A DNA stretch of 64,000 nt from a bacterium (GCA_030693205.1 JAUYBG010000010.1:130059-194058); one strand, 5' to 3'; positions 1-64,000 are shown, counted from the stretch's first letter. Notes: generated by a model not told the origin, from the sequence alone. Numbers and translations are program-made.

Positions 1-1153
1 TGAAATAAATTTTGAAAAAGAACTTCTTGAAATGTCATTGCAGCTCAAAAACAGGAATTACCGGCTTGGAAAATATACTTGTTTTGCCATCACTGATCCC
101 AAAATCCGCGAGGTTTGGGCGGCTGACTTCCGCGACCGAATCATCCACCATTTGCTTGTCGGCTATCTTGAGCCTATTTGGGAGAAAAAATTCATTTTCC
201 ATTCCTACGCTTGCCGTAAAGAAAAAGGCGCGCATAAAGCTATAAAAAATCTCAGGCAAGCACTTAATATTCAATCGCCGAATATCCATAAATTATGGTA
301 TTTAAAAATAGACATAGAAAGTTTTTTTATGAGCATTAATAAATTCGTCCTTTTCTCGCTCGTTCAAAAACATATCAATAATACCGATATTTTATGGCTC
401 TCCAAGCTTATTATTTTCCAGAATCCAACCGACAATTATCTCATCAAGGGAGACAGAAAAATCCTAGCCTCTATTCCAAAAAACAAATCTTTTTTTCATG
501 CCCCGCCAAGCAACGGACTGCCTATTGGCAATTACACTTCACAATTTTTCGCCAATGTTTATCTCAATGAAGCCGATCAATTTATAAAACATAATCTTAA
601 ATGCCGCCATTATTTCCGCTATATGGATGATTTCTTGCTGCTTCACGAGGACAAAAATATTCTCCTGAAATGGCGAGATAAAATTTCAAATTTTCTTGAA
701 AACCGGCTAAAACTCACGCTTCATCCTAAAAAACAGTTTCTTCAGCCAGTTTCGCGCGGCATTGATTTTCTCGGTTATATCGTAAAACCCGATTATATTC
801 TCAGCCGAAGAAGAATTATCGCTAATTTCAAAAAGAAACTGCATTATTTCAATAAACTGCTGAATAATGATGCCGAGCCTTGGCCAGAAAAACAAAATTT
901 TCAACCCGCTCTACCCTTAATATTCCATAATCAAACGCCGGCTTTGGAATTTATCCTTGAAACGCAGGCAACTATCAATTCTTATTACGGACATTTCAAG
1001 CATGCCAATTGCTCATATCTTCGGAAAAATCTCTGCCAAAAATATTTTAAAGAGCTGAATAACTTTCTGGATCCTGCTGATAAAACTTTTTCATCTTTCA
1101 TTATCAACCCCGCAATCAAAAAGTTCTACCAAGAAAAAAATAAAGAATATTAA
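1..1153 (+). CDS. Diversity-generating retroelement (DGR) reverse transcriptase, 5'-partial (ORF open to window start)
   Basis: Translation carries RT motifs FRDRIIHHLL, the DGR-specific LPIGNYTSQFFANVY (IGxxxSQ replacing the group II QGxxxSP), catalytic YMDDF, and VSRGIDFLGY. Aligns colinearly with Bordetella phage bRT from about residue 58, and no stop codon in frame back to position 2, so the N-terminus lies outside the window. Stop TAA at 1151-1153. Confidence 0.85.
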   Translation, partial: EINFEKELLEMSLQLKNRNYRLGKYTCFAITDPKIREVWAADFRDRIIHHLLVGYLEPIWEKKFIFHSYACRKEKGAHKAIKNLRQALNIQSPNIHKLWYLKIDIESFFMSINKFVLFSLVQKHINNTDILWLSKLIIFQNPTDNYLIKGDRKILASIPKNKSFFHAPPSNGLPIGNYTSQFFANVYLNEADQFIKHNLKCRHYFRYMDDFLLLHEDKNILLKWRDKISNFLENRLKLTLHPKKQFLQPVSRGIDFLGYIVKPDYILSRRRIIANFKKKLHYFNKLLNNDAEPWPEKQNFQPALPLIFHNQTPALEFILETQATINSYYGHFKHANCSYLRKNLCQKYFKELNNFLDPADKTFSSFIINPAIKKFYQEKNKEY

Positions 1154-1268
1154 CGGACGGAAGACAGCGCGAAATCTGTTGCTATTGTTGACATTATTAT
1201 TATTGAAGTTGGAACAGGCGTTATTGCCCGCTATCCTCGCATTATTGTTGTTGTGCTGCTCCGAAAGC
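1154..1268 (-). repeat. DGR template repeat (TR), sense strand is minus
   Basis: 115-bp near-copy of 1862-1976. It differs at 13 positions; at 12 of them the TR base is A on the minus strand (T on plus). Read in the target frame it encodes an Asn-rich peptide (AAC/AAT codons) versus Tyr/Leu/Gly/Ser/Lys in the VR. Begins immediately after the RT stop codon. Confidence 0.8.
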
Positions 1269-1442
1269 AAATGTCCGTCCACTTGCTAAAATCCGGAAGC
1301 CATCGCAATAGTGTGCGTAGGCCGCCTGTCATATATCCTGTCTTCTGCATAAAACAGAGGAATGGACTAGAATCTCCATTTTCCACCCTCTCCCTTTTGC
1401 CGTGGCAAAAAAGGACTCTGGCAGGAATAGAATAATCATAAT

Positions 1443-1793
1443 TTATTGATTAGCCCATTTCTGCCAGCCACCAAGCTGTTTCCCTATTTCTTCTATTTTT
1501 TCATTGAACACCCCCAATTGCCCTCTGCTTATAACTTTCAAATCAAACGCCAAACGCAGATGAATCCTCAGTACTTCTTTTTTATAATCTATCTCGGCTA
1601 TTCCTGATAATTTTTCTTTCCCCGTCATCGCGTTGGTTTTCATCACCAAGTCCAAAATTCCATGAGCGGTATTTTTCAAGCGCTCTCCCAGCGTATATTT
1701 ATATTCTTTGCTGAAATTTTTTGTTGTTTTGTATATTTCCAGCGTGAGAATATACGCAGATTGAAATATGGATATATGATCATAACGCGCCAT
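1443..1793 (-). CDS. avd: Avd (accessory variability determinant), four-helix-bundle / 23S rRNA IVS-protein family
   Basis: 116 aa, lies between the VR and TR in the same orientation. Similar to bAvd (YDHISIF.., LRIHLRLAFDLK, GKQLGGWQKW matching YDQMLIV.., LRFWLRFLAGIQ, GRILGSWI). Confidence 0.75.
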   Translation of the reverse strand: MARYDHISIFQSAYILTLEIYKTTKNFSKEYKYTLGERLKNTAHGILDLVMKTNAMTGKEKLSGIAEIDYKKEVLRIHLRLAFDLKVISRGQLGVFNEKIEEIGKQLGGWQKWANQ

Positions 1794-1858
1794 AAAATTA
1801 AATCAAATAATTCAAATATCCAAATTGTCTAATCATCAAATTGGAAAATGGAGAAAAC

Positions 1859-3523
1859 TTACGGACGGAAGACAGCGCGAAATCTGCTGCTACCGTAGAC
1901 AAGATTATTATTGAAGTAGGAACAGGCGTTATAGCCCGCTATCCTCGCACCCTTGTAGTAGTGCTGCTCCGAAAGCCATTCCCAAGAACCGCTATTAGAC
2001 AAATCTAAAAATTCATCAGTCCTGCCAACTTGCCCGCCATAATTACCATAGGTTTTATCAGCCGTGTATGCCCCTATAGTACTTTCATAATTAGAACCGC
2101 CGTCTTTATATCCGCAAAATCCGAAAAAATCGCTAGCCGTAGGCAATCTCGTGCCTTTCCAATTATTCAAAACCTCCTGTGTTAGCGGACCATTATTACC
2201 GTTTAGTTGGTCGTCAACATCTCCATCAACGATGGTTGTCGGGTTGTAAGTCGCATGCGGAACAAGATAAATAATCGCGAATGTTGAACCAATAGCCGGA
2301 TCCCCGCCTGTCCAGCCAGCCACAGTGAGCGCCGTTGCCGTATTGCTTTCAATTCGACCATAACTGCCCAAACCTGTACCACCAGTAATAAGCGCTTTTT
2401 GCCCAACCCATGCATTGGCGTTTAAAGAAAGTGAGGAGTCGGTTATGCTTGTTGCGTTTGCCGCCGTGGCTGTGCTAACCTTGACCGCGCGACTTGCTTC
2501 AGTGGGTAGCAAATCTCGGATGCCGTCATAGCAATCAGCGGTAGCCAGAGCAATAGCGCCGACGCCGACTTGCGCCGAAGTTGGATAAGACCCCCAACTG
2601 GGCGCGCCACTTGGAAAACTGCCGGCGCATGTCCAGTCACCTATCCATGAATTATCATAAAGAGCAAAACCGTCATCTTCAACAGCAAAAACCGAAGTGG
2701 CATCCGGCGTGCCGCAATTTGAAGCATAGGCGGAAGAAAGCCACGAACCATACACGGTAATAGTATCAGCGGTATTTAATTTGACAACGCCCCAGCAGTT
2801 GATAGCGGTGCCGGCAGTGATTTTAACAATCATATTCGCGTAAGCGTTCGCCGTCCAAACCGCGCCTGTTTTAATAATGGAATCTGCCGAACCGCCAGTC
2901 GCCGCCTGAGCGGTAATAGGCGTTGAGCCAATCTGCTCTGAACCATTCCAAGATAATGAAGTGACAGCTGATGCCCGAACACAAACACCGTCTTCGGGAT
3001 CAATGGTGTCGCCATCGCCGTTACCATCTTCAAACCAGTACCAAGCCGGGTTCTGGGCGTCGCAGGCGGCTTGAGTTATGCTAGTGCCAGACCATGCTGT
3101 GCCCGGATAGCCGGAATAAGCGCCTGTGGAAGAAACGCCAAAGGCCGTTCCTTTTTTAACCGTTGCTGTTGATAAATTATCAGCATTATAAGTGCCGGCT
3201 ACGCCTAGATATGATGTTCCGAGTTTGACAGTGTTGTCGACAATAGTGGGAATTGAATTATAAATTTCGGTCAAAGTGCGGCCGGTTCCTTCCAAGTTAT
3301 CCGAAAAAGCAAAACTATGACCGCCTTCAGTTGCCGTGGCATTAGTAGTTAGCCGCGTGTAAATTTCTGAAATAGTATAAAATTTCGCGGCAGGTTCGCT
3401 TCCGCCCGATGGCGGAGTAATAGTGCCGGCTTTAACAACCATAGAAATAATCAAAATCGAAATTAAAACGGTTAATCCGCTTTTAAACCCGCTGGATAAA
3501 TTTTGTTTATTAAAAATTCTCAT
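1859..3523 (-). CDS. DGR variable (target) protein, secreted/surface Thr-Gly-Ala-rich protein with C-terminal VR
   Basis: 554 aa with an N-terminal signal anchor. The last ~38 aa (EQHYYKGARIAGYNACSYFNNNLVYGSSRFRAVFRP) are encoded by the VR. Coding GC is visibly higher (about 50-58%) than the surrounding DNA. Confidence 0.8.
   Translation of the reverse strand: MRIFNKQNLSSGFKSGLTVLISILIISMVVKAGTITPPSGGSEPAAKFYTISEIYTRLTTNATATEGGHSFAFSDNLEGTGRTLTEIYNSIPTIVDNTVKLGTSYLGVAGTYNADNLSTATVKKGTAFGVSSTGAYSGYPGTAWSGTSITQAACDAQNPAWYWFEDGNGDGDTIDPEDGVCVRASAVTSLSWNGSEQIGSTPITAQAATGGSADSIIKTGAVWTANAYANMIVKITAGTAINCWGVVKLNTADTITVYGSWLSSAYASNCGTPDATSVFAVEDDGFALYDNSWIGDWTCAGSFPSGAPSWGSYPTSAQVGVGAIALATADCYDGIRDLLPTEASRAVKVSTATAANATSITDSSLSLNANAWVGQKALITGGTGLGSYGRIESNTATALTVAGWTGGDPAIGSTFAIIYLVPHATYNPTTIVDGDVDDQLNGNNGPLTQEVLNNWKGTRLPTASDFFGFCGYKDGGSNYESTIGAYTADKTYGNYGGQVGRTDEFLDLSNSGSWEWLSEQHYYKGARIAGYNACSYFNNNLVYGSSRFRAVFRP
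1862..1976 (-). repeat. DGR variable repeat (VR) at the 3' end of the target gene
   Basis: Homologous to the TR at 1154-1268, with adenine-specific differences. The 25-bp 3' end (cggacggaagacagcgcgaaatctg on plus) is identical in TR and VR and is a candidate IMH-like region. Confidence 0.8.
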
Positions 3524-3642
3524 AGTTTTATTATTAAACCGATTAATTAAAGCATAGATTTAAAAAATCAAAAAAGCGTCATAAAAAAGACGCTATATTG
3601 ATGAGTAATTTGAAAAAGATAAAACTCGGCGAGCCTTGTTTA

Positions 3643-3659
3643 CTCTCTCTCTCTCTCTC
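3643..3659. repeat. (CT)8 dinucleotide simple sequence repeat upstream of the DGR target gene
   Basis: ctctctctctctctctc seen directly in the intergenic region 120-135 bp upstream of the target start codon. Confidence 0.9.
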
Positions 3660-3782
3660 GTAATTCAGCCCTGCGGCTGAAATATATTTATAGTTTTGTT
3701 TAATCATAATTATATTATAGCATAATAAAAACTTAATGCAAAAGCCAAAATTGAAAATTCATGATTATTGAACCCGGAATAC

Positions 3783-3829
3783 GCTCTTATTATACCGCTT
3801 ATACCGCCAAACTGGCTTGCTTTCAAACT
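3783..3829. repeat. Direct repeat copy 1 (gctcttattataccg...aaactggcttgctttcaaact) flanking the TA module
   Basis: Matches 4902-4939 apart from an 11-bp indel. Weaker similarity extends about 20 bp further upstream in both copies. Confidence 0.7.
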
Positions 3830-3856
3830 TGATCCACCCGCGCCAATTCTACCACC

Positions 3857-4258
3857 TTAAAATAATTTTTGTCCGGCGTTTAAATATTCCTCCACCTGCA
3901 AAACAATTTTTTTCAGCCATTCTTTATAACTCAAAGACTCTTTTCTCGTAATCAAAACGCCTCCGCTATACAAATCAAAATTTCTTTTCTTTCTCATTTC
4001 ATTGCCCATCGCGAAAATATCTTCATCGCCTAAATATTCGGATAATTTTTTAACTAAATCAATATGATGCCCGACCCGCGACCTGACTCTCAAATTATTC
4101 TTGGCGCAGACCGCAATCGCGATTTTAAGCAAACTATCATAGGAAAATTTAAAAATAATCTCAGGAATATCCGAATCGCGGGCAATTTTAAAATCCTTGA
4201 GCGCCGAATTAAAATAATTTTCAATTTGCCTATCGGTAAATTCTTGTTTTTTAAACAT
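3857..4258 (-). CDS. HEPN-domain protein (toxin partner of MNT)
   Basis: 133 aa, immediately downstream of the nucleotidyltransferase gene with a 2-bp gap. Conserved HEPN-like R(x)4-6H-type region (RVRSRVGHH). Confidence 0.65.
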   Translation of the reverse strand: MFKKQEFTDRQIENYFNSALKDFKIARDSDIPEIIFKFSYDSLLKIAIAVCAKNNLRVRSRVGHHIDLVKKLSEYLGDEDIFAMGNEMRKKRNFDLYSGGVLITRKESLSYKEWLKKIVLQVEEYLNAGQKLF

Positions 4259-4260
4259 AT

Positions 4261-4872
4261 TTATAAAATTTTAACTGCTTTACCGCTAAAAATATTAGTT
4301 ATAAATTCATCTTTATTTTTTTTCCTTTTGGCAAATTCCTCTTCGGTTAAATCGACAACATTAATCTCGCGCCTGATTTTTTCCTGTACTGGCAGCAGCG
4401 CTTTTGCCGCTTCCATAACCTGATGATCGCCGATTATCAAAACATCAATATCGCTTTCCGCTTCAAAATCTCCTTTGGCGTATGAACCGAAAATATAAGC
4501 TTCTTTTATTCCTTTAATTTTCTTTAAGCTACAGGCAATCATATCTCCCAATCCGTATTTCAATTCAAAAGCTTTTTTTACTTCTTTAAGCAAAGGGTAA
4601 TTCTTGTTGATAAAATAATACCTTTGCTCGCCTGAAAATTCCGAGCTTAAAATTCCCTCTTTTTCCAATTTTTGCAGTTTTCGGCTTAAATTTCCCGGGT
4701 CAGCTTCCAAAATTCGCGCCAGTTCGTTGATATAATTTTTCTTGCTCGGATTTATAAAAAAATATCTTAGCGCCTTAATGGTAATTTCTGATTTAAGGTT
4801 AAACATATTATTATAATTCTTATTGTTAATTCTTACAATAGTTATTGTAGCATTATACAATAATTTAATCAA
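4261..4872 (-). CDS. Winged-HTH + minimal nucleotidyltransferase (MNT) protein, antitoxin partner
   Basis: N-terminal ArsR-like wHTH (INELARILEADPGNLSRKLQKLEKEGIL). NTase motif GSYAKGDFEAESDIDVLI. Real start is probably the internal Met near 4806. Confidence 0.75.
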   Translation of the reverse strand: MIKLLYNATITIVRINNKNYNNMFNLKSEITIKALRYFFINPSKKNYINELARILEADPGNLSRKLQKLEKEGILSSEFSGEQRYYFINKNYPLLKEVKKAFELKYGLGDMIACSLKKIKGIKEAYIFGSYAKGDFEAESDIDVLIIGDHQVMEAAKALLPVQEKIRREINVVDLTEEEFAKRKKNKDEFITNIFSGKAVKIL

Positions 4873-4901
4873 CTCGAAAATTTAGAAATTATTAAAATCC
4901 T

Positions 4902-4939
4902 GCTCTTATTATACCGATAAACTGGCTTGCTTTCAAACT
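4902..4939. repeat. Direct repeat copy 2 flanking the TA module
   Basis: See 3783-3829. Confidence 0.7.
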
Positions 4940-4951
4940 ATTCCGGCAAAG

Positions 4952-6154
4952 CTAACCTTTGTTTACCGACTCAAAAATCTCCAGCGTCTCTCTCGCGCAT
5001 TTGTTCCAGGAAAATTTTTTAGCCTGTTCGCGCCCTTTTAAGATCATTTTTTCTCTTAATTTTTCATTGCCTAGAACTTCTTCCATTGCCCGGGCAAGCT
5101 GGCCGCTATTGTAAGGATTGACCATTATGGCCGAAACTCCGACCACTTCCGGCAAAGACGAACAATCAGAAGTGATCACTGGCACATCGCTTGCCATCGC
5201 TTCCAGCGGCGGAAAACCGAAACCTTCATAGAAAGAAGGGTAAACGAACAAACTCGCAAGATTATATAAATACGCCTTGTCCTCATCCGCGATAAAACCG
5301 GTAAAAATTATATCGTCTTTCCAGGCGGAATGGCCAGCGGCATAAAATATGTCCTCGCAAAGCCACCCTTTGGAACCGGCGATCAATAACTTATGGCTTA
5401 AAGCCGATGGCGAATGGCTTTTTTTAAATAATTCAAAAGCCCTGATCAGCCCGATGATATTCTTGCGCGGCTCGATCGTTCCCAAATACAGAATATATTT
5501 TTCCGGCAAATTATATTTAATTTTAATTTCCTTAATTTTTGACCCTTTATCCTCCGTAGTTTTACTGTGTCCTTCTGAAGCCTTTGGCGAAAGAGGAGCG
5601 CAGGAGGAGACTCCGGAATAAATTACTTTTATTTTTTCTTTCGGAATGCCGTAGATCTCCCGAAGATCGTTCTTCGTCGATTCGGAAACCGCAATGATAA
5701 AATCCGCTTCCCGGGCAATTTTTTTGGGATTGACAAAATTATGCCAAAAAATCTGCTTGGGAGAAAAAAAATTGCTGTATTTTTCAAAAGAAAGATCGTG
5801 GAAAGTAACGACTTTTTTTGCTTTAAAAGACGGGAGCAGGTTAATATTCGGCTCAAACACAATATCCGCGCCATTCATTAATTTATCGATTTTAGGCCAG
5901 GAAAAAACCTTGAATGAAGCGTTCAAAATACGATTGGGAATAGACGAGCGGCAGAGGTCAATGTTAGAATTATTTTTTTTCGCTTTTTGGGAAAAATCCA
6001 AATAACGATTGCTTATGCTCTGGCCGCTGCTAAATAACAGGTATTTATTTTTATGATCAATGCTAAAAAGAGCGTTAAGGAGATTTAAAGCATATTCTTC
6101 CACGCCCGAATATTTTCCCTGCCCGATTGCCCGTAAATCAATGCCGATTATCAT
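4952..6154 (-). CDS. Glycosyltransferase family 1 (GT4-type)
   Basis: C-terminal GT1 signature [21 protein letters not shown]. 400 aa. Confidence 0.8.
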
Positions 6155-6379
6155 AAAATAAAATTACTAGGATCATATCTGCCAATACTTATTTTTTCTG
6201 CAAAAGCGCATTTTATCGCCTTCGTAAAACAATTTATTATTTTTTTAGAAAAAAGGCGATAAAATTCGAGTGAAGCATGAAAAAAATAATTATTAGCAAA
6301 AGGTATCAGCTGAACGTCTTTAAAGAAAAAATAAGTATTGGCAGATAAATTAGAAAAATCAAGATACTGCTTTTGCTTT

Positions 6380-6994
6380 TTACTTCTCACCCGAAAAATA
6401 ATTCTTCCCTAGCGCCATAAATATTCCCAAAAACAACCCCGCAACAACAGCTAAAACTCCATTTAGCAAAAGATCACTCTTCTTTTCGACCGAAAGCGGG
6501 TCGGAATAAATTACCTGAAAGCCAATCTGCTCGGCGCTGGAAGCGGAAAGCAGATCCGCTTTTTCCTGCAAAACATCCGTCATCGCGCGAGCCAAACTTT
6601 TTGCCGTTTCTTCGTCTTTAGTCTGATAACGCACCCTGACATACTGGCTGGAAAGCTTATCCGCCTTAAAAATTTTGGAATAGTCTTTCAGACTTCTCAT
6701 TTCATTTTCCGCTTTGGCCCGAATATAAATTTCATTGGCGACTGAAGCGCTCGCGAGCCACTGGCTGATGTTGTCGGCGAAAACATCGGACGCCTGAACG
6801 GCATAATAGCCGTCATATTTATAATACTCCGTCTTTTGCGTCCCACTTCGGGAAATCAGCAAAAGCATATCATTTTCATAAGATACTTCTTTTAAAAGAG
6901 AGAACGCCAACACTAGAAAAAATAAAACCAAGATCGAAATGCTAATTAAGTTTTTTTCTTTTTTAAAAATTCGAATGTATTCTTTTAGTTCCAT
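6380..6994 (-). CDS. Wzz/chain-length-determinant-like membrane protein
   Basis: N- and C-terminal TM helices flank a hydrophilic coiled region. Sits inside the polysaccharide cluster. Confidence 0.45.
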   Translation of the reverse strand: MELKEYIRIFKKEKNLISISILVLFFLVLAFSLLKEVSYENDMLLLISRSGTQKTEYYKYDGYYAVQASDVFADNISQWLASASVANEIYIRAKAENEMRSLKDYSKIFKADKLSSQYVRVRYQTKDEETAKSLARAMTDVLQEKADLLSASSAEQIGFQVIYSDPLSVEKKSDLLLNGVLAVVAGLFLGIFMALGKNYFSGEK

Positions 6995-7003
6995 AACAAT
7001 AAA

Positions 7004-8125
7004 TTAAAATTTAAAATTATTTATTTTTTTAAATTCTACCCATTCCCTTTCCACAAATTCTTTTATTTTTTTCTTAAAAATTTCCTTATCAAAACTCCTG
7101 ACGCTATCCTTTATTTTTTCACCATCGAAGTTTTTGTCCTTAAAATCGCGGACTGCGCCAACGATCGCATCCACAGTCTGTTCATCGAAGAATATGCCAT
7201 TTATGCCTTCCTTGACGATCTCGAGCGCCCCGCCTCCCCGATACGCGATAACCGGCGTGCCGGAAGCCAAAGACTCCAGAGCGACAATGCCAAAATCTTC
7301 TTCCTGAGGGAAAAGAAAAGCTTTCGCCTTGGCGTAATGATCCCGAATCTCTTCATCGGACTGCCAGCCCAAAAATTCTATGTTCGATTTTGCCATTTTT
7401 TTCAATCTTTGCATTTCCGGGCCATCTCCGATTATTTTCAGCCGCAAGCCCAAAGTATTGAACGCTCCGACCACCAAATCGAACCTTTTATACGGAATCA
7501 GTCTTCCGACAATTAAAAAATAATCCTCTTTCTTGATTTTCTTGTCCGGATTGAAAAACGCCAAACTGACCGGAGGATAGATCACTTCCGCCGAACGGCG
7601 ATAATATTTCGCGATGCGCTTGGCGACAAAATTTGAATTGGTGATAAATTTATCGACGCGATCGGCGGAAATCTTGTCCCAAAGCCTGATATAATTCATC
7701 GCCAGCGGAATCGCCTTCCTGATCAGCTTCGCGACGGAAAAATTTTCAGTATAGCTGTAATAATCATCCCACGCGTATCTCATCGGCGTGTGGCAATAAC
7801 AAATATGCAGCGTTCCGGAATTAGAGATTATTCCCTTGGCATAGCTGTTTGAATCGGACAAAACAATATCGTAAAAAGAAAGATCAAAGCTCTCGATCGC
7901 CATGGGCATTAAAATCGGAAAAGAGCGATGATGCGATTTTGACAGCGGCAAGGATTGCAAAAAAGAAGTATAGATCTTTTTACGGCCAAACCTGTTTTTA
8001 AAAATATTTTTATCGTAAACCAAAGTATAGATCGGAGCATAAGGAAAAATTTCGCTAAAAACCTCCAGCACTCTTTCGGCGCCGCCATATTGCACTAAAT
8101 AATCATGAACTAAGGCTATTTTCAT
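7004..8125 (-). CDS. Glycosyltransferase family 1 (GT4-type)
   Basis: GRLIPYKRFD...EDFGIVALESLASGTPVIAY motif. Confidence 0.8.
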   Translation of the reverse strand: MKIALVHDYLVQYGGAERVLEVFSEIFPYAPIYTLVYDKNIFKNRFGRKKIYTSFLQSLPLSKSHHRSFPILMPMAIESFDLSFYDIVLSDSNSYAKGIISNSGTLHICYCHTPMRYAWDDYYSYTENFSVAKLIRKAIPLAMNYIRLWDKISADRVDKFITNSNFVAKRIAKYYRRSAEVIYPPVSLAFFNPDKKIKKEDYFLIVGRLIPYKRFDLVVGAFNTLGLRLKIIGDGPEMQRLKKMAKSNIEFLGWQSDEEIRDHYAKAKAFLFPQEEDFGIVALESLASGTPVIAYRGGGALEIVKEGINGIFFDEQTVDAIVGAVRDFKDKNFDGEKIKDSVRSFDKEIFKKKIKEFVEREWVEFKKINNFKF

Positions 8126-9546
8126 TATTCCGCCTCTCTTTTGTTAATCACCGCCGGTATGGTCTTAAAAAGTATTTTCATATCGAGCCAAAAAGACCAA
8201 TTGGACAGATAATAATTATCCAGATCAAGTTCCTCGTTCGTGCTAAGATCCGAACGCCCGCCAACTTGCGCCAATCCGGTAATACCCGGTTTGATCTCCA
8301 GGTTTTTTCTGTAATAACTGCCGTTTTTTTCCACTTCTCTGGCTTGATGAGGCCGCGGTCCCACCAAACTCATTTGTCCCAATAAAACATTAAAAAGCTG
8401 CGGCAGCTCATCAATGCTGGTGCGGCGTATGAATTTGCCGAAGCTTGTCACTCTCGGGTCGTCTTTGATTTTATAAATCGCTCCGTGCCTCGTGTTTTTT
8501 TCTTTAATTAATTTTTTCTCATACTGAAGCGCTTGTTCATTCTGAACGCCAAATTGCTTCCCCGTGCAATAAGCAAGTTTCATCGAACGAAATTTAAAAA
8601 CATCAAAATTTCCTTTGGCACCGACTCTTTCGCTGTAATAAATAACCGGGCCTTTCGACTCAAGCCTTAAGATCAGAGCCGTAACGATCATCACGGGAGA
8701 AAAAATAATAATTCCAAAAATCGCCCCGACAATATCAAAAGCCCGCTTGATTATTTTTCCCCATCCGTCCAAGGGAGTTTTTTTAATTTCAACCAGCGTA
8801 ATGCCTTTGATCGTTTCCACGTCCACGTTGATCGTTTTGGCCTGAAAAAGATCGGGAATAAATTTAAAATCAATATGATAAACCTGGCAATATTCCAGAA
8901 GTTCAACAAGGATATTCCGCGGTATGGCCAGATCAGCGACAATTACTTCGTCAAACCTGACGGCATTGTAGCTTTTTTTAAAAGAATCCATCGAAAATTG
9001 CTTCTTGTCAACGATCGACCGATACCCAAGCGAAAGATTTGTCTGAAATTCCCTTACCAGATCCGCGCTTGCCTGGTTTTGGCCGATCACCAAAACCTTA
9101 TGAACTCCGTATCCATACTTTCCGATCATATGTCTTCTGGTTTTTTCCAAAATTATTCTGCCGGCGAAAACAAAAGTTATGGCGAAAAGCCAAGCGGCTA
9201 AAATAATAAAACGGGAAGAAAACAGGTCTCTTGTCAAAAAAGTAAAAAAAACCAGCGTCAATACGCCGAGCGTCACGCCTATCAATATTTTTGAAAAATC
9301 TTCTCTTAATTTTCTTTTTGTTTTAAAACTATAAAGCCCCAGCAAAGAAAAAATGACTATAAAAAAAAATGCCGCCGCTAGCGCGAGGACCGCATAACTG
9401 CCAAACGGCAGATCGAAAACAACTGGCCTGATATCGGTAAGACTTTTGTTAAAGCGCAAGAGATACGCAGCCACGCCGGCTAAAAAAAACATCAAAAAAT
9501 CTACCGGCACTAATAACATATTAAATACTAGTTCTGCCTTTTTCAT
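8125..9546 (-). CDS. Polyprenyl-phosphate sugar phosphotransferase (bacterial sugar transferase, WbaP/CpsE-like)
   Basis: N-terminal multi-TM domain and C-terminal sugar-transferase domain ([30 protein letters not shown]). Confidence 0.85.
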
Positions 9547-9610
9547 ACAGTTTTATTATGAAATATTACCTCCAAAACGGCAATTACCATTAATTCCCGA
9601 TAAGCAATGA

Positions 9611-10157
9611 TCAAAGCAAGTCTATAAGCCGAGTTCTGTCCTCCGCCTTTTGCAAAACGGATGGATAGTAATCTATCTAGCCCCAAAATTGCTCATGGGG
9701 TCAAGCGAGCTACTTTTAATTCGCGCGAAGCGCGAACTTTGCTCTTGCTCCTGACAGGGTTTACCATCGCTTTACCGTTGCCGGTAAGGAAAAAATGTGG
9801 CATTTCTTGCGAAAAACCTCATTTAACTTTTCACCTTTTGCCAATGCCCTGCAACGGAAGCTCCAAGCACCAAATCCCAAATCCCAAACAAATCACAAAT
9901 CTCATTTTCAAAACCAAATTATTTGGAGTTTGAATTTTTGTGCTTTGGAATTTGTTTGAAATTTGAAAATTGGGTTTTGGAATTTCCAGTGCAAGGCACT
10001 GGTTAGTATTGTCTCTGTGGCACTTTCCCTAAGGTTTCCCTTGGTCGACGTTATCGACTGTCATTTTTACATCCGTTAAAAAACGAATGCAGGAGCTCGG
10101 ACTTTCCTCCCCTCATCTTTATAAAAAAGCGAGGGGTAACTATCCAACTTGCTTTAA
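9611..10157 (-). ncRNA. rnpB: RNase P RNA (bacterial type A) with an AT-rich expansion
   Basis: Minus strand shows P4 5' strand GGAGGAAAGTCCGAGCTCC and the GTGCCACAGAGACAATAC motif (E. coli GTGCAACAGAGAGCAAAC). 3' P4 strand ACAGAACTCGGCTTATA. P1 helix formed by AAAGCAAGT (5') and ACTTGCTTT (3'). About 545 nt because of an internal AT-rich low-complexity insertion (plus 9870-9990). Confidence 0.75.
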
Positions 10158-10332
10158 TTGTTGCCACTTTATTTTAACAGAAAATAGACTTTTGTCAATC
10201 CCAGCACCAAATTCCGAAATAAGTATAACGTATAAATTAGTTAAGCATCTCGGTATCGCCTTCGGCTTACTTTATCTTAAAGGCAAGATTATCTAAAGAA
10301 TTGGTGCGGGACAAGCCCTTTTAAATGAGATA

Positions 10333-11742
10333 TTAGAATCCATAGCTTAAAAGCATAACCATTTCCAGGTCGCGGGTCATTTTCTTTGCGGTAACTTTAT
10401 TGAGGCCGACCCCTCCCTGTTCAAAAGGCCTATCAAGCATTTCATAAAAAGATCCTTTGTCAAAATCGCCGATCAATCGATTATATATCGCGGATTCCAT
10501 TCTGATTATTTGCCTATCCGTCAGATCTCCTTTCAAGGGATCAATAAAACTGTATCTTAATTCCGTAATTTGACTCCAAATAGCTTTAAATTCGGGATGT
10601 TCCTGGTTCATGTTTTTTGCTAATAGCCCGTCTCCGGCCCCGCCTCTTCTTCCTTTGATAATAGTTTCGGTCTTGGCTATAACATCTTCAACCACCTTTC
10701 CCAGACGCATCGCGGTCATGCTGTTTAAGCCTGCGCCTCCTCTTTCATAATCCGCATCAAGCTTAAATCTCAACTCTTCCTTATTCATTCTTCCCGACAA
10801 TCGATCATGAACTATATTTTCGATCCTGGCAATTTCATCAACATCATAATCGCTTAATAAATAATTCGCCAAAAGTTTCGACTTAAAAGGAATCAAAAGC
10901 ATATTTAATTGCGTGGAAGACAAGCCGGGAAAAGATCTTTGCAATAACTCAAGCTCTTTGGTGATCTTTTCTTCAAAACCACTGGTCGCTTTTGCGCTTT
11001 CAGCCTGTTTCTCTTCCTTTAACACCATCTGGGGCCTGACTTCTTTATTTACCACTTCTTTCTCAACTCTCCCATCCTTAATATAAAATATGCGATTGGC
11101 ATAAACCAGATGTTCCGGATTATGAGTGACCAAAATCAATGTTTTCTCTTCTTTTTCATTCAATTCTTTCAAAAGCTCCATAACCTTGACGGAAGAAACG
11201 GAATCCAAGTTTCCTACCGGCTCATCGCAAAGCAATATTTTCGGATCATTCACCAAAGACCGGGCAATGCCGATCCTCTGCTGCTGTCCGCCGGAAAGCT
11301 CTGTCGGAATCTTATCGGCATGCTCTAAAATTCCGAATCTCTCTAAAAAACTTTTCGCTCTTTTGACTCTCTCTTCCTTGTGCACACCCATAAAAACTTG
11401 CGGCAAAGTCACGTTATCCAGCACGGAAAGCGAAGGGATCAAATTATAAACCTGAAAAATCATCCCGATCCTGGTCCGGTGGAAAGCCGCTAATTCATCT
11501 TCGTTCATGGTAGAAATGTCCTTATCATCCACAAACACTTTTCCTTCTTTGTTCATTTCCAATCCGGCAATGCTGTTCAAGAGCGTTGATTTTCCGCATC
11601 CCGATGGCCCAAAAAAAATTATATATTCCCTGGGATAGATCTCTATGTTAATATTCTGCAACGCCCAAAACTCATTGGTAGTTTTTTTATTGTAAACTAC
11701 ATTTAAGTTCTCTATTTTGATAACCGGCTTTAGAGTATCCAC
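10333..11742 (-). CDS. ABC transporter ATP-binding protein (MacB/LolD/FtsE-like) with a ~240-aa C-terminal extension containing two tandem ~70-aa repeats
   Basis: Walker A GPSGCGKST, signature LSGGQQQRIGIARSL, Walker B LLCDEPVGNLD. The C-terminal repeats each carry an ERGGAGLNSMTA / EQGGVGLNKVTA motif. No adjacent permease gene. Confidence 0.8.
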   Translation of the reverse strand: MDTLKPVIKIENLNVVYNKKTTNEFWALQNINIEIYPREYIIFFGPSGCGKSTLLNSIAGLEMNKEGKVFVDDKDISTMNEDELAAFHRTRIGMIFQVYNLIPSLSVLDNVTLPQVFMGVHKEERVKRAKSFLERFGILEHADKIPTELSGGQQQRIGIARSLVNDPKILLCDEPVGNLDSVSSVKVMELLKELNEKEEKTLILVTHNPEHLVYANRIFYIKDGRVEKEVVNKEVRPQMVLKEEKQAESAKATSGFEEKITKELELLQRSFPGLSSTQLNMLLIPFKSKLLANYLLSDYDVDEIARIENIVHDRLSGRMNKEELRFKLDADYERGGAGLNSMTAMRLGKVVEDVIAKTETIIKGRRGGAGDGLLAKNMNQEHPEFKAIWSQITELRYSFIDPLKGDLTDRQIIRMESAIYNRLIGDFDKGSFYEMLDRPFEQGGVGLNKVTAKKMTRDLEMVMLLSYGF

Positions 11743-11792
11743 AGTAATAAATACTTGTTAAATGATAAATTCAAAATTTTAAATTTTTCCTT

Positions 11793-13610
11793 TTACTTCG
11801 CTCCCATCTCTTTTTTGGCTCTTTCTATTTCCAATATCTGCTCGGGGTTGGAAGTGATAATTTGATCTTCGGAATATGAAGCGACCACCTTGATCGCGGC
11901 GTGTTTTGTTCCGGCAAAAAATATTCCTTCCCCCACATTGCTTTCCAGCAATAAGAATTTTTCTTCATCCGTCAAATAAAAAGTTTCCTTGATCATATCG
12001 ATGGCGGCCGGGGATTGCCGCATCAGAAGCTGAAGCGAAGAATTGGTCACGATCGGTTTGCCGTATCGCGAGCTCAAAAAATCAGTAATATCCTGGGTAA
12101 TGGTGGTAAGCCCCATATAATATTTTCTGCATCGCTTGGCGATGGCGTACATAAAAGCGGCGGCTTCTTCGTTTTGCATCATAACCCAAGCTTCATCAAC
12201 CACTAAAATCCTCTTTTTCAACTGTCCCCTGATCAGCGTCCAAATATAGTGCAAAATAATATACATCGCCACCGGACGCAATTGCTCTTCCATATCGCGG
12301 ATATTGAATACGACGAAACTTTTGTTTATTTTTATATTCGTCGGCTGATTGACAAATCCGCTAAAAGTCCCTTCCGTGAATTTTTTCAACCGCACAGAAA
12401 GAGATTCCGCTCCCTGCATATTGGCAAGAATTTCCCCCAGATCGCTCATAGTCGGAGGAATAGCTGTGGCAAAATCGGAGGTTGGAGTAATATCTTTTAT
12501 CGCGTAAGTTTCGCTGATGGCGCGATCCAAAATCGCATCCTCCTCGGGCGTCAGGGCGCCGAACATTACCTTCAGCAATCCCGATATATGAATAATGTTT
12601 GTTTTTAAAACATCGGCGGGAGATTCGTCTTCCAGAGGAACAGGCAGGTCAAAAGGATTAATATGATGATCGCTGGTCAAAGAAATCCGCAAAAATGCCC
12701 CGTTAACGGTTTCCGCCAAATACTTGTATTCATTTTCCGGATCGATCACCAACACATCAATACCGAACATCAAAGTCCTTAAAATTTCAAGTTTGATCGC
12801 GTAGCTCTTACCGGCGCCGGATTTGGCGAACACCACCATATTGGCGTTTTCCATCGAGAACCGGTCAAAAAGAATCAAGCTGTTGTTATGCCGATTTATG
12901 CCATAAAGAATGCCTCTGTTTGAAGTCACATCGCTCGACACAAAAGGAAAGATCGTCGAAAGCGGGCTGGTATTCATATTGCTGCCGATGGACAATTTGT
13001 CCTGGGCTAAAGGTATCGTGGAAGCAAAAGCGTCTTCCATCTGGAAAACCGCTGGTTTCGCGTAAACCAGTTGCGCCTCAAACATTCCTTCCACCTCGCG
13101 CCCCATTTTATCCAATTCTTCTTTGGTATCCGCGTAAAAAGTGATATAAATCCCCAGCCGGAAAAATTTTTCCGATCCTTGCTGTAAATTATCGCGGAGG
13201 CTCTCCGCGTCCGCCAAAGCGGTTTCCAGCATCGGATCGCGGACTTTTCCCGCTTCTTCTTCCATCCTGATACGGGATGTGACCTGAGTGACGACTTTCA
13301 AAAGACTTTTTAAAACCGTAACGCTATCCACCGGATGGATGAAAAGCGCGACATCGAAGGTAATATCATAATTTATCACGGGTGAAAACCAATTCGTCTG
13401 CAAATACCGCGGATAAGTATGGATAAAATAAGTGGCGGCCATTTTCTTGCCGATAATCAGATAATCCGACATGATCTTGTATGCTGACGGGGCGATCAGA
13501 TCTTTCACGGTTGATACTCCGCGCTGATAGTTTTTTTCCTGTTCCATCAGATCCTTGATCGCAAGGTCTTGAGACGCCGGTTTTTTAAAAATTTTGTCGA
13601 GAAATGACAT
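11793..13610 (-). CDS. VirB4/TrbE/CagE-family conjugal ATPase (Gram-positive-type, ~600 aa)
   Basis: Walker A FAKSGAGKSY, Walker B VLVIDPENEY. The N-terminal domain resembles the VirB4 N-domain. Confidence 0.8.
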   Translation of the reverse strand: MSFLDKIFKKPASQDLAIKDLMEQEKNYQRGVSTVKDLIAPSAYKIMSDYLIIGKKMAATYFIHTYPRYLQTNWFSPVINYDITFDVALFIHPVDSVTVLKSLLKVVTQVTSRIRMEEEAGKVRDPMLETALADAESLRDNLQQGSEKFFRLGIYITFYADTKEELDKMGREVEGMFEAQLVYAKPAVFQMEDAFASTIPLAQDKLSIGSNMNTSPLSTIFPFVSSDVTSNRGILYGINRHNNSLILFDRFSMENANMVVFAKSGAGKSYAIKLEILRTLMFGIDVLVIDPENEYKYLAETVNGAFLRISLTSDHHINPFDLPVPLEDESPADVLKTNIIHISGLLKVMFGALTPEEDAILDRAISETYAIKDITPTSDFATAIPPTMSDLGEILANMQGAESLSVRLKKFTEGTFSGFVNQPTNIKINKSFVVFNIRDMEEQLRPVAMYIILHYIWTLIRGQLKKRILVVDEAWVMMQNEEAAAFMYAIAKRCRKYYMGLTTITQDITDFLSSRYGKPIVTNSSLQLLMRQSPAAIDMIKETFYLTDEEKFLLLESNVGEGIFFAGTKHAAIKVVASYSEDQIITSNPEQILEIERAKKEMGAK

Positions 13611-13656
13611 AACATTATAATGATAAAAATAAATTCAAAAATTTACTTGGCAAAAT

Positions 13657-14352
13657 TTACATCGCCACATCCAATTGTTCTATCGCTGTCAATCCGCCAT
13701 GCTCGGAAATTTCCGGATTATAGATCGTATAGAATAATTCGATCAGCTCTTGAGTGTTAAGCGTGGTCATTTTCACTCCTACGCCTGATAAACCGCTGGC
13801 TACATGCTGAACTCTTTGCATCAATTGATTCCTGTTCTTGGCAAAATCCTCGGAACGGAACGCGCTGGGCTTTTTCGCGCCTGACTGGGTCAATCCGCTT
13901 AAAAAACTCTTTCCGGCCTGAGCCAGCTCTTCCGACGGAGAATACGGCACCACAATATAAAAAGTTTTATTGACGATGTTGGACATCTCGATCAATTCCT
14001 TGATAAAATTCCGGTACTCGCCGATCTGGACTTTCAATAATTCATTGGATTGCTCTTTCTCGCGGATCGTCAGTGTCTTATAATAATCTTCGATGTTCAG
14101 TTTTCTGGAGCTGACCACTATCTGTATGGAAAAATCCACGGAGTTTAGGAAACCCTGAAAATGATAAATGATAGCGTCCTGTTCTTCCTGGGATTTAAGG
14201 GCGAAATTAATGCTGGAGACCATCAGCACGGCTCGCAAAGCCTGATTTTTTAAAATTATCGTACCTTCCTTGATCTCGCTAATATCAAGATAACGCTGAA
14301 AACTATTGATATTTTTTTGTTTTTCTTCGTTTTCCCTGAAAAACTTATCCAT
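13657..14352 (-). CDS. Hypothetical protein (T4SS-cluster associated)
   Basis: 231-aa ORF with a good coding look. No recognisable motifs. Confidence 0.4.
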   Translation of the reverse strand: MDKFFRENEEKQKNINSFQRYLDISEIKEGTIILKNQALRAVLMVSSINFALKSQEEQDAIIYHFQGFLNSVDFSIQIVVSSRKLNIEDYYKTLTIREKEQSNELLKVQIGEYRNFIKELIEMSNIVNKTFYIVVPYSPSEELAQAGKSFLSGLTQSGAKKPSAFRSEDFAKNRNQLMQRVQHVASGLSGVGVKMTTLNTQELIELFYTIYNPEISEHGGLTAIEQLDVAM

Positions 14353-14545
14353 GGTGTTTTTTTATAATATATTATTTCTGTACATTAAAAACTTTGTTTT
14401 TTAATGTTCGATTTTTTTAAATATCGGATATTTTAATAATTTTTAATTTCGAATTCTGAATTTCGAATCAAATTCGAATTTATTAATTTTGAAACATTCA
14501 ATCATTCAAAATTCACTCAAAATTCAAAATTGGAAATTCAAAATT

Positions 14546-14983
14546 TTAAACTGATTCCCTTTCTCCTTCCGCCGCTATTGCTTGCTGAGTATCCAGCATC
14601 CACGCCAGTTCCTGGAGCCGATTGCGGGAAATAATTTTATACTCCGCGCTTATATTCTCTTTAAGCGCCTCTTTTTTGATTCCGCGTTTGATCAAAATTC
14701 CTTCCGGTTCTCTTCGCCAAATATATAATTTCGGCTTGAAATTGTAAGTAAAATAATTGGCGATCAAAACATACAACGGCCGGCCATTGGGTTTGTAGAA
14801 GGCAAATAAAATGGCGGCAATAATGGTCGGCAGAGCTATCAATACGGCGATAAAAGCGACGAATATCAGCGAGGACATAAAAATAATCATCGCGCCCAAT
14901 CCAAGAATGACAGTCTGCTTGACTGTCAGCGGTCCAACTACCGTGTCTTCAACATCAATAAATTGCGGAACAGGATATTGCAT
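14546..14983 (-). CDS. PrgI/VirB3-like small membrane protein
   Basis: N-terminal MQYPVPQFIDVEDTVVGPLTVKQ followed by two TM helices. This is the PrgI-family pattern, and it sits upstream of VirB4 as in Gram-positive T4SS. Confidence 0.55.
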   Translation of the reverse strand: MQYPVPQFIDVEDTVVGPLTVKQTVILGLGAMIIFMSSLIFVAFIAVLIALPTIIAAILFAFYKPNGRPLYVLIANYFTYNFKPKLYIWRREPEGILIKRGIKKEALKENISAEYKIISRNRLQELAWMLDTQQAIAAEGERESV

Positions 14984-15091
14984 AGTTTTAAACGAAGTTT
15001 AAAATAAATTTTTAATTTCGAATTTTTAATTTCGAATGAATGACTTAATTTTGAAACATTAAAACATTCAAAATTCAAAATTGGAAATTTG

Positions 15092-15715
15092 TCATTCTAT
15101 TACGGGTTCTCTCTTCAGCCATTCATATAATTTCAACAGTTTTCTCAAAGTATCCGCCTGGCTGGTGTTCAAGCGCGCGCTAATCGCGTTTTTTTTCGCG
15201 TAATCGAGCCAGGTAAGGTCTTTCTGGGGCTCGGTGCCATGCGTTCTGTCATAATCCAAAAGCCAATTTTTTATTGTTGGCATCTCGGGATTATTCGCGC
15301 CAGTGACAAATATTTTTCCTCCGCCGATCTGCTCATTGTTTTCATGCAGCGCTTCCATAATCGGCTGATTGACCATTTCAAGCCTTGTTTCTCTGGGAAA
15401 TAATAATTGCCGAGTTTCAATTCTTTCCATTATATTTATTTCCTCTACATTTAGCGCGCCGACAAGAGATTCTTTTATAAATCTAGTCATTTCAGTATCT
15501 TTCAAAAAAGGCAATCTTACCAGTTTTAAACAAATCAACAAATTAGAATATTCTTCTATTCCTTGCTCATTATTTTCTGGCAATTCTAACAATTTACTTA
15601 AATTAAAATTAACTTCTTCTGTAATCTCTTCCGCTGAGCTAATATCTAAATCATCAACCGCCTGCTTAACCTTTTGTTTAATTTGTTCAATTTTATTAGT
15701 TTCTTTTTGTTCCAT
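15092..15715 (-). CDS. Hypothetical acidic protein
   Basis: 207-aa ORF in the T4SS-like cluster. Confidence 0.4.
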   Translation of the reverse strand: MEQKETNKIEQIKQKVKQAVDDLDISSAEEITEEVNFNLSKLLELPENNEQGIEEYSNLLICLKLVRLPFLKDTEMTRFIKESLVGALNVEEINIMERIETRQLLFPRETRLEMVNQPIMEALHENNEQIGGGKIFVTGANNPEMPTIKNWLLDYDRTHGTEPQKDLTWLDYAKKNAISARLNTSQADTLRKLLKLYEWLKREPVIE

Positions 15716-15768
15716 ATAAATAATTTTATTCCCAATCTATTTATATATTATTATATTTATTAAACACT

Positions 15769-17859
15769 TTACGGGAAAAAATGAACAATATCTGCATAAA
15801 GACCCGCTTCAGCTGCAGATAAATGTTGAGGGGGAACCAAGGCTGCCAATCTTGTTTCTTTCTTTAGAAGTCCTATTTTCATTTGTTCTGCTTCTTCTGG
15901 TTTTAACTTTTTAATATGACTCTTTGCTTCTACTGTTTGCAAACTTGGAGCCAAAGCCGCTCCCGTTTCATTCCAGTCTCCATTTTCATTAATAAAAGTT
16001 GATGCTCGTAATTCTTTCATTGAGCTCAAAGCATTGCTTCTTCTTACTGATTTAACAATATCCTCCCTATGCCATTCTTCTTGAGTTTTCGTTATACCAT
16101 TTTTTGTAATATCAGGAGCGCTATAATTATAAGTATCCCATTTTTTGCTTCCTTTATCGTAATGACCTAAATCCGCTAATCCCATATTTCCTTTCTTCTT
16201 TTCCAGATCTCCGATATCTTCAAAAAGTTTAGCCGCTTCTTCTGAATTCATATGCGGTATTATATGATCATGAACAAATTTATTATAACCTGCAGCGTCT
16301 GCAGTATATTTATTACCAGTTGATTTATCTGTTTGCGTTGCGGCCATCGCGTATGACTTGCCTTCTACTGCCCCCATTCTTAATAATACCTGCTTATCCG
16401 TAATATTAGTCGCACCTTGAAACATATCAACAATTTCATCCCCATTCGTTGTGGCAAAATCTTTTATTCTTCGTGCTACATCATTTCGATTGGCAATATC
16501 CTTATAATGAGTTTCCTTGCCTCCAAGTCTTTTCGGCGCACGTATATCGCGCATTTGTCCTACCGCTACATCGTAATCATGTTCTTGCTCAGATGTTTTA
16601 GCCTTCCATCCTCGTTTTATTGCTCCAGGCGATAAATACGCCCTTGCTCTGTTGAATTTACCTTTCCACCCACTTCTTTGATCTTGTGCACCTCTCGCCA
16701 ACCACCTATCCGTCGCCCCCCCAGCATAACTCATCGCTCCTTTCCCAATCCTCTCCCCCAACCCCGTCGTATTCTTCATTATCGTATCGGTCCCGGCTAA
16801 ACCCAGCGATTTTGTAATTGGAATTATTGCCAAAAGAAAAACCAAGGGAATTGCATTTTGAATAATTATAATAATAATATCGCTAAACCAGCCAAGATTC
16901 GGATCACCGGCAGAGATCGGCGGAACAACAATCCTTATCCGAGCGAGTTCACCGGAAATATAGAGCATCAAGGCAAAAATCGGGCCAAAAAGCGTATAAC
17001 TCCAAATATTATCCCACCATTTTTTTGATAAATTTTCCATCCCCGGCATCACTTCACCAAAATAGGCAAGTGGCGCGAGAATTAGAAGTATTGCCAATCC
17101 GGCTGTCCTAACTATAAGAAACAATGCCAATGCCAGCAAAATAAAAGCATAAATAAAAGTATAAACCAAAGCAATCCCCGCCCCTATCGCCATCTGCGCT
17201 GTAACTCCTGAAAAACTAAAATAACTGCCTACATTTAAAACGTTGTATTCATTGACAAAATTACCTGCTATCCTCATCAATCCACCCGTAAAATCAGTAA
17301 AACAAGACTCCGGGATAGCGCACATCCATGATAATATCCCGTACATCAGAATATTGCCAAAATCTATGATCACACCGGCGATAACATTGCTGAAATTTAT
17401 CAAAAAAATCGCCAGGATTAGCTTGGGCAAAGATTTTTTAATATTATATCTGTCGCTTTGTACGATTGTCCCAAAAGCCACCAAAAGCATCAGGAGAAGA
17501 AAAAGCAAATTGCAAATATCTCTAATAATTGTCCATCCTTGATATATACCCGGATTGGAAAAAACTTGATTCATAATCGCCGGATTCAAAACAGCATTAA
17601 GAGTATAAGCGGCGATTCCAACTATCACCCAAGCAATCATAAGCAAAACCGAAAAAATTACATATATAATAGGAAAAAGTGTGTGGCCTAAAATAGCATC
17701 TTCCCAACCGGCGTACACCAATCCCTTCGGCAACGCTAAACCGACAACTATCAAAACCGCCAAAACTGAAAAAAGTTTAGTATGTTTTTTTAACTTAAAC
17801 TCCTTAATATTTTTTAAACTAAATTTTTCACGCAATCTTGATAAAAATATTTTTAACAT
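15769..17859 (-). CDS. VirB6/TrbL-like polytopic membrane protein with a C-terminal soluble domain
   Basis: 696 aa. About 8 predicted TM helices in the first 380 aa, then a Lys/Asp-rich hydrophilic tail. Position in the VirB4 cluster. Confidence 0.5.
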   Translation of the reverse strand: MLKIFLSRLREKFSLKNIKEFKLKKHTKLFSVLAVLIVVGLALPKGLVYAGWEDAILGHTLFPIIYVIFSVLLMIAWVIVGIAAYTLNAVLNPAIMNQVFSNPGIYQGWTIIRDICNLLFLLLMLLVAFGTIVQSDRYNIKKSLPKLILAIFLINFSNVIAGVIIDFGNILMYGILSWMCAIPESCFTDFTGGLMRIAGNFVNEYNVLNVGSYFSFSGVTAQMAIGAGIALVYTFIYAFILLALALFLIVRTAGLAILLILAPLAYFGEVMPGMENLSKKWWDNIWSYTLFGPIFALMLYISGELARIRIVVPPISAGDPNLGWFSDIIIIIIQNAIPLVFLLAIIPITKSLGLAGTDTIMKNTTGLGERIGKGAMSYAGGATDRWLARGAQDQRSGWKGKFNRARAYLSPGAIKRGWKAKTSEQEHDYDVAVGQMRDIRAPKRLGGKETHYKDIANRNDVARRIKDFATTNGDEIVDMFQGATNITDKQVLLRMGAVEGKSYAMAATQTDKSTGNKYTADAAGYNKFVHDHIIPHMNSEEAAKLFEDIGDLEKKKGNMGLADLGHYDKGSKKWDTYNYSAPDITKNGITKTQEEWHREDIVKSVRRSNALSSMKELRASTFINENGDWNETGAALAPSLQTVEAKSHIKKLKPEEAEQMKIGLLKKETRLAALVPPQHLSAAEAGLYADIVHFFP

Positions 17860-17992
17860 AAAAAATTATTTTAATGTTTAGTTTTGTGTAGCTAAACAAT
17901 TTTATTTAATTATACCACCATTAAAATTATAACGCAATATAAATTTTAACAAAAAAAGAAGCAATAGAATGATATCTATTGCCATGAATTTT

Positions 17993-18862
17993 TTAAATTA
18001 ATTTATAGCGTGAATGTACTATATTCACGCTACTTATTTCTGTGGTATTACTTAAGCTCTGTTTCGAACTCAAAACTATTGGATACCGCATATACTGCTG
18101 CGGAACATCCTTTATGTATGATGTGGAAATTTTTTCCAGTCCTACATAAAAATACGGATCTTCTACGTCGAAGACCTGCGTCAACCGCAACCAGTTTGTA
18201 CCGAACCACAATTGTTCCGGCGCCATTCCAGTGGGAACCGCCACTGGATAACAGTCCTGATATCTCGGATTACCGTTATAATATATCACCGCGCGATGAT
18301 ATATTGCATCTTTCTCGGAGTAAGTGCATTCCCCTCCAAGGTCTTTAATATACCCTTGCGAATATTCCACAAGATATAAACCTGCGGATATATCCAGTTC
18401 CCTAATCGGATTTGAACCGGGGTTAACTTTCACGCTCCCGATGGTGGTCAGATTAGAGGAACCCGCGATTGTTATCGTGAACGGCCCTGTGCAGACAAGG
18501 CTTTCACCTTGAACTTTACAATTTCCAACAGTAAGGTTTTTCAACTCAGTCGCCCCAAGTACCCTGTCCGGTACCTCCAGAATGCCATTATAGACCATAA
18601 AAAATCCAAGCAGGATTACAATGGTCCATGCGACAATCCCTATAATGCTTATTTTTGGTCTTTTTATCTTACCTCCAAACCATCCTGTCGTTGTCGGAGC
18701 TCCTACCTGTTGTGCTGCTCTTGCCTTTAAAAATTTGTAGATAACAACTAAAACCACAATTACGATTGGTATTAGCGCTATCCACAAAGGCAAACTCATT
18801 AACAAGCTGATGCCTAAAACAAACAGTGTCAAAGGAATTAAATAAACCTTCTTAAAGTCCAT
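17993..18862 (-). CDS. Hypothetical membrane-anchored/secreted protein
   Basis: 289 aa, two N-terminal TM segments followed by a Cys-containing extracellular domain. Confidence 0.45.
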   Translation of the reverse strand: MDFKKVYLIPLTLFVLGISLLMSLPLWIALIPIVIVVLVVIYKFLKARAAQQVGAPTTTGWFGGKIKRPKISIIGIVAWTIVILLGFFMVYNGILEVPDRVLGATELKNLTVGNCKVQGESLVCTGPFTITIAGSSNLTTIGSVKVNPGSNPIRELDISAGLYLVEYSQGYIKDLGGECTYSEKDAIYHRAVIYYNGNPRYQDCYPVAVPTGMAPEQLWFGTNWLRLTQVFDVEDPYFYVGLEKISTSYIKDVPQQYMRYPIVLSSKQSLSNTTEISSVNIVHSRYKLI

Positions 18863-18873
18863 TTCAACCTCCT

Positions 18874-19923
18874 CTATTTTTTATTCTTGTTTTTCGGCTT
18901 TACCCTTGTCTTTTCCTGTTCTGCTTTCACATCTTCAGGCTTTTTTTCAGGTGCTTTTTCAGCTGCTTTATTTTCATTATCGCTTGTCGCATCTTGACCA
19001 ACGCCCATTCCGATTCCGGTCATTACAGGCATAGACATTTTTCCATCGGAGCCCATGGTAATTATCTTAACATTTGCTCCTTTTTGGGCCGCGTCTGCCC
19101 ACTTTTGCGTGGCAAGAAATTCTACCGCTTCCTTACTGGTAAGACCTTGATCTTTTAATTTCTTCATTTGTTCTTCAAAGAAGGATCCTGCGCCTTTTCC
19201 TTTTTGAACTTCCTGAGCAGCTTTCTGAACTTCTACTTGTACCTGGGCTTTTTCAACTTTCTCTTGCAATACAGCAATTTTTTCATTTTGAACTGCTGTA
19301 AATTTTTGCTGAAGTGTCGATAAAATCGAAGTATCAAGCACTTCTACTTCCGGAATTAAAACCTCTTCTAAGTCAACCCCATATTCTGCTAATTTTTTGT
19401 CCCCTTCACGCTGAAGTTGATCAGTTAGGTCTTTTCTTGCCACTACGCCCACTGTTCCTTCTTCCGATTTATCCAGCTCAAGAACTTCTTCTATACTCAA
19501 AGCGGCCAAACGACTTCTCACAAATGCGGTCAAAATTTCTTCCAAACCATAGAAATATTTCTCGTCACTTCTATATCTTACATTAATTGCTTCAAGCTCG
19601 GCGACATAAAAGTCGTGAACGCTTAAATTGTATGTGACTGCATATGCATCCATGATTCTAATTTTAGCAACCACGACCGGCTTAATTTTTACGCCGCTTA
19701 ATAACAAAACCGGTTTGCTTTCATCTCTAAATAAATTAAGAAACTGGGAAGAATCTACTTTTACCCTGCTTACAACCCTAGTTAATCCTGGTATTGTAAT
19801 ATAAGGTCCCGGTTTAGCCAGATCATTGAATTCACCCATGCAGCTAATAACATATTCATATGGTCTTGGTACAAAATGTAATGTCATTATTCCACCACCA
19901 GTGTTGTAATAAACACAGCCCAA
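18874..19923 (-). CDS. SPFH/band-7 domain protein with coiled-coil and Lys-rich C-terminus
   Basis: IPGLTRVVSRVKVDSSQ... core, then a long coiled-coil region. Start is probably the internal Met (MTLHFV). Confidence 0.5.
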   Translation of the reverse strand: MGCVYYNTGGGIMTLHFVPRPYEYVISCMGEFNDLAKPGPYITIPGLTRVVSRVKVDSSQFLNLFRDESKPVLLLSGVKIKPVVVAKIRIMDAYAVTYNLSVHDFYVAELEAINVRYRSDEKYFYGLEEILTAFVRSRLAALSIEEVLELDKSEEGTVGVVARKDLTDQLQREGDKKLAEYGVDLEEVLIPEVEVLDTSILSTLQQKFTAVQNEKIAVLQEKVEKAQVQVEVQKAAQEVQKGKGAGSFFEEQMKKLKDQGLTSKEAVEFLATQKWADAAQKGANVKIITMGSDGKMSMPVMTGIGMGVGQDATSDNENKAAEKAPEKKPEDVKAEQEKTRVKPKNKNKK

Positions 19924-20204
19924 ATTATCGCGGTAACTCCATATATTATATTATTTCCAAAGCCTGAATAATAAGCTGCCGCGCTTATCGCCCCTGAAGA
20001 AATCACAAGGAATATTAACGGCGCAAGTATTACTTTTGGGTATTTTGATATCTTAATACCCTCTTCTTCCGCTATTTGCTGAACAGACCTGTGCCGCACA
20101 AGAACACTGTTTTCTTCTCCATTTTTTGGTTTCTCCGCCTTCTTCGCTTCTCCTTGCTCCCTGTTCAGTCTATCCAGTTCGCTTTCTTTTTCTTTTTCAG
20201 CCAT
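19887..20204 (-). CDS. Small membrane protein (NfeD-like partner of the SPFH protein?)
   Basis: 105 aa with a C-terminal TM pair. Overlaps the SPFH gene start. Confidence 0.3.
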   Translation of the reverse strand: MAEKEKESELDRLNREQGEAKKAEKPKNGEENSVLVRHRSVQQIAEEEGIKISKYPKVILAPLIFLVISSGAISAAAYYSGFGNNIIYGVTAIIWAVFITTLVVE

Positions 20205-20452
20205 ATTTCTTCCTCCATTACATTCATTTCAATTATTTTCATTCTTTTCCTAATCAATTCCAGCATTTTTTCGAATGCCAACATTCTTTCTTTTGCATCC
20301 TCTAAATTGTAAAGAGCATGATTTTCCCACTTTCTGCCGGTTTTTGCTTTAAAAATAAGCAAATAAAAACTGGCAGTTTGTGGACTTACCAGTATAGCAT
20401 AAAATAGCGATTTGTCAATTAGTTTATGAATTTTTCGCGCATTTTCAGCCAA
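20165..20452 (-). CDS. Hypothetical small protein (uncertain)
   Basis: 95-aa ORF overlapping both neighbouring genes. Weak support. Confidence 0.2.
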   Translation of the reverse strand: MAENARKIHKLIDKSLFYAILVSPQTASFYLLIFKAKTGRKWENHALYNLEDAKERMLAFEKMLELIRKRMKIIEMNVMEEEIWLKKKKKANWID

Positions 20453-21396
20453 TCTTCCATGCCTAACTCCTGCGCGCGGGTTTTATCGCTAAAACCAAGC
20501 GTTTTTAGCGATTCGCGGACTTCGGTTGGTTTAAGGCGAAGTCCGGCCGCTAAATTATTCGCCAAAGTTTTCCTCCGGCTGGAAAACCCGATTTTCACCA
20601 ATCGCCAAAAAGATTTTTCTCCTTCTTTACTTGCGGCTTGCCGCAAAAATAAAGGGGGGAACCCTTCGGAGCCTTGCTTGTCCGCCGAAACTTTAGTGAA
20701 GGCGGGGCGAAGGAGGGTGGATTGTTTTGATAAAACTTTACTGTCTTTATTCACGACAATTTTCAAGATCGCTGATTCCACTTTTGGCGCCGGCCAAAAA
20801 GACTCCGGTTTCACGATCTCTACCACGCTTGGCGTGCCATAGAATTGGACAAAAACAGAAATGACCGACATTTGCCCCGGCTCGGCGGAAATTCGCTCCG
20901 CCACTTCGCGCTGGACCAGAAAAACTATTTCCTCCGGCCTCGTCTCCGCCGTAAGAATTTTTCTCAATACCGGCGAAGTGATGTAATAAGGGATGTTTGA
21001 TACGACTTTATACTTGCTTGGACATTCAATGTCCAAGTTGGACTTGGACATTGAATGTCCAAGCAGCAACTTTTCAAGATCAACCTCCAAAAAATCATCA
21101 TTGATAATCTTCAAACTTTTAAATTCTTTTAAATTTTCTTCCAGCACGGGGATCAGGTCTTTGTCTTTTTCGATCGCCACTACATTCGCGCCTTTGGCAA
21201 GCAGAGCTTCTGTCAAAACTCCCAATCCCGGGCCAATCTCGATCACATTGTCGCCTTCCTTGATATTTGCGGTGGCAATAATTTTTTCCAAAACTTTTTC
21301 ATCAATCAAAAAATTCTGCCCAAGAAATTTATTGGGAGCGAAATTATGCTTTTTAAGCAGGCTTTGAATTGTATCGGGATTGGTTAAATCGAACAT
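20419..21396 (-). CDS. rsmA: 16S rRNA (adenine1518/1519-N6)-dimethyltransferase with insertions
   Basis: Hallmark FLGQNFLID, SAM-binding IEIGPGLGVLT, NIPY motif. 325 aa, longer than the typical 260-290 aa because of two inserted segments. Confidence 0.85.
   Translation of the reverse strand: MFDLTNPDTIQSLLKKHNFAPNKFLGQNFLIDEKVLEKIIATANIKEGDNVIEIGPGLGVLTEALLAKGANVVAIEKDKDLIPVLEENLKEFKSLKIINDDFLEVDLEKLLLGHSMSKSNLDIECPSKYKVVSNIPYYITSPVLRKILTAETRPEEIVFLVQREVAERISAEPGQMSVISVFVQFYGTPSVVEIVKPESFWPAPKVESAILKIVVNKDSKVLSKQSTLLRPAFTKVSADKQGSEGFPPLFLRQAASKEGEKSFWRLVKIGFSSRRKTLANNLAAGLRLKPTEVRESLKTLGFSDKTRAQELGMEDWLKMREKFIN
21017..21063. repeat. Tandem 21-bp perfect palindromes inside the rsmA coding sequence
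   Basis: cttggacattCaatgtccaag (21017-21037), ttgga, cttggacattGaatgtccaag (21043-21063). The two copies are reverse complements of each other. Confidence 0.9.
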
Positions 21397-21694
21397 AGTT
21401 TAAAATTTTCAATTTTCAAATCCCAAATCTCAATGAAATCACAATGAACTAATTTTCAAATTGAACATTTAATCATTGAAAATTCATTGTAAATTGGTAC
21501 TTGGTGCTTGAAAATTACAAAAAATCAATTTATATTATTTTTACTAAAAGACTCATTAATTTACCATACGACGACATAACAATCTTATCCTCGATCAAGC
21601 CCTTGACTTTTCCCTTAATTTACCCTAACCTATCAATAATAGCAAGGAGAAAATCGTGAATCTTTGCACATTACAACATATAGGAGGTGAAATT

Positions 21695-22096
21695 ATGAAA
21701 ATTTTAGAAAAAGGAAAAGATGTCGAATGGAAGCGAGAAATTGTGTGTACACACTGTAAATCTAAGCTAGAAATAAATGCCGATGATATTTTCTACTCTA
21801 GCCGCTATTCACCAATTGGAAGTAACGGTTGCCAAGAGTACAGTATAAGCTGTCCTACTTGTAATATTCCCAAACTGTTACTTTTTGACAGCGAGAATGG
21901 TGTAATTATAATAGATATTCCTGCACACATAAGGCTCCGCGCTAAAAATCGCTACCTCAAAGCCAAAAATATAGAAGCAAAAAATATAGAAGCAAAAAAA
22001 GAAAGCACCACAGGAAACCGACTCGTGTACTTCGTGGTACTAGTGATATTTGTTATATTATTCATCGCCTTCTATGCAAATGGTTTTGCAATATAG
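21695..22096 (+). CDS. Zinc-ribbon (CxxC...CxxC) protein with a C-terminal TM helix
   Basis: AGGAGG 8 bp upstream of ATG 21695. CTHCKS...CPTCN motif. KNIEA tandem repeat. Hydrophobic tail. Confidence 0.45.
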   Translation: MKILEKGKDVEWKREIVCTHCKSKLEINADDIFYSSRYSPIGSNGCQEYSISCPTCNIPKLLLFDSENGVIIIDIPAHIRLRAKNRYLKAKNIEAKNIEAKKESTTGNRLVYFVVLVIFVILFIAFYANGFAI

Positions 22097-22165
22097 AAAA
22101 ATATAAGTTATCTCATTAAACCTAAGCCCCCAACTTAGGTCTTTTTTTTATCCAATTTTTACATC

Positions 22166-22196
22166 ATCTGTCTTCCCGAACTTGTTTCGGGATCTA
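22166..22196 (+). repeat. Foldback hairpin repeat (tgtc.t.cc.gaacttgtttc.gg.atct family), copy 1
   Basis: Hairpin cccgaacttgtttcggg. Family members at 22529-22557 (inverted), 38838-38864 and 38893-38922 (inverted). Confidence 0.6.
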
Positions 22197-22334
22197 TTGT
22201 TTTTTAGCATTAAATGCCGCCACACATCTTAAAAGCGAAGCCAATCATTTTTGTATGCATTAAAAGAAGCCCTATGCAGACAGAAATGGTTGACGAGCTT
22301 GAAACATCAAATAAATATTGAAATTCTTTATCAA

Positions 22335-22527
22335 CTAATTAGTTTCTGTTGAAATAGTCCTTGTTTTCTGTCATTCCGATTTGCCCGCAGGCGAAGAGGA
22401 ATCCCTTGGACATGTAAAATAGCAAGTATAAGCGATTTCTCTCCGCCCACTGGCGGATCGAAATGACAAATTTGTTTATTTTTGCCATAACAGAAAAAAT
22501 TATCACTATTTCAACAGGAACTAATTA
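22335..22527. mobile_element. MITE-like palindromic element with 24-bp terminal inverted repeats
   Basis: Left ctaattagtttctgttgaaatagt and right actatttcaacaggaactaattag (1 mismatch). Internal imperfect inverted repeats (tgtcattccgat / atcgaaatgaca). No ORF. Confidence 0.4.
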
Positions 22528-22528
22528 G

Positions 22529-22557
22529 ACACTGAAACAAGTTCAGCATGACAAAAA
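22529..22557 (-). repeat. Foldback hairpin repeat, copy 2 (inverted relative to 22166-22196)
   Basis: Reverse complement reads ttttgtcatgctgaacttgtttcagtgtc. Confidence 0.6.
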
Positions 22558-22578
22558 TTTAAAATAATTCAAATTTCA

Positions 22579-23623
22579 GGCTTAATAGTTAATTTGGGTG
22601 CCTAAAAACTTCAATTTATGGCATACTATAGATAAAAAGTTAATCTAATCTATAATTAATTTTAAATCTATAGTATGTCATTTAAAAAAAGTGTATATAT
22701 TGCGGCTGTTCCAAGGCAATTAAAAAGGGTAAAAGAAATGGAGTTTGGCGATATAAATGTTCTGTTTGTAACAAAAATTTTCAAAGCAAACGAAGAAAAT
22801 CCAGATTGCAGAATAAGCTTTGGAAAGAATATGTTTGCGGAAAACAAACCTTAAAAGATTTATCAGCCAAATATCATCGAGGTAAAAAATGGATAAATCG
22901 GCAATTAAATTCAGTAAAAATTTCTCCAAATGATTTGCCAAAACCTCAACCGATTGTAATCATCGCCGATGTCACTTTTTTTGAAAGAAGCTACGGAGTC
23001 GCGGTGATCAGAGAACCGAATTTAAAGAAAAATATTTATTGGAAAGAAGTATCAACAGAAACTCCGGAAATTTACTGGCAAGCCAGAACTCAAATCGAAC
23101 AGCTGGGTTTTATTCTAAAAGGAGCGGTAATCGACGGTAAAAGAGGCGTTAAAGAGGTGTTTTTGGATCTTCCGGTGCAGATGTGCCACTTCCATCAAAT
23201 AGCCATTATCAATCGATATTTAACCAGAAAACCAAAACTGGATGCGGGCAAGGAATTAAGAAAAATTACACTAACGCTAACCGATTCATCTGAAAAAAAA
23301 TTTACTGCCTTATTGGATAACTGGCATGAAAAATGGAAAGATTTTTTAAGAGAAAAATCATTCAATCCTGAAACTCAAAAATTGCATTACACTCACAAAA
23401 GATTAAGATCGGCCTTTCGAAGCTTAAAAACAAATCTGCTTTACCTTTTTACTTACCAAAAATATCCTGAATTAAAAATCCCAAATACTACCAATTCCTT
23501 AGACGGAACATTTTCCTATTTCAAAACTTTACTGAGAATTCATCGAGGAATGAACAAGACCAAAAGATACAAAGCAATATGCGAGATACTTAAAAATTAA
23601 GCACCCTAATTGACCATTAAACC
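22579..23623 (+). mobile_element. IS1-family insertion sequence, copy 1 (1045 bp) with 22-bp imperfect TIRs and an 8-bp TSD
   Basis: IRL ggcttaatagttaatttgggtg. IRR (reverse complement) ggtttaatggtcaattagggtg. Flanking direct duplication aaatttca on both sides. Second copy at 62623-63668. Confidence 0.75.
22686..23600 (+). CDS. IS1-family transposase (N-terminal CxxC...CxxC zinc finger fused to DDE domain); start ambiguous
   Basis: Frame is open from 22686. The zinc finger KKCIYCGCSK...RYKCSVCNKNFQ resembles IS1 InsA (CPxC...NGK...QRYxCxxCxxxFQ). No in-frame ATG/GTG, and the only TTG (22806) lies past the zinc finger. An ATG at 22675 sits in the +1 frame upstream of an A7 run (see findings). 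About 80% aa identity to the copy at 62647-63561. Confidence 0.7.
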   Translation, partial: KKCIYCGCSKAIKKGKRNGVWRYKCSVCNKNFQSKRRKSRLQNKLWKEYVCGKQTLKDLSAKYHRGKKWINRQLNSVKISPNDLPKPQPIVIIADVTFFERSYGVAVIREPNLKKNIYWKEVSTETPEIYWQARTQIEQLGFILKGAVIDGKRGVKEVFLDLPVQMCHFHQIAIINRYLTRKPKLDAGKELRKITLTLTDSSEKKFTALLDNWHEKWKDFLREKSFNPETQKLHYTHKRLRSAFRSLKTNLLYLFTYQKYPELKIPNTTNSLDGTFSYFKTLLRIHRGMNKTKRYKAICEILKN

Positions 23624-23657
23624 AAATTTCATGATTCATGCTTCATGATTCTATTTC

Positions 23658-25640
23658 CTAAAACCCTAACTCTTCCTCCACCCTCTCCATCAAATGATCC
23701 GGGATCTCGCGCAGGAAGCGCGACGGCGCGTTGGCCTGCATAATATCGCCCAGGTTCCGGCGCTGGCTAAGCAACAAATAAAGTTTTTCTTTGGCGCGGG
23801 TTATGCCGACATAGAGCAATCTCCGCTCTTCCTCGAGCTGGTTAATATCGGCGAGGCTTCTCGAGTGCGGCAAAATGCCTTCCTCGAGCCCGACAATAAA
23901 CACCACCTTGAACTCCAAACCTTTCGCCGAATGCAAGGTCATCAGATTGATCGCGTCATCGTGGATTTTGCGCCCTGTTTCTTCAAAAAGCGACGCTTCC
24001 GCCAAAAATTCCACCAAAGCTTCTTTCAAAGGCAGTTTGGCGTATTTTTTCGCCACCGCGATCAATTCTTTCAAGTTTTCTATTTTTTCCTCGCTCGAGG
24101 GCGAGGCAGCCGCCAAATATTTCGCGTAATCTATTTTTACTAAAATTTTCTTGATCGCTTTTTCCAAATTTAAGTCCTCGCTATTCTTGATCTCCGAGAT
24201 CAAACCGGCAAATTTTTTCACGCTCTCCGCAACTTTCGCGCCAAGCCCAAGCTCTTCCAGATCGGTTTTCTTAACCCAAGAGGTCAGATTTCCCCCGCTT
24301 TTCTCCAAACTCTTGAATATTATTTTCTCGCTTTTTTCGCCGATGCCGCGCGCCGGCACATTGATCACCCGCGCCAAGCTGACCAAATCGCTGGGATTCT
24401 GGATAATTTTCAAATACGACAAAATATCTTTTACTTCGCGCCGGGAATAAAATCTCACTCCGCCCACGATCCTGTATGGCAAAGCTTCGTTGATAAAAGA
24501 TTCTTCGATTATCCGCGACTGGGCATTAGTGCGATAAAAAACCGCGCAATCCCTGAAACTGATCTTTTCCTCTTTGGGTTTTTTAGCTGACTCGATGATC
24601 AGGCTTTGGATAGTCCGGGAAATAAAATTCGCCTCGCCTCTCGAGTCCGCAGCTTCATAAATAAAAAGCGGATGGCCTTCGATCTTCTGCGAATAGATCT
24701 TTTTGTCATGGCGCAAGACATTTTTTGAGATCAGCCCTTGAGCCGCGTCGAGTATGCGCTGGGTTGACCGGTAGTTCTCTTCCAGGAAGATCATCTTGGC
24801 TTCCGGCCAGTCTTTTTCAAAAGCCAGGATATTCCTGATATCCGCGCCCCGCCAGGAATAGATCCCCTGATCCGTATCGCCGACCACGCAAATATTCCTG
24901 TTCGCGCCGGCCAGCATCTTGATCAAAGTATATTGAGCCAGATTGGTGTCCTGATATTCGTCAACCATAATATGAAAAAATCTGTCCTGATATTTTTTTA
25001 AGATATCTTTGTTATCCTTAAAAAGCTCGTGGAGCTTGCAGATCAGATCGTCAAAATCCAAAGCATTATTTTTCTTGAGATTTTCCTGATAGCGCGCGTA
25101 GATCTTCGCCACCTGCTCCTGCCAAAGCCCGTGCGCCTGCTCCTGGAATTGTTTTTCGCCGATCAGCTCGTTTTTTGCCCCGGAAATCGCATATTTTATC
25201 GAAGTCGGACTGAATTGTTTGGGATTGATCTCGAGCGCCTCCATTGTCTTCTTGATCTGAGATATCGAATCGTCCTCGTCATAGATCACAAAATCCGATT
25301 TCATTCCCAGATGCTTGGCTTCCCGGCGCAAAACCATATTGCCGAATGAGTGGAATGTCCCGATTACGGGCATGCTGTCTTGAGCGTCTTCATTTTTTCC
25401 GCCACTAAGCAATTTCCTAAGCCGGATCCTCATTTCTTCCGCCGCCTTATTGGTAAAAGTCACTCCCAGAATTTGATCCGGATTTATATGCTGCTCTTTT
25501 ATAAGATAAGCAACCCGGTGGGTCAAAACCCGGGTTTTACCCGAACCCGGACCGGCCACGATCAAAAGAGGTCCGCTTGGGTGCGTCACCGCCTCGCGCT
25601 GTTTTTCGTTCAAGCCTTCCAAGATATCTGAAATTGGCAT
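23658..25640 (-). CDS. uvrD: UvrD/PcrA/Rep-family ATP-dependent DNA helicase
   Basis: Walker A AGPGSGKTRVLTHR, DEYQDTN (motif II), VGDTDQGIYSWRGA, and the rest of the motif set through VI. 660 aa. Confidence 0.85.
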   Translation of the reverse strand: MPISDILEGLNEKQREAVTHPSGPLLIVAGPGSGKTRVLTHRVAYLIKEQHINPDQILGVTFTNKAAEEMRIRLRKLLSGGKNEDAQDSMPVIGTFHSFGNMVLRREAKHLGMKSDFVIYDEDDSISQIKKTMEALEINPKQFSPTSIKYAISGAKNELIGEKQFQEQAHGLWQEQVAKIYARYQENLKKNNALDFDDLICKLHELFKDNKDILKKYQDRFFHIMVDEYQDTNLAQYTLIKMLAGANRNICVVGDTDQGIYSWRGADIRNILAFEKDWPEAKMIFLEENYRSTQRILDAAQGLISKNVLRHDKKIYSQKIEGHPLFIYEAADSRGEANFISRTIQSLIIESAKKPKEEKISFRDCAVFYRTNAQSRIIEESFINEALPYRIVGGVRFYSRREVKDILSYLKIIQNPSDLVSLARVINVPARGIGEKSEKIIFKSLEKSGGNLTSWVKKTDLEELGLGAKVAESVKKFAGLISEIKNSEDLNLEKAIKKILVKIDYAKYLAAASPSSEEKIENLKELIAVAKKYAKLPLKEALVEFLAEASLFEETGRKIHDDAINLMTLHSAKGLEFKVVFIVGLEEGILPHSRSLADINQLEEERRLLYVGITRAKEKLYLLLSQRRNLGDIMQANAPSRFLREIPDHLMERVEEELGF

Positions 25641-26189
25641 AATAAATATATTTTATAATTTTCAAACAATATTCTAATTATAGGCTACTTTCAAATATTA
25701 TTCAACTACCCTCTATATTATCAGATTTCCTGTTTTTACTATTGACAGAATTAGCTTTTTATAGCGTAATATGCTTTTTGGTGGATAACTTGGGCACTTT
25801 CCGTGGTTAAAACCCGTTAAATTTATTGTTTTTATGTCTATTCTTCTTTTATCCAAAAGGAAAACAGCGCAATAATGGTTTTCTCCTTGACTTCATTTTC
25901 CCCTATGGTATACTAATTGACATTGGGAGTTGCTTATACATTTTAGAGATCAAACGCCCCTATCCTATAAGATAAGGATAAAGAGCGGCGCATTAATCTG
26001 ATATAATTAATCTTATAATATCTTATCGGCTATCTGACCCCGAACCGATCATACATTTCTGGATTATTTAAAAAAATAGATAGACTTTAAGATAAAGAAG
26101 GACTTAAAAGTATCGGTATTTTATTTTTAGCGAAAAAATTAATAAAAAATATAGTTAACGCCTCGATTAGCCTTCTCCAAAGAGGGGTC

Positions 26190-27287
26190 TTGAAGATAAC
26201 TGTCGCAAGCATGGCAATCGGCGTTATTTTAGTTAACCAAGGACTGGCTATGAATCCCGCGGGAAACAATAGTCTTTTTAATTATACCGGTTCCGGATTG
26301 GGCGGATCGGAAGAGCAGATCACCGAAAGCGGATTGATCAACACTATAAATTATTATGTCGGCTTGTCTTCAGGAAAAGAATATGTCGGCTTCGATGCTT
26401 CCCTTATCCCTCCTGATTCCGAGCTTAACAGCGCCGCGAATTCCGGTACGGATAATTTTTATGACGATGTGGCAATAGTAATAATAAATAATCACTCGCT
26501 TATTGCTTCGGCAAATTTTTCCGAAAGCGTGAATGCAAAGAAAAGGGAAGTTTTTGTTTACGAGGTTAAATCCGGCGATACGCCGAGCGCCATCGCGGAT
26601 TCATTCGGTATTTCCACCAATACCATGCTCTGGGCCAATAATCTTGATCTGTCCAGCGCCACCAAGATCAAACCGGGCGACAAACTGGTCATTCTTCCGA
26701 TAAGCGGAGTGCGTCATGTAATTAAAAAAGGCGAAACCGTCGCCACGATCACCAAAAAATACTCCGCTGATAAAGAAGAGATCCTGGCTTACAATTCTCT
26801 CAAGGAAGGGGATGCCTTGGAAACTGATTCTATCCTGATCATACCCGATGGCAAGATGCCGGCTCCTCCGGCGCCAAAAAAACCGAAAGTTATTTTGGCT
26901 TCTATCTCAAAAAACAACGAGGATTTAAATAATATCAATACTGTCGCCGGCGATGATTATTCCCCGGCCCAAGGCCGTCGTTTCCCGTGGGGTCAATGCA
27001 CTTATTATGTCGCTATCCGCCGCTATGTACCATGGAACGGACACGCTAAATACTGGCTGGCGAACGCCAGAGCTTATGGGTTCAAAACCGGTAATACCCC
27101 GCAAGTAGGCGCTATCGTAGCTACCACGGAAAATCCGCGCTATGGACACGTGGCTTATGTAGAAGCGGTCAATAACGACAAAATCACGATCTCCGAAATG
27201 AATTTTGTTGGTTTGGGAATTAAATCAGTCAGAGTTATGTCGGTCAATAATCCGGTGATCAGGGGTTATATTTACGACAAAGAATAA
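26190..27287 (+). CDS. Secreted peptidoglycan hydrolase: 2x LysM + CHAP domain
   Basis: Two LysM repeats (YEVKSGDTPSAIADSFGIS..., HVIKKGETVATITKKYSAD...). C-terminal CHAP with catalytic GQCTYYV and GHVAYVE. TTG start at 26190 or ATG at 26211. Confidence 0.8.
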   Translation: MKITVASMAIGVILVNQGLAMNPAGNNSLFNYTGSGLGGSEEQITESGLINTINYYVGLSSGKEYVGFDASLIPPDSELNSAANSGTDNFYDDVAIVIINNHSLIASANFSESVNAKKREVFVYEVKSGDTPSAIADSFGISTNTMLWANNLDLSSATKIKPGDKLVILPISGVRHVIKKGETVATITKKYSADKEEILAYNSLKEGDALETDSILIIPDGKMPAPPAPKKPKVILASISKNNEDLNNINTVAGDDYSPAQGRRFPWGQCTYYVAIRRYVPWNGHAKYWLANARAYGFKTGNTPQVGAIVATTENPRYGHVAYVEAVNNDKITISEMNFVGLGIKSVRVMSVNNPVIRGYIYDKE

Positions 27288-27474
27288 GTCATCCTTATTT
27301 ATCAAAATATTTTGCGAATTTAAAAAATACACCTCAAAAGGTGTTTTTTGTTATTTTAAAATTTAGATGTTTTGAGCAAAAAAATAAGCCGAAATTATTG
27401 TTCTTTTAATTCAGCTTTTCAAATGTTTATTTTTACTTGCTTGTTGCTTTTCTATTTTTCACCTCTGCTAATTT

Positions 27475-29343
27475 CTAGTTTTGCCATTTATTCATCAGCG
27501 GGTATCTGTCTCTGCTGCTGCCTCCGGGTATTGGATATGGAGTATTGCCAATGCCGTCGCCATTCAAATCTATGCCTGTATAATCGCTGTAATAGTTGCC
27601 TACAGTGCCATTGTCCCATTGATTGCTGCTTGTGTCATAACCATTATAGCTATTGCTAACAAGATTATTTTGGTAAACTTTGTTGTAGATAGAAGCTTCC
27701 AAAACGATCCCATAGCTATTATTCGAGGCGCTGTTGCCATTCACTGTATTGTTGTTGCTGGAATACCATATATAAATACCGTTACGGTGGTTATTCGATA
27801 CATTGTTGTCAATCAATGTGTTGTTGCTGGAAGAATACAGAAAGATACCGTCAACATTGTTTGAACTGACATTATTACCGATCAATGTATTGTTATTGTT
27901 TCCGCCTTCCATCAGAATGCCGTGGGCATTGTTTGAACTAACATTATTGCCAATCAGCATATTATTGCTGGAATACGCCATATAGATACCAAAATGATTA
28001 TTCGGGCCGGCATTGTTGCCAAAGAGCGTATTGTTGTTTGAAACAATCCAAATTCCTGCTCCTGAAGAGCTGGTATTAGTCGCGGTAAATCCTTCAAGAG
28101 TGATTCCGTCCGCGGAAAGCGTGATCGCACTTCCACTGCTATGGGCATCTACGACAGGATTTCCAATTCCCTTCAATGTTAACTGCTTATTTACATTCAC
28201 GTTTTCATAATACGTGCCGCTGTAAACATCAATCTCATCTCCCGTGTTCGCATCATTGATGGCTGCCTGAATACTTGCGTAGTCAGTATTTTTATTGACA
28301 TTATGCACAGGTCCGGTGGGTGCTGGTGTGGGCGTTGGTGTCGGGGTCGGTGTTGGAGGCGGTGCTGGCGCGCTGATGGTGAAATATCCATCGCTGGTAT
28401 CGGTACGTTTTGAGTTTTCCATACTCGTAACAATTACCTTGTAGTCTGTTCCTGTCTCATGGGTGGCAGGAATAGTCCAAAGATACGAACCATCGCCGTT
28501 ATAGTCTGTTGGGACAAATATAGCAATGAGTTCGGTTAACAAGGGAGAAGAACCTTTTTGAAGTTCAATTTTTACTGATGTTGTCTGCTTTCCTGTATAC
28601 TTCCACTGGATCTTTTGCTCGCTTTCAACCGGCCAGTTTTCTCCGCCGTTGGGAGAGAGAACTACAATCTTTTGTTTTGGCGGGATTGGAGGTGTTTTTG
28701 GCATTACCACAACAACAGAACCACCAGCACGTCTGGCATTACAATTTTCTGCACTTTTGCAAGTCATGGCATCCCAAAACTCGCTATTAAGATAATATTT
28801 ACTACTGCCCTTAGATGTTCCTGGATCATTAACTATTATATGAGTGGCATTATATCCCGTTACTACGACAAAATGCCCATCTGCATAATTATATCCTCTG
28901 TTTGAAAGATATTTTGCTGTTATAGATACAATAATAGGATGACCACTATCAATTTCTTGTTTAATCTTGTCTATTGTCCATCCTTTGTCTTGGTAACTAT
29001 CCGTGAATCCTCCATATTCTTTAGCTAAAACTTCTAGTATTGAGGTAGTTGTAGCTGCCCCATTGTAGTTGTTTATTGGCTGTTTTTTGCCATATGTTTT
29101 ATTAAGCCAATCGTCTATATCTTTAATTCCCTGTTCGGTTGGAATAGTGCCATTATAATATGAGAACACCATCAACGAGGAAGTTTGTCCGCAGTTTTGA
29201 GTTCCTGTTGTTCCTGGTGGAACTTGTGCTTTAAATAGCACTTCAAGTGGATTACTATACGCCGCTCCTACCATAGAAAGCAGTATTAATACAGTTATGG
29301 CATAAGCCAATATTCCTATTCTTTTTCTAATCAATTCTTTCAT
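27475..29343 (-). CDS. Large secreted protein: N-terminal papain-like (C39-like) peptidase domain, Pro/Thr linker, C-terminal right-handed beta-helix repeats
   Basis: Signal anchor. NCGQTSSLMV...GHFVVVTGYN Cys/His pair. (PT)n linker. About 9 NNTLIGNNVSSNN-type parallel beta-helix repeats. Confidence 0.6.
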   Translation of the reverse strand: MKELIRKRIGILAYAITVLILLSMVGAAYSNPLEVLFKAQVPPGTTGTQNCGQTSSLMVFSYYNGTIPTEQGIKDIDDWLNKTYGKKQPINNYNGAATTTSILEVLAKEYGGFTDSYQDKGWTIDKIKQEIDSGHPIIVSITAKYLSNRGYNYADGHFVVVTGYNATHIIVNDPGTSKGSSKYYLNSEFWDAMTCKSAENCNARRAGGSVVVVMPKTPPIPPKQKIVVLSPNGGENWPVESEQKIQWKYTGKQTTSVKIELQKGSSPLLTELIAIFVPTDYNGDGSYLWTIPATHETGTDYKVIVTSMENSKRTDTSDGYFTISAPAPPPTPTPTPTPTPAPTGPVHNVNKNTDYASIQAAINDANTGDEIDVYSGTYYENVNVNKQLTLKGIGNPVVDAHSSGSAITLSADGITLEGFTATNTSSSGAGIWIVSNNNTLFGNNAGPNNHFGIYMAYSSNNMLIGNNVSSNNAHGILMEGGNNNNTLIGNNVSSNNVDGIFLYSSSNNTLIDNNVSNNHRNGIYIWYSSNNNTVNGNSASNNSYGIVLEASIYNKVYQNNLVSNSYNGYDTSSNQWDNGTVGNYYSDYTGIDLNGDGIGNTPYPIPGGSSRDRYPLMNKWQN

Positions 29344-29564
29344 CTTTTATCACCTTTTTCTTATATTGTCTTTTGTTCGTCTGTCGATACCATCGGAATC
29401 TATTAGATTCGTCATTTTTTGTTTCTTGATTGTAGGGTACATTTTCCTCTTTTTATCACTTTTTACTCTTCAATTTAGTGATAATGAATATCGTACCACA
29501 ATTTTCTGTAATGTCAAGCAAAAGACAGATGTTACTAAGTTGATAGTGTTTAAAATCCACAAAT

Positions 29565-29592
29565 TAAAAAAGCGAAATTGTTTCGCTTTTTT
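29565..29592. terminator. Bidirectional rho-independent terminator hairpin
   Basis: aaaaaagcgaaattgtttcgctttttt. Perfect 8-bp stem flanked by A/T runs on both sides. Lies 3' of the gene at 29621-30214. Confidence 0.55.
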
Positions 29593-29620
29593 AAAAATCA
29601 TTATAATATTAGATAAAGTT

Positions 29621-30214
29621 TTATTTAGTAAATTCAAAAGTAAAAAGAATTTGATCAAAAGTTTTATTATATCCTAAGTTTGAATCAAAATGATATAAAA
29701 TATTTTCTTTCGCAACAAACCAATGAGGTGTGCCACAGCCCAGCTCAAAACCATCACAAATAGAAATTATTTTTAATCCCTGGGTACCTCCGATCATTAA
29801 TAATTCTTTAGTAAAATTTATTCCATCCTGGCCAAACTCGGGTTTTATTAATTGAAGGAGATCGGATCCTGCTTTAATAGTTATAATTTTTATTCCCAGA
29901 GCGCTTGCATATGGACCAGGTACGCTTTCTGGTATTTCTTCGTTCGGCTGAATAAAAATATCTGAGGGACTATCAGAATAGAGATACCATCCTACTGGAT
30001 ATTTTATTTCAAACCCAATATCTTCATTCCTATAAGTCTTCCAGTCCGAAATATCAACAACAGGCGTTGGTTCTACTGTCGGTTGCACAACAACCGGCGA
30101 ATAATTTTTAAACGCAGGAAGATAGACGACAATAATCAGCGCTGTAATAAAAGCGAATAAAATAATGACAAAAATTAATAGTGATTTTATAGATGATAAT
30201 TTATTTTCAGCCAT
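29621..30214 (-). CDS. Hypothetical secreted/membrane-anchored protein
   Basis: 197 aa. N-terminal TM then hydrophilic domain. Confidence 0.4.
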   Translation of the reverse strand: MAENKLSSIKSLLIFVIILFAFITALIIVVYLPAFKNYSPVVVQPTVEPTPVVDISDWKTYRNEDIGFEIKYPVGWYLYSDSPSDIFIQPNEEIPESVPGPYASALGIKIITIKAGSDLLQLIKPEFGQDGINFTKELLMIGGTQGLKIISICDGFELGCGTPHWFVAKENILYHFDSNLGYNKTFDQILFTFEFTK

Positions 30215-30312
30215 AAATTATTTTAACAATTATGTTTTCATTCTAGCATAGGAAAATTAGAATATCAATAACTTGATAACTCTAATTATAGCTTAGATTA
30301 AAAACACTTGCT

Positions 30313-31524
30313 TTAAAAATTATTTAAAAACGAATAGTTGTTTGCCGGATTCCAAAGCATCCACCCTGTCCCGCCAGCCTCATCGCTGGCTTTTATCTGA
30401 ATCTTGATCTTGTCTACGGTATAGATATCGCCCATATTAAAAGCTTGGATCCAGGGGCGAATTTTGGCATTGCTTAATTCTTTTTCCCGAGGGCCAAAAA
30501 CTTCTTTTGTGCTATTATATTCTTCGAGTTTTATTACCGCCTTCTCGATCGCATATTTTACCACTTCATAAGGATGCCTGGCCGGCTCCGCAAAACCCAA
30601 AAAACCTACGGCGTAATGCGACGGATAAACCATCGGGGCTACGGCATCAAAATTTTGATAAGCATTCTCTATGATTTGGCCGATTCCCAGATCATCCTTA
30701 GCCGAAGTTGTTAATCCGAAAACATCAGCGGAAATTCTGACACTGCCCATTTTTTCCCGAAGATAAGTAAAAAATTCTTTTATGCCTTCTTCTTTGGTGA
30801 TCTTCTTTTTATCAAAAAACGGAAAACTCATCGCGCTGAGCCGCCCGTCGGAAGGAAACCTGATATAGTCATAATTTATCTCGTCAAACCCTCGGCTGGC
30901 GGCATCTTGGGAAATTTTTACAATATAATCCCAAACATCTTGCGAACCGGGATCAAGCCAGGCTAAATTCAAATTATCCCTCCACACCCCTCCGGTGATT
31001 CTATTCTTGACCGCCAATTCCGGCCGCGCGGCCGCCAATCTCGGATCCTGAAAAACCACCACTCGCGCGATCACATAAATATTTTCATCATGCAGTTTCT
31101 TGATCAAAGTGTTGATCTTGGGGATCATTATTTTTTCCGCTTTGTATTTGGCGACATCTTCTATCCCGGAGTCGTAAAACACATAACCGGAATAATCCTT
31201 GATATCGATAACTATGGCGTTCAAATTGGCTTTTTTGATCAGCTTGATAAAATTATCTATTTTAGCAGGGTTTCCGGCGGATGTACTGGTGGCATAAAGC
31301 GCTTTTATCGCTTCCGGCGGATCAGCCAAAGGTTTTTCCGGTTCAATATCCCCTTTTTCATGCACTTCCGGCTTTTCAATGCTCATCGCCGGTTTTAAAT
31401 TATCAAAATCGCCGCTGATGAATTTGTCTTTGATCGCCGGCTTGAAAAATAAAAGAAACAAAATTAAACCCGAAGCTAGGGTAAAAAATATTGTCAAAAA
31501 TATTTTGCGATCTTTGCTTTTCAT
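30313..31524 (-). CDS. Putative glycoside-hydrolase-like TIM-barrel protein (DUF4015-like), secreted
   Basis: N-terminal TM/signal. Pattern resembles GH-like family proteins (NAIVIDIKDYSGYVFY..., RVVVFQDP). Weak assignment. Confidence 0.4.
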   Translation of the reverse strand: MKSKDRKIFLTIFFTLASGLILFLLFFKPAIKDKFISGDFDNLKPAMSIEKPEVHEKGDIEPEKPLADPPEAIKALYATSTSAGNPAKIDNFIKLIKKANLNAIVIDIKDYSGYVFYDSGIEDVAKYKAEKIMIPKINTLIKKLHDENIYVIARVVVFQDPRLAAARPELAVKNRITGGVWRDNLNLAWLDPGSQDVWDYIVKISQDAASRGFDEINYDYIRFPSDGRLSAMSFPFFDKKKITKEEGIKEFFTYLREKMGSVRISADVFGLTTSAKDDLGIGQIIENAYQNFDAVAPMVYPSHYAVGFLGFAEPARHPYEVVKYAIEKAVIKLEEYNSTKEVFGPREKELSNAKIRPWIQAFNMGDIYTVDKIKIQIKASDEAGGTGWMLWNPANNYSFLNNF

Positions 31525-31546
31525 ATTTTAAAACACTAAAGAAAAA

Positions 31547-32248
31547 CTATTTATTCGTTTTTCTTACGATGCACAGCGGCGTTTGTTCATTGGTCTGGCC
31601 GAGAGGATTGTCGCGAAAAACTTTCCTGGCCCAATCATCGGAAATATTCTTGCTGGATTTTCCCAGCACCGATACGCCCAGATCATTGGCGTCAATGATC
31701 ATCACGTCATAGCCAATCTTTCCTTTTAAAAATTCCGCGACTGCGGCCGGATTTTTCGGCCCAAGTTTGGCATATTTGTTATAGGGAGGCAAAGTATAAT
31801 CGCAAGGACCGTCTATCGCGGCGACTTCCTTGCCGGCAATCCTGTAAAACATACCCTTAATGCCAAAAGGTTTCGTGATCGCGGCAACCAAAGCAGCCAA
31901 AAATATCTTTATTGTTCCCGCCTCTCGAACAGCCAGTTCCATTGTCCAGGGGCTGCCGATGCCGATCCCGCTCGGAGTTTTATGGACAAATTTTACCAAA
32001 ATTTTCGCCAAGAACGACGGCTTGATATCTTTGATCGGATAAGACCTGCCTTGCGTGATCGCCACGATCTTCTCGCTGATAAATATCACATCGCCTTCCT
32101 TGAGATAAGGCTTCAAATATTGCGATAATATTGTTTTTAAATCGTCTTTTTCCAAAATTACGTGCGTTTTAACCGGCATCCGCGCATACTGCACGCCATC
32201 AACGCTGATAAACAGGTTTTTGTTTTTATTTGGCGATAAAACATCCAT
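31547..32248 (-). CDS. F420-0:gamma-glutamyl ligase (CofE)-like domain protein
   Basis: KEGDVIFISEKIVAITQGRS matches the CofE EDGDVLVVCSTVISKAEGR block. Also DVMIIDANDLG and PLCIVRK blocks. Confidence 0.5.
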   Translation of the reverse strand: MDVLSPNKNKNLFISVDGVQYARMPVKTHVILEKDDLKTILSQYLKPYLKEGDVIFISEKIVAITQGRSYPIKDIKPSFLAKILVKFVHKTPSGIGIGSPWTMELAVREAGTIKIFLAALVAAITKPFGIKGMFYRIAGKEVAAIDGPCDYTLPPYNKYAKLGPKNPAAVAEFLKGKIGYDVMIIDANDLGVSVLGKSSKNISDDWARKVFRDNPLGQTNEQTPLCIVRKTNK

Positions 32249-32257
32249 AATATTTTT

Positions 32258-33325
32258 CTAATTACAAACTACGCAATGAAGATACTCAACCGTTTTACTT
32301 GCTTTATAATTTCTATTTTTCGCCTTGTCCGCCTTAAAACGGTTATAATCTTTGGTAAAAAAACTATACTTACCTCTCAAGCTCATTATTTCTTTTATGT
32401 CTGCCAACGTTAGCAATCCTTCATTATTATAACTCAAAAAAATATATCTTGCCTTTGCCTTTAAAATCAAATCCTTGAACGCTTTTTTTACCTGAACTCT
32501 TGAACAATAAAGAGATTTTTGTTTTTGATATTCTCGTAAACCAGTTTTTCCGTGAATTTTTGGATTATCATATTTAGCAATTGTTTCAAGTAAATGATAA
32601 TTCGTTGCATACTGCCGCTGATTGTATGGGGGATCTAAATATAAAATATCACCTTCAACTTTCTCTATTACTGTATTTATATCTTCATTTAAAACTTTAT
32701 GCTCTTGATCGTTTATTATCATTTCTGCCGGCTTTAAAACTAAACCGTTTTGAGCGGTTTTCTTTAGTTTTTTAAGAAATGCCCCATAAACAGAAGCCGT
32801 ATTAGCGTTTTTATCAACTGATTCTAGTAAGCTTGTAATTAAAAAATAATATTCATTGTCGGAAATTAATTTTTCTTTTTTCCATTTTTCAATTTTCTGG
32901 CGTATGGCATCACACCTCATGCCATTTTCATCGGAAAAATATTGCCGCGGCACTTTTTGTTTTTTCGTGCCGCCCAAACAATAATTTTTATAAATAAATC
33001 CTTTCTCGCCTTTTAGATTCGATAAGTAACCGCAAACAAGATTTTTCCGATCTTTTGTTTTAATATTTCTCAAATTTGGAATTTCTTTTAATAATTTAGA
33101 AAAGGTTAATTCTTTGTGATTACCAATATAATGCCTATTCAAAACATAACTATAATATTGAATATCATTAGCGATTATTTTATAGCCCTTTTTCTTAAAA
33201 TAACTTCCCACGATTCCAGTTCCCGCAAACAAATCGCAAAAAGTATCGCAGTTTTTATCAACTACTTTTTCTATGGATTCTTCCAAGAACTTCAACAGTG
33301 ATAATTTTGAGCCGATATAATTCAT
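32258..33325 (-). CDS. D12-class N6-adenine DNA methyltransferase (Dam-like, type II)
   Basis: Motif I CDLFAGTGIVG, motif IV LYLDPPYN. Overlaps the upstream ORF by 4 bp. Confidence 0.8.
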   Translation of the reverse strand: MNYIGSKLSLLKFLEESIEKVVDKNCDTFCDLFAGTGIVGSYFKKKGYKIIANDIQYYSYVLNRHYIGNHKELTFSKLLKEIPNLRNIKTKDRKNLVCGYLSNLKGEKGFIYKNYCLGGTKKQKVPRQYFSDENGMRCDAIRQKIEKWKKEKLISDNEYYFLITSLLESVDKNANTASVYGAFLKKLKKTAQNGLVLKPAEMIINDQEHKVLNEDINTVIEKVEGDILYLDPPYNQRQYATNYHLLETIAKYDNPKIHGKTGLREYQKQKSLYCSRVQVKKAFKDLILKAKARYIFLSYNNEGLLTLADIKEIMSLRGKYSFFTKDYNRFKADKAKNRNYKASKTVEYLHCVVCN

Positions 33326-34953
33326 AGCTTGCCATTTAATAATGATTCAAACTCGAGTCTACTAATATAATGTCCGATACTAATAAAATCTTCCTTTTTA
33401 TTTTGTTTTATTAGATCATCTATTGCTTTATAACTAGATGAATATTCTTTGCTTAAATTTAACTTAGGTAATTTATTTTGCAGAGAACTAAACAATTTAT
33501 CCATTTTTTTAGAATTTTTATTCCAAACCATTGTTGCTATATGTAGCGAAGCGTAAAAACTCAATTCATCATCTTGTTTTCTCCTCCCAAAACAATATTT
33601 ATAAACCAAATAAGCAAGCAAAAGTTTTTTAGGATCTTGCTCAAATATTTCTGTATAATATTTATTAATATTAAACATATCGCCTTCTCTGTTCCTCATC
33701 GCAACAGATGGTTTCCGACAAATTAAAGATAGCGATATTTGAGCAAGAAGTCTGCTACTAATTATATCAATAAATTTCTCTGGTCTTCTTTGTTCTCTTT
33801 GTCTTTCGTAAAATATATCGAACTTGCCAAAAAATTCTGCTATAGCCAATTGTTTAGGGTCGTTTGACATCAAATCTCTATTACCAACAGATATTTGATT
33901 ATTCGTTGCTTTGGCTATGCTATTCACAAAACCTTCGCCACCACCAGTATATACTCTACATAAAACCTTAACTTCTTCCTTTAATTCTTTCTTTTGGAAA
34001 GCTTCGTATAATACACGAGCGGTTTGTTGACCATTAACAATTTGTAAATTTTTTATTTTAATAACTCCCTTATCGCTATTTGGAGTAGCTGAATCACCAA
34101 CAATAGTTATTCCATTATTTAAAAACCAAAATAAATTAGCTTTATCGCTCTTGCAAGTTTCGTATATTTCATTATTGCTTTTTTTATATTTAAACCAACC
34201 CCTAACATTCTTTTCAAAAAGTTTTTCACCATTTTCATGTACCAATTTAGCAATTGCACTACCTTTAACCGTCAACAAATAACCAAGCACACCATTACTA
34301 ATCACTTCCGGCTTTAAAATTCTTTCCTTGTCATAATATTCAATTTCAATTTCTTTGTGCTTTAAAGATTCCATTAAAGATAATTTTTTCTTATATAAAC
34401 TTGCCCCATTTATTATATTTATAGATAACTTAGCTTTCGGATATTCAAAAGAAATAAGCTTAGAAAATTTCTTTTCAATGCTTTTTCTTTCCCTTTCTAC
34501 TTTATCGTTAATTTTTGAACCATTAAATACGCTATAAAAAATATTTATATATATTATAGAATCTTTAATATCTCTTATGTCTGCTATCCTTTTAACTAGC
34601 TTGAAATTTTTTAACTTCTTATAAACATTTTCTTTTTCTTCAAAAACATATTCTAACCCTCGTCTTAATTTTTTTAAATCATTTTCCGAATAATTATCTT
34701 TTCCTGACTTACAGTTAATTATAGTAATAATACTATCTTCGTCTAATTCGTTAACATTTATTACATCAATGCCATTTTCGTCATTGCCATCAACAATATC
34801 TGATTCCTTAATATCTTCATAATCTATGTTTGACAATATTGACATACATAAATAATGAAAGGCATTTGCCCTTTTCTTTTTTATTTCTTTGGAGAAAAAA
34901 TTGTTTTCAATTTTTTCTATCTCAATATTTAATGCGCTTTTTTCTGGCTTCAT
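33322..34953 (-). CDS. Candidate restriction endonuclease / AIPR-like abortive-infection protein of a controller-endonuclease-methyltransferase (C-R-M) operon
   Basis: 543 aa, translationally coupled to the Dam-like MTase and preceded by an XRE-type controller. N-terminal DIVDGNDENGIDVINV resembles the AIPR-family DGxxDxGID motif. Confidence 0.4.
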   Translation of the reverse strand: MKPEKSALNIEIEKIENNFFSKEIKKKRANAFHYLCMSILSNIDYEDIKESDIVDGNDENGIDVINVNELDEDSIITIINCKSGKDNYSENDLKKLRRGLEYVFEEKENVYKKLKNFKLVKRIADIRDIKDSIIYINIFYSVFNGSKINDKVERERKSIEKKFSKLISFEYPKAKLSINIINGASLYKKKLSLMESLKHKEIEIEYYDKERILKPEVISNGVLGYLLTVKGSAIAKLVHENGEKLFEKNVRGWFKYKKSNNEIYETCKSDKANLFWFLNNGITIVGDSATPNSDKGVIKIKNLQIVNGQQTARVLYEAFQKKELKEEVKVLCRVYTGGGEGFVNSIAKATNNQISVGNRDLMSNDPKQLAIAEFFGKFDIFYERQREQRRPEKFIDIISSRLLAQISLSLICRKPSVAMRNREGDMFNINKYYTEIFEQDPKKLLLAYLVYKYCFGRRKQDDELSFYASLHIATMVWNKNSKKMDKLFSSLQNKLPKLNLSKEYSSSYKAIDDLIKQNKKEDFISIGHYISRLEFESLLNGKL

Positions 34954-34971
34954 AATAATTATACAATAAAA

Positions 34972-35253
34972 TTACGAAACAAATCGCTTTCTAATTTTTA
35001 AAATATTATTACCTTTTTTATTTTCCTGAAATAAATCTCTCGGATCAACATTGAAAAACTTAGCCAATTCAACAACATTGCTTTTTATTGGATTATATTT
35101 ATCCGATAAAATATTAGAAAGCTGATTTTTGGAAATACCAAGCATACGAGCAAGTTCAGAAAAATTGTCAATTTTCTTTTTCGCCATAAGTTCTTTAATT
35201 TTATATCTATCTATCCTCATAATCATTCTAACATACAAATTAACTTTATACAA
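34972..35253 (-). CDS. XRE-family HTH regulator (RM controller / C-protein-like)
   Basis: LARMLGISKNQLSNILSDK helix-turn-helix. 18 bp upstream of the R candidate. Start is probably an internal Met. Confidence 0.6.
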   Translation of the reverse strand: MYKVNLYVRMIMRIDRYKIKELMAKKKIDNFSELARMLGISKNQLSNILSDKYNPIKSNVVELAKFFNVDPRDLFQENKKGNNILKIRKRFVS

Positions 35254-35265
35254 GTATTTTATTAA

Positions 35266-35937
35266 CTATATACTCTCTATGATTTTATTTAATTCATCCC
35301 TCCACTTATAAGGATTATTCCAAAAACACCCTCTACAACCTTCTTTATCATGTTTATCAATTTCTTTATCCCATTCTTCGCCCCCTTCAAACCAATAGTA
35401 TATTCCTGGGAAACGGCCTCTTTTCCCAGTTTTATAACAATTCTCACAATGTCTAGACTTCAAAAGATTGCTACTTCTTGTCAGGAGAATAAACTTGTCC
35501 TTAATTTCATCTTCTAACATATCTCGATTGTTTGCATCTTCATTTTTATTCCATCTTACTTGTGGAAATTTATGATCTATCTCCAACTCTTTTGGCATCA
35601 TTTTTCTCAAAAACAAGGCATCCTCAAATTTCAAAACTTCTTTAATTCTTTTCGCTAGTTTTTGCGGCAAACCAGAGCGCGTTTTCGTATCATCAGAAAT
35701 TTTTAATGATTTTAATTTTCTGTGGATAGTTTTATTTTTGCATTTTTCACAAAATATTTTTTTAAATAAATTTCCCTTTTCGTCCTTGTCTAATTGTATT
35801 CCTTGATGTCGCCACATTTGCCAAGTTTTCGCCTGACCGGATTTTAATTCACATTTTGTGCAATGCCATTTTAAATCTTTCAATATTTCAAAATCGTGAT
35901 GAGATGTTGTGTTTGGTTTAAAAAAATTCATATTCAA
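35266..35937 (-). CDS. HNH-type endonuclease with Cys-rich zinc-binding regions (candidate restriction enzyme)
   Basis: EIDHKFPQVRWNKNED HNH-like core. Multiple CxxC pairs. Start abuts the MTase stop (35937/35938). Confidence 0.5.
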   Translation of the reverse strand: MNMNFFKPNTTSHHDFEILKDLKWHCTKCELKSGQAKTWQMWRHQGIQLDKDEKGNLFKKIFCEKCKNKTIHRKLKSLKISDDTKTRSGLPQKLAKRIKEVLKFEDALFLRKMMPKELEIDHKFPQVRWNKNEDANNRDMLEDEIKDKFILLTRSSNLLKSRHCENCYKTGKRGRFPGIYYWFEGGEEWDKEIDKHDKEGCRGCFWNNPYKWRDELNKIIESI

Positions 35938-36720
35938 TTAATTCTTAAAAATTAAAATGTATTCGTGTTTAAAAATATAATAGTCGCTTGTAAGCGCGCG
36001 ATATCGCCAAATCGCTTCCTTGTTTTGTTTAGCTCGATTACCCGCCATATTCTTAATAATAACACTTTTAAGCGTTAAACCTAGCTTGTAAGCCTCATTC
36101 ATACAATAAAAACCCAACGGAATCCACTCTCCTTTTTCATATTTATCTCCCATAACAATAGCCAAATATCTATTTTTTTCTAAAACCGAAATTGTATTTT
36201 TAACTACCAAAGAAAATTTTTCTAAAAATTCGTGAAGATCTTTAGCGTTTGATAAATCGTTTTTGTCTGAACTAAATTTTATAATATTTGCGTATGGTGG
36301 ATGTAAAATGGCCAGCTGAACTTTTGTGCGTCTATGCCTCTTTAACGCTTCATTGATTTTTAAAAAAGTTTTTTCATTGGAACTATCGGCTGTTAAAATT
36401 TCAAAAAAGTTTCTTTTGCTGTCTAATTTATCTTGTGTGTGTTTTACTAGCTGAGGTTGAATTTCGATCCCAATGCAGTTTCGTTTTAGCGTCTCGCACT
36501 CATACGCAGTCGTACCGCTGCCTAAAAATGGGTCAAAAACAATATCGTTTTCTTTTGTATATCTTGAAATTAGCTGTCTTGGAATTTGTGGCACAAAATT
36601 ACCGTGAAAAAATCCACTATGTTTTCCTGAATTATCTCTTTCTTTAATAATCCAAAGACTATCAGTCCAAATTTCTGATTCTTTCCAATTATCCAAATTT
36701 AAATCATTGAAAATTGGCAT
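35938..36720 (-). CDS. DNA methyltransferase (N4/N6 family, FxGSGTT + PPY motifs)
   Basis: FDPFLGSGTTAYE and ILHPPYANII. Confidence 0.8.
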   Translation of the reverse strand: MPIFNDLNLDNWKESEIWTDSLWIIKERDNSGKHSGFFHGNFVPQIPRQLISRYTKENDIVFDPFLGSGTTAYECETLKRNCIGIEIQPQLVKHTQDKLDSKRNFFEILTADSSNEKTFLKINEALKRHRRTKVQLAILHPPYANIIKFSSDKNDLSNAKDLHEFLEKFSLVVKNTISVLEKNRYLAIVMGDKYEKGEWIPLGFYCMNEAYKLGLTLKSVIIKNMAGNRAKQNKEAIWRYRALTSDYYIFKHEYILIFKN

Positions 36721-36793
36721 ATAAGCTATATTATTAAATTGTTAACGCGATCCTCGGACGCTTTAGCAGTTAAAAAGCTTTTGGTCTTTAATT

Positions 36794-38317
36794 TTATCTT
36801 TCCTGCGCCCTAACCCGATACTGCAGCGCTTCGGCAATATGCTCTACCTTGATTCTATCGCTTCCGGCCAAATCCGCAATAGTCCGGCCGATCTTGATAA
36901 CCCGATGATAACTTCTCGCGGAAAGGTGAAATTGCTCCATCGCTCTCGATAATATCGCCAAAGCGTCTTCTTCCAGGCGCGAGAACTTTTTCAGTATTTC
37001 CGGGGTCATTTCGGAGTTAGTGCTGATTTTTTTATTGGCAAATCTTTTCTCCTGGATCAGCCTCGCGCGCACCACCCGCTCGCGGATGCGCTCCGAAGAT
37101 TCTTCCAGCGCATCGCTGGCCAGGCTTTCTTTTTTTACTTCCGGAACTTCGACGAAGAGATCCACCCGGTCAAGCAAAGGTCCGGATATTTTTTTCTGAT
37201 ACTTATTTATTTGGGAAAAACTGCAGCGGCATTCGTGATGAGGATTGCCAAAAAATCCGCACGGGCAAGGATTCATGCTGGCGATCAGCGAGAATTTGGC
37301 GGGGAAAGAAAGCGATCCTTGCGCCCGGGAGATCGTTACCGTGCCGTCTTCCAAGGGCTGGCGCAAGCTTTCCAGAAGCTGCCTGGGAAATTCCGGCAAT
37401 TCATCAAGAAAAAGAATTCCCCGATGCGCCAGACTGATCTCGCCGGGCCTGGGAAATTGTCCGCCACCGACCAGCGCGATCGCGGAGGCCGAATGATGAG
37501 GGCTGCGGAAAGGCCGCTCGATCGCAAACGGATCGGTTGAGGACAAAGTTCCGCTGATGCTATAGATCTTGATCACTTCAATCGCCTCCTTTTCGTTGAG
37601 AGGCGGCATGATCGAAGGCATTGAACGGGCAAGCAGGGTTTTACCCGATCCCGGCGGACCGCTCATGATCACATTGTGCGCGCCGCTGGCCGCAATTTCG
37701 AGCGCCCGCTTGGCATGCGCCTGGCCTTTTATAAAAGCCATATTGGTATCGGTGTTTATCCTTTGCTTAAAAGAAAATCTTGGAGCTTTAAAAGGGCTGA
37801 TCTTCGCCTTGCCGATCAAATGCGCTATCAATTGTTGAAAATTTTCTATTGGATAAATCTCAAGCCCGCTGATCAAGCTCGCTTCCAAGGCGTTGATCTT
37901 GGGAATATATAATTTTTTAAATCCTTTGCTTTTGGCAAAAATCGCAATCGGCAGCACTCCGGCCACGTGGCGCAACGCGCCATTTAAAGCCAACTCTCCG
38001 ACAAACACGCTATCCTCTAAATTTATTTTTCCGAGCTGGCCGCTCGCCGCCATCACTCCGATCGCGATCGGCAAATCGTAAGAAGGCCCTTCTTTTTTTA
38101 TATCCGCCGGCGCAAGATTTATCGTAATCCTCGAATGAGGAAATTTAAATCCGGAATTTTTTATGGCTGACTTTATCCGCTCTTTCGATTCCTGCACCGC
38201 CGTGTCCGGAAGCCCGACGACTGTGATCGCCGCGAGTCCCGGAGTAATATCCACTTCCGCTTCGATCTGTATCCCGTCCAGCCCCCAAACCGCGCTGGAA
38301 TTTATTTTTGAGATCAT
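36794..38317 (-). CDS. comM: YifB/ComM family Mg-chelatase-like AAA+ ATPase
   Basis: N-terminal Lon-like domain (VDITPGLAAITVVGLPD), Walker A SGPPGSGKT. 507 aa, typical architecture. Confidence 0.85.
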   Translation of the reverse strand: MISKINSSAVWGLDGIQIEAEVDITPGLAAITVVGLPDTAVQESKERIKSAIKNSGFKFPHSRITINLAPADIKKEGPSYDLPIAIGVMAASGQLGKINLEDSVFVGELALNGALRHVAGVLPIAIFAKSKGFKKLYIPKINALEASLISGLEIYPIENFQQLIAHLIGKAKISPFKAPRFSFKQRINTDTNMAFIKGQAHAKRALEIAASGAHNVIMSGPPGSGKTLLARSMPSIMPPLNEKEAIEVIKIYSISGTLSSTDPFAIERPFRSPHHSASAIALVGGGQFPRPGEISLAHRGILFLDELPEFPRQLLESLRQPLEDGTVTISRAQGSLSFPAKFSLIASMNPCPCGFFGNPHHECRCSFSQINKYQKKISGPLLDRVDLFVEVPEVKKESLASDALEESSERIRERVVRARLIQEKRFANKKISTNSEMTPEILKKFSRLEEDALAILSRAMEQFHLSARSYHRVIKIGRTIADLAGSDRIKVEHIAEALQYRVRAQER

Positions 38318-38329
38318 AGATTTAAATAA

Positions 38330-38818
38330 TTATATTTTTTTAAATTTACCCTTTCCTGTATCGGGCAAAAATTTTTCCAGCAATTTTATCACTCCTATCG
38401 CGATAAACACATCCGCCAGGTTGAAGATCACGATATCTTTAAAATTTATAAAATCAATGATGTATCCGAAACTGACCCGATCAATTATATTTCCCAAAGC
38501 GCCGCCCAAAATAAAACTGACTGCCAGGATCTCTCTCTTCCCCATTTCCCTGAAATTTAATAACTTGCCGCTCGCGAGCCACGCAAAAAATAAAATAATA
38601 ATAATATAAAAAACCCCGGCATTTACCGGAAGGCCAAAAGCAATGCCGTAATTTTTATAAATTTCCAATCTGAAATAATCGCTAATATAAAACGGCGAAG
38701 CCGATAACCAAAATACGGCTATTTTTTTTACCGCCTGATCCAATACAACAAAGCCAATCACTAATAAAACAATGATTGGCAAAAATATTTTTCTGCTAAT
38801 ATTAATTTTCATGCTCAT
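38330..38818 (-). CDS. lspA: Lipoprotein signal peptidase II
   Basis: 4-TM protein with conserved NYGIAFGL and FNLADVFIAIG blocks. Confidence 0.8.
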   Translation of the reverse strand: MSMKINISRKIFLPIIVLLVIGFVVLDQAVKKIAVFWLSASPFYISDYFRLEIYKNYGIAFGLPVNAGVFYIIIILFFAWLASGKLLNFREMGKREILAVSFILGGALGNIIDRVSFGYIIDFINFKDIVIFNLADVFIAIGVIKLLEKFLPDTGKGKFKKI

Positions 38819-38837
38819 AATTACCGTAAATTAAAAA

Positions 38838-38922
38838 TGTCATCCTGAACTTGTTTCAGGATCTTTAGTTTTCTACAAATGGCTCATATTATAGATTCTG
38901 AAATAAATTCAGAATGACAAAA
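38838..38922. repeat. Short foldback element built from two inverted copies of the 22166/22529 hairpin repeat
   Basis: tgtcatcctgaacttgtttcaggatct (38838-38864) and inverted copy agattctgaaataaattcagaatgacaaaa (38893-38922). Confidence 0.5.
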
Positions 38923-39049
38923 CTGATTTTTCATAATCAAGCCCCATTCTAATTTTATTTACATTCATGGCCCCAACACCAAATTCCACAATAAAGTATG
39001 ATTTTATATGTAAGATAATTTCTCGGAATCGCCTACGGCTTGCTCTTTT

Positions 39050-39460
39050 TTATTTACAAAAATTTTCTTTAGAATTGGTGCGGGGTGAACATTTAATACA
39101 GGTCTTTGCTTCAGGGAACGCTTTCAGGCGCTTAATATCGATGGTCTGGGGCGCGCCGCAATTTGTACAAATTCCATAAGTACCGTCATCCATTTTTTTC
39201 AAAGCTTCGTTGATTGCCGCCAGATCTTTTTCCAGCGTATGTTCTACTCCTAAATTATCTTCATACATCTCCACTTCGCTGGCGTTTTCTTCCGGCCGGT
39301 CGCCAACTTGCTCGAATTTAGTGTCAAAATCCCCTTTTAAGTCCTTGCTCTTGCCGGCAAATGTCTCCAGTTGAGCGGTTATTTTGCCCTTTTTTTCAAT
39401 CAGAGCCTTTTTTAATTCTTCTAAAGTCTTTGCGTCAATATTCGCTTTATTTTTTGCCAT
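39050..39460 (-). CDS. DksA/TraR-family C4 zinc-finger protein
   Basis: C-terminal CTNCGAPQ...CIKC four-Cys finger after a coiled-coil region. Confidence 0.6.
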   Translation of the reverse strand: MAKNKANIDAKTLEELKKALIEKKGKITAQLETFAGKSKDLKGDFDTKFEQVGDRPEENASEVEMYEDNLGVEHTLEKDLAAINEALKKMDDGTYGICTNCGAPQTIDIKRLKAFPEAKTCIKCSPRTNSKENFCK

Positions 39461-39698
39461 ATGGATCTTTTGATAAATTACTTAAATCAAATTTTAATTA
39501 CCCTATCATTTTATCATACTTACAATTAAAATCAACACCGGAAGCGAACACGGGATGTTGACCCTGTTAAATCCGGCAGAGCCGGAATTCTGCTTATGGC
39601 AGAATTATTTAACGGGGTTGACAAAATAAAATTTTTAAAGTAAAGTTTACTTAACTTGTTCTTTAAAATTTATATAAAATTAAAAGGAGGTAATAATC

Positions 39699-40757
39699 TT
39701 GATACAGAAAAAACTTAACACTTTCTTCAAAGAACCATTAGATCCTTTAAAAACAACCAGAGGAAGACAATTCGGGCGTAATGGCGATGAAAAATATCTA
39801 ACAGGTATTCCTTGGCCAATTATAGCCGAATCAGAACTGTGGGAAAGCAAAGCGATAAGAAGAATGCCGTTTAAAACCCAGGTTTTTTGCCAGCCGGAAA
39901 ATCCCCATATTAGAAATCGCATGATTCATACCTTTGATGTGATTTCAGTAATTGTGCGAGCTGCTGCTCAACTTGGTTTAAATATTGATTTTTGCCGAGT
40001 AATAGCAATAGCTCATGATTTTGGACACGGACCATACGGCCATCTTTTCGAAACAATTACCGGGATCAAGCACCCTTTGAACGGCGCGAACATATTGCAT
40101 CATATCGAAAGAAAAGGGATCGGATTAAATCTAAACTATGAAATATATAAAGCGGTAATGAACCACTCAAGAGACAGAGCCGATGTACATATGGATGAAA
40201 AAGAAATAAGCGAAATAAGTCTGCTTGTTTGGGCAGACAAAATCGCTTACACCATGTCCGATACAAACGACCTCAAGAGAGAGGGGCTGATCCTCGAAAA
40301 AGATATGCCAGAAGGTATTTTAAAACTCGGCAACGGCATAAATGCTCAAAGAAAAAGAGAAGAGTCTTGCATTATCGCTTTAGTTGAAGAAAGTCTGGAA
40401 AAAGGGAAGATTTCTTTTACAGAAAGCGAGGAAGCGAAAATTTTTAAGGAAACCAGAGATTGGCTGTACAAAAATATTTATACACAGCTGGATTATAAGG
40501 AAGAGAGAATAATTATGGGGGAAGAACTTAAAATAGCTCTCGAACATATCAGAGATAACAGTCTATGCGGAAATCTAGCGCCGGAATTCGCACTAAGCCT
40601 TGCAACGGATCCGGAGGTAAGAAATCTGATTAAAAAACTTAACAAAAAAAACCTATCGAAAAAAAAACGTGAAAAAATAAATATCCCCTCTTTATCCGAA
40701 ATAATCCCATCATTAAACGGCAAAGAAATCGACCACACCAAAAGTCCGCTATGGTGA
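39699..40757 (+). CDS. dgt: HD-domain dGTP triphosphohydrolase-like protein
   Basis: RMIHTFDV...HDFGHGPYGH HD motif. TTG start with AGGAGG 8 bp upstream. Confidence 0.75.
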   Translation: MIQKKLNTFFKEPLDPLKTTRGRQFGRNGDEKYLTGIPWPIIAESELWESKAIRRMPFKTQVFCQPENPHIRNRMIHTFDVISVIVRAAAQLGLNIDFCRVIAIAHDFGHGPYGHLFETITGIKHPLNGANILHHIERKGIGLNLNYEIYKAVMNHSRDRADVHMDEKEISEISLLVWADKIAYTMSDTNDLKREGLILEKDMPEGILKLGNGINAQRKREESCIIALVEESLEKGKISFTESEEAKIFKETRDWLYKNIYTQLDYKEERIIMGEELKIALEHIRDNSLCGNLAPEFALSLATDPEVRNLIKKLNKKNLSKKKREKINIPSLSEIIPSLNGKEIDHTKSPLW

Positions 40758-40778
40758 AATAAAATTTAAAAAACTTAT

Positions 40779-40806
40779 CCGTCAAAATCGTTTGACGGCT
40801 TTTTTC
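40779..40806 (+). terminator. Rho-independent terminator after dgt
   Basis: ccgtcaaaatcgtttgacgg followed by cttttttc. Confidence 0.55.
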
Positions 40807-41345
40807 TTATTTTACCTAAATAAAAGAACAGGGTTGATACCCCGTTCTTTTATTTATAGTTGACGTCAGCACTCTACGACTTGCCATAAAGCAGATTTAA
40901 TATAGCCGACGAAGACGCGAGGCCTTGATAAGCCGATTAAATACTGTGCTTTATGGAAATGAAACGGACCTCCATTTCTTGATCGAATCCATTTCCTCTT
41001 ACTATTTTTATCGTATTTATAGAGTGCGAAGATTTTTTAGTTTAAAATTAAATTGATCTTAAACTCGATTTTAAACAGTAAGAGAAAAATACCGGCCTCT
41101 TTCCCATTTCAATATTTATCTAAACCGTGAAGCGGGCAAATTTCTATTACTCTTTATTGGCAAATATGATTATACCACTATATTTTTTAATTTTCAAGGG
41201 CAATAAGTGTATAACTTTTTAAATAAATACTTCTTGGCTTATCCTCAAACTCTCAAATATCAGTTTAAAAGCAACGGAAGGCCTTTCTTTTTATGACAAT
41301 ATAGTATATAATGGATAAATTGATAATTTCTTAATCAGCGAAGCT

Positions 41346-41840
41346 ATGTCTTCGGACTCTATTTTTTTATTAATGGCAAACCCCTTTATTCAATTGATCT
41401 TTTTCCTGTTTTTATTTTTTTTAAACATAACATTGCTGATAACGTTCCTCTCGCTTAAAAAAAAGATCGGTTTTTTCTTGCAAGGAAAAGACGCCAAGAA
41501 CCTGGAAGAATCGATAGGCAACCTGATCGGCGATACCGCCTTTTTACAGCTAAAACTAAAAAAAATATCTCAAAAACAAGACAAGCAAGAAAAAATACTC
41601 TCTACGGCTATTAAAAAAATTGGCATTGTCCGGTTTAATCCTTTTAACAACACCGGCGGAGACCAGAGTTTTGCCATTGCCTTTTTAAATTCAGAAAATT
41701 CCGGAATTATAATTTCCAGTTTATTCTTAAGAGAAGGAACCCGCATATACGCAAAACCGATCAATAGATTAAAATCTTCTTACCTCTTATCAAAAGAAGA
41801 GGAAGAAGCGATCAAAAAAGCGACTGAAAGCGCCATCTAA
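41346..41840 (+). CDS. DUF4446-like membrane protein
   Basis: N-terminal TM, then the RFNPFNNTGGDQSFAIAFLNSENSGIIISSLFLREGTRIYAKP block typical of that family. Confidence 0.5.
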   Translation: MSSDSIFLLMANPFIQLIFFLFLFFLNITLLITFLSLKKKIGFFLQGKDAKNLEESIGNLIGDTAFLQLKLKKISQKQDKQEKILSTAIKKIGIVRFNPFNNTGGDQSFAIAFLNSENSGIIISSLFLREGTRIYAKPINRLKSSYLLSKEEEEAIKKATESAI

Positions 41841-41863
41841 AATATTTAAGCATCCCTGAAAAC

Positions 41864-43534
41864 ATGGCCGTAAAAAAAACCAAAACCAAACAAACAAACA
41901 AAAGTGTTTTATCTCCGCGCCCGCCTATCGTAGTGGTTATCGGGCATGTTGATCATGGAAAAACCACTCTTTTGGATTATATCAAAAAAACAAATCTGGC
42001 CGCCAAGGAAGTGGGCGGGATCACGCAAAAGATCGGAGCCTATGAGGCGGAAATAGAAAAAAAGGACGGGAAAAAAGCGAGCATCACCTTCCTGGACACT
42101 CCGGGGCACGAAGCTTTCTCCGGCATGCGAAAACACGGGATAAAAGGAGCGGATATCGCTATCCTTGTCGTGGCGGTGGACGATGGCGTCCAGCCTCAAA
42201 CAAAAGAAGCGATAAAGTTCGCGGAAGAAGCCAAGCTTCCAATGGTTGTCGCTTTAAATAAAATTGACCGGCCCCAAGCCGATATCGCCAGAACAAAAAG
42301 CCAGCTATCCGAAGCGGGGGTTCTTACCGAAGACTGGGGAGGACAAACTCTAAGCGTAGAAATTTCGGCCAAAAGCGGCCAGGGAGTAAAAGAACTCTTG
42401 GAATCTGTTCTGCTTTTGACGGAAATGAATGAAATAAACGCAAATCCCGACGATAAAGCCACGGGAATAGTTTTGGAAACAAAGGCTGATCCCAGAAAAG
42501 GGATTTTAACGACTTTTTTGGTTAAAAACGGAACATTAAAATTAAGAGATACTGTTGTTTCTGGCGTATGCATTGGGAAAATTAAAAGAATGGAAAACTT
42601 TCTTGGGAAAAGCGTCACAATGGCTCCCCCTTCAACCCCGGTGGTGGTAATGGGAATGGAAAATATACCCCAACCGGGACAGCTTTTTACCGCTTTTAAA
42701 AATTCCGATGACGCGAAGAAAGCCGTCTTGGGCGCTCGCCGCGAACTGACAGAATTGGAGCAAGCCGAAAAAGAAGAACTCGCAAAAAGAGAAGAGGCTT
42801 TTGCTAAAGAACAAAAGGAAATGGCTCAATCGCCGGAAACGGGAAAAGCTGAGAAAAAATCCGCCCAAGATGGATCCGCCTCAGACGGAGAAAAGAAATC
42901 CGCCAAACCTCTTAATATTTTATTAAAAGCCGATTCCCGAGGAACAATGGAAGCCATTGATTCGATATTAAGCAATCTTAGTTTTAAAGAAATAGACTTG
43001 CATATAACCAAAAAACCTGTTGGCGATATCAATGAAAACGATGTAAAAGAAGCGAGCATTACCAATTCGGTGATAATCGGGTTCAATTCTGCCGTTCCAG
43101 CGTCGGTAAGCGATCTGGCAAAGCAAAAAAAAGTAAAAATAGTTACCGATACGATCGTCTACAAACTGATCGAGGAAGTTAAAAATTTAGCCGCTTCGCT
43201 TTTACCGCCTAAAATAATTAAAACAACGATCGGAAAACTCCAGGTGGTAGCCATTTTTAAAACTAAAAAAGCGGCCGGGGATAACTTTGAAATCGTTTTT
43301 GGCGCCAAAGTGCTCGACGGAAAAATAATAAATGGAGCGGGCATAGAAATATTCCATAATAAAATTTCCACCGGCACCGGCAAAGTGGTAGAATTGCAAT
43401 TCAATAAGGAAATTTCAAAAGAGGTCGCCAAGCCCAACAATGCCGGCATTCATTACCGGGGAAACGCCAACGTTGAAATGAATGATCTTATTGAAGCTTA
43501 CACTGAAGAATCCATCAAGCAAAAATTAGAATAA
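41864..43534 (+). CDS. infB: Translation initiation factor IF-2 (short form)
   Basis: G1 GHVDHGKTT, G3 DTPGH, G4 NKID. C-terminal beta-barrel domains. 556 aa. Confidence 0.9.
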   Translation: MAVKKTKTKQTNKSVLSPRPPIVVVIGHVDHGKTTLLDYIKKTNLAAKEVGGITQKIGAYEAEIEKKDGKKASITFLDTPGHEAFSGMRKHGIKGADIAILVVAVDDGVQPQTKEAIKFAEEAKLPMVVALNKIDRPQADIARTKSQLSEAGVLTEDWGGQTLSVEISAKSGQGVKELLESVLLLTEMNEINANPDDKATGIVLETKADPRKGILTTFLVKNGTLKLRDTVVSGVCIGKIKRMENFLGKSVTMAPPSTPVVVMGMENIPQPGQLFTAFKNSDDAKKAVLGARRELTELEQAEKEELAKREEAFAKEQKEMAQSPETGKAEKKSAQDGSASDGEKKSAKPLNILLKADSRGTMEAIDSILSNLSFKEIDLHITKKPVGDINENDVKEASITNSVIIGFNSAVPASVSDLAKQKKVKIVTDTIVYKLIEEVKNLAASLLPPKIIKTTIGKLQVVAIFKTKKAAGDNFEIVFGAKVLDGKIINGAGIEIFHNKISTGTGKVVELQFNKEISKEVAKPNNAGIHYRGNANVEMNDLIEAYTEESIKQKLE

Positions 43535-43591
43535 CGCGTTTGATCCGTTATTTAAAAAACGCGTAAATATTTTTATAATGCCTATAGTTTT

Positions 43592-43948
43592 ATGACCAGA
43601 AGAATAGAAAAAATCAACAAGCTCTTGGCCCAGGAAGTTTCTAGGCTTTTTTTGACTGAGATCGATTTCCCGGAAGGAATTTTCGTTACTGTCGGCAGTG
43701 TTGACACTTCGCCGGATTTAAAGTATGCTGATATATTGGTCGCTATAATTCCGGACAACAAAACCGGCACCGCGCTGGGCATAATCAGAAAAAAAATTTA
43801 TAAAATACAAAAAGCCCTTGATCGCCGGCTGGAAATGCGGCCCGTGCCGAAACTGAGATTTTCTCCCGCCGCCACGGAGCCGGACAGAATAAGCGAGCTT
43901 TTCCAAAAGATCAAAGAAGAAGAAAAACCGGAAGAAATAAAAGAATAG
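43592..43948 (+). CDS. rbfA: Ribosome-binding factor A
   Basis: RIEKINKLLAQEVSRLF... KH-like fold signature. Follows infB, the conserved gene order. Confidence 0.85.
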   Translation: MTRRIEKINKLLAQEVSRLFLTEIDFPEGIFVTVGSVDTSPDLKYADILVAIIPDNKTGTALGIIRKKIYKIQKALDRRLEMRPVPKLRFSPAATEPDRISELFQKIKEEEKPEEIKE

Positions 43949-43982
43949 CGATTCCAGCGACATAATAAACCAATCAGTTAAT

Positions 43983-45005
43983 ATGGATTTTTTATCAAAA
44001 CCTGTCCTGGCCGAAAAAGACAGCTTACTGTTAGAAAAAATAAAACAAAAAATATCCGATTTTCAGAATTTTAATATTTTCACCCATAAAAATCCGGACG
44101 GCGATGCTGTCGGCTCGATCCTTGCCCTGTATCAGATCCTGGCCGCGAAAGGCAAAAACGCAAGAATGTTTATTTTTGACTCGGCGGACGAACGTTTTTC
44201 TTTTTTCCCAAACTTTGAAAAAATAGAAATCACAAAAAAACCGGAACTTTTGGACAACGCTTTGACAATTTATGTTGACTGCGCCGGGCCTGATCGCACC
44301 GGATTTGAAGAAAAATTTTTCTCCGGCAAGGAGGCTATTGCCATAGACCATCACCTGACCAACGTCCAAAAAAAGCCTGATATGGTCAAGCTCATCAACC
44401 CCGGCGCATCTTCGTCGGCCGAAGTTATTTTTGATCTGGCAACACAATTGGACTGGCCGATGGGACTGGAAACTTCTACCTGTCTTCTGGGCGGATTATT
44501 GGCAGACACCGGCACTTTCCGGCATTCGAACACCTCGCCAAAAGCTCTCCAGATCGTATCCCTTCTGATTAAAAAAGGCACTAATCTAAAAAAAATAGCG
44601 GAGCAATTATTCAAAAAAAGAAAGTTCGGCGGCTCCTTAAAAATATGGGGAGAAGTTCTGAGCCGGGCAGCCGTGGACCCTCAAACCAAGATGGCTTTTT
44701 CTTTTGTCTCGCAAGATGATCTGAAAAAATACGATTCCGATGAAAACGAGCTAAGCGGATTGATAAACTTGCTGGCGGAAATACCGGAAAGCAGATTCTC
44801 GCTTCTGCTGACAGAAACCAGGTTGGGAAAAATAAAAGGAAGCATGCGCTCGGAGCTTTACAAAGGCGTGGATGTGGCAAAGATCGCCCAGGCTTTCGGC
44901 GGAGGCGGCCATAAATTAGCTGCCGGATTTGAAGTAGAAGGAAAAATCGGGGAAAAAGAAAAGGAAATAAAAGAAAAAATTCGGGAAGAATTGCTGAAAC
45001 AATAA
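43983..45005 (+). CDS. nrnA: DHH/DHHA1 phosphoesterase (NrnA-like oligoribonuclease/pAp phosphatase)
   Basis: HKNPDGDAVGS, DHH (IAIDHHLTN), C-terminal GGGH motif. Confidence 0.75.
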   Translation: MDFLSKPVLAEKDSLLLEKIKQKISDFQNFNIFTHKNPDGDAVGSILALYQILAAKGKNARMFIFDSADERFSFFPNFEKIEITKKPELLDNALTIYVDCAGPDRTGFEEKFFSGKEAIAIDHHLTNVQKKPDMVKLINPGASSSAEVIFDLATQLDWPMGLETSTCLLGGLLADTGTFRHSNTSPKALQIVSLLIKKGTNLKKIAEQLFKKRKFGGSLKIWGEVLSRAAVDPQTKMAFSFVSQDDLKKYDSDENELSGLINLLAEIPESRFSLLLTETRLGKIKGSMRSELYKGVDVAKIAQAFGGGGHKLAAGFEVEGKIGEKEKEIKEKIREELLKQ

Positions 45006-45085
45006 TTTATTTTTTACGGATACGGCGCAAGGCGCATCTTGAATTTTTTATCAAATAAGCTTAGAATATAGAATATTGTAATCAA

Positions 45086-45159
45086 GGCCACGTAGCCAAG
45101 TGGTAAGGCAGGAGTCTGCAAAACTCTTATCGGCAGTTCGATTCTGCCCGTGGCCTCCA
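45086..45159 (+). tRNA. tRNA-Cys (GCA), CCA encoded
   Basis: Manual cloverleaf: acceptor GGCCACG/CGTGGCC, anticodon loop CTGCAAA, T-arm GGCAG-TTCGATT-CTGCC. Confidence 0.85.
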
Positions 45160-45182
45160 AACACAAAATCATATGTAAATTT

Positions 45183-45266
45183 GCCGCGGTGGCGGAACTG
45201 GCAGACGCAATGGACTTAAAATCCATCGATCGCAAGGTCATGAGGGTTCGATTCCCTCCCGCGGCA
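45183..45266 (+). tRNA. tRNA-Leu (TAA), long variable arm
   Basis: Acceptor GCCGCGG/CCGCGGC, anticodon loop CTTAAAA, T-loop TTCGATT. Confidence 0.85.
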
Positions 45267-45277
45267 CAAAAATAATC

Positions 45278-46795
45278 ATGGCTAAAAACAATCCAGTCGA
45301 CACAACCGCTTCAATTTGCCCGGAATGCCTAAAAAACATACCGGCTGACATCGTTGAAAAGGCGGGAAAAATACTTTTTAAAAAACATTGTCCCGCTCAC
45401 GGCGACTTCGAAGACATTTATTGGTCCGATTCCGCGCTTTATAAGAAATATAAAAAATTCGCTTGCGACGGGGAAGGCGTATCCAATCCCAATACTAAGA
45501 AAAAAAAAGATTGCCCAAACAGCTGCGGTCTCTGCGCCGACCATAAGACCGGCACGCTTCTGGCAAACATAGATCTGACTAATCGTTGCAACCAAAAATG
45601 CCCGATCTGTTTTGCTAATTCCGCCGTTGCCGGATATTTATATGAACCGAGTTTTCAGCAAGTTAAAAAAATGATGGAAACGCTGCGAAACGAAAAACCC
45701 GTTCCCTGCGATGCTGTTCAGTTCTCAGGAGGAGAACCGACTCTCTACCCCGATTTTATAAAAGTTCTTAAGCTTGCCAAAAAAATGGGGTTCGAGCAGA
45801 TCCAAGTCGCCACTAACGGGGTAAGGGCGTCGCAGGATTTGAATTTTTGCAAAGAAATGGCCAAGGCCGGAATAAATACGATCTATTTCCAATTCGACGG
45901 CCTAAAACCGGAAACTTATCGAAAAATAAGAGGATATAATGCCTTGCCGACCAAGTTAAAAGCTTTGGAAAACTTCCGCTTATCCGGCCTCGACAGTGTT
46001 GTCCTGGTGCCTACTATCGTTAAAGGCGTCAACGATGACCAGATCGGCGACATTATTGATTTTGCTAAAAAAAATTCTGACATAGTGACAACTGTAAATT
46101 TCCAGCCGGTTTCATTTTCGGGCCGAATCGACAGCAAAAAGCTAAAAAAACAAAGGGTTACCGTTCCCGATGTTCTGGACTTAATTGAAAAACAAACAAA
46201 AGAACAAATACAGAAAGAAGACTTTTATCCTATCCCTTTCGTCGTCCCAATTTCTTCTTTTACTGAAATATGGAAAAAATCTCCCCAGGTAAAGTTCACC
46301 GTTCACCCGCACTGCGGAGCAGCCACTTATGTTTACATACGCAACAATAAACTCTTGCCTATTACCAGATTTATCAATGTTGAAAAATTTTTAAACTTGA
46401 TCAAGAAAACAGCCCAAAGCCTCAGCAATCAAGGGTTTATAAACCGAATGACCAATAATGATAAATTTGACAAAGCGGCAGCAGTCGCAAAAATCACCAA
46501 TCATCTTCCTGAAATGATCAGACCGGGAATGTATTCCGAAGGATTGAAGATTTTAAACGAAATAATCGAAATCATCCGGTCGGGGTCGTCTCCCGCTTTG
46601 AAAAAATTCCACCGAAACACGCTCTTTATCGGCATTATGCATTTTATGGATCCTTATAATTTTGACGTTGAACGCGTCAAGCGATGCGGCATTCATTATG
46701 TTACGCCGAATATGAAAATAATTCCCTTTTGCGCTTATAATATTTTCTACCGGGAAAAAACCGAAAAACTTTTTTCAAAACCAATTAAAAAATAA
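45278..46795 (+). CDS. Radical SAM protein with N-terminal Cys-rich zinc-ribbon region
   Basis: CNQKCPIC (Cx3Cx2C) radical-SAM cluster motif with FSGGEPTL glycine-rich SAM site. N-terminal CPEC...CPAHG. Confidence 0.7.
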   Translation: MAKNNPVDTTASICPECLKNIPADIVEKAGKILFKKHCPAHGDFEDIYWSDSALYKKYKKFACDGEGVSNPNTKKKKDCPNSCGLCADHKTGTLLANIDLTNRCNQKCPICFANSAVAGYLYEPSFQQVKKMMETLRNEKPVPCDAVQFSGGEPTLYPDFIKVLKLAKKMGFEQIQVATNGVRASQDLNFCKEMAKAGINTIYFQFDGLKPETYRKIRGYNALPTKLKALENFRLSGLDSVVLVPTIVKGVNDDQIGDIIDFAKKNSDIVTTVNFQPVSFSGRIDSKKLKKQRVTVPDVLDLIEKQTKEQIQKEDFYPIPFVVPISSFTEIWKKSPQVKFTVHPHCGAATYVYIRNNKLLPITRFINVEKFLNLIKKTAQSLSNQGFINRMTNNDKFDKAAAVAKITNHLPEMIRPGMYSEGLKILNEIIEIIRSGSSPALKKFHRNTLFIGIMHFMDPYNFDVERVKRCGIHYVTPNMKIIPFCAYNIFYREKTEKLFSKPIKK

Positions 46796-46842
46796 ACCTG
46801 CCGACATGTTCTAAAAAGATAGCCAAATAATTTGATATTATT

Positions 46843-49026
46843 ATGCTACAATTGCTTACTGCTATTATTTTTTATATTTTTACCGTTTTATCCGTTTTTT
46901 GGGAACCGGTGATCAATAAATTCGGTTCTATCCAGTGGGACGCGGTTAATGTCCATTTTTTTAATTTATTTTTTTCTTCGGAAACATGGAACAAAGGATT
47001 TCTCCCTCTGTGGACGCCTTATATCTTCGCCGGTTTCCCGCAAATTGCCGACCTTCAAGTCGCCTTTTTTTATCCCATAAATCTCCTTATAGGCATATTC
47101 TCTATTTTTACCCCGGAGCTGATTATGCACCAAATAATTCTGCATTATTTTTTCGCCGGCTTTTTTGCCTTTCTCCTGGCCAGATATTTAAGCAAAAATT
47201 TTTGGTTCAGCCTCGCCGCAGGAATAGTTTATTCTTTCGGCGGATTTATGGCGGCGCACGCTTCGCATGTCGGCATGCAGAACACCGCTTCATGGCTTCC
47301 TTTGATCTTTTTATTTTTAATAATCGCCTTAAAAAAAGCGAAAACTTCCTATGCCGCGCTTGGCGGATTATTTTTGAGTTTTGCGATTCTCGCCGGACAT
47401 TTTCAAATGTCCCTCTATATCGCCTACGCTATCGCTTTTTATTTTATCTTCGACGTCGCATGGACAATTGCCGGCAGTGATGATAAAACAGACAATAAAA
47501 AAATCCTTTATTCGGTTTTACACAAAGTCCAGATTGTTTCGATAATTTATATTATCGCTTTTCTTATTTCAGCCATACAGCTTTTACCCACCTATGAACT
47601 GACGCAGCAATCAAACCGCGCCAAAATTACCCTGGAAATGTCTCAAACCGAAAGTTTAAACCCCAAGAGCCTGAAAAGCCTTATCGAGCCGAATTATAAC
47701 AATGTATCCTATGGCGCGCCTTATACGGGACCGTGGGACAGAACGCAAAATTATCTCTATCTTGGCAGCGCTATAATTATGCTGGCCGCTCTGGGAGCGA
47801 TCATTGGAATTTTTTATCGCAGCACGCGCAAAATGACGCTTTTCTGGCTTACGCTTTTAATTCTTAGCCTATTCTATAGTTTTGGCGAATTTGGATTTTT
47901 ACAAAAATATTTTTACCGCTTTGCGCCGTTTTTTGACAAAATACGCGCACCAGCCAATATGATGCTGCTTTTTAATCTTTCCGTTATCGGGCTTGCGTCA
48001 TCTTTTTTTGCGATAATCAATAATTTTTTTTCAAAACTCGAAAATCCTCCGGCAGCGGAAAAAACACGATCAACGCATAATTTTTTATATGTTTTCGGTA
48101 AAATATTCTTTAAGCGCGCGCCCGCTTTTTTGGGAATAATATCCTTCCTGATAATTGCGCAGGAAATTTTACCCGCTGCCGAACTTAATACTTTGCTTTA
48201 TAGCCGCCAAAAGACCAGCGAGGTTTTCGCCGTCCCGCCCATCGCCCTGAAAATAGCGGATGAATACAGCCGCCTCGATGAAATTAATAAATTCAGAATT
48301 TTCAAAGTATCCGGACTCGATTCCAACTCAACCCAGATGCGCCATATTTTTGCCTTTGACGGATACAACCCCCTTTCGCTCAGGCGCCACGCGAACTACA
48401 CGGACGCCATGGTAAAAAACGCGAGGTTGATCGACCTCGCGGGCATAAAATATTTACCCTGCGAATTCATAGCCAGTCGGGCGACCGATCTCGAAAAAAT
48501 CGGAACGCTCTGCGTAAATAAAAATTATTCCAAACTTGCATTTTTTATCGATGATTATATACTCGCTGAAAACGAAACGGAATCTTTACAAAAGACACAA
48601 GAGGTTGACCTGGAAAAAATCATCGTACTGGAAGAAACCCCCGAGAAAAAAACCAATGGCGAGAATTATCCCAAAAATGACCTGCCGGAAAAAACCAATG
48701 AAATATCGGTCGTTGAGTTTCACCCGGGTTTTTGGCGCTTGGCGGTAAAAAACGACAAAAGCGCTTTTTTGTTCTTAAGTCAGGCAAACTATCCGGGGTG
48801 GACCGCAAAAATAGACGATCTACCGGTAAAAATATATCAAGCGGATTATCTTTTCCAGGCTGTCTTTGTTCCTGGCGGAAAACACGAAATAATCATAAAA
48901 TATGAACCCAGGCCATTGATAATTGGAACAATATTGACTATAATTGGTCTATCGTCTGTTTTCCTCATCGTGCTATATGATTTCTGCAAAAAAAGAAAAT
49001 CCCTTAAAAGACTCAGCGGAAACTAA
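46843..49026 (+). CDS. YfhO-family polytopic membrane glycosyltransferase-like protein
   Basis: 727 aa, about 12 TM helices plus a C-terminal extracytoplasmic domain. N-terminal region resembles YfhO. Confidence 0.55.
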   Translation: MLQLLTAIIFYIFTVLSVFWEPVINKFGSIQWDAVNVHFFNLFFSSETWNKGFLPLWTPYIFAGFPQIADLQVAFFYPINLLIGIFSIFTPELIMHQIILHYFFAGFFAFLLARYLSKNFWFSLAAGIVYSFGGFMAAHASHVGMQNTASWLPLIFLFLIIALKKAKTSYAALGGLFLSFAILAGHFQMSLYIAYAIAFYFIFDVAWTIAGSDDKTDNKKILYSVLHKVQIVSIIYIIAFLISAIQLLPTYELTQQSNRAKITLEMSQTESLNPKSLKSLIEPNYNNVSYGAPYTGPWDRTQNYLYLGSAIIMLAALGAIIGIFYRSTRKMTLFWLTLLILSLFYSFGEFGFLQKYFYRFAPFFDKIRAPANMMLLFNLSVIGLASSFFAIINNFFSKLENPPAAEKTRSTHNFLYVFGKIFFKRAPAFLGIISFLIIAQEILPAAELNTLLYSRQKTSEVFAVPPIALKIADEYSRLDEINKFRIFKVSGLDSNSTQMRHIFAFDGYNPLSLRRHANYTDAMVKNARLIDLAGIKYLPCEFIASRATDLEKIGTLCVNKNYSKLAFFIDDYILAENETESLQKTQEVDLEKIIVLEETPEKKTNGENYPKNDLPEKTNEISVVEFHPGFWRLAVKNDKSAFLFLSQANYPGWTAKIDDLPVKIYQADYLFQAVFVPGGKHEIIIKYEPRPLIIGTILTIIGLSSVFLIVLYDFCKKRKSLKRLSGN

Positions 49027-49062
49027 CCGTTTGCACAGTCCCTTATTAATAAAACAATAAGC

Positions 49063-50145
49063 ATGAAAATTTCCAGCCAATTCAATAAATCATTGTTTTT
49101 TACCGTTACTCTGATCGTCGGAGGATTTCTTTTTATTACCATTATAGAAAAGGTCGGGGTTGAAAATATCATTAAAACCGTTTTAACCTTTCAACTCTGG
49201 CATTTTTTTGTCCTGGTGGCGCTAGGTATGATTTCGGCTCTTATTTCCACTACGCGCTGGAAACTTATCCTTGATGCTACGGGTAACACCACGCCTTTCG
49301 GAAAAGTTTTTACCGCCAGAATGATCGGCAACGCCATCAATTACCTTACCCCTTCCGGCTTATTGCTGGGCGAACCGTTCAAAGCAATGGTTCTTTCGGG
49401 AAAAACAGGATTAAGCTTGGGATCAACCATGTCTTCAGTCATAATCGAGGGGTCCATTTTTCTAAGCACTATGCTTCTGTTCATTATTGTCGGTATTTTG
49501 GCTTTTCTTTCCTATTCGGATGTTTCCCGGAAAATATTCGCCATCACTATCGGAACCTTGATCATTCTCCTGGGCGTTTTTTACCTTTTCTTTACCAAAA
49601 TGGTAAAACCATCCGGCACTGCAGCCGAAAAAGGCTTTTTTACCTACCTTATCGATCTCCTGCGTTTGCATAAAATTTCCTTTATCGACAGTTTGAAAAA
49701 TAAAATTATCCGCCGTGAAAATGAAATAAAAAACTTTTTCCAGCTCCACAAAAAAACGGTTTTTACCGCGATCTTCTTATCTGCTTTGGAAATAATGATT
49801 ACGCTTGCCGCCTCCTGGCTGACACTTTACTTTTTAGGCTTGATCGTCGAATTAAAAGCCCTGCTTGGACTTTTTTCTTTAATGAATATTTCCTATCTGG
49901 TCCCATTGCCCGGATCGCTGGGAGGGTTCGAACTTTCTCAAATCTTTGCTTTCGGATTTTTTAGCCTGGGCGGACAAGCTACCGCTCTGGCCTTTACTTT
50001 GATCACCCGCCTAACAAGCTTAGTACTTGTAGCGATAGGTATCGGCTATCTGATCCAGTTTGAGTTAATCGTCATTTTGAATAAAACCGCTGATTTTTCA
50101 ATCAAATTAAAACAAAAAATCAGAGGCTTTTTACAAAGCCTCTGA
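49063..50145 (+). CDS. Flippase-like (UPF0104 / lysyl-PG-synthase TM-region-like) membrane protein
   Basis: 360 aa, 8 TM. Conserved Arg-Trp (TTRWKLIL) after TM2 as in UPF0104. Confidence 0.5.
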   Translation: MKISSQFNKSLFFTVTLIVGGFLFITIIEKVGVENIIKTVLTFQLWHFFVLVALGMISALISTTRWKLILDATGNTTPFGKVFTARMIGNAINYLTPSGLLLGEPFKAMVLSGKTGLSLGSTMSSVIIEGSIFLSTMLLFIIVGILAFLSYSDVSRKIFAITIGTLIILLGVFYLFFTKMVKPSGTAAEKGFFTYLIDLLRLHKISFIDSLKNKIIRRENEIKNFFQLHKKTVFTAIFLSALEIMITLAASWLTLYFLGLIVELKALLGLFSLMNISYLVPLPGSLGGFELSQIFAFGFFSLGGQATALAFTLITRLTSLVLVAIGIGYLIQFELIVILNKTADFSIKLKQKIRGFLQSL

Positions 50146-50167
50146 AATTCCAAGCGCCTCTAACGCT

Positions 50168-50869
50168 TTATCGCTCAAATTTTGCCGAATTATAAACCAC
50201 GTTTCTTGCATAGATCTGAGCCATCTTACCGCCACCATTGTGTCTGGAAATGGCATAAAGCCTATCTATCTTATAACCATTGGTTATAAGATTTTTTACT
50301 GTCCACTCGGTTGAACATTCGAAATCCATAGCGCAGGCATCGGAAACTTTATGCAATTTGGTCTGAATGTGGTACCAGCCTCTGCTTTTGCCGCCGTCCC
50401 CGGTCATTGCTTTACCGTCAAAACTTTCTTTCTCGCGCATCGCTTTTAGATCCTGCCAGCAAGGCAAGGCATATATCCCGGCAGCTTCACAAATCTTTTT
50501 GGCTAGATTATTCTTTCCTTCTTCTGAAATAGCGGTAAATTCTTCTTCTGCAACCTTTTTAGTTAAAGTCAAAACAATAACTTTATTGACCTTGTTGCTT
50601 TTTTCTATTGCTGGTTTAACAGGAACCGCGACTGTCTTATAATTTTCTTTATTTTTGCTGTCCAAATCGGCAATATTAACAAAAGAAAGATTATTTTTCC
50701 CTAAAACAAGCGGTAAAACCTCTGCTTTTTCAGAAAAACTGAAATTAAAAACATTATTCTTGCCAATATTGCTTGCAAGCGCTACTTGAGGAAAAAACAA
50801 ACCGAGCGCTAAGCCTGCCAATGAAACAGTGGCTATTGACAATTCTACGATTTTATGGTATATACTCAT
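50168..50869 (-). CDS. Hypothetical secreted protein
   Basis: Signal peptide then a 200-aa domain. No confident motif. Confidence 0.4.
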   Translation of the reverse strand: MSIYHKIVELSIATVSLAGLALGLFFPQVALASNIGKNNVFNFSFSEKAEVLPLVLGKNNLSFVNIADLDSKNKENYKTVAVPVKPAIEKSNKVNKVIVLTLTKKVAEEEFTAISEEGKNNLAKKICEAAGIYALPCWQDLKAMREKESFDGKAMTGDGGKSRGWYHIQTKLHKVSDACAMDFECSTEWTVKNLITNGYKIDRLYAISRHNGGGKMAQIYARNVVYNSAKFER

Positions 50870-51102
50870 TTTAAATTATTGCGGACTAGTGTTGCTTAAT
50901 CCTTTATTAGAAACATTATTGGCCTTCCTGTGTTTAAGCTTAATTGAACCAATAAAAAAACAGCTTTTAAAAGCCTGTTATGCAACTATCAAGTATAGCA
51001 TATTATAGATTTTTGTCAAGAAGAAATAGGCATACACAAGGAAGGTAAAACTCAACAAAAAAGCAAAATTAAAAGGAGCTTAAAGCTCCTTTTAATTCAT
51101 AT

Positions 51103-51285
51103 TTAGTGGACCTAGACAGAATCGAACTGTCGTCTCCGCAATGCGAATGCGGCGTCTTACCACTGGACTATAGGCCCAAATCCGCTGAAAGCGGATTAAC
51201 CACATAACCAATAACCATAACTAATAACAATTTGGTTATCGGTTATAAGTTATCGATTATTAGTTATTTTGGTCGCAATTGCTGA
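51103..51285. repeat. Direct repeat A (~183 bp) containing tRNA-Ala and its 5' spacer hairpin; left boundary of the island
   Basis: About 97% identical to 59059-59236, with 4-5 differences that are partly compensatory within the spacer palindrome. Confidence 0.85.
51107..51177 (-). tRNA. tRNA-Ala (CGC), copy A
   Basis: Acceptor GGGCCTA with G3:U70, anticodon loop TTCGCAT, T-loop TTCGATT. No encoded CCA. Confidence 0.85.
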
Positions 51286-51607
51286 ACGAAGCTCGAACCT
51301 TTTTTGAACAAAAAATGCTTGATTAGCTCCGCTCCGCGTTTCCGCCCGCCGAACTTCGGCAAGCAAAGCAAAACAATTTTCTTTCAATTTTTTAACGCCC
51401 GCCCGCCAAATTTTTCTTAAAAGGAATTGAAAATTGTTTTGCTTTGATGTCTTGATACCAAGACGGCGGGAACGCTTCACTTCGGCTCGGGCGTGGCGGA
51501 ATTCCTCCCCCCAACCCCCTCCTTCCGCCACGCCCTCGCTCGGACTGCCCTTTTTTTCGGCGGAATTGGAGGCCGTGCCAATTTCATTGGCGCGCCGCCT
51601 CAAATTT

Positions 51608-53152
51608 TCAATCTTTTCTGTATCCTACACGAATTATCGGAATATATCCAGCATTAGCACATTGCCGTTGCCATTCGGCAATCTTTATTAAAAATATCAG
51701 TGATTTGATTTCCGATATTTTTTTTATTTCTGTCTGTCTATCAAAAATGAGCCAAAGACAAATTTCTTTTGGCTTTATTTCTTGATCATTGATTTGGATT
51801 GTTGATGTTTGACTTTGTAAAATTTTTATCGTAGCAAGGGCTTGGTCTACTACATACCCCAGTTTTTGCGGAGTGCCAATTTTTACAAAATATGCAACAT
51901 TATCTTTGTATAAATCCATTTTTTCTATTTTGTATTGCTGTTGAAGTGTTGCAATATCTCGATCTAAATTTTTGTAGCCTTCATTTTCTCGCAAAGAATT
52001 AAAATAATACTCGGCGTAGCCATGCGATGTTCTTTCTTTATCAGATAAGGCATTACGCCATTGTGTAAATGCTGAATTGGAAAAATTGATGTCAGAAATT
52101 TCGACTTTAATTCGCTCATCAATTTGTTTTTTTAAAAATTCAATATAATTTTGATTGAAAATGTGCCATTTGCCGTCAAGCAAAAAATGTCTATCATCAT
52201 CAACATAATCAAGAAAATATTTTAATGGTTTTGTATATCCTTTGTTATGCTCATCTGAAACTTTAACTTTGATGTCATTGATACTTGTCGTCAAATTTAT
52301 ATTTTGCTGATTAACAAAATTTCGGAGAGTAGCAAGATTAAGCTCTCCGTCAATGTCTTGACGCTGACGATTGAAAATAAAGCGATATTGATTTTTATCA
52401 AGAAATACAAAATCAACACCAGAAACTGTTGCCTCTGATGGTTGAAGCCCAGCATTTGTGCTATTTAAAATCTCCTGTGCTAACTTTTGATCTAATTCCG
52501 CAATTTTTGTTTCATCGTTTATGGTGGTAGCGCGTGGCAAAACAATTTTTGCTTCTTTCTGTAATTCTTCTTCGACAGATTTTATCAACTCCGGCAAGTC
52601 GTCAGGGATAATTTCAAGGTGTAATTGAGCAGAATTTCCAAAACTGCCAACCTCGCCCCATTTTTCATCATCTATTGTTTTTGCTTTTACATAGTGAATT
52701 GACTCGCCACTATCATATTCAAATTCACTATTTTCTTGATACGAAATAATTGTCTTGCTTTTCTTCCCGCCAAACAATTTTGAATTTTTAAGTTTTAGGT
52801 TGTTGTTATCTGCAATTCTCTCCGCAAGATTTATTCCAAAATCAGTATCACAAAAATCTTTTAGATAGAAATGCGACTTACCCATACTGATTGCATAAAG
52901 CAAAGAGGTATTTGAAATAAGAAAAATCGCAAAATATGCTTTATTTGTTAGCTTTTCATCGGTGCCAAGATATTCGGCATATAAATCCGTCCACCAAATA
53001 TCAATATCTTCTGGCTTTTTTGAGAGATAAAGCGAAAGAGTAAAATCATTTATTATTTTTTGACCGGAACGCGAAAGACCGACGGCTTCTAATTTTTCCA
53101 ATAAAGCCGCTTCTTTTGTTTTATCAATTTTGTAGATATTGTATTTCGCCAT
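51608..53152 (-). CDS. Hypothetical protein (514 aa), last gene of the island operon
   Basis: Good coding look, 4-bp gap to the upstream res gene. No recognisable catalytic motif. Confidence 0.5.
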   Translation of the reverse strand: MAKYNIYKIDKTKEAALLEKLEAVGLSRSGQKIINDFTLSLYLSKKPEDIDIWWTDLYAEYLGTDEKLTNKAYFAIFLISNTSLLYAISMGKSHFYLKDFCDTDFGINLAERIADNNNLKLKNSKLFGGKKSKTIISYQENSEFEYDSGESIHYVKAKTIDDEKWGEVGSFGNSAQLHLEIIPDDLPELIKSVEEELQKEAKIVLPRATTINDETKIAELDQKLAQEILNSTNAGLQPSEATVSGVDFVFLDKNQYRFIFNRQRQDIDGELNLATLRNFVNQQNINLTTSINDIKVKVSDEHNKGYTKPLKYFLDYVDDDRHFLLDGKWHIFNQNYIEFLKKQIDERIKVEISDINFSNSAFTQWRNALSDKERTSHGYAEYYFNSLRENEGYKNLDRDIATLQQQYKIEKMDLYKDNVAYFVKIGTPQKLGYVVDQALATIKILQSQTSTIQINDQEIKPKEICLWLIFDRQTEIKKISEIKSLIFLIKIAEWQRQCANAGYIPIIRVGYRKD

Positions 53153-53155
53153 AAT

Positions 53156-55510
53156 TTAGTTTAAATCCTCAAACTTCTTCCAATTCTTATCTAACTTACC
53201 CGGAATGTATTTATAATCTTTTGAATCGTTATAATGCCAAATTCCACCCTCTTTTAAAACTATCCCGCCTACAAAATTTTTACCAAGCTCTTTTAATTTT
53301 TCTGCTAAAGCCGGTGCCCGACCCTCGGTGTCGGTAGCAGTTCTTCCGCTCTTTGTATCAAAAATGCCAACCTTGCCGTCTTTGAATTTTATAATCCAAT
53401 CGGGATAGAAAAGAGAAAATTTTTGATCGGCAGTATTGAAGTATTTTATCGCAAAATATTCTTGGCCGATTTCTTGTTTAAACCACCAGTCAATTTTATT
53501 TTTCTTGCCATCAATATAACTGATAAATTCAGTTTCATTTGGTTTTCCGTCATATTCTTTTCTTATGTAAAAATTTTCTAAAACATTAAGCGTCACAGAC
53601 GAATTTTCATAATCTTCTGTATAACTATAACTTTCTTGAATAGTAAAAATTGGAGCTTCCTTTTCCTCGCCCTTTTTCGCTCTTTCAGCCAATATCTTTT
53701 CTAAAATTGGTCTATAATTTTTTAGGGAATGTGTAAGGGCTGGACGAAAAACGCTAGTTGCACCTTTTTGTATATCCTTTATAAAAACACGATAATAGTA
53801 ATCACAATTTTCACCTAAAACGCTTTTGAACCAAACTCTAACCGCCTTTTTCAACGGACTCCAAGATCGAGCAATGTTCGTTATTTTTGCCTTATCTTCC
53901 GTTTGTTCTTTCAGTAGTTGGAAACATAAATAATTAAAAGTTTTTTCAACATCATTTTGGGACATTTCCAAAGATACATCATGTCCTTTTTTCTGGAATT
54001 CAAAATTGATTCTGTCGTAATCTTCAAATTGTGCGTCAACAATTATCTGGTTAGTAATTGAAGAATCTAAATCAAATCCTTTTTTGGATAGTTTTTTTTC
54101 CGCTTTTCCAAAGATATCATCTTTATCAATTACAAAATAACTATTCATTGATTTGATAAAACTTGCTTGAAATTTTGCGGAATTACTTAAATCTCCATAA
54201 TCAACGCGCGAAACATAAGCAGATTGAAGTTGGATATTCTTTATTCCCTTTTTTCTTTTTGAAATATAAACTGCCGGTTTATTTTGTGTTTTATCAATCC
54301 AATTGTCGGTTATGTCTTTTCTGTTGTAGTTTGTGTATAGGTAACCAATTCTTAAATTTGGGCTACTTTTATAATCTTCTTTCAGATTTGGCTCTGGCAT
54401 TCTCAAAATTCTGCCAACTGTTTGGATATAACGCTGTTCAACTCTAACATTTCTAAACATCACTAACACATGAGCGCGCGGGCAATCCCAACCTGTGCCA
54501 GCGGCAAGTTTAAAGAGTAAAATATCATAATCGTCTTCGTTATCCTCGATTCCATCCGGTTTAGGAAATTTATCAAACCATCGCCCTATCTTATTTTCTT
54601 TTATCCCCTTCTTTTTTAAATAGTCGCTTGTTATTTGTTCTTTTGTTTTCTCGCCTACCTGCACGCGTTCTTTGTCGTCATTCGGCAGTTGAATAAGTAG
54701 TAAGGGATTAACTTTTTTGCCAAGTTTTTCAAATTCCTCTTTCAACTCCTCTCTTTTTGCTAAACCAATATCTAAAAGCGCTTCGTCCAAATCTTTACCT
54801 TGAAATTTAGGCAAATCTTCTTTTGTTTGGGTAACAATTTTTTCTTTTATCAATCCTTCTGCAACGACTCGCTTTCTATCAACATCAACAAATCCGCCAT
54901 CTCTTCTCGCGATTAATTCGATTTCATCATTGGGCGTTGCTGAAATGTGGACAACGATTTTTGGATCAATATAATCCACAATTTGTTGAGCCAACTCAGT
55001 TTTTACATGGGTATGTGCCTCGTCAATAATTAAAATTATTGCCCTGCCATTCTTTTTGGTCCCATCAATAAAGTCCTCAAAATATTTACCGCTTTCTTTC
55101 CGCATGTTCTCATCATCTGGTCTTCGCAAAATCCTACTCTCGGCTGATTTTGCAGAAACTTTTTGCCAATTCAGAAACAAAATATCATTTTTAAACATTT
55201 TGCCTCTGTTAATGTTATTTACGGTTAGCAAATTATTTTCAAGCGTATTTTCAAAATATTCTTCAAATTTTTTCTTGCTTTGCATTGCAAGATCATCGCT
55301 AAAAGTAATCCAAACAAATGCCTTATCCATATCCCAGTTAGGTAATTTATTAAGACCACGGACAAAATGCGCCATCATAAAAGTTTTACCGCTTCCTGTT
55401 GGCGATTTGAAAACTAAAGGCAATTGCTTGCCGTCTTTTTTCCATAGCTCCGTAAGAGTAAAAAGCAATTTGTCTATGGTATCTCTTTGAAATGGTAAAG
55501 GATTGAACAT
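53156..55510 (-). CDS. res: Type III restriction enzyme Res subunit (SF2 helicase + C-terminal PD-(D/E)xK nuclease)
   Basis: Walker A SPTGSGKT, DEAH box IIDEAHT, motif VI QTVGRILR. C-terminal YPDW...IFDTKSG nuclease motif. Confidence 0.8.
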   Translation of the reverse strand: MFNPLPFQRDTIDKLLFTLTELWKKDGKQLPLVFKSPTGSGKTFMMAHFVRGLNKLPNWDMDKAFVWITFSDDLAMQSKKKFEEYFENTLENNLLTVNNINRGKMFKNDILFLNWQKVSAKSAESRILRRPDDENMRKESGKYFEDFIDGTKKNGRAIILIIDEAHTHVKTELAQQIVDYIDPKIVVHISATPNDEIELIARRDGGFVDVDRKRVVAEGLIKEKIVTQTKEDLPKFQGKDLDEALLDIGLAKREELKEEFEKLGKKVNPLLLIQLPNDDKERVQVGEKTKEQITSDYLKKKGIKENKIGRWFDKFPKPDGIEDNEDDYDILLFKLAAGTGWDCPRAHVLVMFRNVRVEQRYIQTVGRILRMPEPNLKEDYKSSPNLRIGYLYTNYNRKDITDNWIDKTQNKPAVYISKRKKGIKNIQLQSAYVSRVDYGDLSNSAKFQASFIKSMNSYFVIDKDDIFGKAEKKLSKKGFDLDSSITNQIIVDAQFEDYDRINFEFQKKGHDVSLEMSQNDVEKTFNYLCFQLLKEQTEDKAKITNIARSWSPLKKAVRVWFKSVLGENCDYYYRVFIKDIQKGATSVFRPALTHSLKNYRPILEKILAERAKKGEEKEAPIFTIQESYSYTEDYENSSVTLNVLENFYIRKEYDGKPNETEFISYIDGKKNKIDWWFKQEIGQEYFAIKYFNTADQKFSLFYPDWIIKFKDGKVGIFDTKSGRTATDTEGRAPALAEKLKELGKNFVGGIVLKEGGIWHYNDSKDYKYIPGKLDKNWKKFEDLN

Positions 55511-55512
55511 AA

Positions 55513-57204
55513 TTAGTTAGTACTAATATTATAAATTTGCTTATATATTTCTAAAATCGGCAGAGGAATTGTTTTAATTTTTATTTGTTCTATATCGTCA
55601 AATTCTTCAATTTCTGCCTCATCTCCCCAGCTAAAAATATAAACCGCCGTTTGCTTTTTTAATTTCTTAATCATTTCTGCAAATTCATCAAACTTATCTA
55701 ATTCTTCGCGGAAATATACAGCAGTATATTTTTCTTTATTTCCATCCTTAAATAATTGATAAAATTTATTCTGTTTTGTTAGCTCTAAAGTGTTTTCAGC
55801 AATCGCTAATAATTCACCGGCATTGTGTGCAAGTTCAATTTTATCTTGATCGGTTGCGTTTAGGATATTGTTTTTACCAATGAAGGCGGCTTTATAATAC
55901 TTGAGCGAATTGCCAAGAGCGTTATATTTTTCTTTCTGTTTATTTGTATATCCGCTTATTACCCTTTTAATTCTTGGATAGCAAACACCTTTTAAAATAT
56001 TATTTTCATTGTTAGTTATTAAAATGAATTGCCTCTCTCCCTCATCTTCGGTATTAAGCTCTAATAAAGCCTGACCAGTAGTCCCCGAGCCAGCAAAAAA
56101 ATCTAATATTATTATTTTTTTATTTAAAACCGTATCCAAGAGAGTCTTTATAAGTCCAACCGGCTTTGGATATTCAAATTTATCTTCGAGATCAAACTTT
56201 CCAAGATCATTTTTGCCAACTTCCGACAAATACCCTTGGATTATCGTGTACATGACTTGTCGCATACTTCCCACTTCTTCTGATCTGCAAATATAATGCA
56301 TTCCGTTCTTTGCTTTTTTTAAAATATACTCACCATCAGCCAATTTTTTATCAACTTCGTCTTTTATCTTTTTACCTTTGTACTTCAAAAGATTTTCATA
56401 CTCGCATCTTCTTTCTGTTCCTTTTTTATATTTTCCAAAAACGCGACGAATCACATCGTCATTAATAAAATAAAGTTTCCCTTCTTTCATTAAATACCTG
56501 TCTTTAACTTTTCCAGATTGAAACTTCCGAATATGCTCGATTGCCTTATCGCCTTTTTGGGTTAAAGTGAGATCGTCACTATTTGAATAACAAAGTACAT
56601 AATCGTGACCCCTTACAACCTTCTTTGAATTGCCACCGCCCTTTGCTCTTTGCCAAATCAAGGTACCCATGAACCCCTTGCCAGAAGTGTTGCTAAAAAT
56701 ATCATCCATCAATAGTTTTAGTTGAGCCAATTCATTATCATCAATTGAAACAAAAATTATTCCTTCTTCGCTTAATAAATCTTTAGCTAATTCAAGACGC
56801 TTCCGCATAAAAGAAAGCCAATAACTGTGACGGAATGGATGATCTTTCGGGACCTCCGTTCCATCAGGAAATTTATCTAAAATTCTTTTGTCTTTATAGC
56901 GAAAACCATCAGAACCAGTATTGTATGGCGGATCAATATAAATAACATCAATTTTCCCTTTGTGAGTGTAATTTAGACAGGTTAAAGCGTGATAATTGTC
57001 GCCTTCAATTAAAATATGAGTTGGCTTGCCATCATTGTTTTTTATAGCAAGCTCCGGCACCTCTTTAAGAATTGGTAATTTATTTTCAACATCGTCTTCA
57101 AACGCTTCAGGAACATCCATCCAAACTAAACCATAGCGCTGTTTTTTTACAGATTTTTTTAATCTTTCTATTTCCTTTTTTAGTTTTAAAATTTCTTCGC
57201 TCAT
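55513..57204 (-). CDS. mod: Type III RM Mod subunit (beta-class N6-adenine MTase)
   Basis: DVIYIDPPYNTG (motif IV) precedes ILDFFAGSGTTGQA (motif I). 3-bp gap to res. Confidence 0.85.
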   Translation of the reverse strand: MSEEILKLKKEIERLKKSVKKQRYGLVWMDVPEAFEDDVENKLPILKEVPELAIKNNDGKPTHILIEGDNYHALTCLNYTHKGKIDVIYIDPPYNTGSDGFRYKDKRILDKFPDGTEVPKDHPFRHSYWLSFMRKRLELAKDLLSEEGIIFVSIDDNELAQLKLLMDDIFSNTSGKGFMGTLIWQRAKGGGNSKKVVRGHDYVLCYSNSDDLTLTQKGDKAIEHIRKFQSGKVKDRYLMKEGKLYFINDDVIRRVFGKYKKGTERRCEYENLLKYKGKKIKDEVDKKLADGEYILKKAKNGMHYICRSEEVGSMRQVMYTIIQGYLSEVGKNDLGKFDLEDKFEYPKPVGLIKTLLDTVLNKKIIILDFFAGSGTTGQALLELNTEDEGERQFILITNNENNILKGVCYPRIKRVISGYTNKQKEKYNALGNSLKYYKAAFIGKNNILNATDQDKIELAHNAGELLAIAENTLELTKQNKFYQLFKDGNKEKYTAVYFREELDKFDEFAEMIKKLKKQTAVYIFSWGDEAEIEEFDDIEQIKIKTIPLPILEIYKQIYNISTN

Positions 57205-57206
57205 AT

Positions 57207-58166
57207 TTATTTTATTAAATCCTCAATTGACTCATTAAAACGAATAAAAACATCATGTTCACCCAAACTCCTCTTGGCGCGGCTTACTTCCTCGCCACCC
57301 AACATTGAAACCACTTCGCACTCGCCATTGTGCTTACTATCCCACAAAAAATAGCACACTCCACCCTTAATTTCTACTCCGGGAAAACAATCTTCAGCGT
57401 TAGGGTGATCCACTAAAACTTTAAGTCTTTTGTCAGACAACATTCTGGCCCGAAAATCATTTAATCCCATACCGCCAGCAAACCATCTTGACGGAACAAT
57501 CATTGAAAGATAACGAGGATTAAGCTCCATCGCTGTTTCTATAAATTTTTGATAAATAGGCGTTGCTTGTGCGCCTACACCACCAGTATCTAATTGATAT
57601 GGAGGATTTCCAACAATGACATCAAATTTCATATTATTAAATAAATTATTTAAATGAATAAATTGATAAGCGTGACCTTCCAAACTTTCGCCTCTGCTTT
57701 GTATGCTTTCGGCGGCGCCGCAATAAATACATTTTTTATTTTCAAAAGTGTGTTTAATATTTTCATAAATGATATTGCCTTGTTCATTTTCAAATTTGAC
57801 GACAGAGTGCTTGCTGTTAGCCGACTTTGAATAATACAAAGATCTCCGAGACATTAAGCTGGTAATATCGGTGATTGCCAAACCATAAAGCATGTTTTTA
57901 AAAATATGCTCCCGTCTTTTGTTTTCATCCGGTATGGCTTTTTCCAACCCAGCCATCAATCTTTTGGCGCATTCACGCAAAAATATACCAGTCTTACAGG
58001 CAGGATCCAAGAATTTTAAATCAGGATTTTGCCAAACTTTGTCAGGCAAGAGATTAAGAATATTATTTGCAAGTTGCGGCGGTGTAAAAACTTCATCGCT
58101 GCTAAGATTAGCAATGCAATCTAAAATATCGGGCATTCTTTTTTTAAAAATATTATTTACGAGCAT
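57207..58166 (-). CDS. Gamma-class N6-adenine DNA methyltransferase (TaqI/Eco57I-like core)
   Basis: EVFTPPQLANNIL...FLDPACKTGIFL (X/I) and DVIVGNPPYQ (IV). Confidence 0.75.
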   Translation of the reverse strand: MLVNNIFKKRMPDILDCIANLSSDEVFTPPQLANNILNLLPDKVWQNPDLKFLDPACKTGIFLRECAKRLMAGLEKAIPDENKRREHIFKNMLYGLAITDITSLMSRRSLYYSKSANSKHSVVKFENEQGNIIYENIKHTFENKKCIYCGAAESIQSRGESLEGHAYQFIHLNNLFNNMKFDVIVGNPPYQLDTGGVGAQATPIYQKFIETAMELNPRYLSMIVPSRWFAGGMGLNDFRARMLSDKRLKVLVDHPNAEDCFPGVEIKGGVCYFLWDSKHNGECEVVSMLGGEEVSRAKRSLGEHDVFIRFNESIEDLIK

Positions 58167-58771
58167 AGTTTTAAATAATTACAGATTTTATAGTTCTTAA
58201 GAGGTTTTTGGGTATTAAACAAGGTATTAAATTCGTTTTTATTTTTTAATTGATCTGTTAATCTAAATTCTTGTCTTTTTAAATTTGGTCTTTTGCCAAC
58301 CGCATTATATTCGACCAAAATAATATCTTGAATTTTGTTCAGCATATCCCCAACAATAACATTTCTTTCCAATATCCAGTTTATTGAATTATAAAACCCC
58401 TCATTCGGCTTTTTAGTGTTAAACTTATATGAATAAAAATTCTTTATTTCATTAAGCATTCGCTCTCTCGCCTCTAAAACATTTTCTTCCGATATATCAA
58501 CGCCATAAATAGAAGCTACCGCTTTAACAACATAAAACTCGACATCAATTTGATTTTTATATTTCGCTTTAACTGTATCCAGCTTTCTTTTTAAAATAGC
58601 TACTAAAAAATTACCATTACCGCAAGACGGTTCCAGCAAGGTATTTTCGATATTTTCCGAAAGATATTTCACAAGATCTAGCATGGCATTCACTTCTTTG
58701 TCTGCGGTAAACACCTCAGCCAAATCTCGCACTCTTTCTTTAGATTTTATTATATTGGAAATATTCGCCAT
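58157..58771 (-). CDS. MTase-like paralog with degenerate motif IV (NPPY replaced by DMLN)
   Basis: Motif I EVFTADKEVNAML...LEPSCGNGNFL is conserved. The position aligned to DVIVGNPPYQ reads NVIVGDMLNK. Overlaps the next gene by 10 bp. Confidence 0.5.
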   Translation of the reverse strand: MANISNIIKSKERVRDLAEVFTADKEVNAMLDLVKYLSENIENTLLEPSCGNGNFLVAILKRKLDTVKAKYKNQIDVEFYVVKAVASIYGVDISEENVLEARERMLNEIKNFYSYKFNTKKPNEGFYNSINWILERNVIVGDMLNKIQDIILVEYNAVGKRPNLKRQEFRLTDQLKNKNEFNTLFNTQKPLKNYKICNYLKLCS

Positions 58772-59058
58772 ACTCTTATTTAATTAAATCATTAACACCG
58801 ACCTCAAGCGCTTTGGCGATTTTGGTCAGCGTTTCGATTGTTGGGTTCTGATTAACACCATTTTCAATTTTTACGATAGTATTGATCGATAAATCAGCAA
58901 GACGAGTTTTTATTGCTTTAATATTGTAATAATAGCTAATTTTAACGATTTTGTAAATAAAAATAGACCGTCTTGTGAACGGCTATCTTGAAAGAGATAA
59001 ATCTCGCTTGCAAAGGAGAGAGTAAGGAATGAGCCTCCGAACGAGGCTTTAAATCAAT

Positions 59059-59236
59059 TTTAGTGGACCTAGACAGAATCGAACTGTCGTCTCCGCAATG
59101 CGAATGCGGCGTCTTACCACTGGACTATAGGCCCAAATCCGCTGAAAGCGGATTAACCACATAACCAATAACTCATAACTAATAACAATTTGATTATCGG
59201 TTATGAGTTATCGATTATTAGTTATTTTGGTCGGGG
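59059..59236. repeat. Direct repeat B containing tRNA-Ala copy B and the spacer hairpin, abutting the tRNA-Pro 3' end
   Basis: See 51103-51285. Confidence 0.85.
59064..59134 (-). tRNA. tRNA-Ala (CGC), copy B (identical to copy A)
   Basis: Same sequence as 51107-51177. Confidence 0.85.
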
Positions 59237-59301
59237 TACTGGGAATCGAACCCAGTCTACATCCTCCCGAAGGACGCGTACTACCGGTATACTATACCCC
59301 G
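59229..59301 (-). tRNA. tRNA-Pro (CGG), CCA encoded
   Basis: C1:G72 acceptor CGGGGTA/TACCCCG, anticodon loop TTCGGGA, T-arm CTGGG-TTCGATT-CCCAG. Confidence 0.8.
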
Positions 59302-59325
59302 CTATTTCTATTCTAAAACAATTCT

Positions 59326-60837
59326 TCATTTTACACCAAAACGGCTCTTCTCCGCAAGCTCCACCTCCTCTTTTTTTTCTTCAATGACTTCCAAGCTTTT
59401 AGCTTTTAACTTATCCGGGCTTAACTTGGATAGTTCCTTAACTCTTCCGGTTAAATATTTTTTCGTATTCAGTTTCGGATCTTCCAGCACTTCCGCCAGC
59501 AAAACATTTAATATCGCGCCGATTATCGGGCTTGGCTTGATCTTAAGGATTTTTATTATATCATTGCCGTTTAGTTTAAGCATTTTTACGGAAATAGGAT
59601 CCCGGGAAACCTTATCAATGAGATATTCCAAATGCCTTAATTTATAAGGCTTGGCTTTGGGCACGCCGCTGCCCAAGCGATCGGCAATTCGGAGGTCAAT
59701 CAAATCTTTCAAATTTTCTTTTCCCGCTCTTTTTATCAATCGGCGAATGCCGGCTTCGCTCACTTCGTCCACATTATAGAAAAACATATGATTCCTGACC
59801 AAATGGCTGGTTTTCTCGATAGCTTCATTGGAAAATTTCAGTCGGGACAAAATTCTCTTAACCGCGTTTGCCCCCATAATATCATGGTTGTAAAAAGTAG
59901 CATCCAACCCTGCGCCTCTTTTAGCTTCAGGCTTGGCAATATCATGAAAAAGCGCCGCCAATCGCACTTCGAGCTTTTCACTCGGGCAATATTTCAGCGA
60001 GAGGATCGCATGCTCATAGATCGTATAGATATGGTGGCGATTTTGGCTTACACCAATGCCTTTTTCCAGCTCCGGTACAATATATCCCAAAAGTCCGGTT
60101 TCTTTCAGAAGTTCAACCCCTTCGGCCGGATATTCGGATAAAATTATCTTCGTAAATTCATCTCTGGTCCTTTCCAACGAAATCATCGCCATAGACTTAG
60201 AATGTTTTTTTATGGCGTTAAAGGTTTTTTCCTCGATTTTCCAGGAAAGCGGAGACAACTTGTCCTTAAAATCTTTATCCGCCAGCTGGCGGATTTTTCC
60301 CCCGACCGAACTAAGCTGGCAAGCAAACCGGATCGCCCGCGCGAGGCGCAAAGCATCTTCGTTAAATCTTTGGTCCGGATCGCCTACCGCCTTTATTATT
60401 TTTTTCTCAATATCTTCCGCTCCGCCAAAAGGATCGATAGTTTTCCCTTTAGCATTCATGGCAATCGCATTGATAGTAAAATCGCGGCGAGCCAGATCAT
60501 CTTCCAGCTTCCCGACGAATTCAACTTTTTCCGGCCAGCGCTTGTCCCGATAAGCGCCTTCGGTGCGGTAAGTAGTGATCTCAATTTCTTTTAGCGATTC
60601 TTTTTTTGCGCCCGTGACCGCTGTCACAGTACCGAATTTATTATTGCAAAAATTATGGGGAAAAATCTTCTGAATCTCTTCCGGCCTGGCATTGGTGGTA
60701 ATATCCCAATCATGCGGTCCGCCAGCTGGCGGATTTCCGGTCAATAAATCCCTAACGCACCCGCCGACGACAAAAGCCTCGAATCCGCCGGATTCAAGTT
60801 TTTTAATTATTGATTTTACTTCTGTGGGAATTTTCAT
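59326..60837 (-). CDS. cca: CCA-adding enzyme / tRNA nucleotidyltransferase with C-terminal HD domain
   Basis: GGCVRDLLTG...DWDITT head motif. HD region HDIAKP. Confidence 0.8.
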   Translation of the reverse strand: MKIPTEVKSIIKKLESGGFEAFVVGGCVRDLLTGNPPAGGPHDWDITTNARPEEIQKIFPHNFCNNKFGTVTAVTGAKKESLKEIEITTYRTEGAYRDKRWPEKVEFVGKLEDDLARRDFTINAIAMNAKGKTIDPFGGAEDIEKKIIKAVGDPDQRFNEDALRLARAIRFACQLSSVGGKIRQLADKDFKDKLSPLSWKIEEKTFNAIKKHSKSMAMISLERTRDEFTKIILSEYPAEGVELLKETGLLGYIVPELEKGIGVSQNRHHIYTIYEHAILSLKYCPSEKLEVRLAALFHDIAKPEAKRGAGLDATFYNHDIMGANAVKRILSRLKFSNEAIEKTSHLVRNHMFFYNVDEVSEAGIRRLIKRAGKENLKDLIDLRIADRLGSGVPKAKPYKLRHLEYLIDKVSRDPISVKMLKLNGNDIIKILKIKPSPIIGAILNVLLAEVLEDPKLNTKKYLTGRVKELSKLSPDKLKAKSLEVIEEKKEEVELAEKSRFGVK

Positions 60838-60941
60838 AATATATAGTATAGCACAATTTTTCCATTGACTAAAATGAAATTTTTGGATACTATACTTAAA
60901 TGAGATTAATATAGGATACGGTAAATATCGCGACTTGTAAA

Positions 60942-61014
60942 GGGCGGTTAGCTCAGTTGGTGGAGCACTTCATTTACACTGAAGGGGTCATAGGTTCGAG
61001 TCCTATACCGCCCA
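60942..61014 (+). tRNA. tRNA-Val (TAC)
   Basis: Acceptor GGGCGGT/ACCGCCC, D-arm GCTCAGTTGGTGGAGC, anticodon loop TTTACAC. Confidence 0.85.
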
Positions 61015-61057
61015 CATTAAAATAAAATTATTAAATTTTTAACTAAAATAAAAAAAT

Positions 61058-61468
61058 ATGGAAAATTTAATTCCAGTACCACCAAAAAAGAAAGATTTTT
61101 GGTCCGGATCTTTTGACAAAATAGAAACGAAAGAAGATGCATTGAAAGTCATAAAAGAGTTTTCGCATGGACTTTATTTTTTGGCGATTATTCATATTGC
61201 GGCATACTTTATTCTGGCAGTTCGGTTGGCAGTACTGCTTGATGGTATTATGTATGTAGTTTTAGCTTTCTTGCTTCATAAATTTAACAGTAAAATTGTA
61301 GCAATAATCCTTTTGCTGATTGGCATCGTCAATTTAATTGTTTTTGTAGTGGTTAAGGTTTACAATTACGACAATGTCGAGGGACCGCATCCGGTTCTTG
61401 TTTTTATTATAATCTATTTTAGCATTCGTGCTGTACAGGCAACTTTTAGATTACAAAAATTACAATAA
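61058..61468 (+). CDS. Hypothetical small membrane protein (3 TM)
   Basis: 136 aa, followed by the terminator hairpin aaaaccctgctttgcggggtttt (61539-61562). Confidence 0.4.
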   Translation: MENLIPVPPKKKDFWSGSFDKIETKEDALKVIKEFSHGLYFLAIIHIAAYFILAVRLAVLLDGIMYVVLAFLLHKFNSKIVAIILLLIGIVNLIVFVVVKVYNYDNVEGPHPVLVFIIIYFSIRAVQATFRLQKLQ

Positions 61469-61607
61469 TTTTAAACAGTGCGCCAGTTTCACTGACATAA
61501 AATTCGGAAGCAATGTACATAAAACTTCCACCAACTTTTAAAACCCTGCTTTGCGGGGTTTTAATAAACTTTATAAAGTTTATTAAAATTGACAAACTTT
61601 ATAAAGT

Positions 61608-62567
61608 TTGATAGTATTATGGTGTAAGCTTAAAAATATGACTATCCGAGAAAAATTGCAAATTATCCAGAAAGCGACCGGATTGACTCAAACCAAATTG
61701 GCCGATCGTTTTGGCGTGTCTTTTGTTGCTTTTAACAGCTGGTGGACCGGCAAATCTTCCCCCCGGCCGAAAATGCTGGCGGCAATCGATGAATTATTTT
61801 TAGAAGCAACCGGGCAGAAAATAGTTCCTACCGAACAACTAATTGCCAAAAAACAAATATTGGCTAAAAAATCCCGGGAACACAAAAATATAATTGCCGA
61901 GATATTGAAAAATCCGGATATTCGGGACACCTTCCTGTTAAAACTAACTTATAACAGCAACAGCATTGAAGGCAGTACCCTGACCGAGCTGGACACGGCA
62001 GCGATTCTTTTTGACAATGCCGCTTTGCCGAATAAAAGCATAACGGAGCATTTGGAAGCAAAAAATCATCAGACTGCTCTTAATTATCTTTTTGATTATC
62101 TGGCGCAAAAAGGCGCTATCAATGAAAATCTTGTTTTAAAGCTTCACGGTATTTTAATGAACGGCATTTATCCTGATGCCGGCGCATACCGCAATCATGC
62201 CGTCCGAATTCTTGGCGTTAACTTGTCAACCGCCAATTATTTAAAACTTCCGGATTTAATTCCTGCTATCATCAACGAAGCGGCTAAAAAAACTGATGAC
62301 ATTATCGCTTTGTCGGCCTCAATCCATAGCCGTTTTGAACAAGCTCATCCTTTTTCCGACGGCAATGGTCGAATTGGCCGGATTTTAATGTGCGCCATGC
62401 TTTTAAAAGCCAATTTGGCGCCGGCTATTATCAGGCAGGAAAATAAACGGCTTTATAGCGCTTATCTCTATAAAGCGCAAACCAAAAATGACACAAGCCA
62501 GCTTGAGGATTTTTTATGCGATGCGGTACTGGATGGATTTAAAGTTTTGGAACGAATTAATATATAA
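61608..62567 (+). CDS. Fic/Doc-family protein with N-terminal XRE-type HTH
   Basis: Fic motif HPFSDGNGRIGR. N-terminal HTH (LTQTKLADRFGVS). Followed by the terminator aaaaaccccgtttttgcggggttttt (62587-62612). Confidence 0.8.
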   Translation: MIVLWCKLKNMTIREKLQIIQKATGLTQTKLADRFGVSFVAFNSWWTGKSSPRPKMLAAIDELFLEATGQKIVPTEQLIAKKQILAKKSREHKNIIAEILKNPDIRDTFLLKLTYNSNSIEGSTLTELDTAAILFDNAALPNKSITEHLEAKNHQTALNYLFDYLAQKGAINENLVLKLHGILMNGIYPDAGAYRNHAVRILGVNLSTANYLKLPDLIPAIINEAAKKTDDIIALSASIHSRFEQAHPFSDGNGRIGRILMCAMLLKANLAPAIIRQENKRLYSAYLYKAQTKNDTSQLEDFLCDAVLDGFKVLERINI

Positions 62568-62622
62568 TAAAATTTCCACCGAATTTTAAAAACCCCGTTT
62601 TTGCGGGGTTTTTGCCAACTTT

Positions 62623-63668
62623 AGGTTTAATAGTAAATTTGTGAGGCTATTTCTTAAGTATTTCACATATCATCTTGTATCTTTTAGCTCTACTCATTCC
62701 TCGATGAATTCTCAACAAGGTTTTGAAATAGGAAAATGTTCCGTCTAAAGAATTGGTAGTATTGGGGATTTTTAATTTAGGATATTTCTGGTAAGTAAAA
62801 AGATAAGGCAAGTTTGTTTTTAAACTTCGATAGGCTGATCTTAATCTTTTGTGAGTGAAATATAGTCTTTGAGTTTCAGGATTGAATGATTTTTCTTGCA
62901 AAAAATCTTTCCATTTTTCATGCCACTTATTCAGTAATTCAGTAAATTCTTTTTCATTTGAAGTAGTCAATGATAAAGCAATGCTTCTTAACTCTTTACC
63001 TGCATCCAGTTTTGGTTTTCTGGTTAAATACCGATTGATAATAGCCACCTGATGAAATTGGCACATCTGCACAGGAAGATCCAGAAATACCTCTTTAACC
63101 CCTCTTTTACCGTCAATTACCACTCCTTTTAGAGTAAATCCTTGCTGTTCAATCTGAGTTCTTGCTTTCCAATAAATATCCGGAGTTTCAGTTGATACTT
63201 CTTTCCAATAAATATTTTTCTTTAAATTCGGTTCTCTAATTGCCACAACTCCATAGCTTCTTTCAAAAAAAGTAACATCGGCAATGATTACAACCGGTTG
63301 AGGATTTGGTAAATTATTAGGAGAAATTTTAACTGAATTTAATTGCTGGTTTATCCATTTCTTGCTTCTGTGATATTTTTCTGATAAATCTTTTAGAGTT
63401 TGTTTTTTACAAATATATTCTTTCCAAAGTTTATTTTGTAATCGGATTTTTCTTCGCTTGCTTTGAAATTGCAATCCGCATTTTGTGCATTTATATCGCT
63501 GTACCAGTCGAAATTTTCCATTCTTTTTTACATAACCGTTGCCGCATTTTGGACACTTTTTTTAAATGACATACTATAGATTTAAAATTAATTGTAAATT
63601 AAGTTAACTTTTAATCTACAGTATGCCATAAATTGAAGTTTTTAGCATCACAGATTTACTATTAAGCC
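62623..63668 (-). mobile_element. IS1-family insertion sequence, copy 2 (1046 bp, diverged)
   Basis: TIRs ggtttaatagtaaatttgtgagg (62623-62645) and cacagatttactattaagcc (63649-63668). No clear TSD. Confidence 0.75.
62647..63561 (-). CDS. IS1-family transposase, copy 2; start ambiguous
   Basis: Zinc finger KKCPKCGNGYVKKNGKFRLVQRYKCTKCG plus DDE region. Same AUG plus A7 arrangement (ATG at 63572..63570, A7 at 63563..63557) with the ORF in the -1 frame. Confidence 0.7.
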   Translation of the reverse strand, partial: KKCPKCGNGYVKKNGKFRLVQRYKCTKCGLQFQSKRRKIRLQNKLWKEYICKKQTLKDLSEKYHRSKKWINQQLNSVKISPNNLPNPQPVVIIADVTFFERSYGVVAIREPNLKKNIYWKEVSTETPDIYWKARTQIEQQGFTLKGVVIDGKRGVKEVFLDLPVQMCQFHQVAIINRYLTRKPKLDAGKELRSIALSLTTSNEKEFTELLNKWHEKWKDFLQEKSFNPETQRLYFTHKRLRSAYRSLKTNLPYLFTYQKYPKLKIPNTTNSLDGTFSYFKTLLRIHRGMSRAKRYKMICEILKK

Positions 63669-63684
63669 AAATTTTATAATATTT

Positions 63685-64000
63685 CTAAATTTCCACTGTT
63701 AAATTCGGACCAACAATCTCTGCTTTTATTCCGATATCGCTAATCAATTTCTGAAGCGCTTGCGACCCTTCCTGTTCGCCGTGATTCAAATAAACTTTTT
63801 TCGGCAAAGTTTTACCGCTAGCTAGCCAGCCGAGAAGTTTTTTCTGGTCGCCGTGAGCGGATAAAGCGCCGATCGCCTTGACTCGGCAATTCACCGGAAC
63901 TATTTTCCCGTCGACAGAAACCGGAGATTCGCCTTTCAAAATCCTCCGGCCCAAAGTGCCATTCGCCTGATAACCAATAATAAGCAAAGTGTTTTTTCTT
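63685..64000 (-). CDS. MBL-fold beta-CASP nuclease (RNase J/CPSF-like), C-terminal part only; gene continues past the window end
   Basis: LSAHGD (beta-CASP motif C) and LNHGEQ (terminal VHGE-type motif). Confidence 0.5.
   Translation of the reverse strand, partial: RKNTLLIIGYQANGTLGRRILKGESPVSVDGKIVPVNCRVKAIGALSAHGDQKKLLGWLASGKTLPKKVYLNHGEQEGSQALQKLISDIGIKAEIVGPNLTVEI

What the first reader, a model, noticed from the sequence alone, without database searches (positions are those of the whole stretch)
51103..59236. 7.8-kb island bounded by ~180-bp direct repeats that each contain a complete tRNA-Ala(CGC) plus its 5' spacer hairpin
Repeat A (51103-51285) and repeat B (59059-59236) are about 97% identical. 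Each comprises a full tRNA-Ala gene and about 110 bp of palindromic spacer that in copy B runs into the 3' end of tRNA-Pro. Read on the minus strand the structure is tRNA-Pro, spacer, tRNA-Ala, five co-oriented genes, spacer, tRNA-Ala, terminator. The genes are an MTase-like paralog, a gamma-class MTase, Type III Mod, Type III Res and a 514-aa unknown. Repeat A ends on the shared ttggtcg, which corresponds to the last nucleotides (including the CCA end) of tRNA-Pro. No integrase or recombinase is present, so this is not a conventional tRNA-integrating element. It looks like a cassette inserted or duplicated through homologous exchange in the tRNA-Pro/tRNA-Ala operon, carrying a composite restriction/defence module.
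Basis: partly seen in the sequence, partly recalled or inferred. Interest (0 to 1): 0.7.

Follow-up and report, generated by a model that had tools for sequence, protein, structure and literature searches.

The report
Recombinase-less restriction cassette in tRNA operon
A 7.8-kb foreign DNA-restriction (defence) gene cassette sits inside a tRNA-Pro/tRNA-Ala operon of a Patescibacteria genome, bracketed by a 185-bp duplication that keeps a whole tRNA-Ala on each side; the event type is known, but the cassette belongs to a recurring family with a conserved non-coding end and no recombinase of its own.

Summary
Two direct repeats (51091-51275 and 59048-59233; 180/186 identical, longest exact run 114 nt) each carry the last 6 nt of tRNA-Pro, a ~93-nt hairpin spacer, a complete tRNA-Ala(CGC) and ~15 nt more. 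They bracket 7.77 kb of low-GC DNA (34% vs ~40%).

The insert encodes a decayed HTH controller gene, a truncated MTase paralog, an Eco57I-family gamma MTase, Type III Mod and Res, and a DUF6119 protein. It ends in a 332-nt GC-rich non-coding block.

A related species (L059) has the same flanking genes without the island, so it is an insertion.

New here:
- The GC-rich block plus DUF6119 recur behind other R-M systems in unrelated hosts.
- In L066 the same layout sits at a tRNA-Ala(GGC) 3' end with an exact 15-bp direct repeat and no integrase.
- In L063 the block flanks the cassette as inverted copies.

The island is therefore a non-autonomous mobile R-M cassette, inserted at tRNA 3' (CCA) ends. 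It is a CPR example of the known "R-M insertion with long target duplication". The catalyst is unknown. DUF6119 looks like a CYTH-like plus PD-(D/E)xK nuclease, not a classical recombinase.

Interest is moderate.

The parts
59228..59301 (-). tRNA-Pro(CGG), first gene of the tRNA operon. Its last 6 nt (CGACCA) start repeat B.
   Evidence: ARAGORN; Rfam tRNA 56 bits. Conserved downstream of the CCA-adding enzyme gene in L004, L005, L058, L059 and L060.
59048..59233 (-). Direct repeat B (proximal): tRNA-Pro 3' end, 93-nt spacer (25-nt-arm palindrome plus a small hairpin), tRNA-Ala, ~15 nt.
   Evidence: the repeat finder D1/D2; alignments. Spacer variants of copy B are also seen next to tRNA-Pro in the independent Logan contig L001.
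59063..59134 (-). tRNA-Ala(CGC), copy B.
   Evidence: Identical over the tRNA (a 75-nt 100% match that spans it) to the single tRNA-Ala of L060/L061; 93.5-95.2% over 84-93 nt to L058.
58926..59047 (-). Left (proximal) non-coding end of the island. It starts with hairpin GCCTC-GTTCG-GAGGC just after the tRNA-Ala 3' end.
   Evidence: Read directly. Similarity to the left end of the L066 island is only marginal: local alignment reached by 43-71 of 1000 shuffles.
58776..58925 (-). HTH (XRE / C-protein type) gene remnant: no start codon, N-terminal ~26 residues missing. A pseudogene.
   Evidence: Translation. 53% identity over 43 aa to residues 27-69 of the intact 69-aa HTH_3 protein that opens the L066 cassette, E 1e-15.
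58157..58771 (-). 204-aa MTase-like paralog: motif I (EPSCGNGNF) only, no NPPY. Probably inactive.
   Evidence: PADLOC MTase_II N-terminal part, 5.7e-13. Pfam hits only below the cut-off.
57207..58166 (-). 319-aa Eco57I-family gamma-class N6-adenine MTase (DPACKTG ... NPPY). No obvious target-recognition domain.
   Evidence: Pfam Eco57I 2.7e-34; PADLOC MTase_II / type IIG MTase region ~1e-28.
55513..57204 (-). Type III Mod (beta-class MTase; DPPY and FAGSGTT motifs).
   Evidence: PADLOC MTase_III 1.5e-76; Pfam N6_N4_Mtase 1.3e-32.
53156..55510 (-). Type III Res: SF2 helicase motifs GSGKT and DEAH, with a C-terminal PD...DTK nuclease motif.
   Evidence: Pfam ResIII 8.8e-21; PADLOC REase_III 5.8e-17. 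Motifs read in the translation.
51608..53152 (-). DUF6119 / TIGR04141 protein, 514 aa. Predicted CYTH/TTM-like N-terminal part and PD-(D/E)xK-like C-terminal nuclease domain. Recurrent last gene of R-M operons.
51276..51607 (-). Conserved GC-rich (51%) non-coding right end of the island ('X'). It has a 13-bp hairpin with a G-rich 21-nt loop, a long AT hairpin and a conserved terminal ~45 nt (...GGTTCGAGCTTCGTTCAGCAATTGCG). Homology stops exactly where repeat A begins.
   Evidence: blastn/nhmmer to L063 (two copies), L066-68 and L057, E 1e-8 to 1e-104. Alignment. Hairpin folds. No Rfam family.
51091..51275 (-). Direct repeat A (distal): same content as B, followed by the host terminator.
51106..51177 (-). 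tRNA-Ala(CGC), copy A.
51066..51098 (-). Intrinsic terminator of the tRNA operon (host side).
   Evidence: Terminator scan. Downstream DNA 50002-51028 is syntenic with L059 2932-4026.

Best explanation
The segment 51276-59047 is a horizontally acquired, non-autonomous mobile restriction-modification/defence cassette, inserted into the tRNA-Pro(CGG)-tRNA-Ala(CGC) operon of a Patescibacteria genome.

What it does (inferred from domains):
- Type III Mod/Res methylates and restricts DNA.
- An extra Eco57I-family adenine MTase adds a second methylation specificity, or is left over from an earlier R-M.
- DUF6119 is an accessory nuclease-type effector that travels behind many R-M systems.
- The HTH controller gene has decayed.

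How it got there, shown steps:
- The island is an insertion relative to related genomes.
- Its right end is a conserved 332-nt structured non-coding element. With DUF6119, that element also terminates cassettes carrying different R-M systems in unrelated hosts.
- In one of those hosts the cassette sits at the CCA end of tRNA-Ala(GGC) with a 15-bp direct repeat and no recombinase gene.
- In the window, the left end follows the 3' end of tRNA-Ala. The right end is joined to CGACCA, the CCA-type end of tRNA-Pro.

How it got there, inferred steps:
- The family inserts site-specifically at tRNA 3'-end cores (C[C/G]ACCA plus an A/T-rich tail), using a recombinase supplied in trans or an unrecognised activity.
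- In this genome two such cores lie 180 nt apart, one after tRNA-Pro and one after tRNA-Ala.
- Either a recombination involving the upstream core gave the element a copy of spacer plus tRNA-Ala, which then re-integrated site-specifically or by RecA across the 185 bp, or the insertion itself duplicated the interval.
- The result keeps an intact, promoter-linked tRNA-Ala upstream and the original tRNA-Ala plus terminator downstream, so no tRNA function is lost.
For: Repeat and tRNAs.

Foreign composition: 34% GC against ~40% in the flanks, with the right end at 51%.

Empty site and synteny:
- L059 has the CCA-enzyme gene, tRNA-Pro and tRNA-Ala region, then 387 nt later the homolog of window 50002-51028. 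The window has 8.2 kb between the same anchors.
- L058 and L060 carry a single tRNA-Ala. The L060/L061 copy is identical over the tRNA; L058 matches at 93.5-95.2%.

The locus is a hotspot:
- L004 has a Type I R-M, Schlafen and KAP island at the same place.
- L005 has serine and tyrosine recombinases, Xis-like HTH proteins and an HsdR-like gene right after tRNA-Ala.

Family evidence:
- The right-end element is conserved in L063 (two copies), L066-68 and L057.
- L066 has tRNA-Ala(GGC)...CCACCATATTGAATT / HTH / R-M / DUF6119 / X / CCACCATATTGAATT, an exact 15-nt repeat 6745 bp apart.
- The HTH remnant is 53% identical to the L066 HTH.
- DUF6119 is always the last gene behind R-M or defence genes.

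No recombinase in the island or the window.

Literature: R-M insertions with 76-397-bp target duplications and no mobility genes, Type III included, are documented (PMC2853133).
Against: - No recombinase that could act in trans was identified, and only 64 kb of the genome was visible.
- The family rests on few loci: window, L066-68 (one insertion seen in three samples), L063 and L057.
- Left-end similarity between the window and L066 is only marginal (p about 0.04-0.07).
- L063 has no tRNA nearby and carries the end element as inverted copies. L057 has it inverted next to tRNA-Ala. The element is therefore not tied to one simple att geometry.
- The end element is absent behind DUF6119 in L062, L064, L069 and L070.
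- A 185-bp repeat is far longer than the 15-bp repeat of L066 and needs an extra step.
- Independent phasing of the two repeat copies is lacking.
Confidence: 0.55

Rival explanations
1. Recombinase-independent insertion, essentially the first reader's idea. Foreign DNA from a close relative entered by natural transformation or similar. It was fixed either by homology-facilitated illegitimate recombination or by RecA-mediated single crossover of a circular intermediate over the spacer/tRNA-Ala homology. Alternatively the poorly understood 'insertion with long target duplication' route seen for R-M genes produced the 185-bp repeat. No site-specific enzyme is involved.
For: - No recombinase gene in the island or the window.
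- The repeat length (185 bp) and the content (R+M genes, insert under 20 kb) match the published criteria and range (46-397 bp, Type III included) for such insertions.
- 185 bp with a 114-nt exact run is enough for RecA.
Against: - It does not explain why the right-end homology to L063/L066 stops exactly at the repeat boundary.
- It does not explain why that boundary is a tRNA CCA-type end in the window, L066 and L057.
- It does not explain the exact 15-bp att-like repeat in L066.
Confidence: 0.3
2. Decayed conventional tRNA-integrating island. The element once encoded a tyrosine integrase whose attP carried the whole 3' part of the operon, as in elements whose att homology spans an entire tRNA gene. 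The int gene was later deleted.
For: - L005 has recombinase genes directly next to the orthologous tRNA-Ala.
- The HTH gene at the proximal end is degenerate, so the island has suffered decay.
- Integration involving whole tRNA sequences is reported (PMC2853133 text).
Against: - The L066 cassette has the same organisation from tRNA end to right end, an intact HTH, and no space for an integrase.
- In the window only ~270 nt separate tRNA-Ala(B) from the first MTase, and the right end is intact.
- No integrase fragment was detected.
Confidence: 0.1
3. Self-mobilising cassette. DUF6119 (nuclease fold), together with the conserved structured end element acting as DNA site or RNA, is itself the insertion machinery that targets tRNA 3' ends.
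For: - DUF6119 and X are the only parts shared by cassettes with different R-M cargo, and they lie at the element end, as recombinase genes usually do.
- X keeps 51% GC in a 34% GC island and has a hairpin whose stem differs between copies while the G-rich loop is conserved.
- PD-(D/E)xK folds occur in transposition proteins such as TnsA (own knowledge).
Against: - DUF6119 occurs behind R-M systems without X and without tRNA linkage (L062, L064, L069, L070).
- No precedent, and no strand-transfer domain.
Confidence: 0.1
4. Assembly or population artefact. The sample holds an empty chromosomal site plus a circular or otherwise arranged copy of the island. Alternatively, two strains are present and the assembler threaded them into one path.
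For: - The same six junctions would arise from a circle [spacer-tRNA-Ala-island] plus an empty site.
- The copies share a 114-nt exact run.
- Logan unitigs break at the repeat and give no phasing.
Against: - The X-to-spacer junction and a second spacer allele (3 differences) must exist physically.
- A 196-kb NCBI contig spans the region.
- A 7.9-kb circle without replication genes is unlikely to persist. Even this scenario implies the same mobile element.
Confidence: 0.07

Closest known systems
R-M gene insertion with long target duplication (Nobusato et al. 2000; Furuta, Abe & Kobayashi 2010, PMC2853133)
   Same: - R and M genes, an insert under 20 kb and no mobility gene.
- Flanking direct repeats far longer than transposon or att repeats. 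Published repeats are 46-397 bp and include Type III systems in Campylobacter.
- The repeat preserves the interrupted gene or operon.
- Low-GC insert.
- R-M units flanked by long inverted repeats (as in L063) are also described there.
   Different: - Here the duplicated target is a tRNA operon segment containing a complete tRNA gene.
- The host is a CPR/Patescibacteria bacterium.
- The insert has a conserved non-coding end and an accessory gene (DUF6119) shared with cassettes in other genomes, one of which has a short 15-bp repeat. Such conserved ends were not a feature of the published cases.
tRNA-gene-targeting integrative islands (tyrosine-integrase elements; crossover in the anticodon loop, T-loop or 3' CCA end; own knowledge, Williams 2002)
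   Same: Insertion at a tRNA 3' end, a direct repeat beginning in the tRNA 3' end, the tRNA kept intact, foreign composition, defence cargo, and an empty site in relatives.
   Different: - No integrase or excisionase.
- The repeat starts in the last 6 nt of one tRNA and runs through the next complete tRNA.
CIMEs / integrase-less satellites flanked by att sites (cis-mobilisable elements of streptococcal ICEs; own knowledge)
   Same: Flanked by att-like repeats, devoid of recombination genes, and presumably dependent on a recombinase in trans.
   Different: No cognate ICE/IME or matching integrase was identified. The conserved structured 332-nt end has no counterpart in CIMEs.
Defence-island hotspots next to tRNA genes
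   Same: The same locus carries different defence cargo in relatives: Type I R-M, Schlafen and KAP in L004; a recombinase-bearing element with an HsdR-like gene in L005.
   Different: The duplication of the tRNA itself.

Membership tests
Type III restriction-modification system | Mod: beta-class N6-adenine MTase (DPPY then FxGxG) of the Type III family. | tested here: met
   PADLOC MTase_III 1.5e-76 and Pfam N6_N4_Mtase 1.3e-32. Motifs IDPPYNTG and FFAGSGTTG read.
Type III restriction-modification system | Res: SF2 helicase-type ATPase plus C-terminal PD-(D/E)xK endonuclease, encoded directly downstream of mod. | tested here: met
   Pfam ResIII 8.8e-21, Helicase_C weak; PADLOC REase_III 5.8e-17. 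GSGKT, DEAH and PD...DTK read. mod ends at 55513 and res starts at 55510.
Type III restriction-modification system | Methylation and ATP-dependent cleavage activity. | not testable with these tools
   Needs methylome or biochemical data.
R-M insertion with long target duplication (criteria of PMC2853133) | The insert contains both R and M homologs, is under 20 kb, and has no other mobility gene. | tested here: met
   7.77-kb insert with Mod, Res and MTases. No integrase or transposase.
R-M insertion with long target duplication (criteria of PMC2853133) | Flanking direct repeat longer than 30 bp that is single-copy at the empty site of a related genome. | tested here: inconclusive
   185-bp repeat. 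Relatives have one tRNA-Ala and the same flanking genes (L059, L058, L060), but their spacers differ. No same-species empty site was available.
Integrase-mediated tRNA-integrating genomic island | Tyrosine (or serine) recombinase gene within the element, usually next to the tRNA. | tested here: not met
   No such domain in any island ORF. tblastn with the L005/L069 recombinases finds nothing in the window.
Integrase-mediated tRNA-integrating genomic island | Direct repeats made of the tRNA 3' portion, with an intact tRNA at one junction. | tested here: met
   Unusually, the repeat holds 6 nt of tRNA-Pro plus all of tRNA-Ala.
HTH - R-M - DUF6119 - X cassette family (defined here) | DUF6119 as last gene, followed by the conserved ~330-nt GC-rich element whose homology ends at the insertion boundary. 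| tested here: met
   nhmmer 1e-79 for the window copy. Boundaries compared.
HTH - R-M - DUF6119 - X cassette family (defined here) | Boundary next to a tRNA CCA-type end, with a direct repeat of that end. | tested here: met
   Window X|CGACCA (tRNA-Pro end). L066 X|CCACCATATTGAATT with the repeat at the tRNA-Ala(GGC) end. L057 X|CCACCAAAAATAA..., inverted. Not met in L063, which has no tRNA.
CIME-type att-flanked non-autonomous element | A cognate autonomous element with the same att site and a recombinase. | not tested
   Collection scans were exhausted. Viral contigs hold neither X nor DUF6119 and plasmids hold no X.

The most novel reading that the evidence does not exclude
DUF6119 (CYTH-like plus PD-(D/E)xK nuclease) and the conserved 332-nt structured end element together form a previously unrecognised, integrase-independent insertion module. 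It carries interchangeable R-M systems into tRNA 3' (CCA) ends across phyla. The 15-bp, 24-bp (inverted) and 185-bp flanking repeats are variable-length footprints of that mechanism.
Probability: 0.1. Interest if true: 0.8.

Novelty: new variant of a known kind. Interest (0 to 1): 0.45.

Why it matters
- How R-M systems move without mobility genes has been an open question since the 'long target duplication' cases were described. A cassette family with a conserved, structured non-coding end and a constant accessory nuclease, found at tRNA CCA ends in unrelated bacteria, gives that question a concrete, testable substrate.
- It shows that tiny CPR genomes use the tRNA-Pro/tRNA-Ala locus as a defence-gene exchange point.
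- It assigns a first structural hypothesis to DUF6119/TIGR04141, a widespread uncharacterised R-M companion.
- If the mechanism is simply trans-acting integrases plus RecA, the case is an ordinary defence island with an unusually long repeat.

Tried and rejected
- Rfam on the island and on L066/L063 gave no family for the GC-rich end element or the spacer, only tRNAs and sub-threshold noise.
- X as a protein-coding ORF was rejected. The 117-aa and 129-aa ORFs share only a 40-aa stretch that follows from DNA conservation, and the copies differ by large indels.
- I first thought the HTH gene was cut by the insertion junction. Rejected: the left end extends about 120 nt beyond it, and the gene is degenerate rather than cut at the boundary.
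- I first read L057 as the empty site of the L004 species. Rejected: its 'terminator hairpin' is the tRNA-flank core plus an inverted copy attached to an inverted X end.
- Left-end (Y) homology as firm family evidence was downgraded. It is only marginally above shuffles.
- Foldseek against PDB for DUF6119 gave nothing meaningful.
- No papers on DUF6119/TIGR04141 function were found.
- Viral-contig scans for X and for DUF6119, and a plasmid search for X, were all negative. Plasmids hold only two distant DUF6119 homologs in Bacillus.
- A literature check of the recalled 182-bp HP1 att homology found no usable paper, so it is not used as evidence.
- The metagenome scan with the tRNA-Ala 5' half returned only one contig, L057.

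Full report
OBSERVATION.

ARAGORN finds tRNA-Ala(CGC) at 51106-51177 and 59063-59134, and tRNA-Pro(CGG) at 59228-59301, all on the minus strand. Rfam agrees.

The repeat finder and pairwise alignment give direct repeats at 51091-51275 (A) and 59048-59233 (B).
- They are 185/186 nt long and 180/186 identical.
- The three differences inside the high-identity part (two substitutions, one 1-nt indel) lie in the first ~60 nt of the spacer.
- The next 114 nt are identical. They cover the small hairpin, the whole tRNA-Ala and CTAAA.
- The last ~12 nt are only about 75% alike.

Read on the minus strand, each repeat starts CGACCA. In copy B these are the last six bases of tRNA-Pro. No comparable repeat exists elsewhere in the window.

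The order on the minus strand is:
- tRNA-Pro, spacer, tRNA-Ala(B);
- about 120 nt of non-coding DNA;
- an HTH gene remnant;
- a 204-aa MTase-like ORF;
- a 319-aa Eco57I-family MTase;
- Mod (563 aa), Res (784 aa) and DUF6119 (514 aa);
- a 332-nt GC-rich non-coding block;
- spacer, tRNA-Ala(A) and a strong intrinsic terminator.

GENE CONTENT.

- Mod and Res are a complete-looking Type III pair. Mod scores PADLOC MTase_III 1.5e-76, and Res scores ResIII 8.8e-21 and REase_III 5.8e-17. The DPPY/FxGxG, GSGKT/DEAH and PD...DTK motifs are visible in the translations.
- The 319-aa protein is a gamma-class adenine MTase of the Eco57I family (2.7e-34) without an obvious recognition domain.
- The 204-aa protein keeps only the SAM-binding motif region and is probably a dead paralog.
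- Upstream of it lies a controller-type HTH remnant. It is 53% identical to residues 27-69 of an intact 69-aa HTH_3 protein from L066, but has no start codon and no N-terminal helices.
- The 514-aa protein is DUF6119/TIGR04141. No paper in the library addresses its function.
- An AlphaFold model from 35 homologs (pLDDT 79) has no Foldseek match in the PDB.
- E410, D413 and K424 are invariant across the family.
- I therefore read DUF6119 as a nuclease-type effector with a possible nucleotide-binding N-terminal domain. This is inference.
- In eight other contexts its gene is always the last one behind R-M or defence genes. These are Type III in L062, AlwI-type IIS in L063 and L066-68, MmeI-like plus SMC, AAA and a protease in L064/65, Eco57I R-M in Jettenia (L070-72), and a position beside a divergent Type III system in L069.

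THE ISLAND IS AN INSERTION AT A HOTSPOT.

The organism is a Patescibacteria bacterium. Its CCA-adding enzyme is 71-87% identical to those of other CPR MAGs.

In L059 (83%) the CCA-enzyme gene and tRNA-Pro align to window 60839-59230. The homolog of window 51028-50002 (233-aa gene promoter, LPG synthase, YfhO and so on) starts only 387 nt after tRNA-Pro. In the window the gap is 8.2 kb.

L058 (85%) and L060/61 (84%) have tRNA-Pro followed after 2-6 nt by a single tRNA-Ala. In L060/L061 it is identical to the window's over the tRNA (a 75-nt 100% match spanning the 72-nt gene). L058 matches at 93.5-95.2%.

The island is 34% GC against ~40% for its flanks.

The same position holds other cargo in relatives:
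- L004 carries an HTH remnant, an HsdR-like gene, Schlafen/AlbA_2, an HsdM-S fusion, a KAP NTPase and an IS.
- L005 carries a large serine recombinase, an XerC/D-like tyrosine recombinase, two excisionase-type HTH proteins and an HsdR-like gene.

THE KEY NEW RESULT: A CONSERVED RIGHT END.

The 332-nt block between DUF6119 and repeat A is 51% GC in a 34% GC island. It is homologous to non-coding DNA behind DUF6119 in other contigs:
- L063 at 10277-10492, with a second, inverted copy at 3340-3006 on the other side of that R-M cassette;
- L066 at 6459-6800, with L067/L068 carrying the same insertion;
- the last 60 nt of L057, in inverted orientation.

nhmmer E-values run from 1e-8 to 1e-104.

All copies end with ...TTYGYTCAAAA.RGGTTCGR..TTCGTYCA....., and homology stops there. 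What follows the end differs by locus:
- in the window, the next bases are CGACCAAAAT, which is the start of repeat A and the tRNA-Pro end;
- in L066, they are CCACCATATTGAATT;
- in L057, they are CCACCAAAAATAATTTATCGCCTT.

In L066 the same 15-mer, CCACCATATTGAATT, occurs exactly once more, 6745 bp upstream. There it forms the 3' end, including CCA, of a tRNA with anticodon loop ATGGCAT (Ala-GGC). Between the two copies lie only HTH_3, RadC/Dam MTase, the AlwI endonuclease, an N6_N4 MTase, DUF6119 and the conserved end. There is no recombinase.

So the same architecture, with a different R-M cargo, is bracketed by a short att-like repeat at a tRNA-Ala CCA end.

The end element contains a hairpin whose stem sequence differs between copies while the G-rich loop is conserved:
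- window: GGGCGTGGCGGAA / TTCCGCCACGCCC;
- L063 and L066: GCAGGCGRGYAAAA / TTTTGCCC.C.TGC;
- loop: GGAAGGGGGG.CTGGGGRARGGAA.

RNAalifold suggests further long-range pairing, but four sequences are too few to test it. Rfam has no matching family.

Left-end similarity between the window and L066 exists: TCCAC..A.ATTGA.TTA..GCCTCG.TCGG.GGCT. It is statistically marginal, being reached by 43-71 of 1000 shuffles.

MECHANISM.

Shown:
- It is a foreign insertion.
- It has a conserved element end.
- The ends abut tRNA 3' ends.
- No recombinase is encoded in the island or in the 64-kb window.

Inferred: the family inserts at tRNA 3'-end cores of the type C[C/G]ACCA plus an A/T-rich tail. In this genome tRNA-Ala has no encoded CCA (CCAC|TAAA). 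The tRNA-Pro end plus the spacer does read CGACCAAAAT. The island's left end follows tRNA-Ala, as in L066, while its right end is joined to the tRNA-Pro-type core.

Three routes give the observed P-sp-A-[island]-sp-A-T:
- (a) Recombination between the right junction and the upstream tRNA-Pro core produced an element that carries spacer plus tRNA-Ala. It then re-integrated, site-specifically or by RecA across 185 bp.
- (b) An unequal sister-chromosome exchange between those sites was followed by loss of one element copy.
- (c) The insertion itself duplicated a long target, the route proposed for R-M genes by Nobusato et al. and Furuta et al.

The Furuta paper lists R-M insertions with 46-397-bp duplications and no mobility genes, including Type III systems with 107-208-bp repeats. 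It also describes R-M units flanked by long inverted repeats (PMC2853133).

I cannot separate these routes from sequence alone. The three differences between the copies all fall in the unconstrained spacer, so they carry no information on the crossover point.

The functional consequence is clear from the sequence. The promoter-proximal copy B keeps the operon intact. Copy A keeps the host terminator. No tRNA is lost.

CAVEATS.

- L063 and L057 show inverted geometries that a simple att model does not explain.
- The X element is absent behind more distant DUF6119 genes.
- Short-read data cannot by themselves distinguish the integrated form from a circle plus an empty site. The Logan unitigs break at the exact run.
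- In favour of the integrated form, a 196-kb NCBI contig spans the locus, and the X-to-spacer junction and a second spacer allele must physically exist.

VERDICT.

However, it is not a one-off homologous exchange.

It is a CPR member of the known class 'R-M insertion with long target duplication', and at the same time a member of a recurrent cassette family with the layout HTH, variable R-M, DUF6119, conserved structured end. That family targets tRNA CCA ends without an encoded recombinase, which makes it a new variant of a known kind.

Interest is moderate (0.45). The most novel reading is that DUF6119 plus the end element is the insertion machinery. The evidence does not exclude it, but it is unlikely (about 0.1).

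Noticed in passing
L004 11842-12026; L057 2124-2308; L059 2620-2850; L005 ~1843-2055: In four related genomes the window-type tRNA-Ala(CGC) is split in its anticodon loop by a 116-150-nt insert. The insert holds a different, complete tRNA-Ala(CGC).
- The insert's two flanks pair with each other. L004 and L059 have CCCTGTTAAA/TTTAACAGGG. L005 has CCCGCC-GTA-GCCGT / GCGGC-GTA-GGCGGG.
- The L004 RNA folds as a cloverleaf within a cloverleaf (z -3.4).
- The outer halves are 100% window-like in L004. In L059 they are decaying, with GC-rich hairpins inserted in the D-loop and T-arm. In L005 they have two stem mismatches and one compensatory pair.
- The likely reading is a tRNA gene disrupted by a small tRNA-carrying insertion that replaces it.
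- This is not mentioned in the recent paper on Patescibacteria tRNA introns (PMC13011429).
   Followed up: partly
L057 2296-2415: The sequence after the tRNA-Ala nest is a perfect palindrome with 24-nt arms and an 8-nt centre. It consists of the tRNA 3' flank (CCACCAAAAATAATTTATCGCCTT) and its inverted copy, joined to an inverted X end. This implies an inverted cassette, or an inversion at the att core, in a strain of the L004 species.
   Followed up: partly
L063 3006-3340(-) and 10277-10492(+): Two copies of the X element in inverted orientation bracket an AlwI-type R-M plus DUF6119 cassette in a GC-rich host with no tRNA nearby. Each copy is followed outward by a promoter-like TTGAC/TATAAT pair. 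The right copy lacks the ~95-nt AT-rich hairpin module.
   Followed up: partly
window 59135-59227 and 51178-51269: The 93-nt tRNA-Pro/tRNA-Ala spacer is absent from the closest relatives, where the gap is 2-6 nt (L058, L060), and is unrelated to the spacers of L004, L005 and L059. It is a 25-nt-arm imperfect palindrome with an 8-nt centre, built from ATAAC-type repeats, plus a small GC hairpin. Its start (ACCAAAATAAC...) resembles the tRNA-Ala flank/core of L057. It may be a relic of an earlier insertion.
   Followed up: no
L004 2657-2722 and 9416-9460: The motif ACCCTGTTAAA / TTTAACAGGGT that flanks the inner tRNA-Ala also forms a hairpin directly upstream of tRNA-Leu(GAG). It occurs again near tRNA-Val in the same genome. 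It is a repeated tRNA-associated palindromic motif of unknown role.
   Followed up: no
window 22618-22681 and 63566-63629: Two 64-nt copies (75% alike) of a sequence whose ends are inverted repeats (ATGGCATACTATAGAT ... ATCTATAGTATGTCAT). Possibly a small palindromic repeat element.
   Followed up: no
window 27750-28035; 1137-1268 and 1845-1976: A run of ~69-72-nt tandem-like repeats inside the 622-aa ORF on the minus strand, and a 132-nt direct repeat (86%) spaced 708 nt apart near the window start.
   Followed up: no
window 59326-60837 and relatives: The CCA-adding enzyme gene lies directly upstream of the tRNA-Pro/tRNA-Ala pair in all close relatives. Their tRNA genes mostly lack an encoded CCA.
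   Followed up: no
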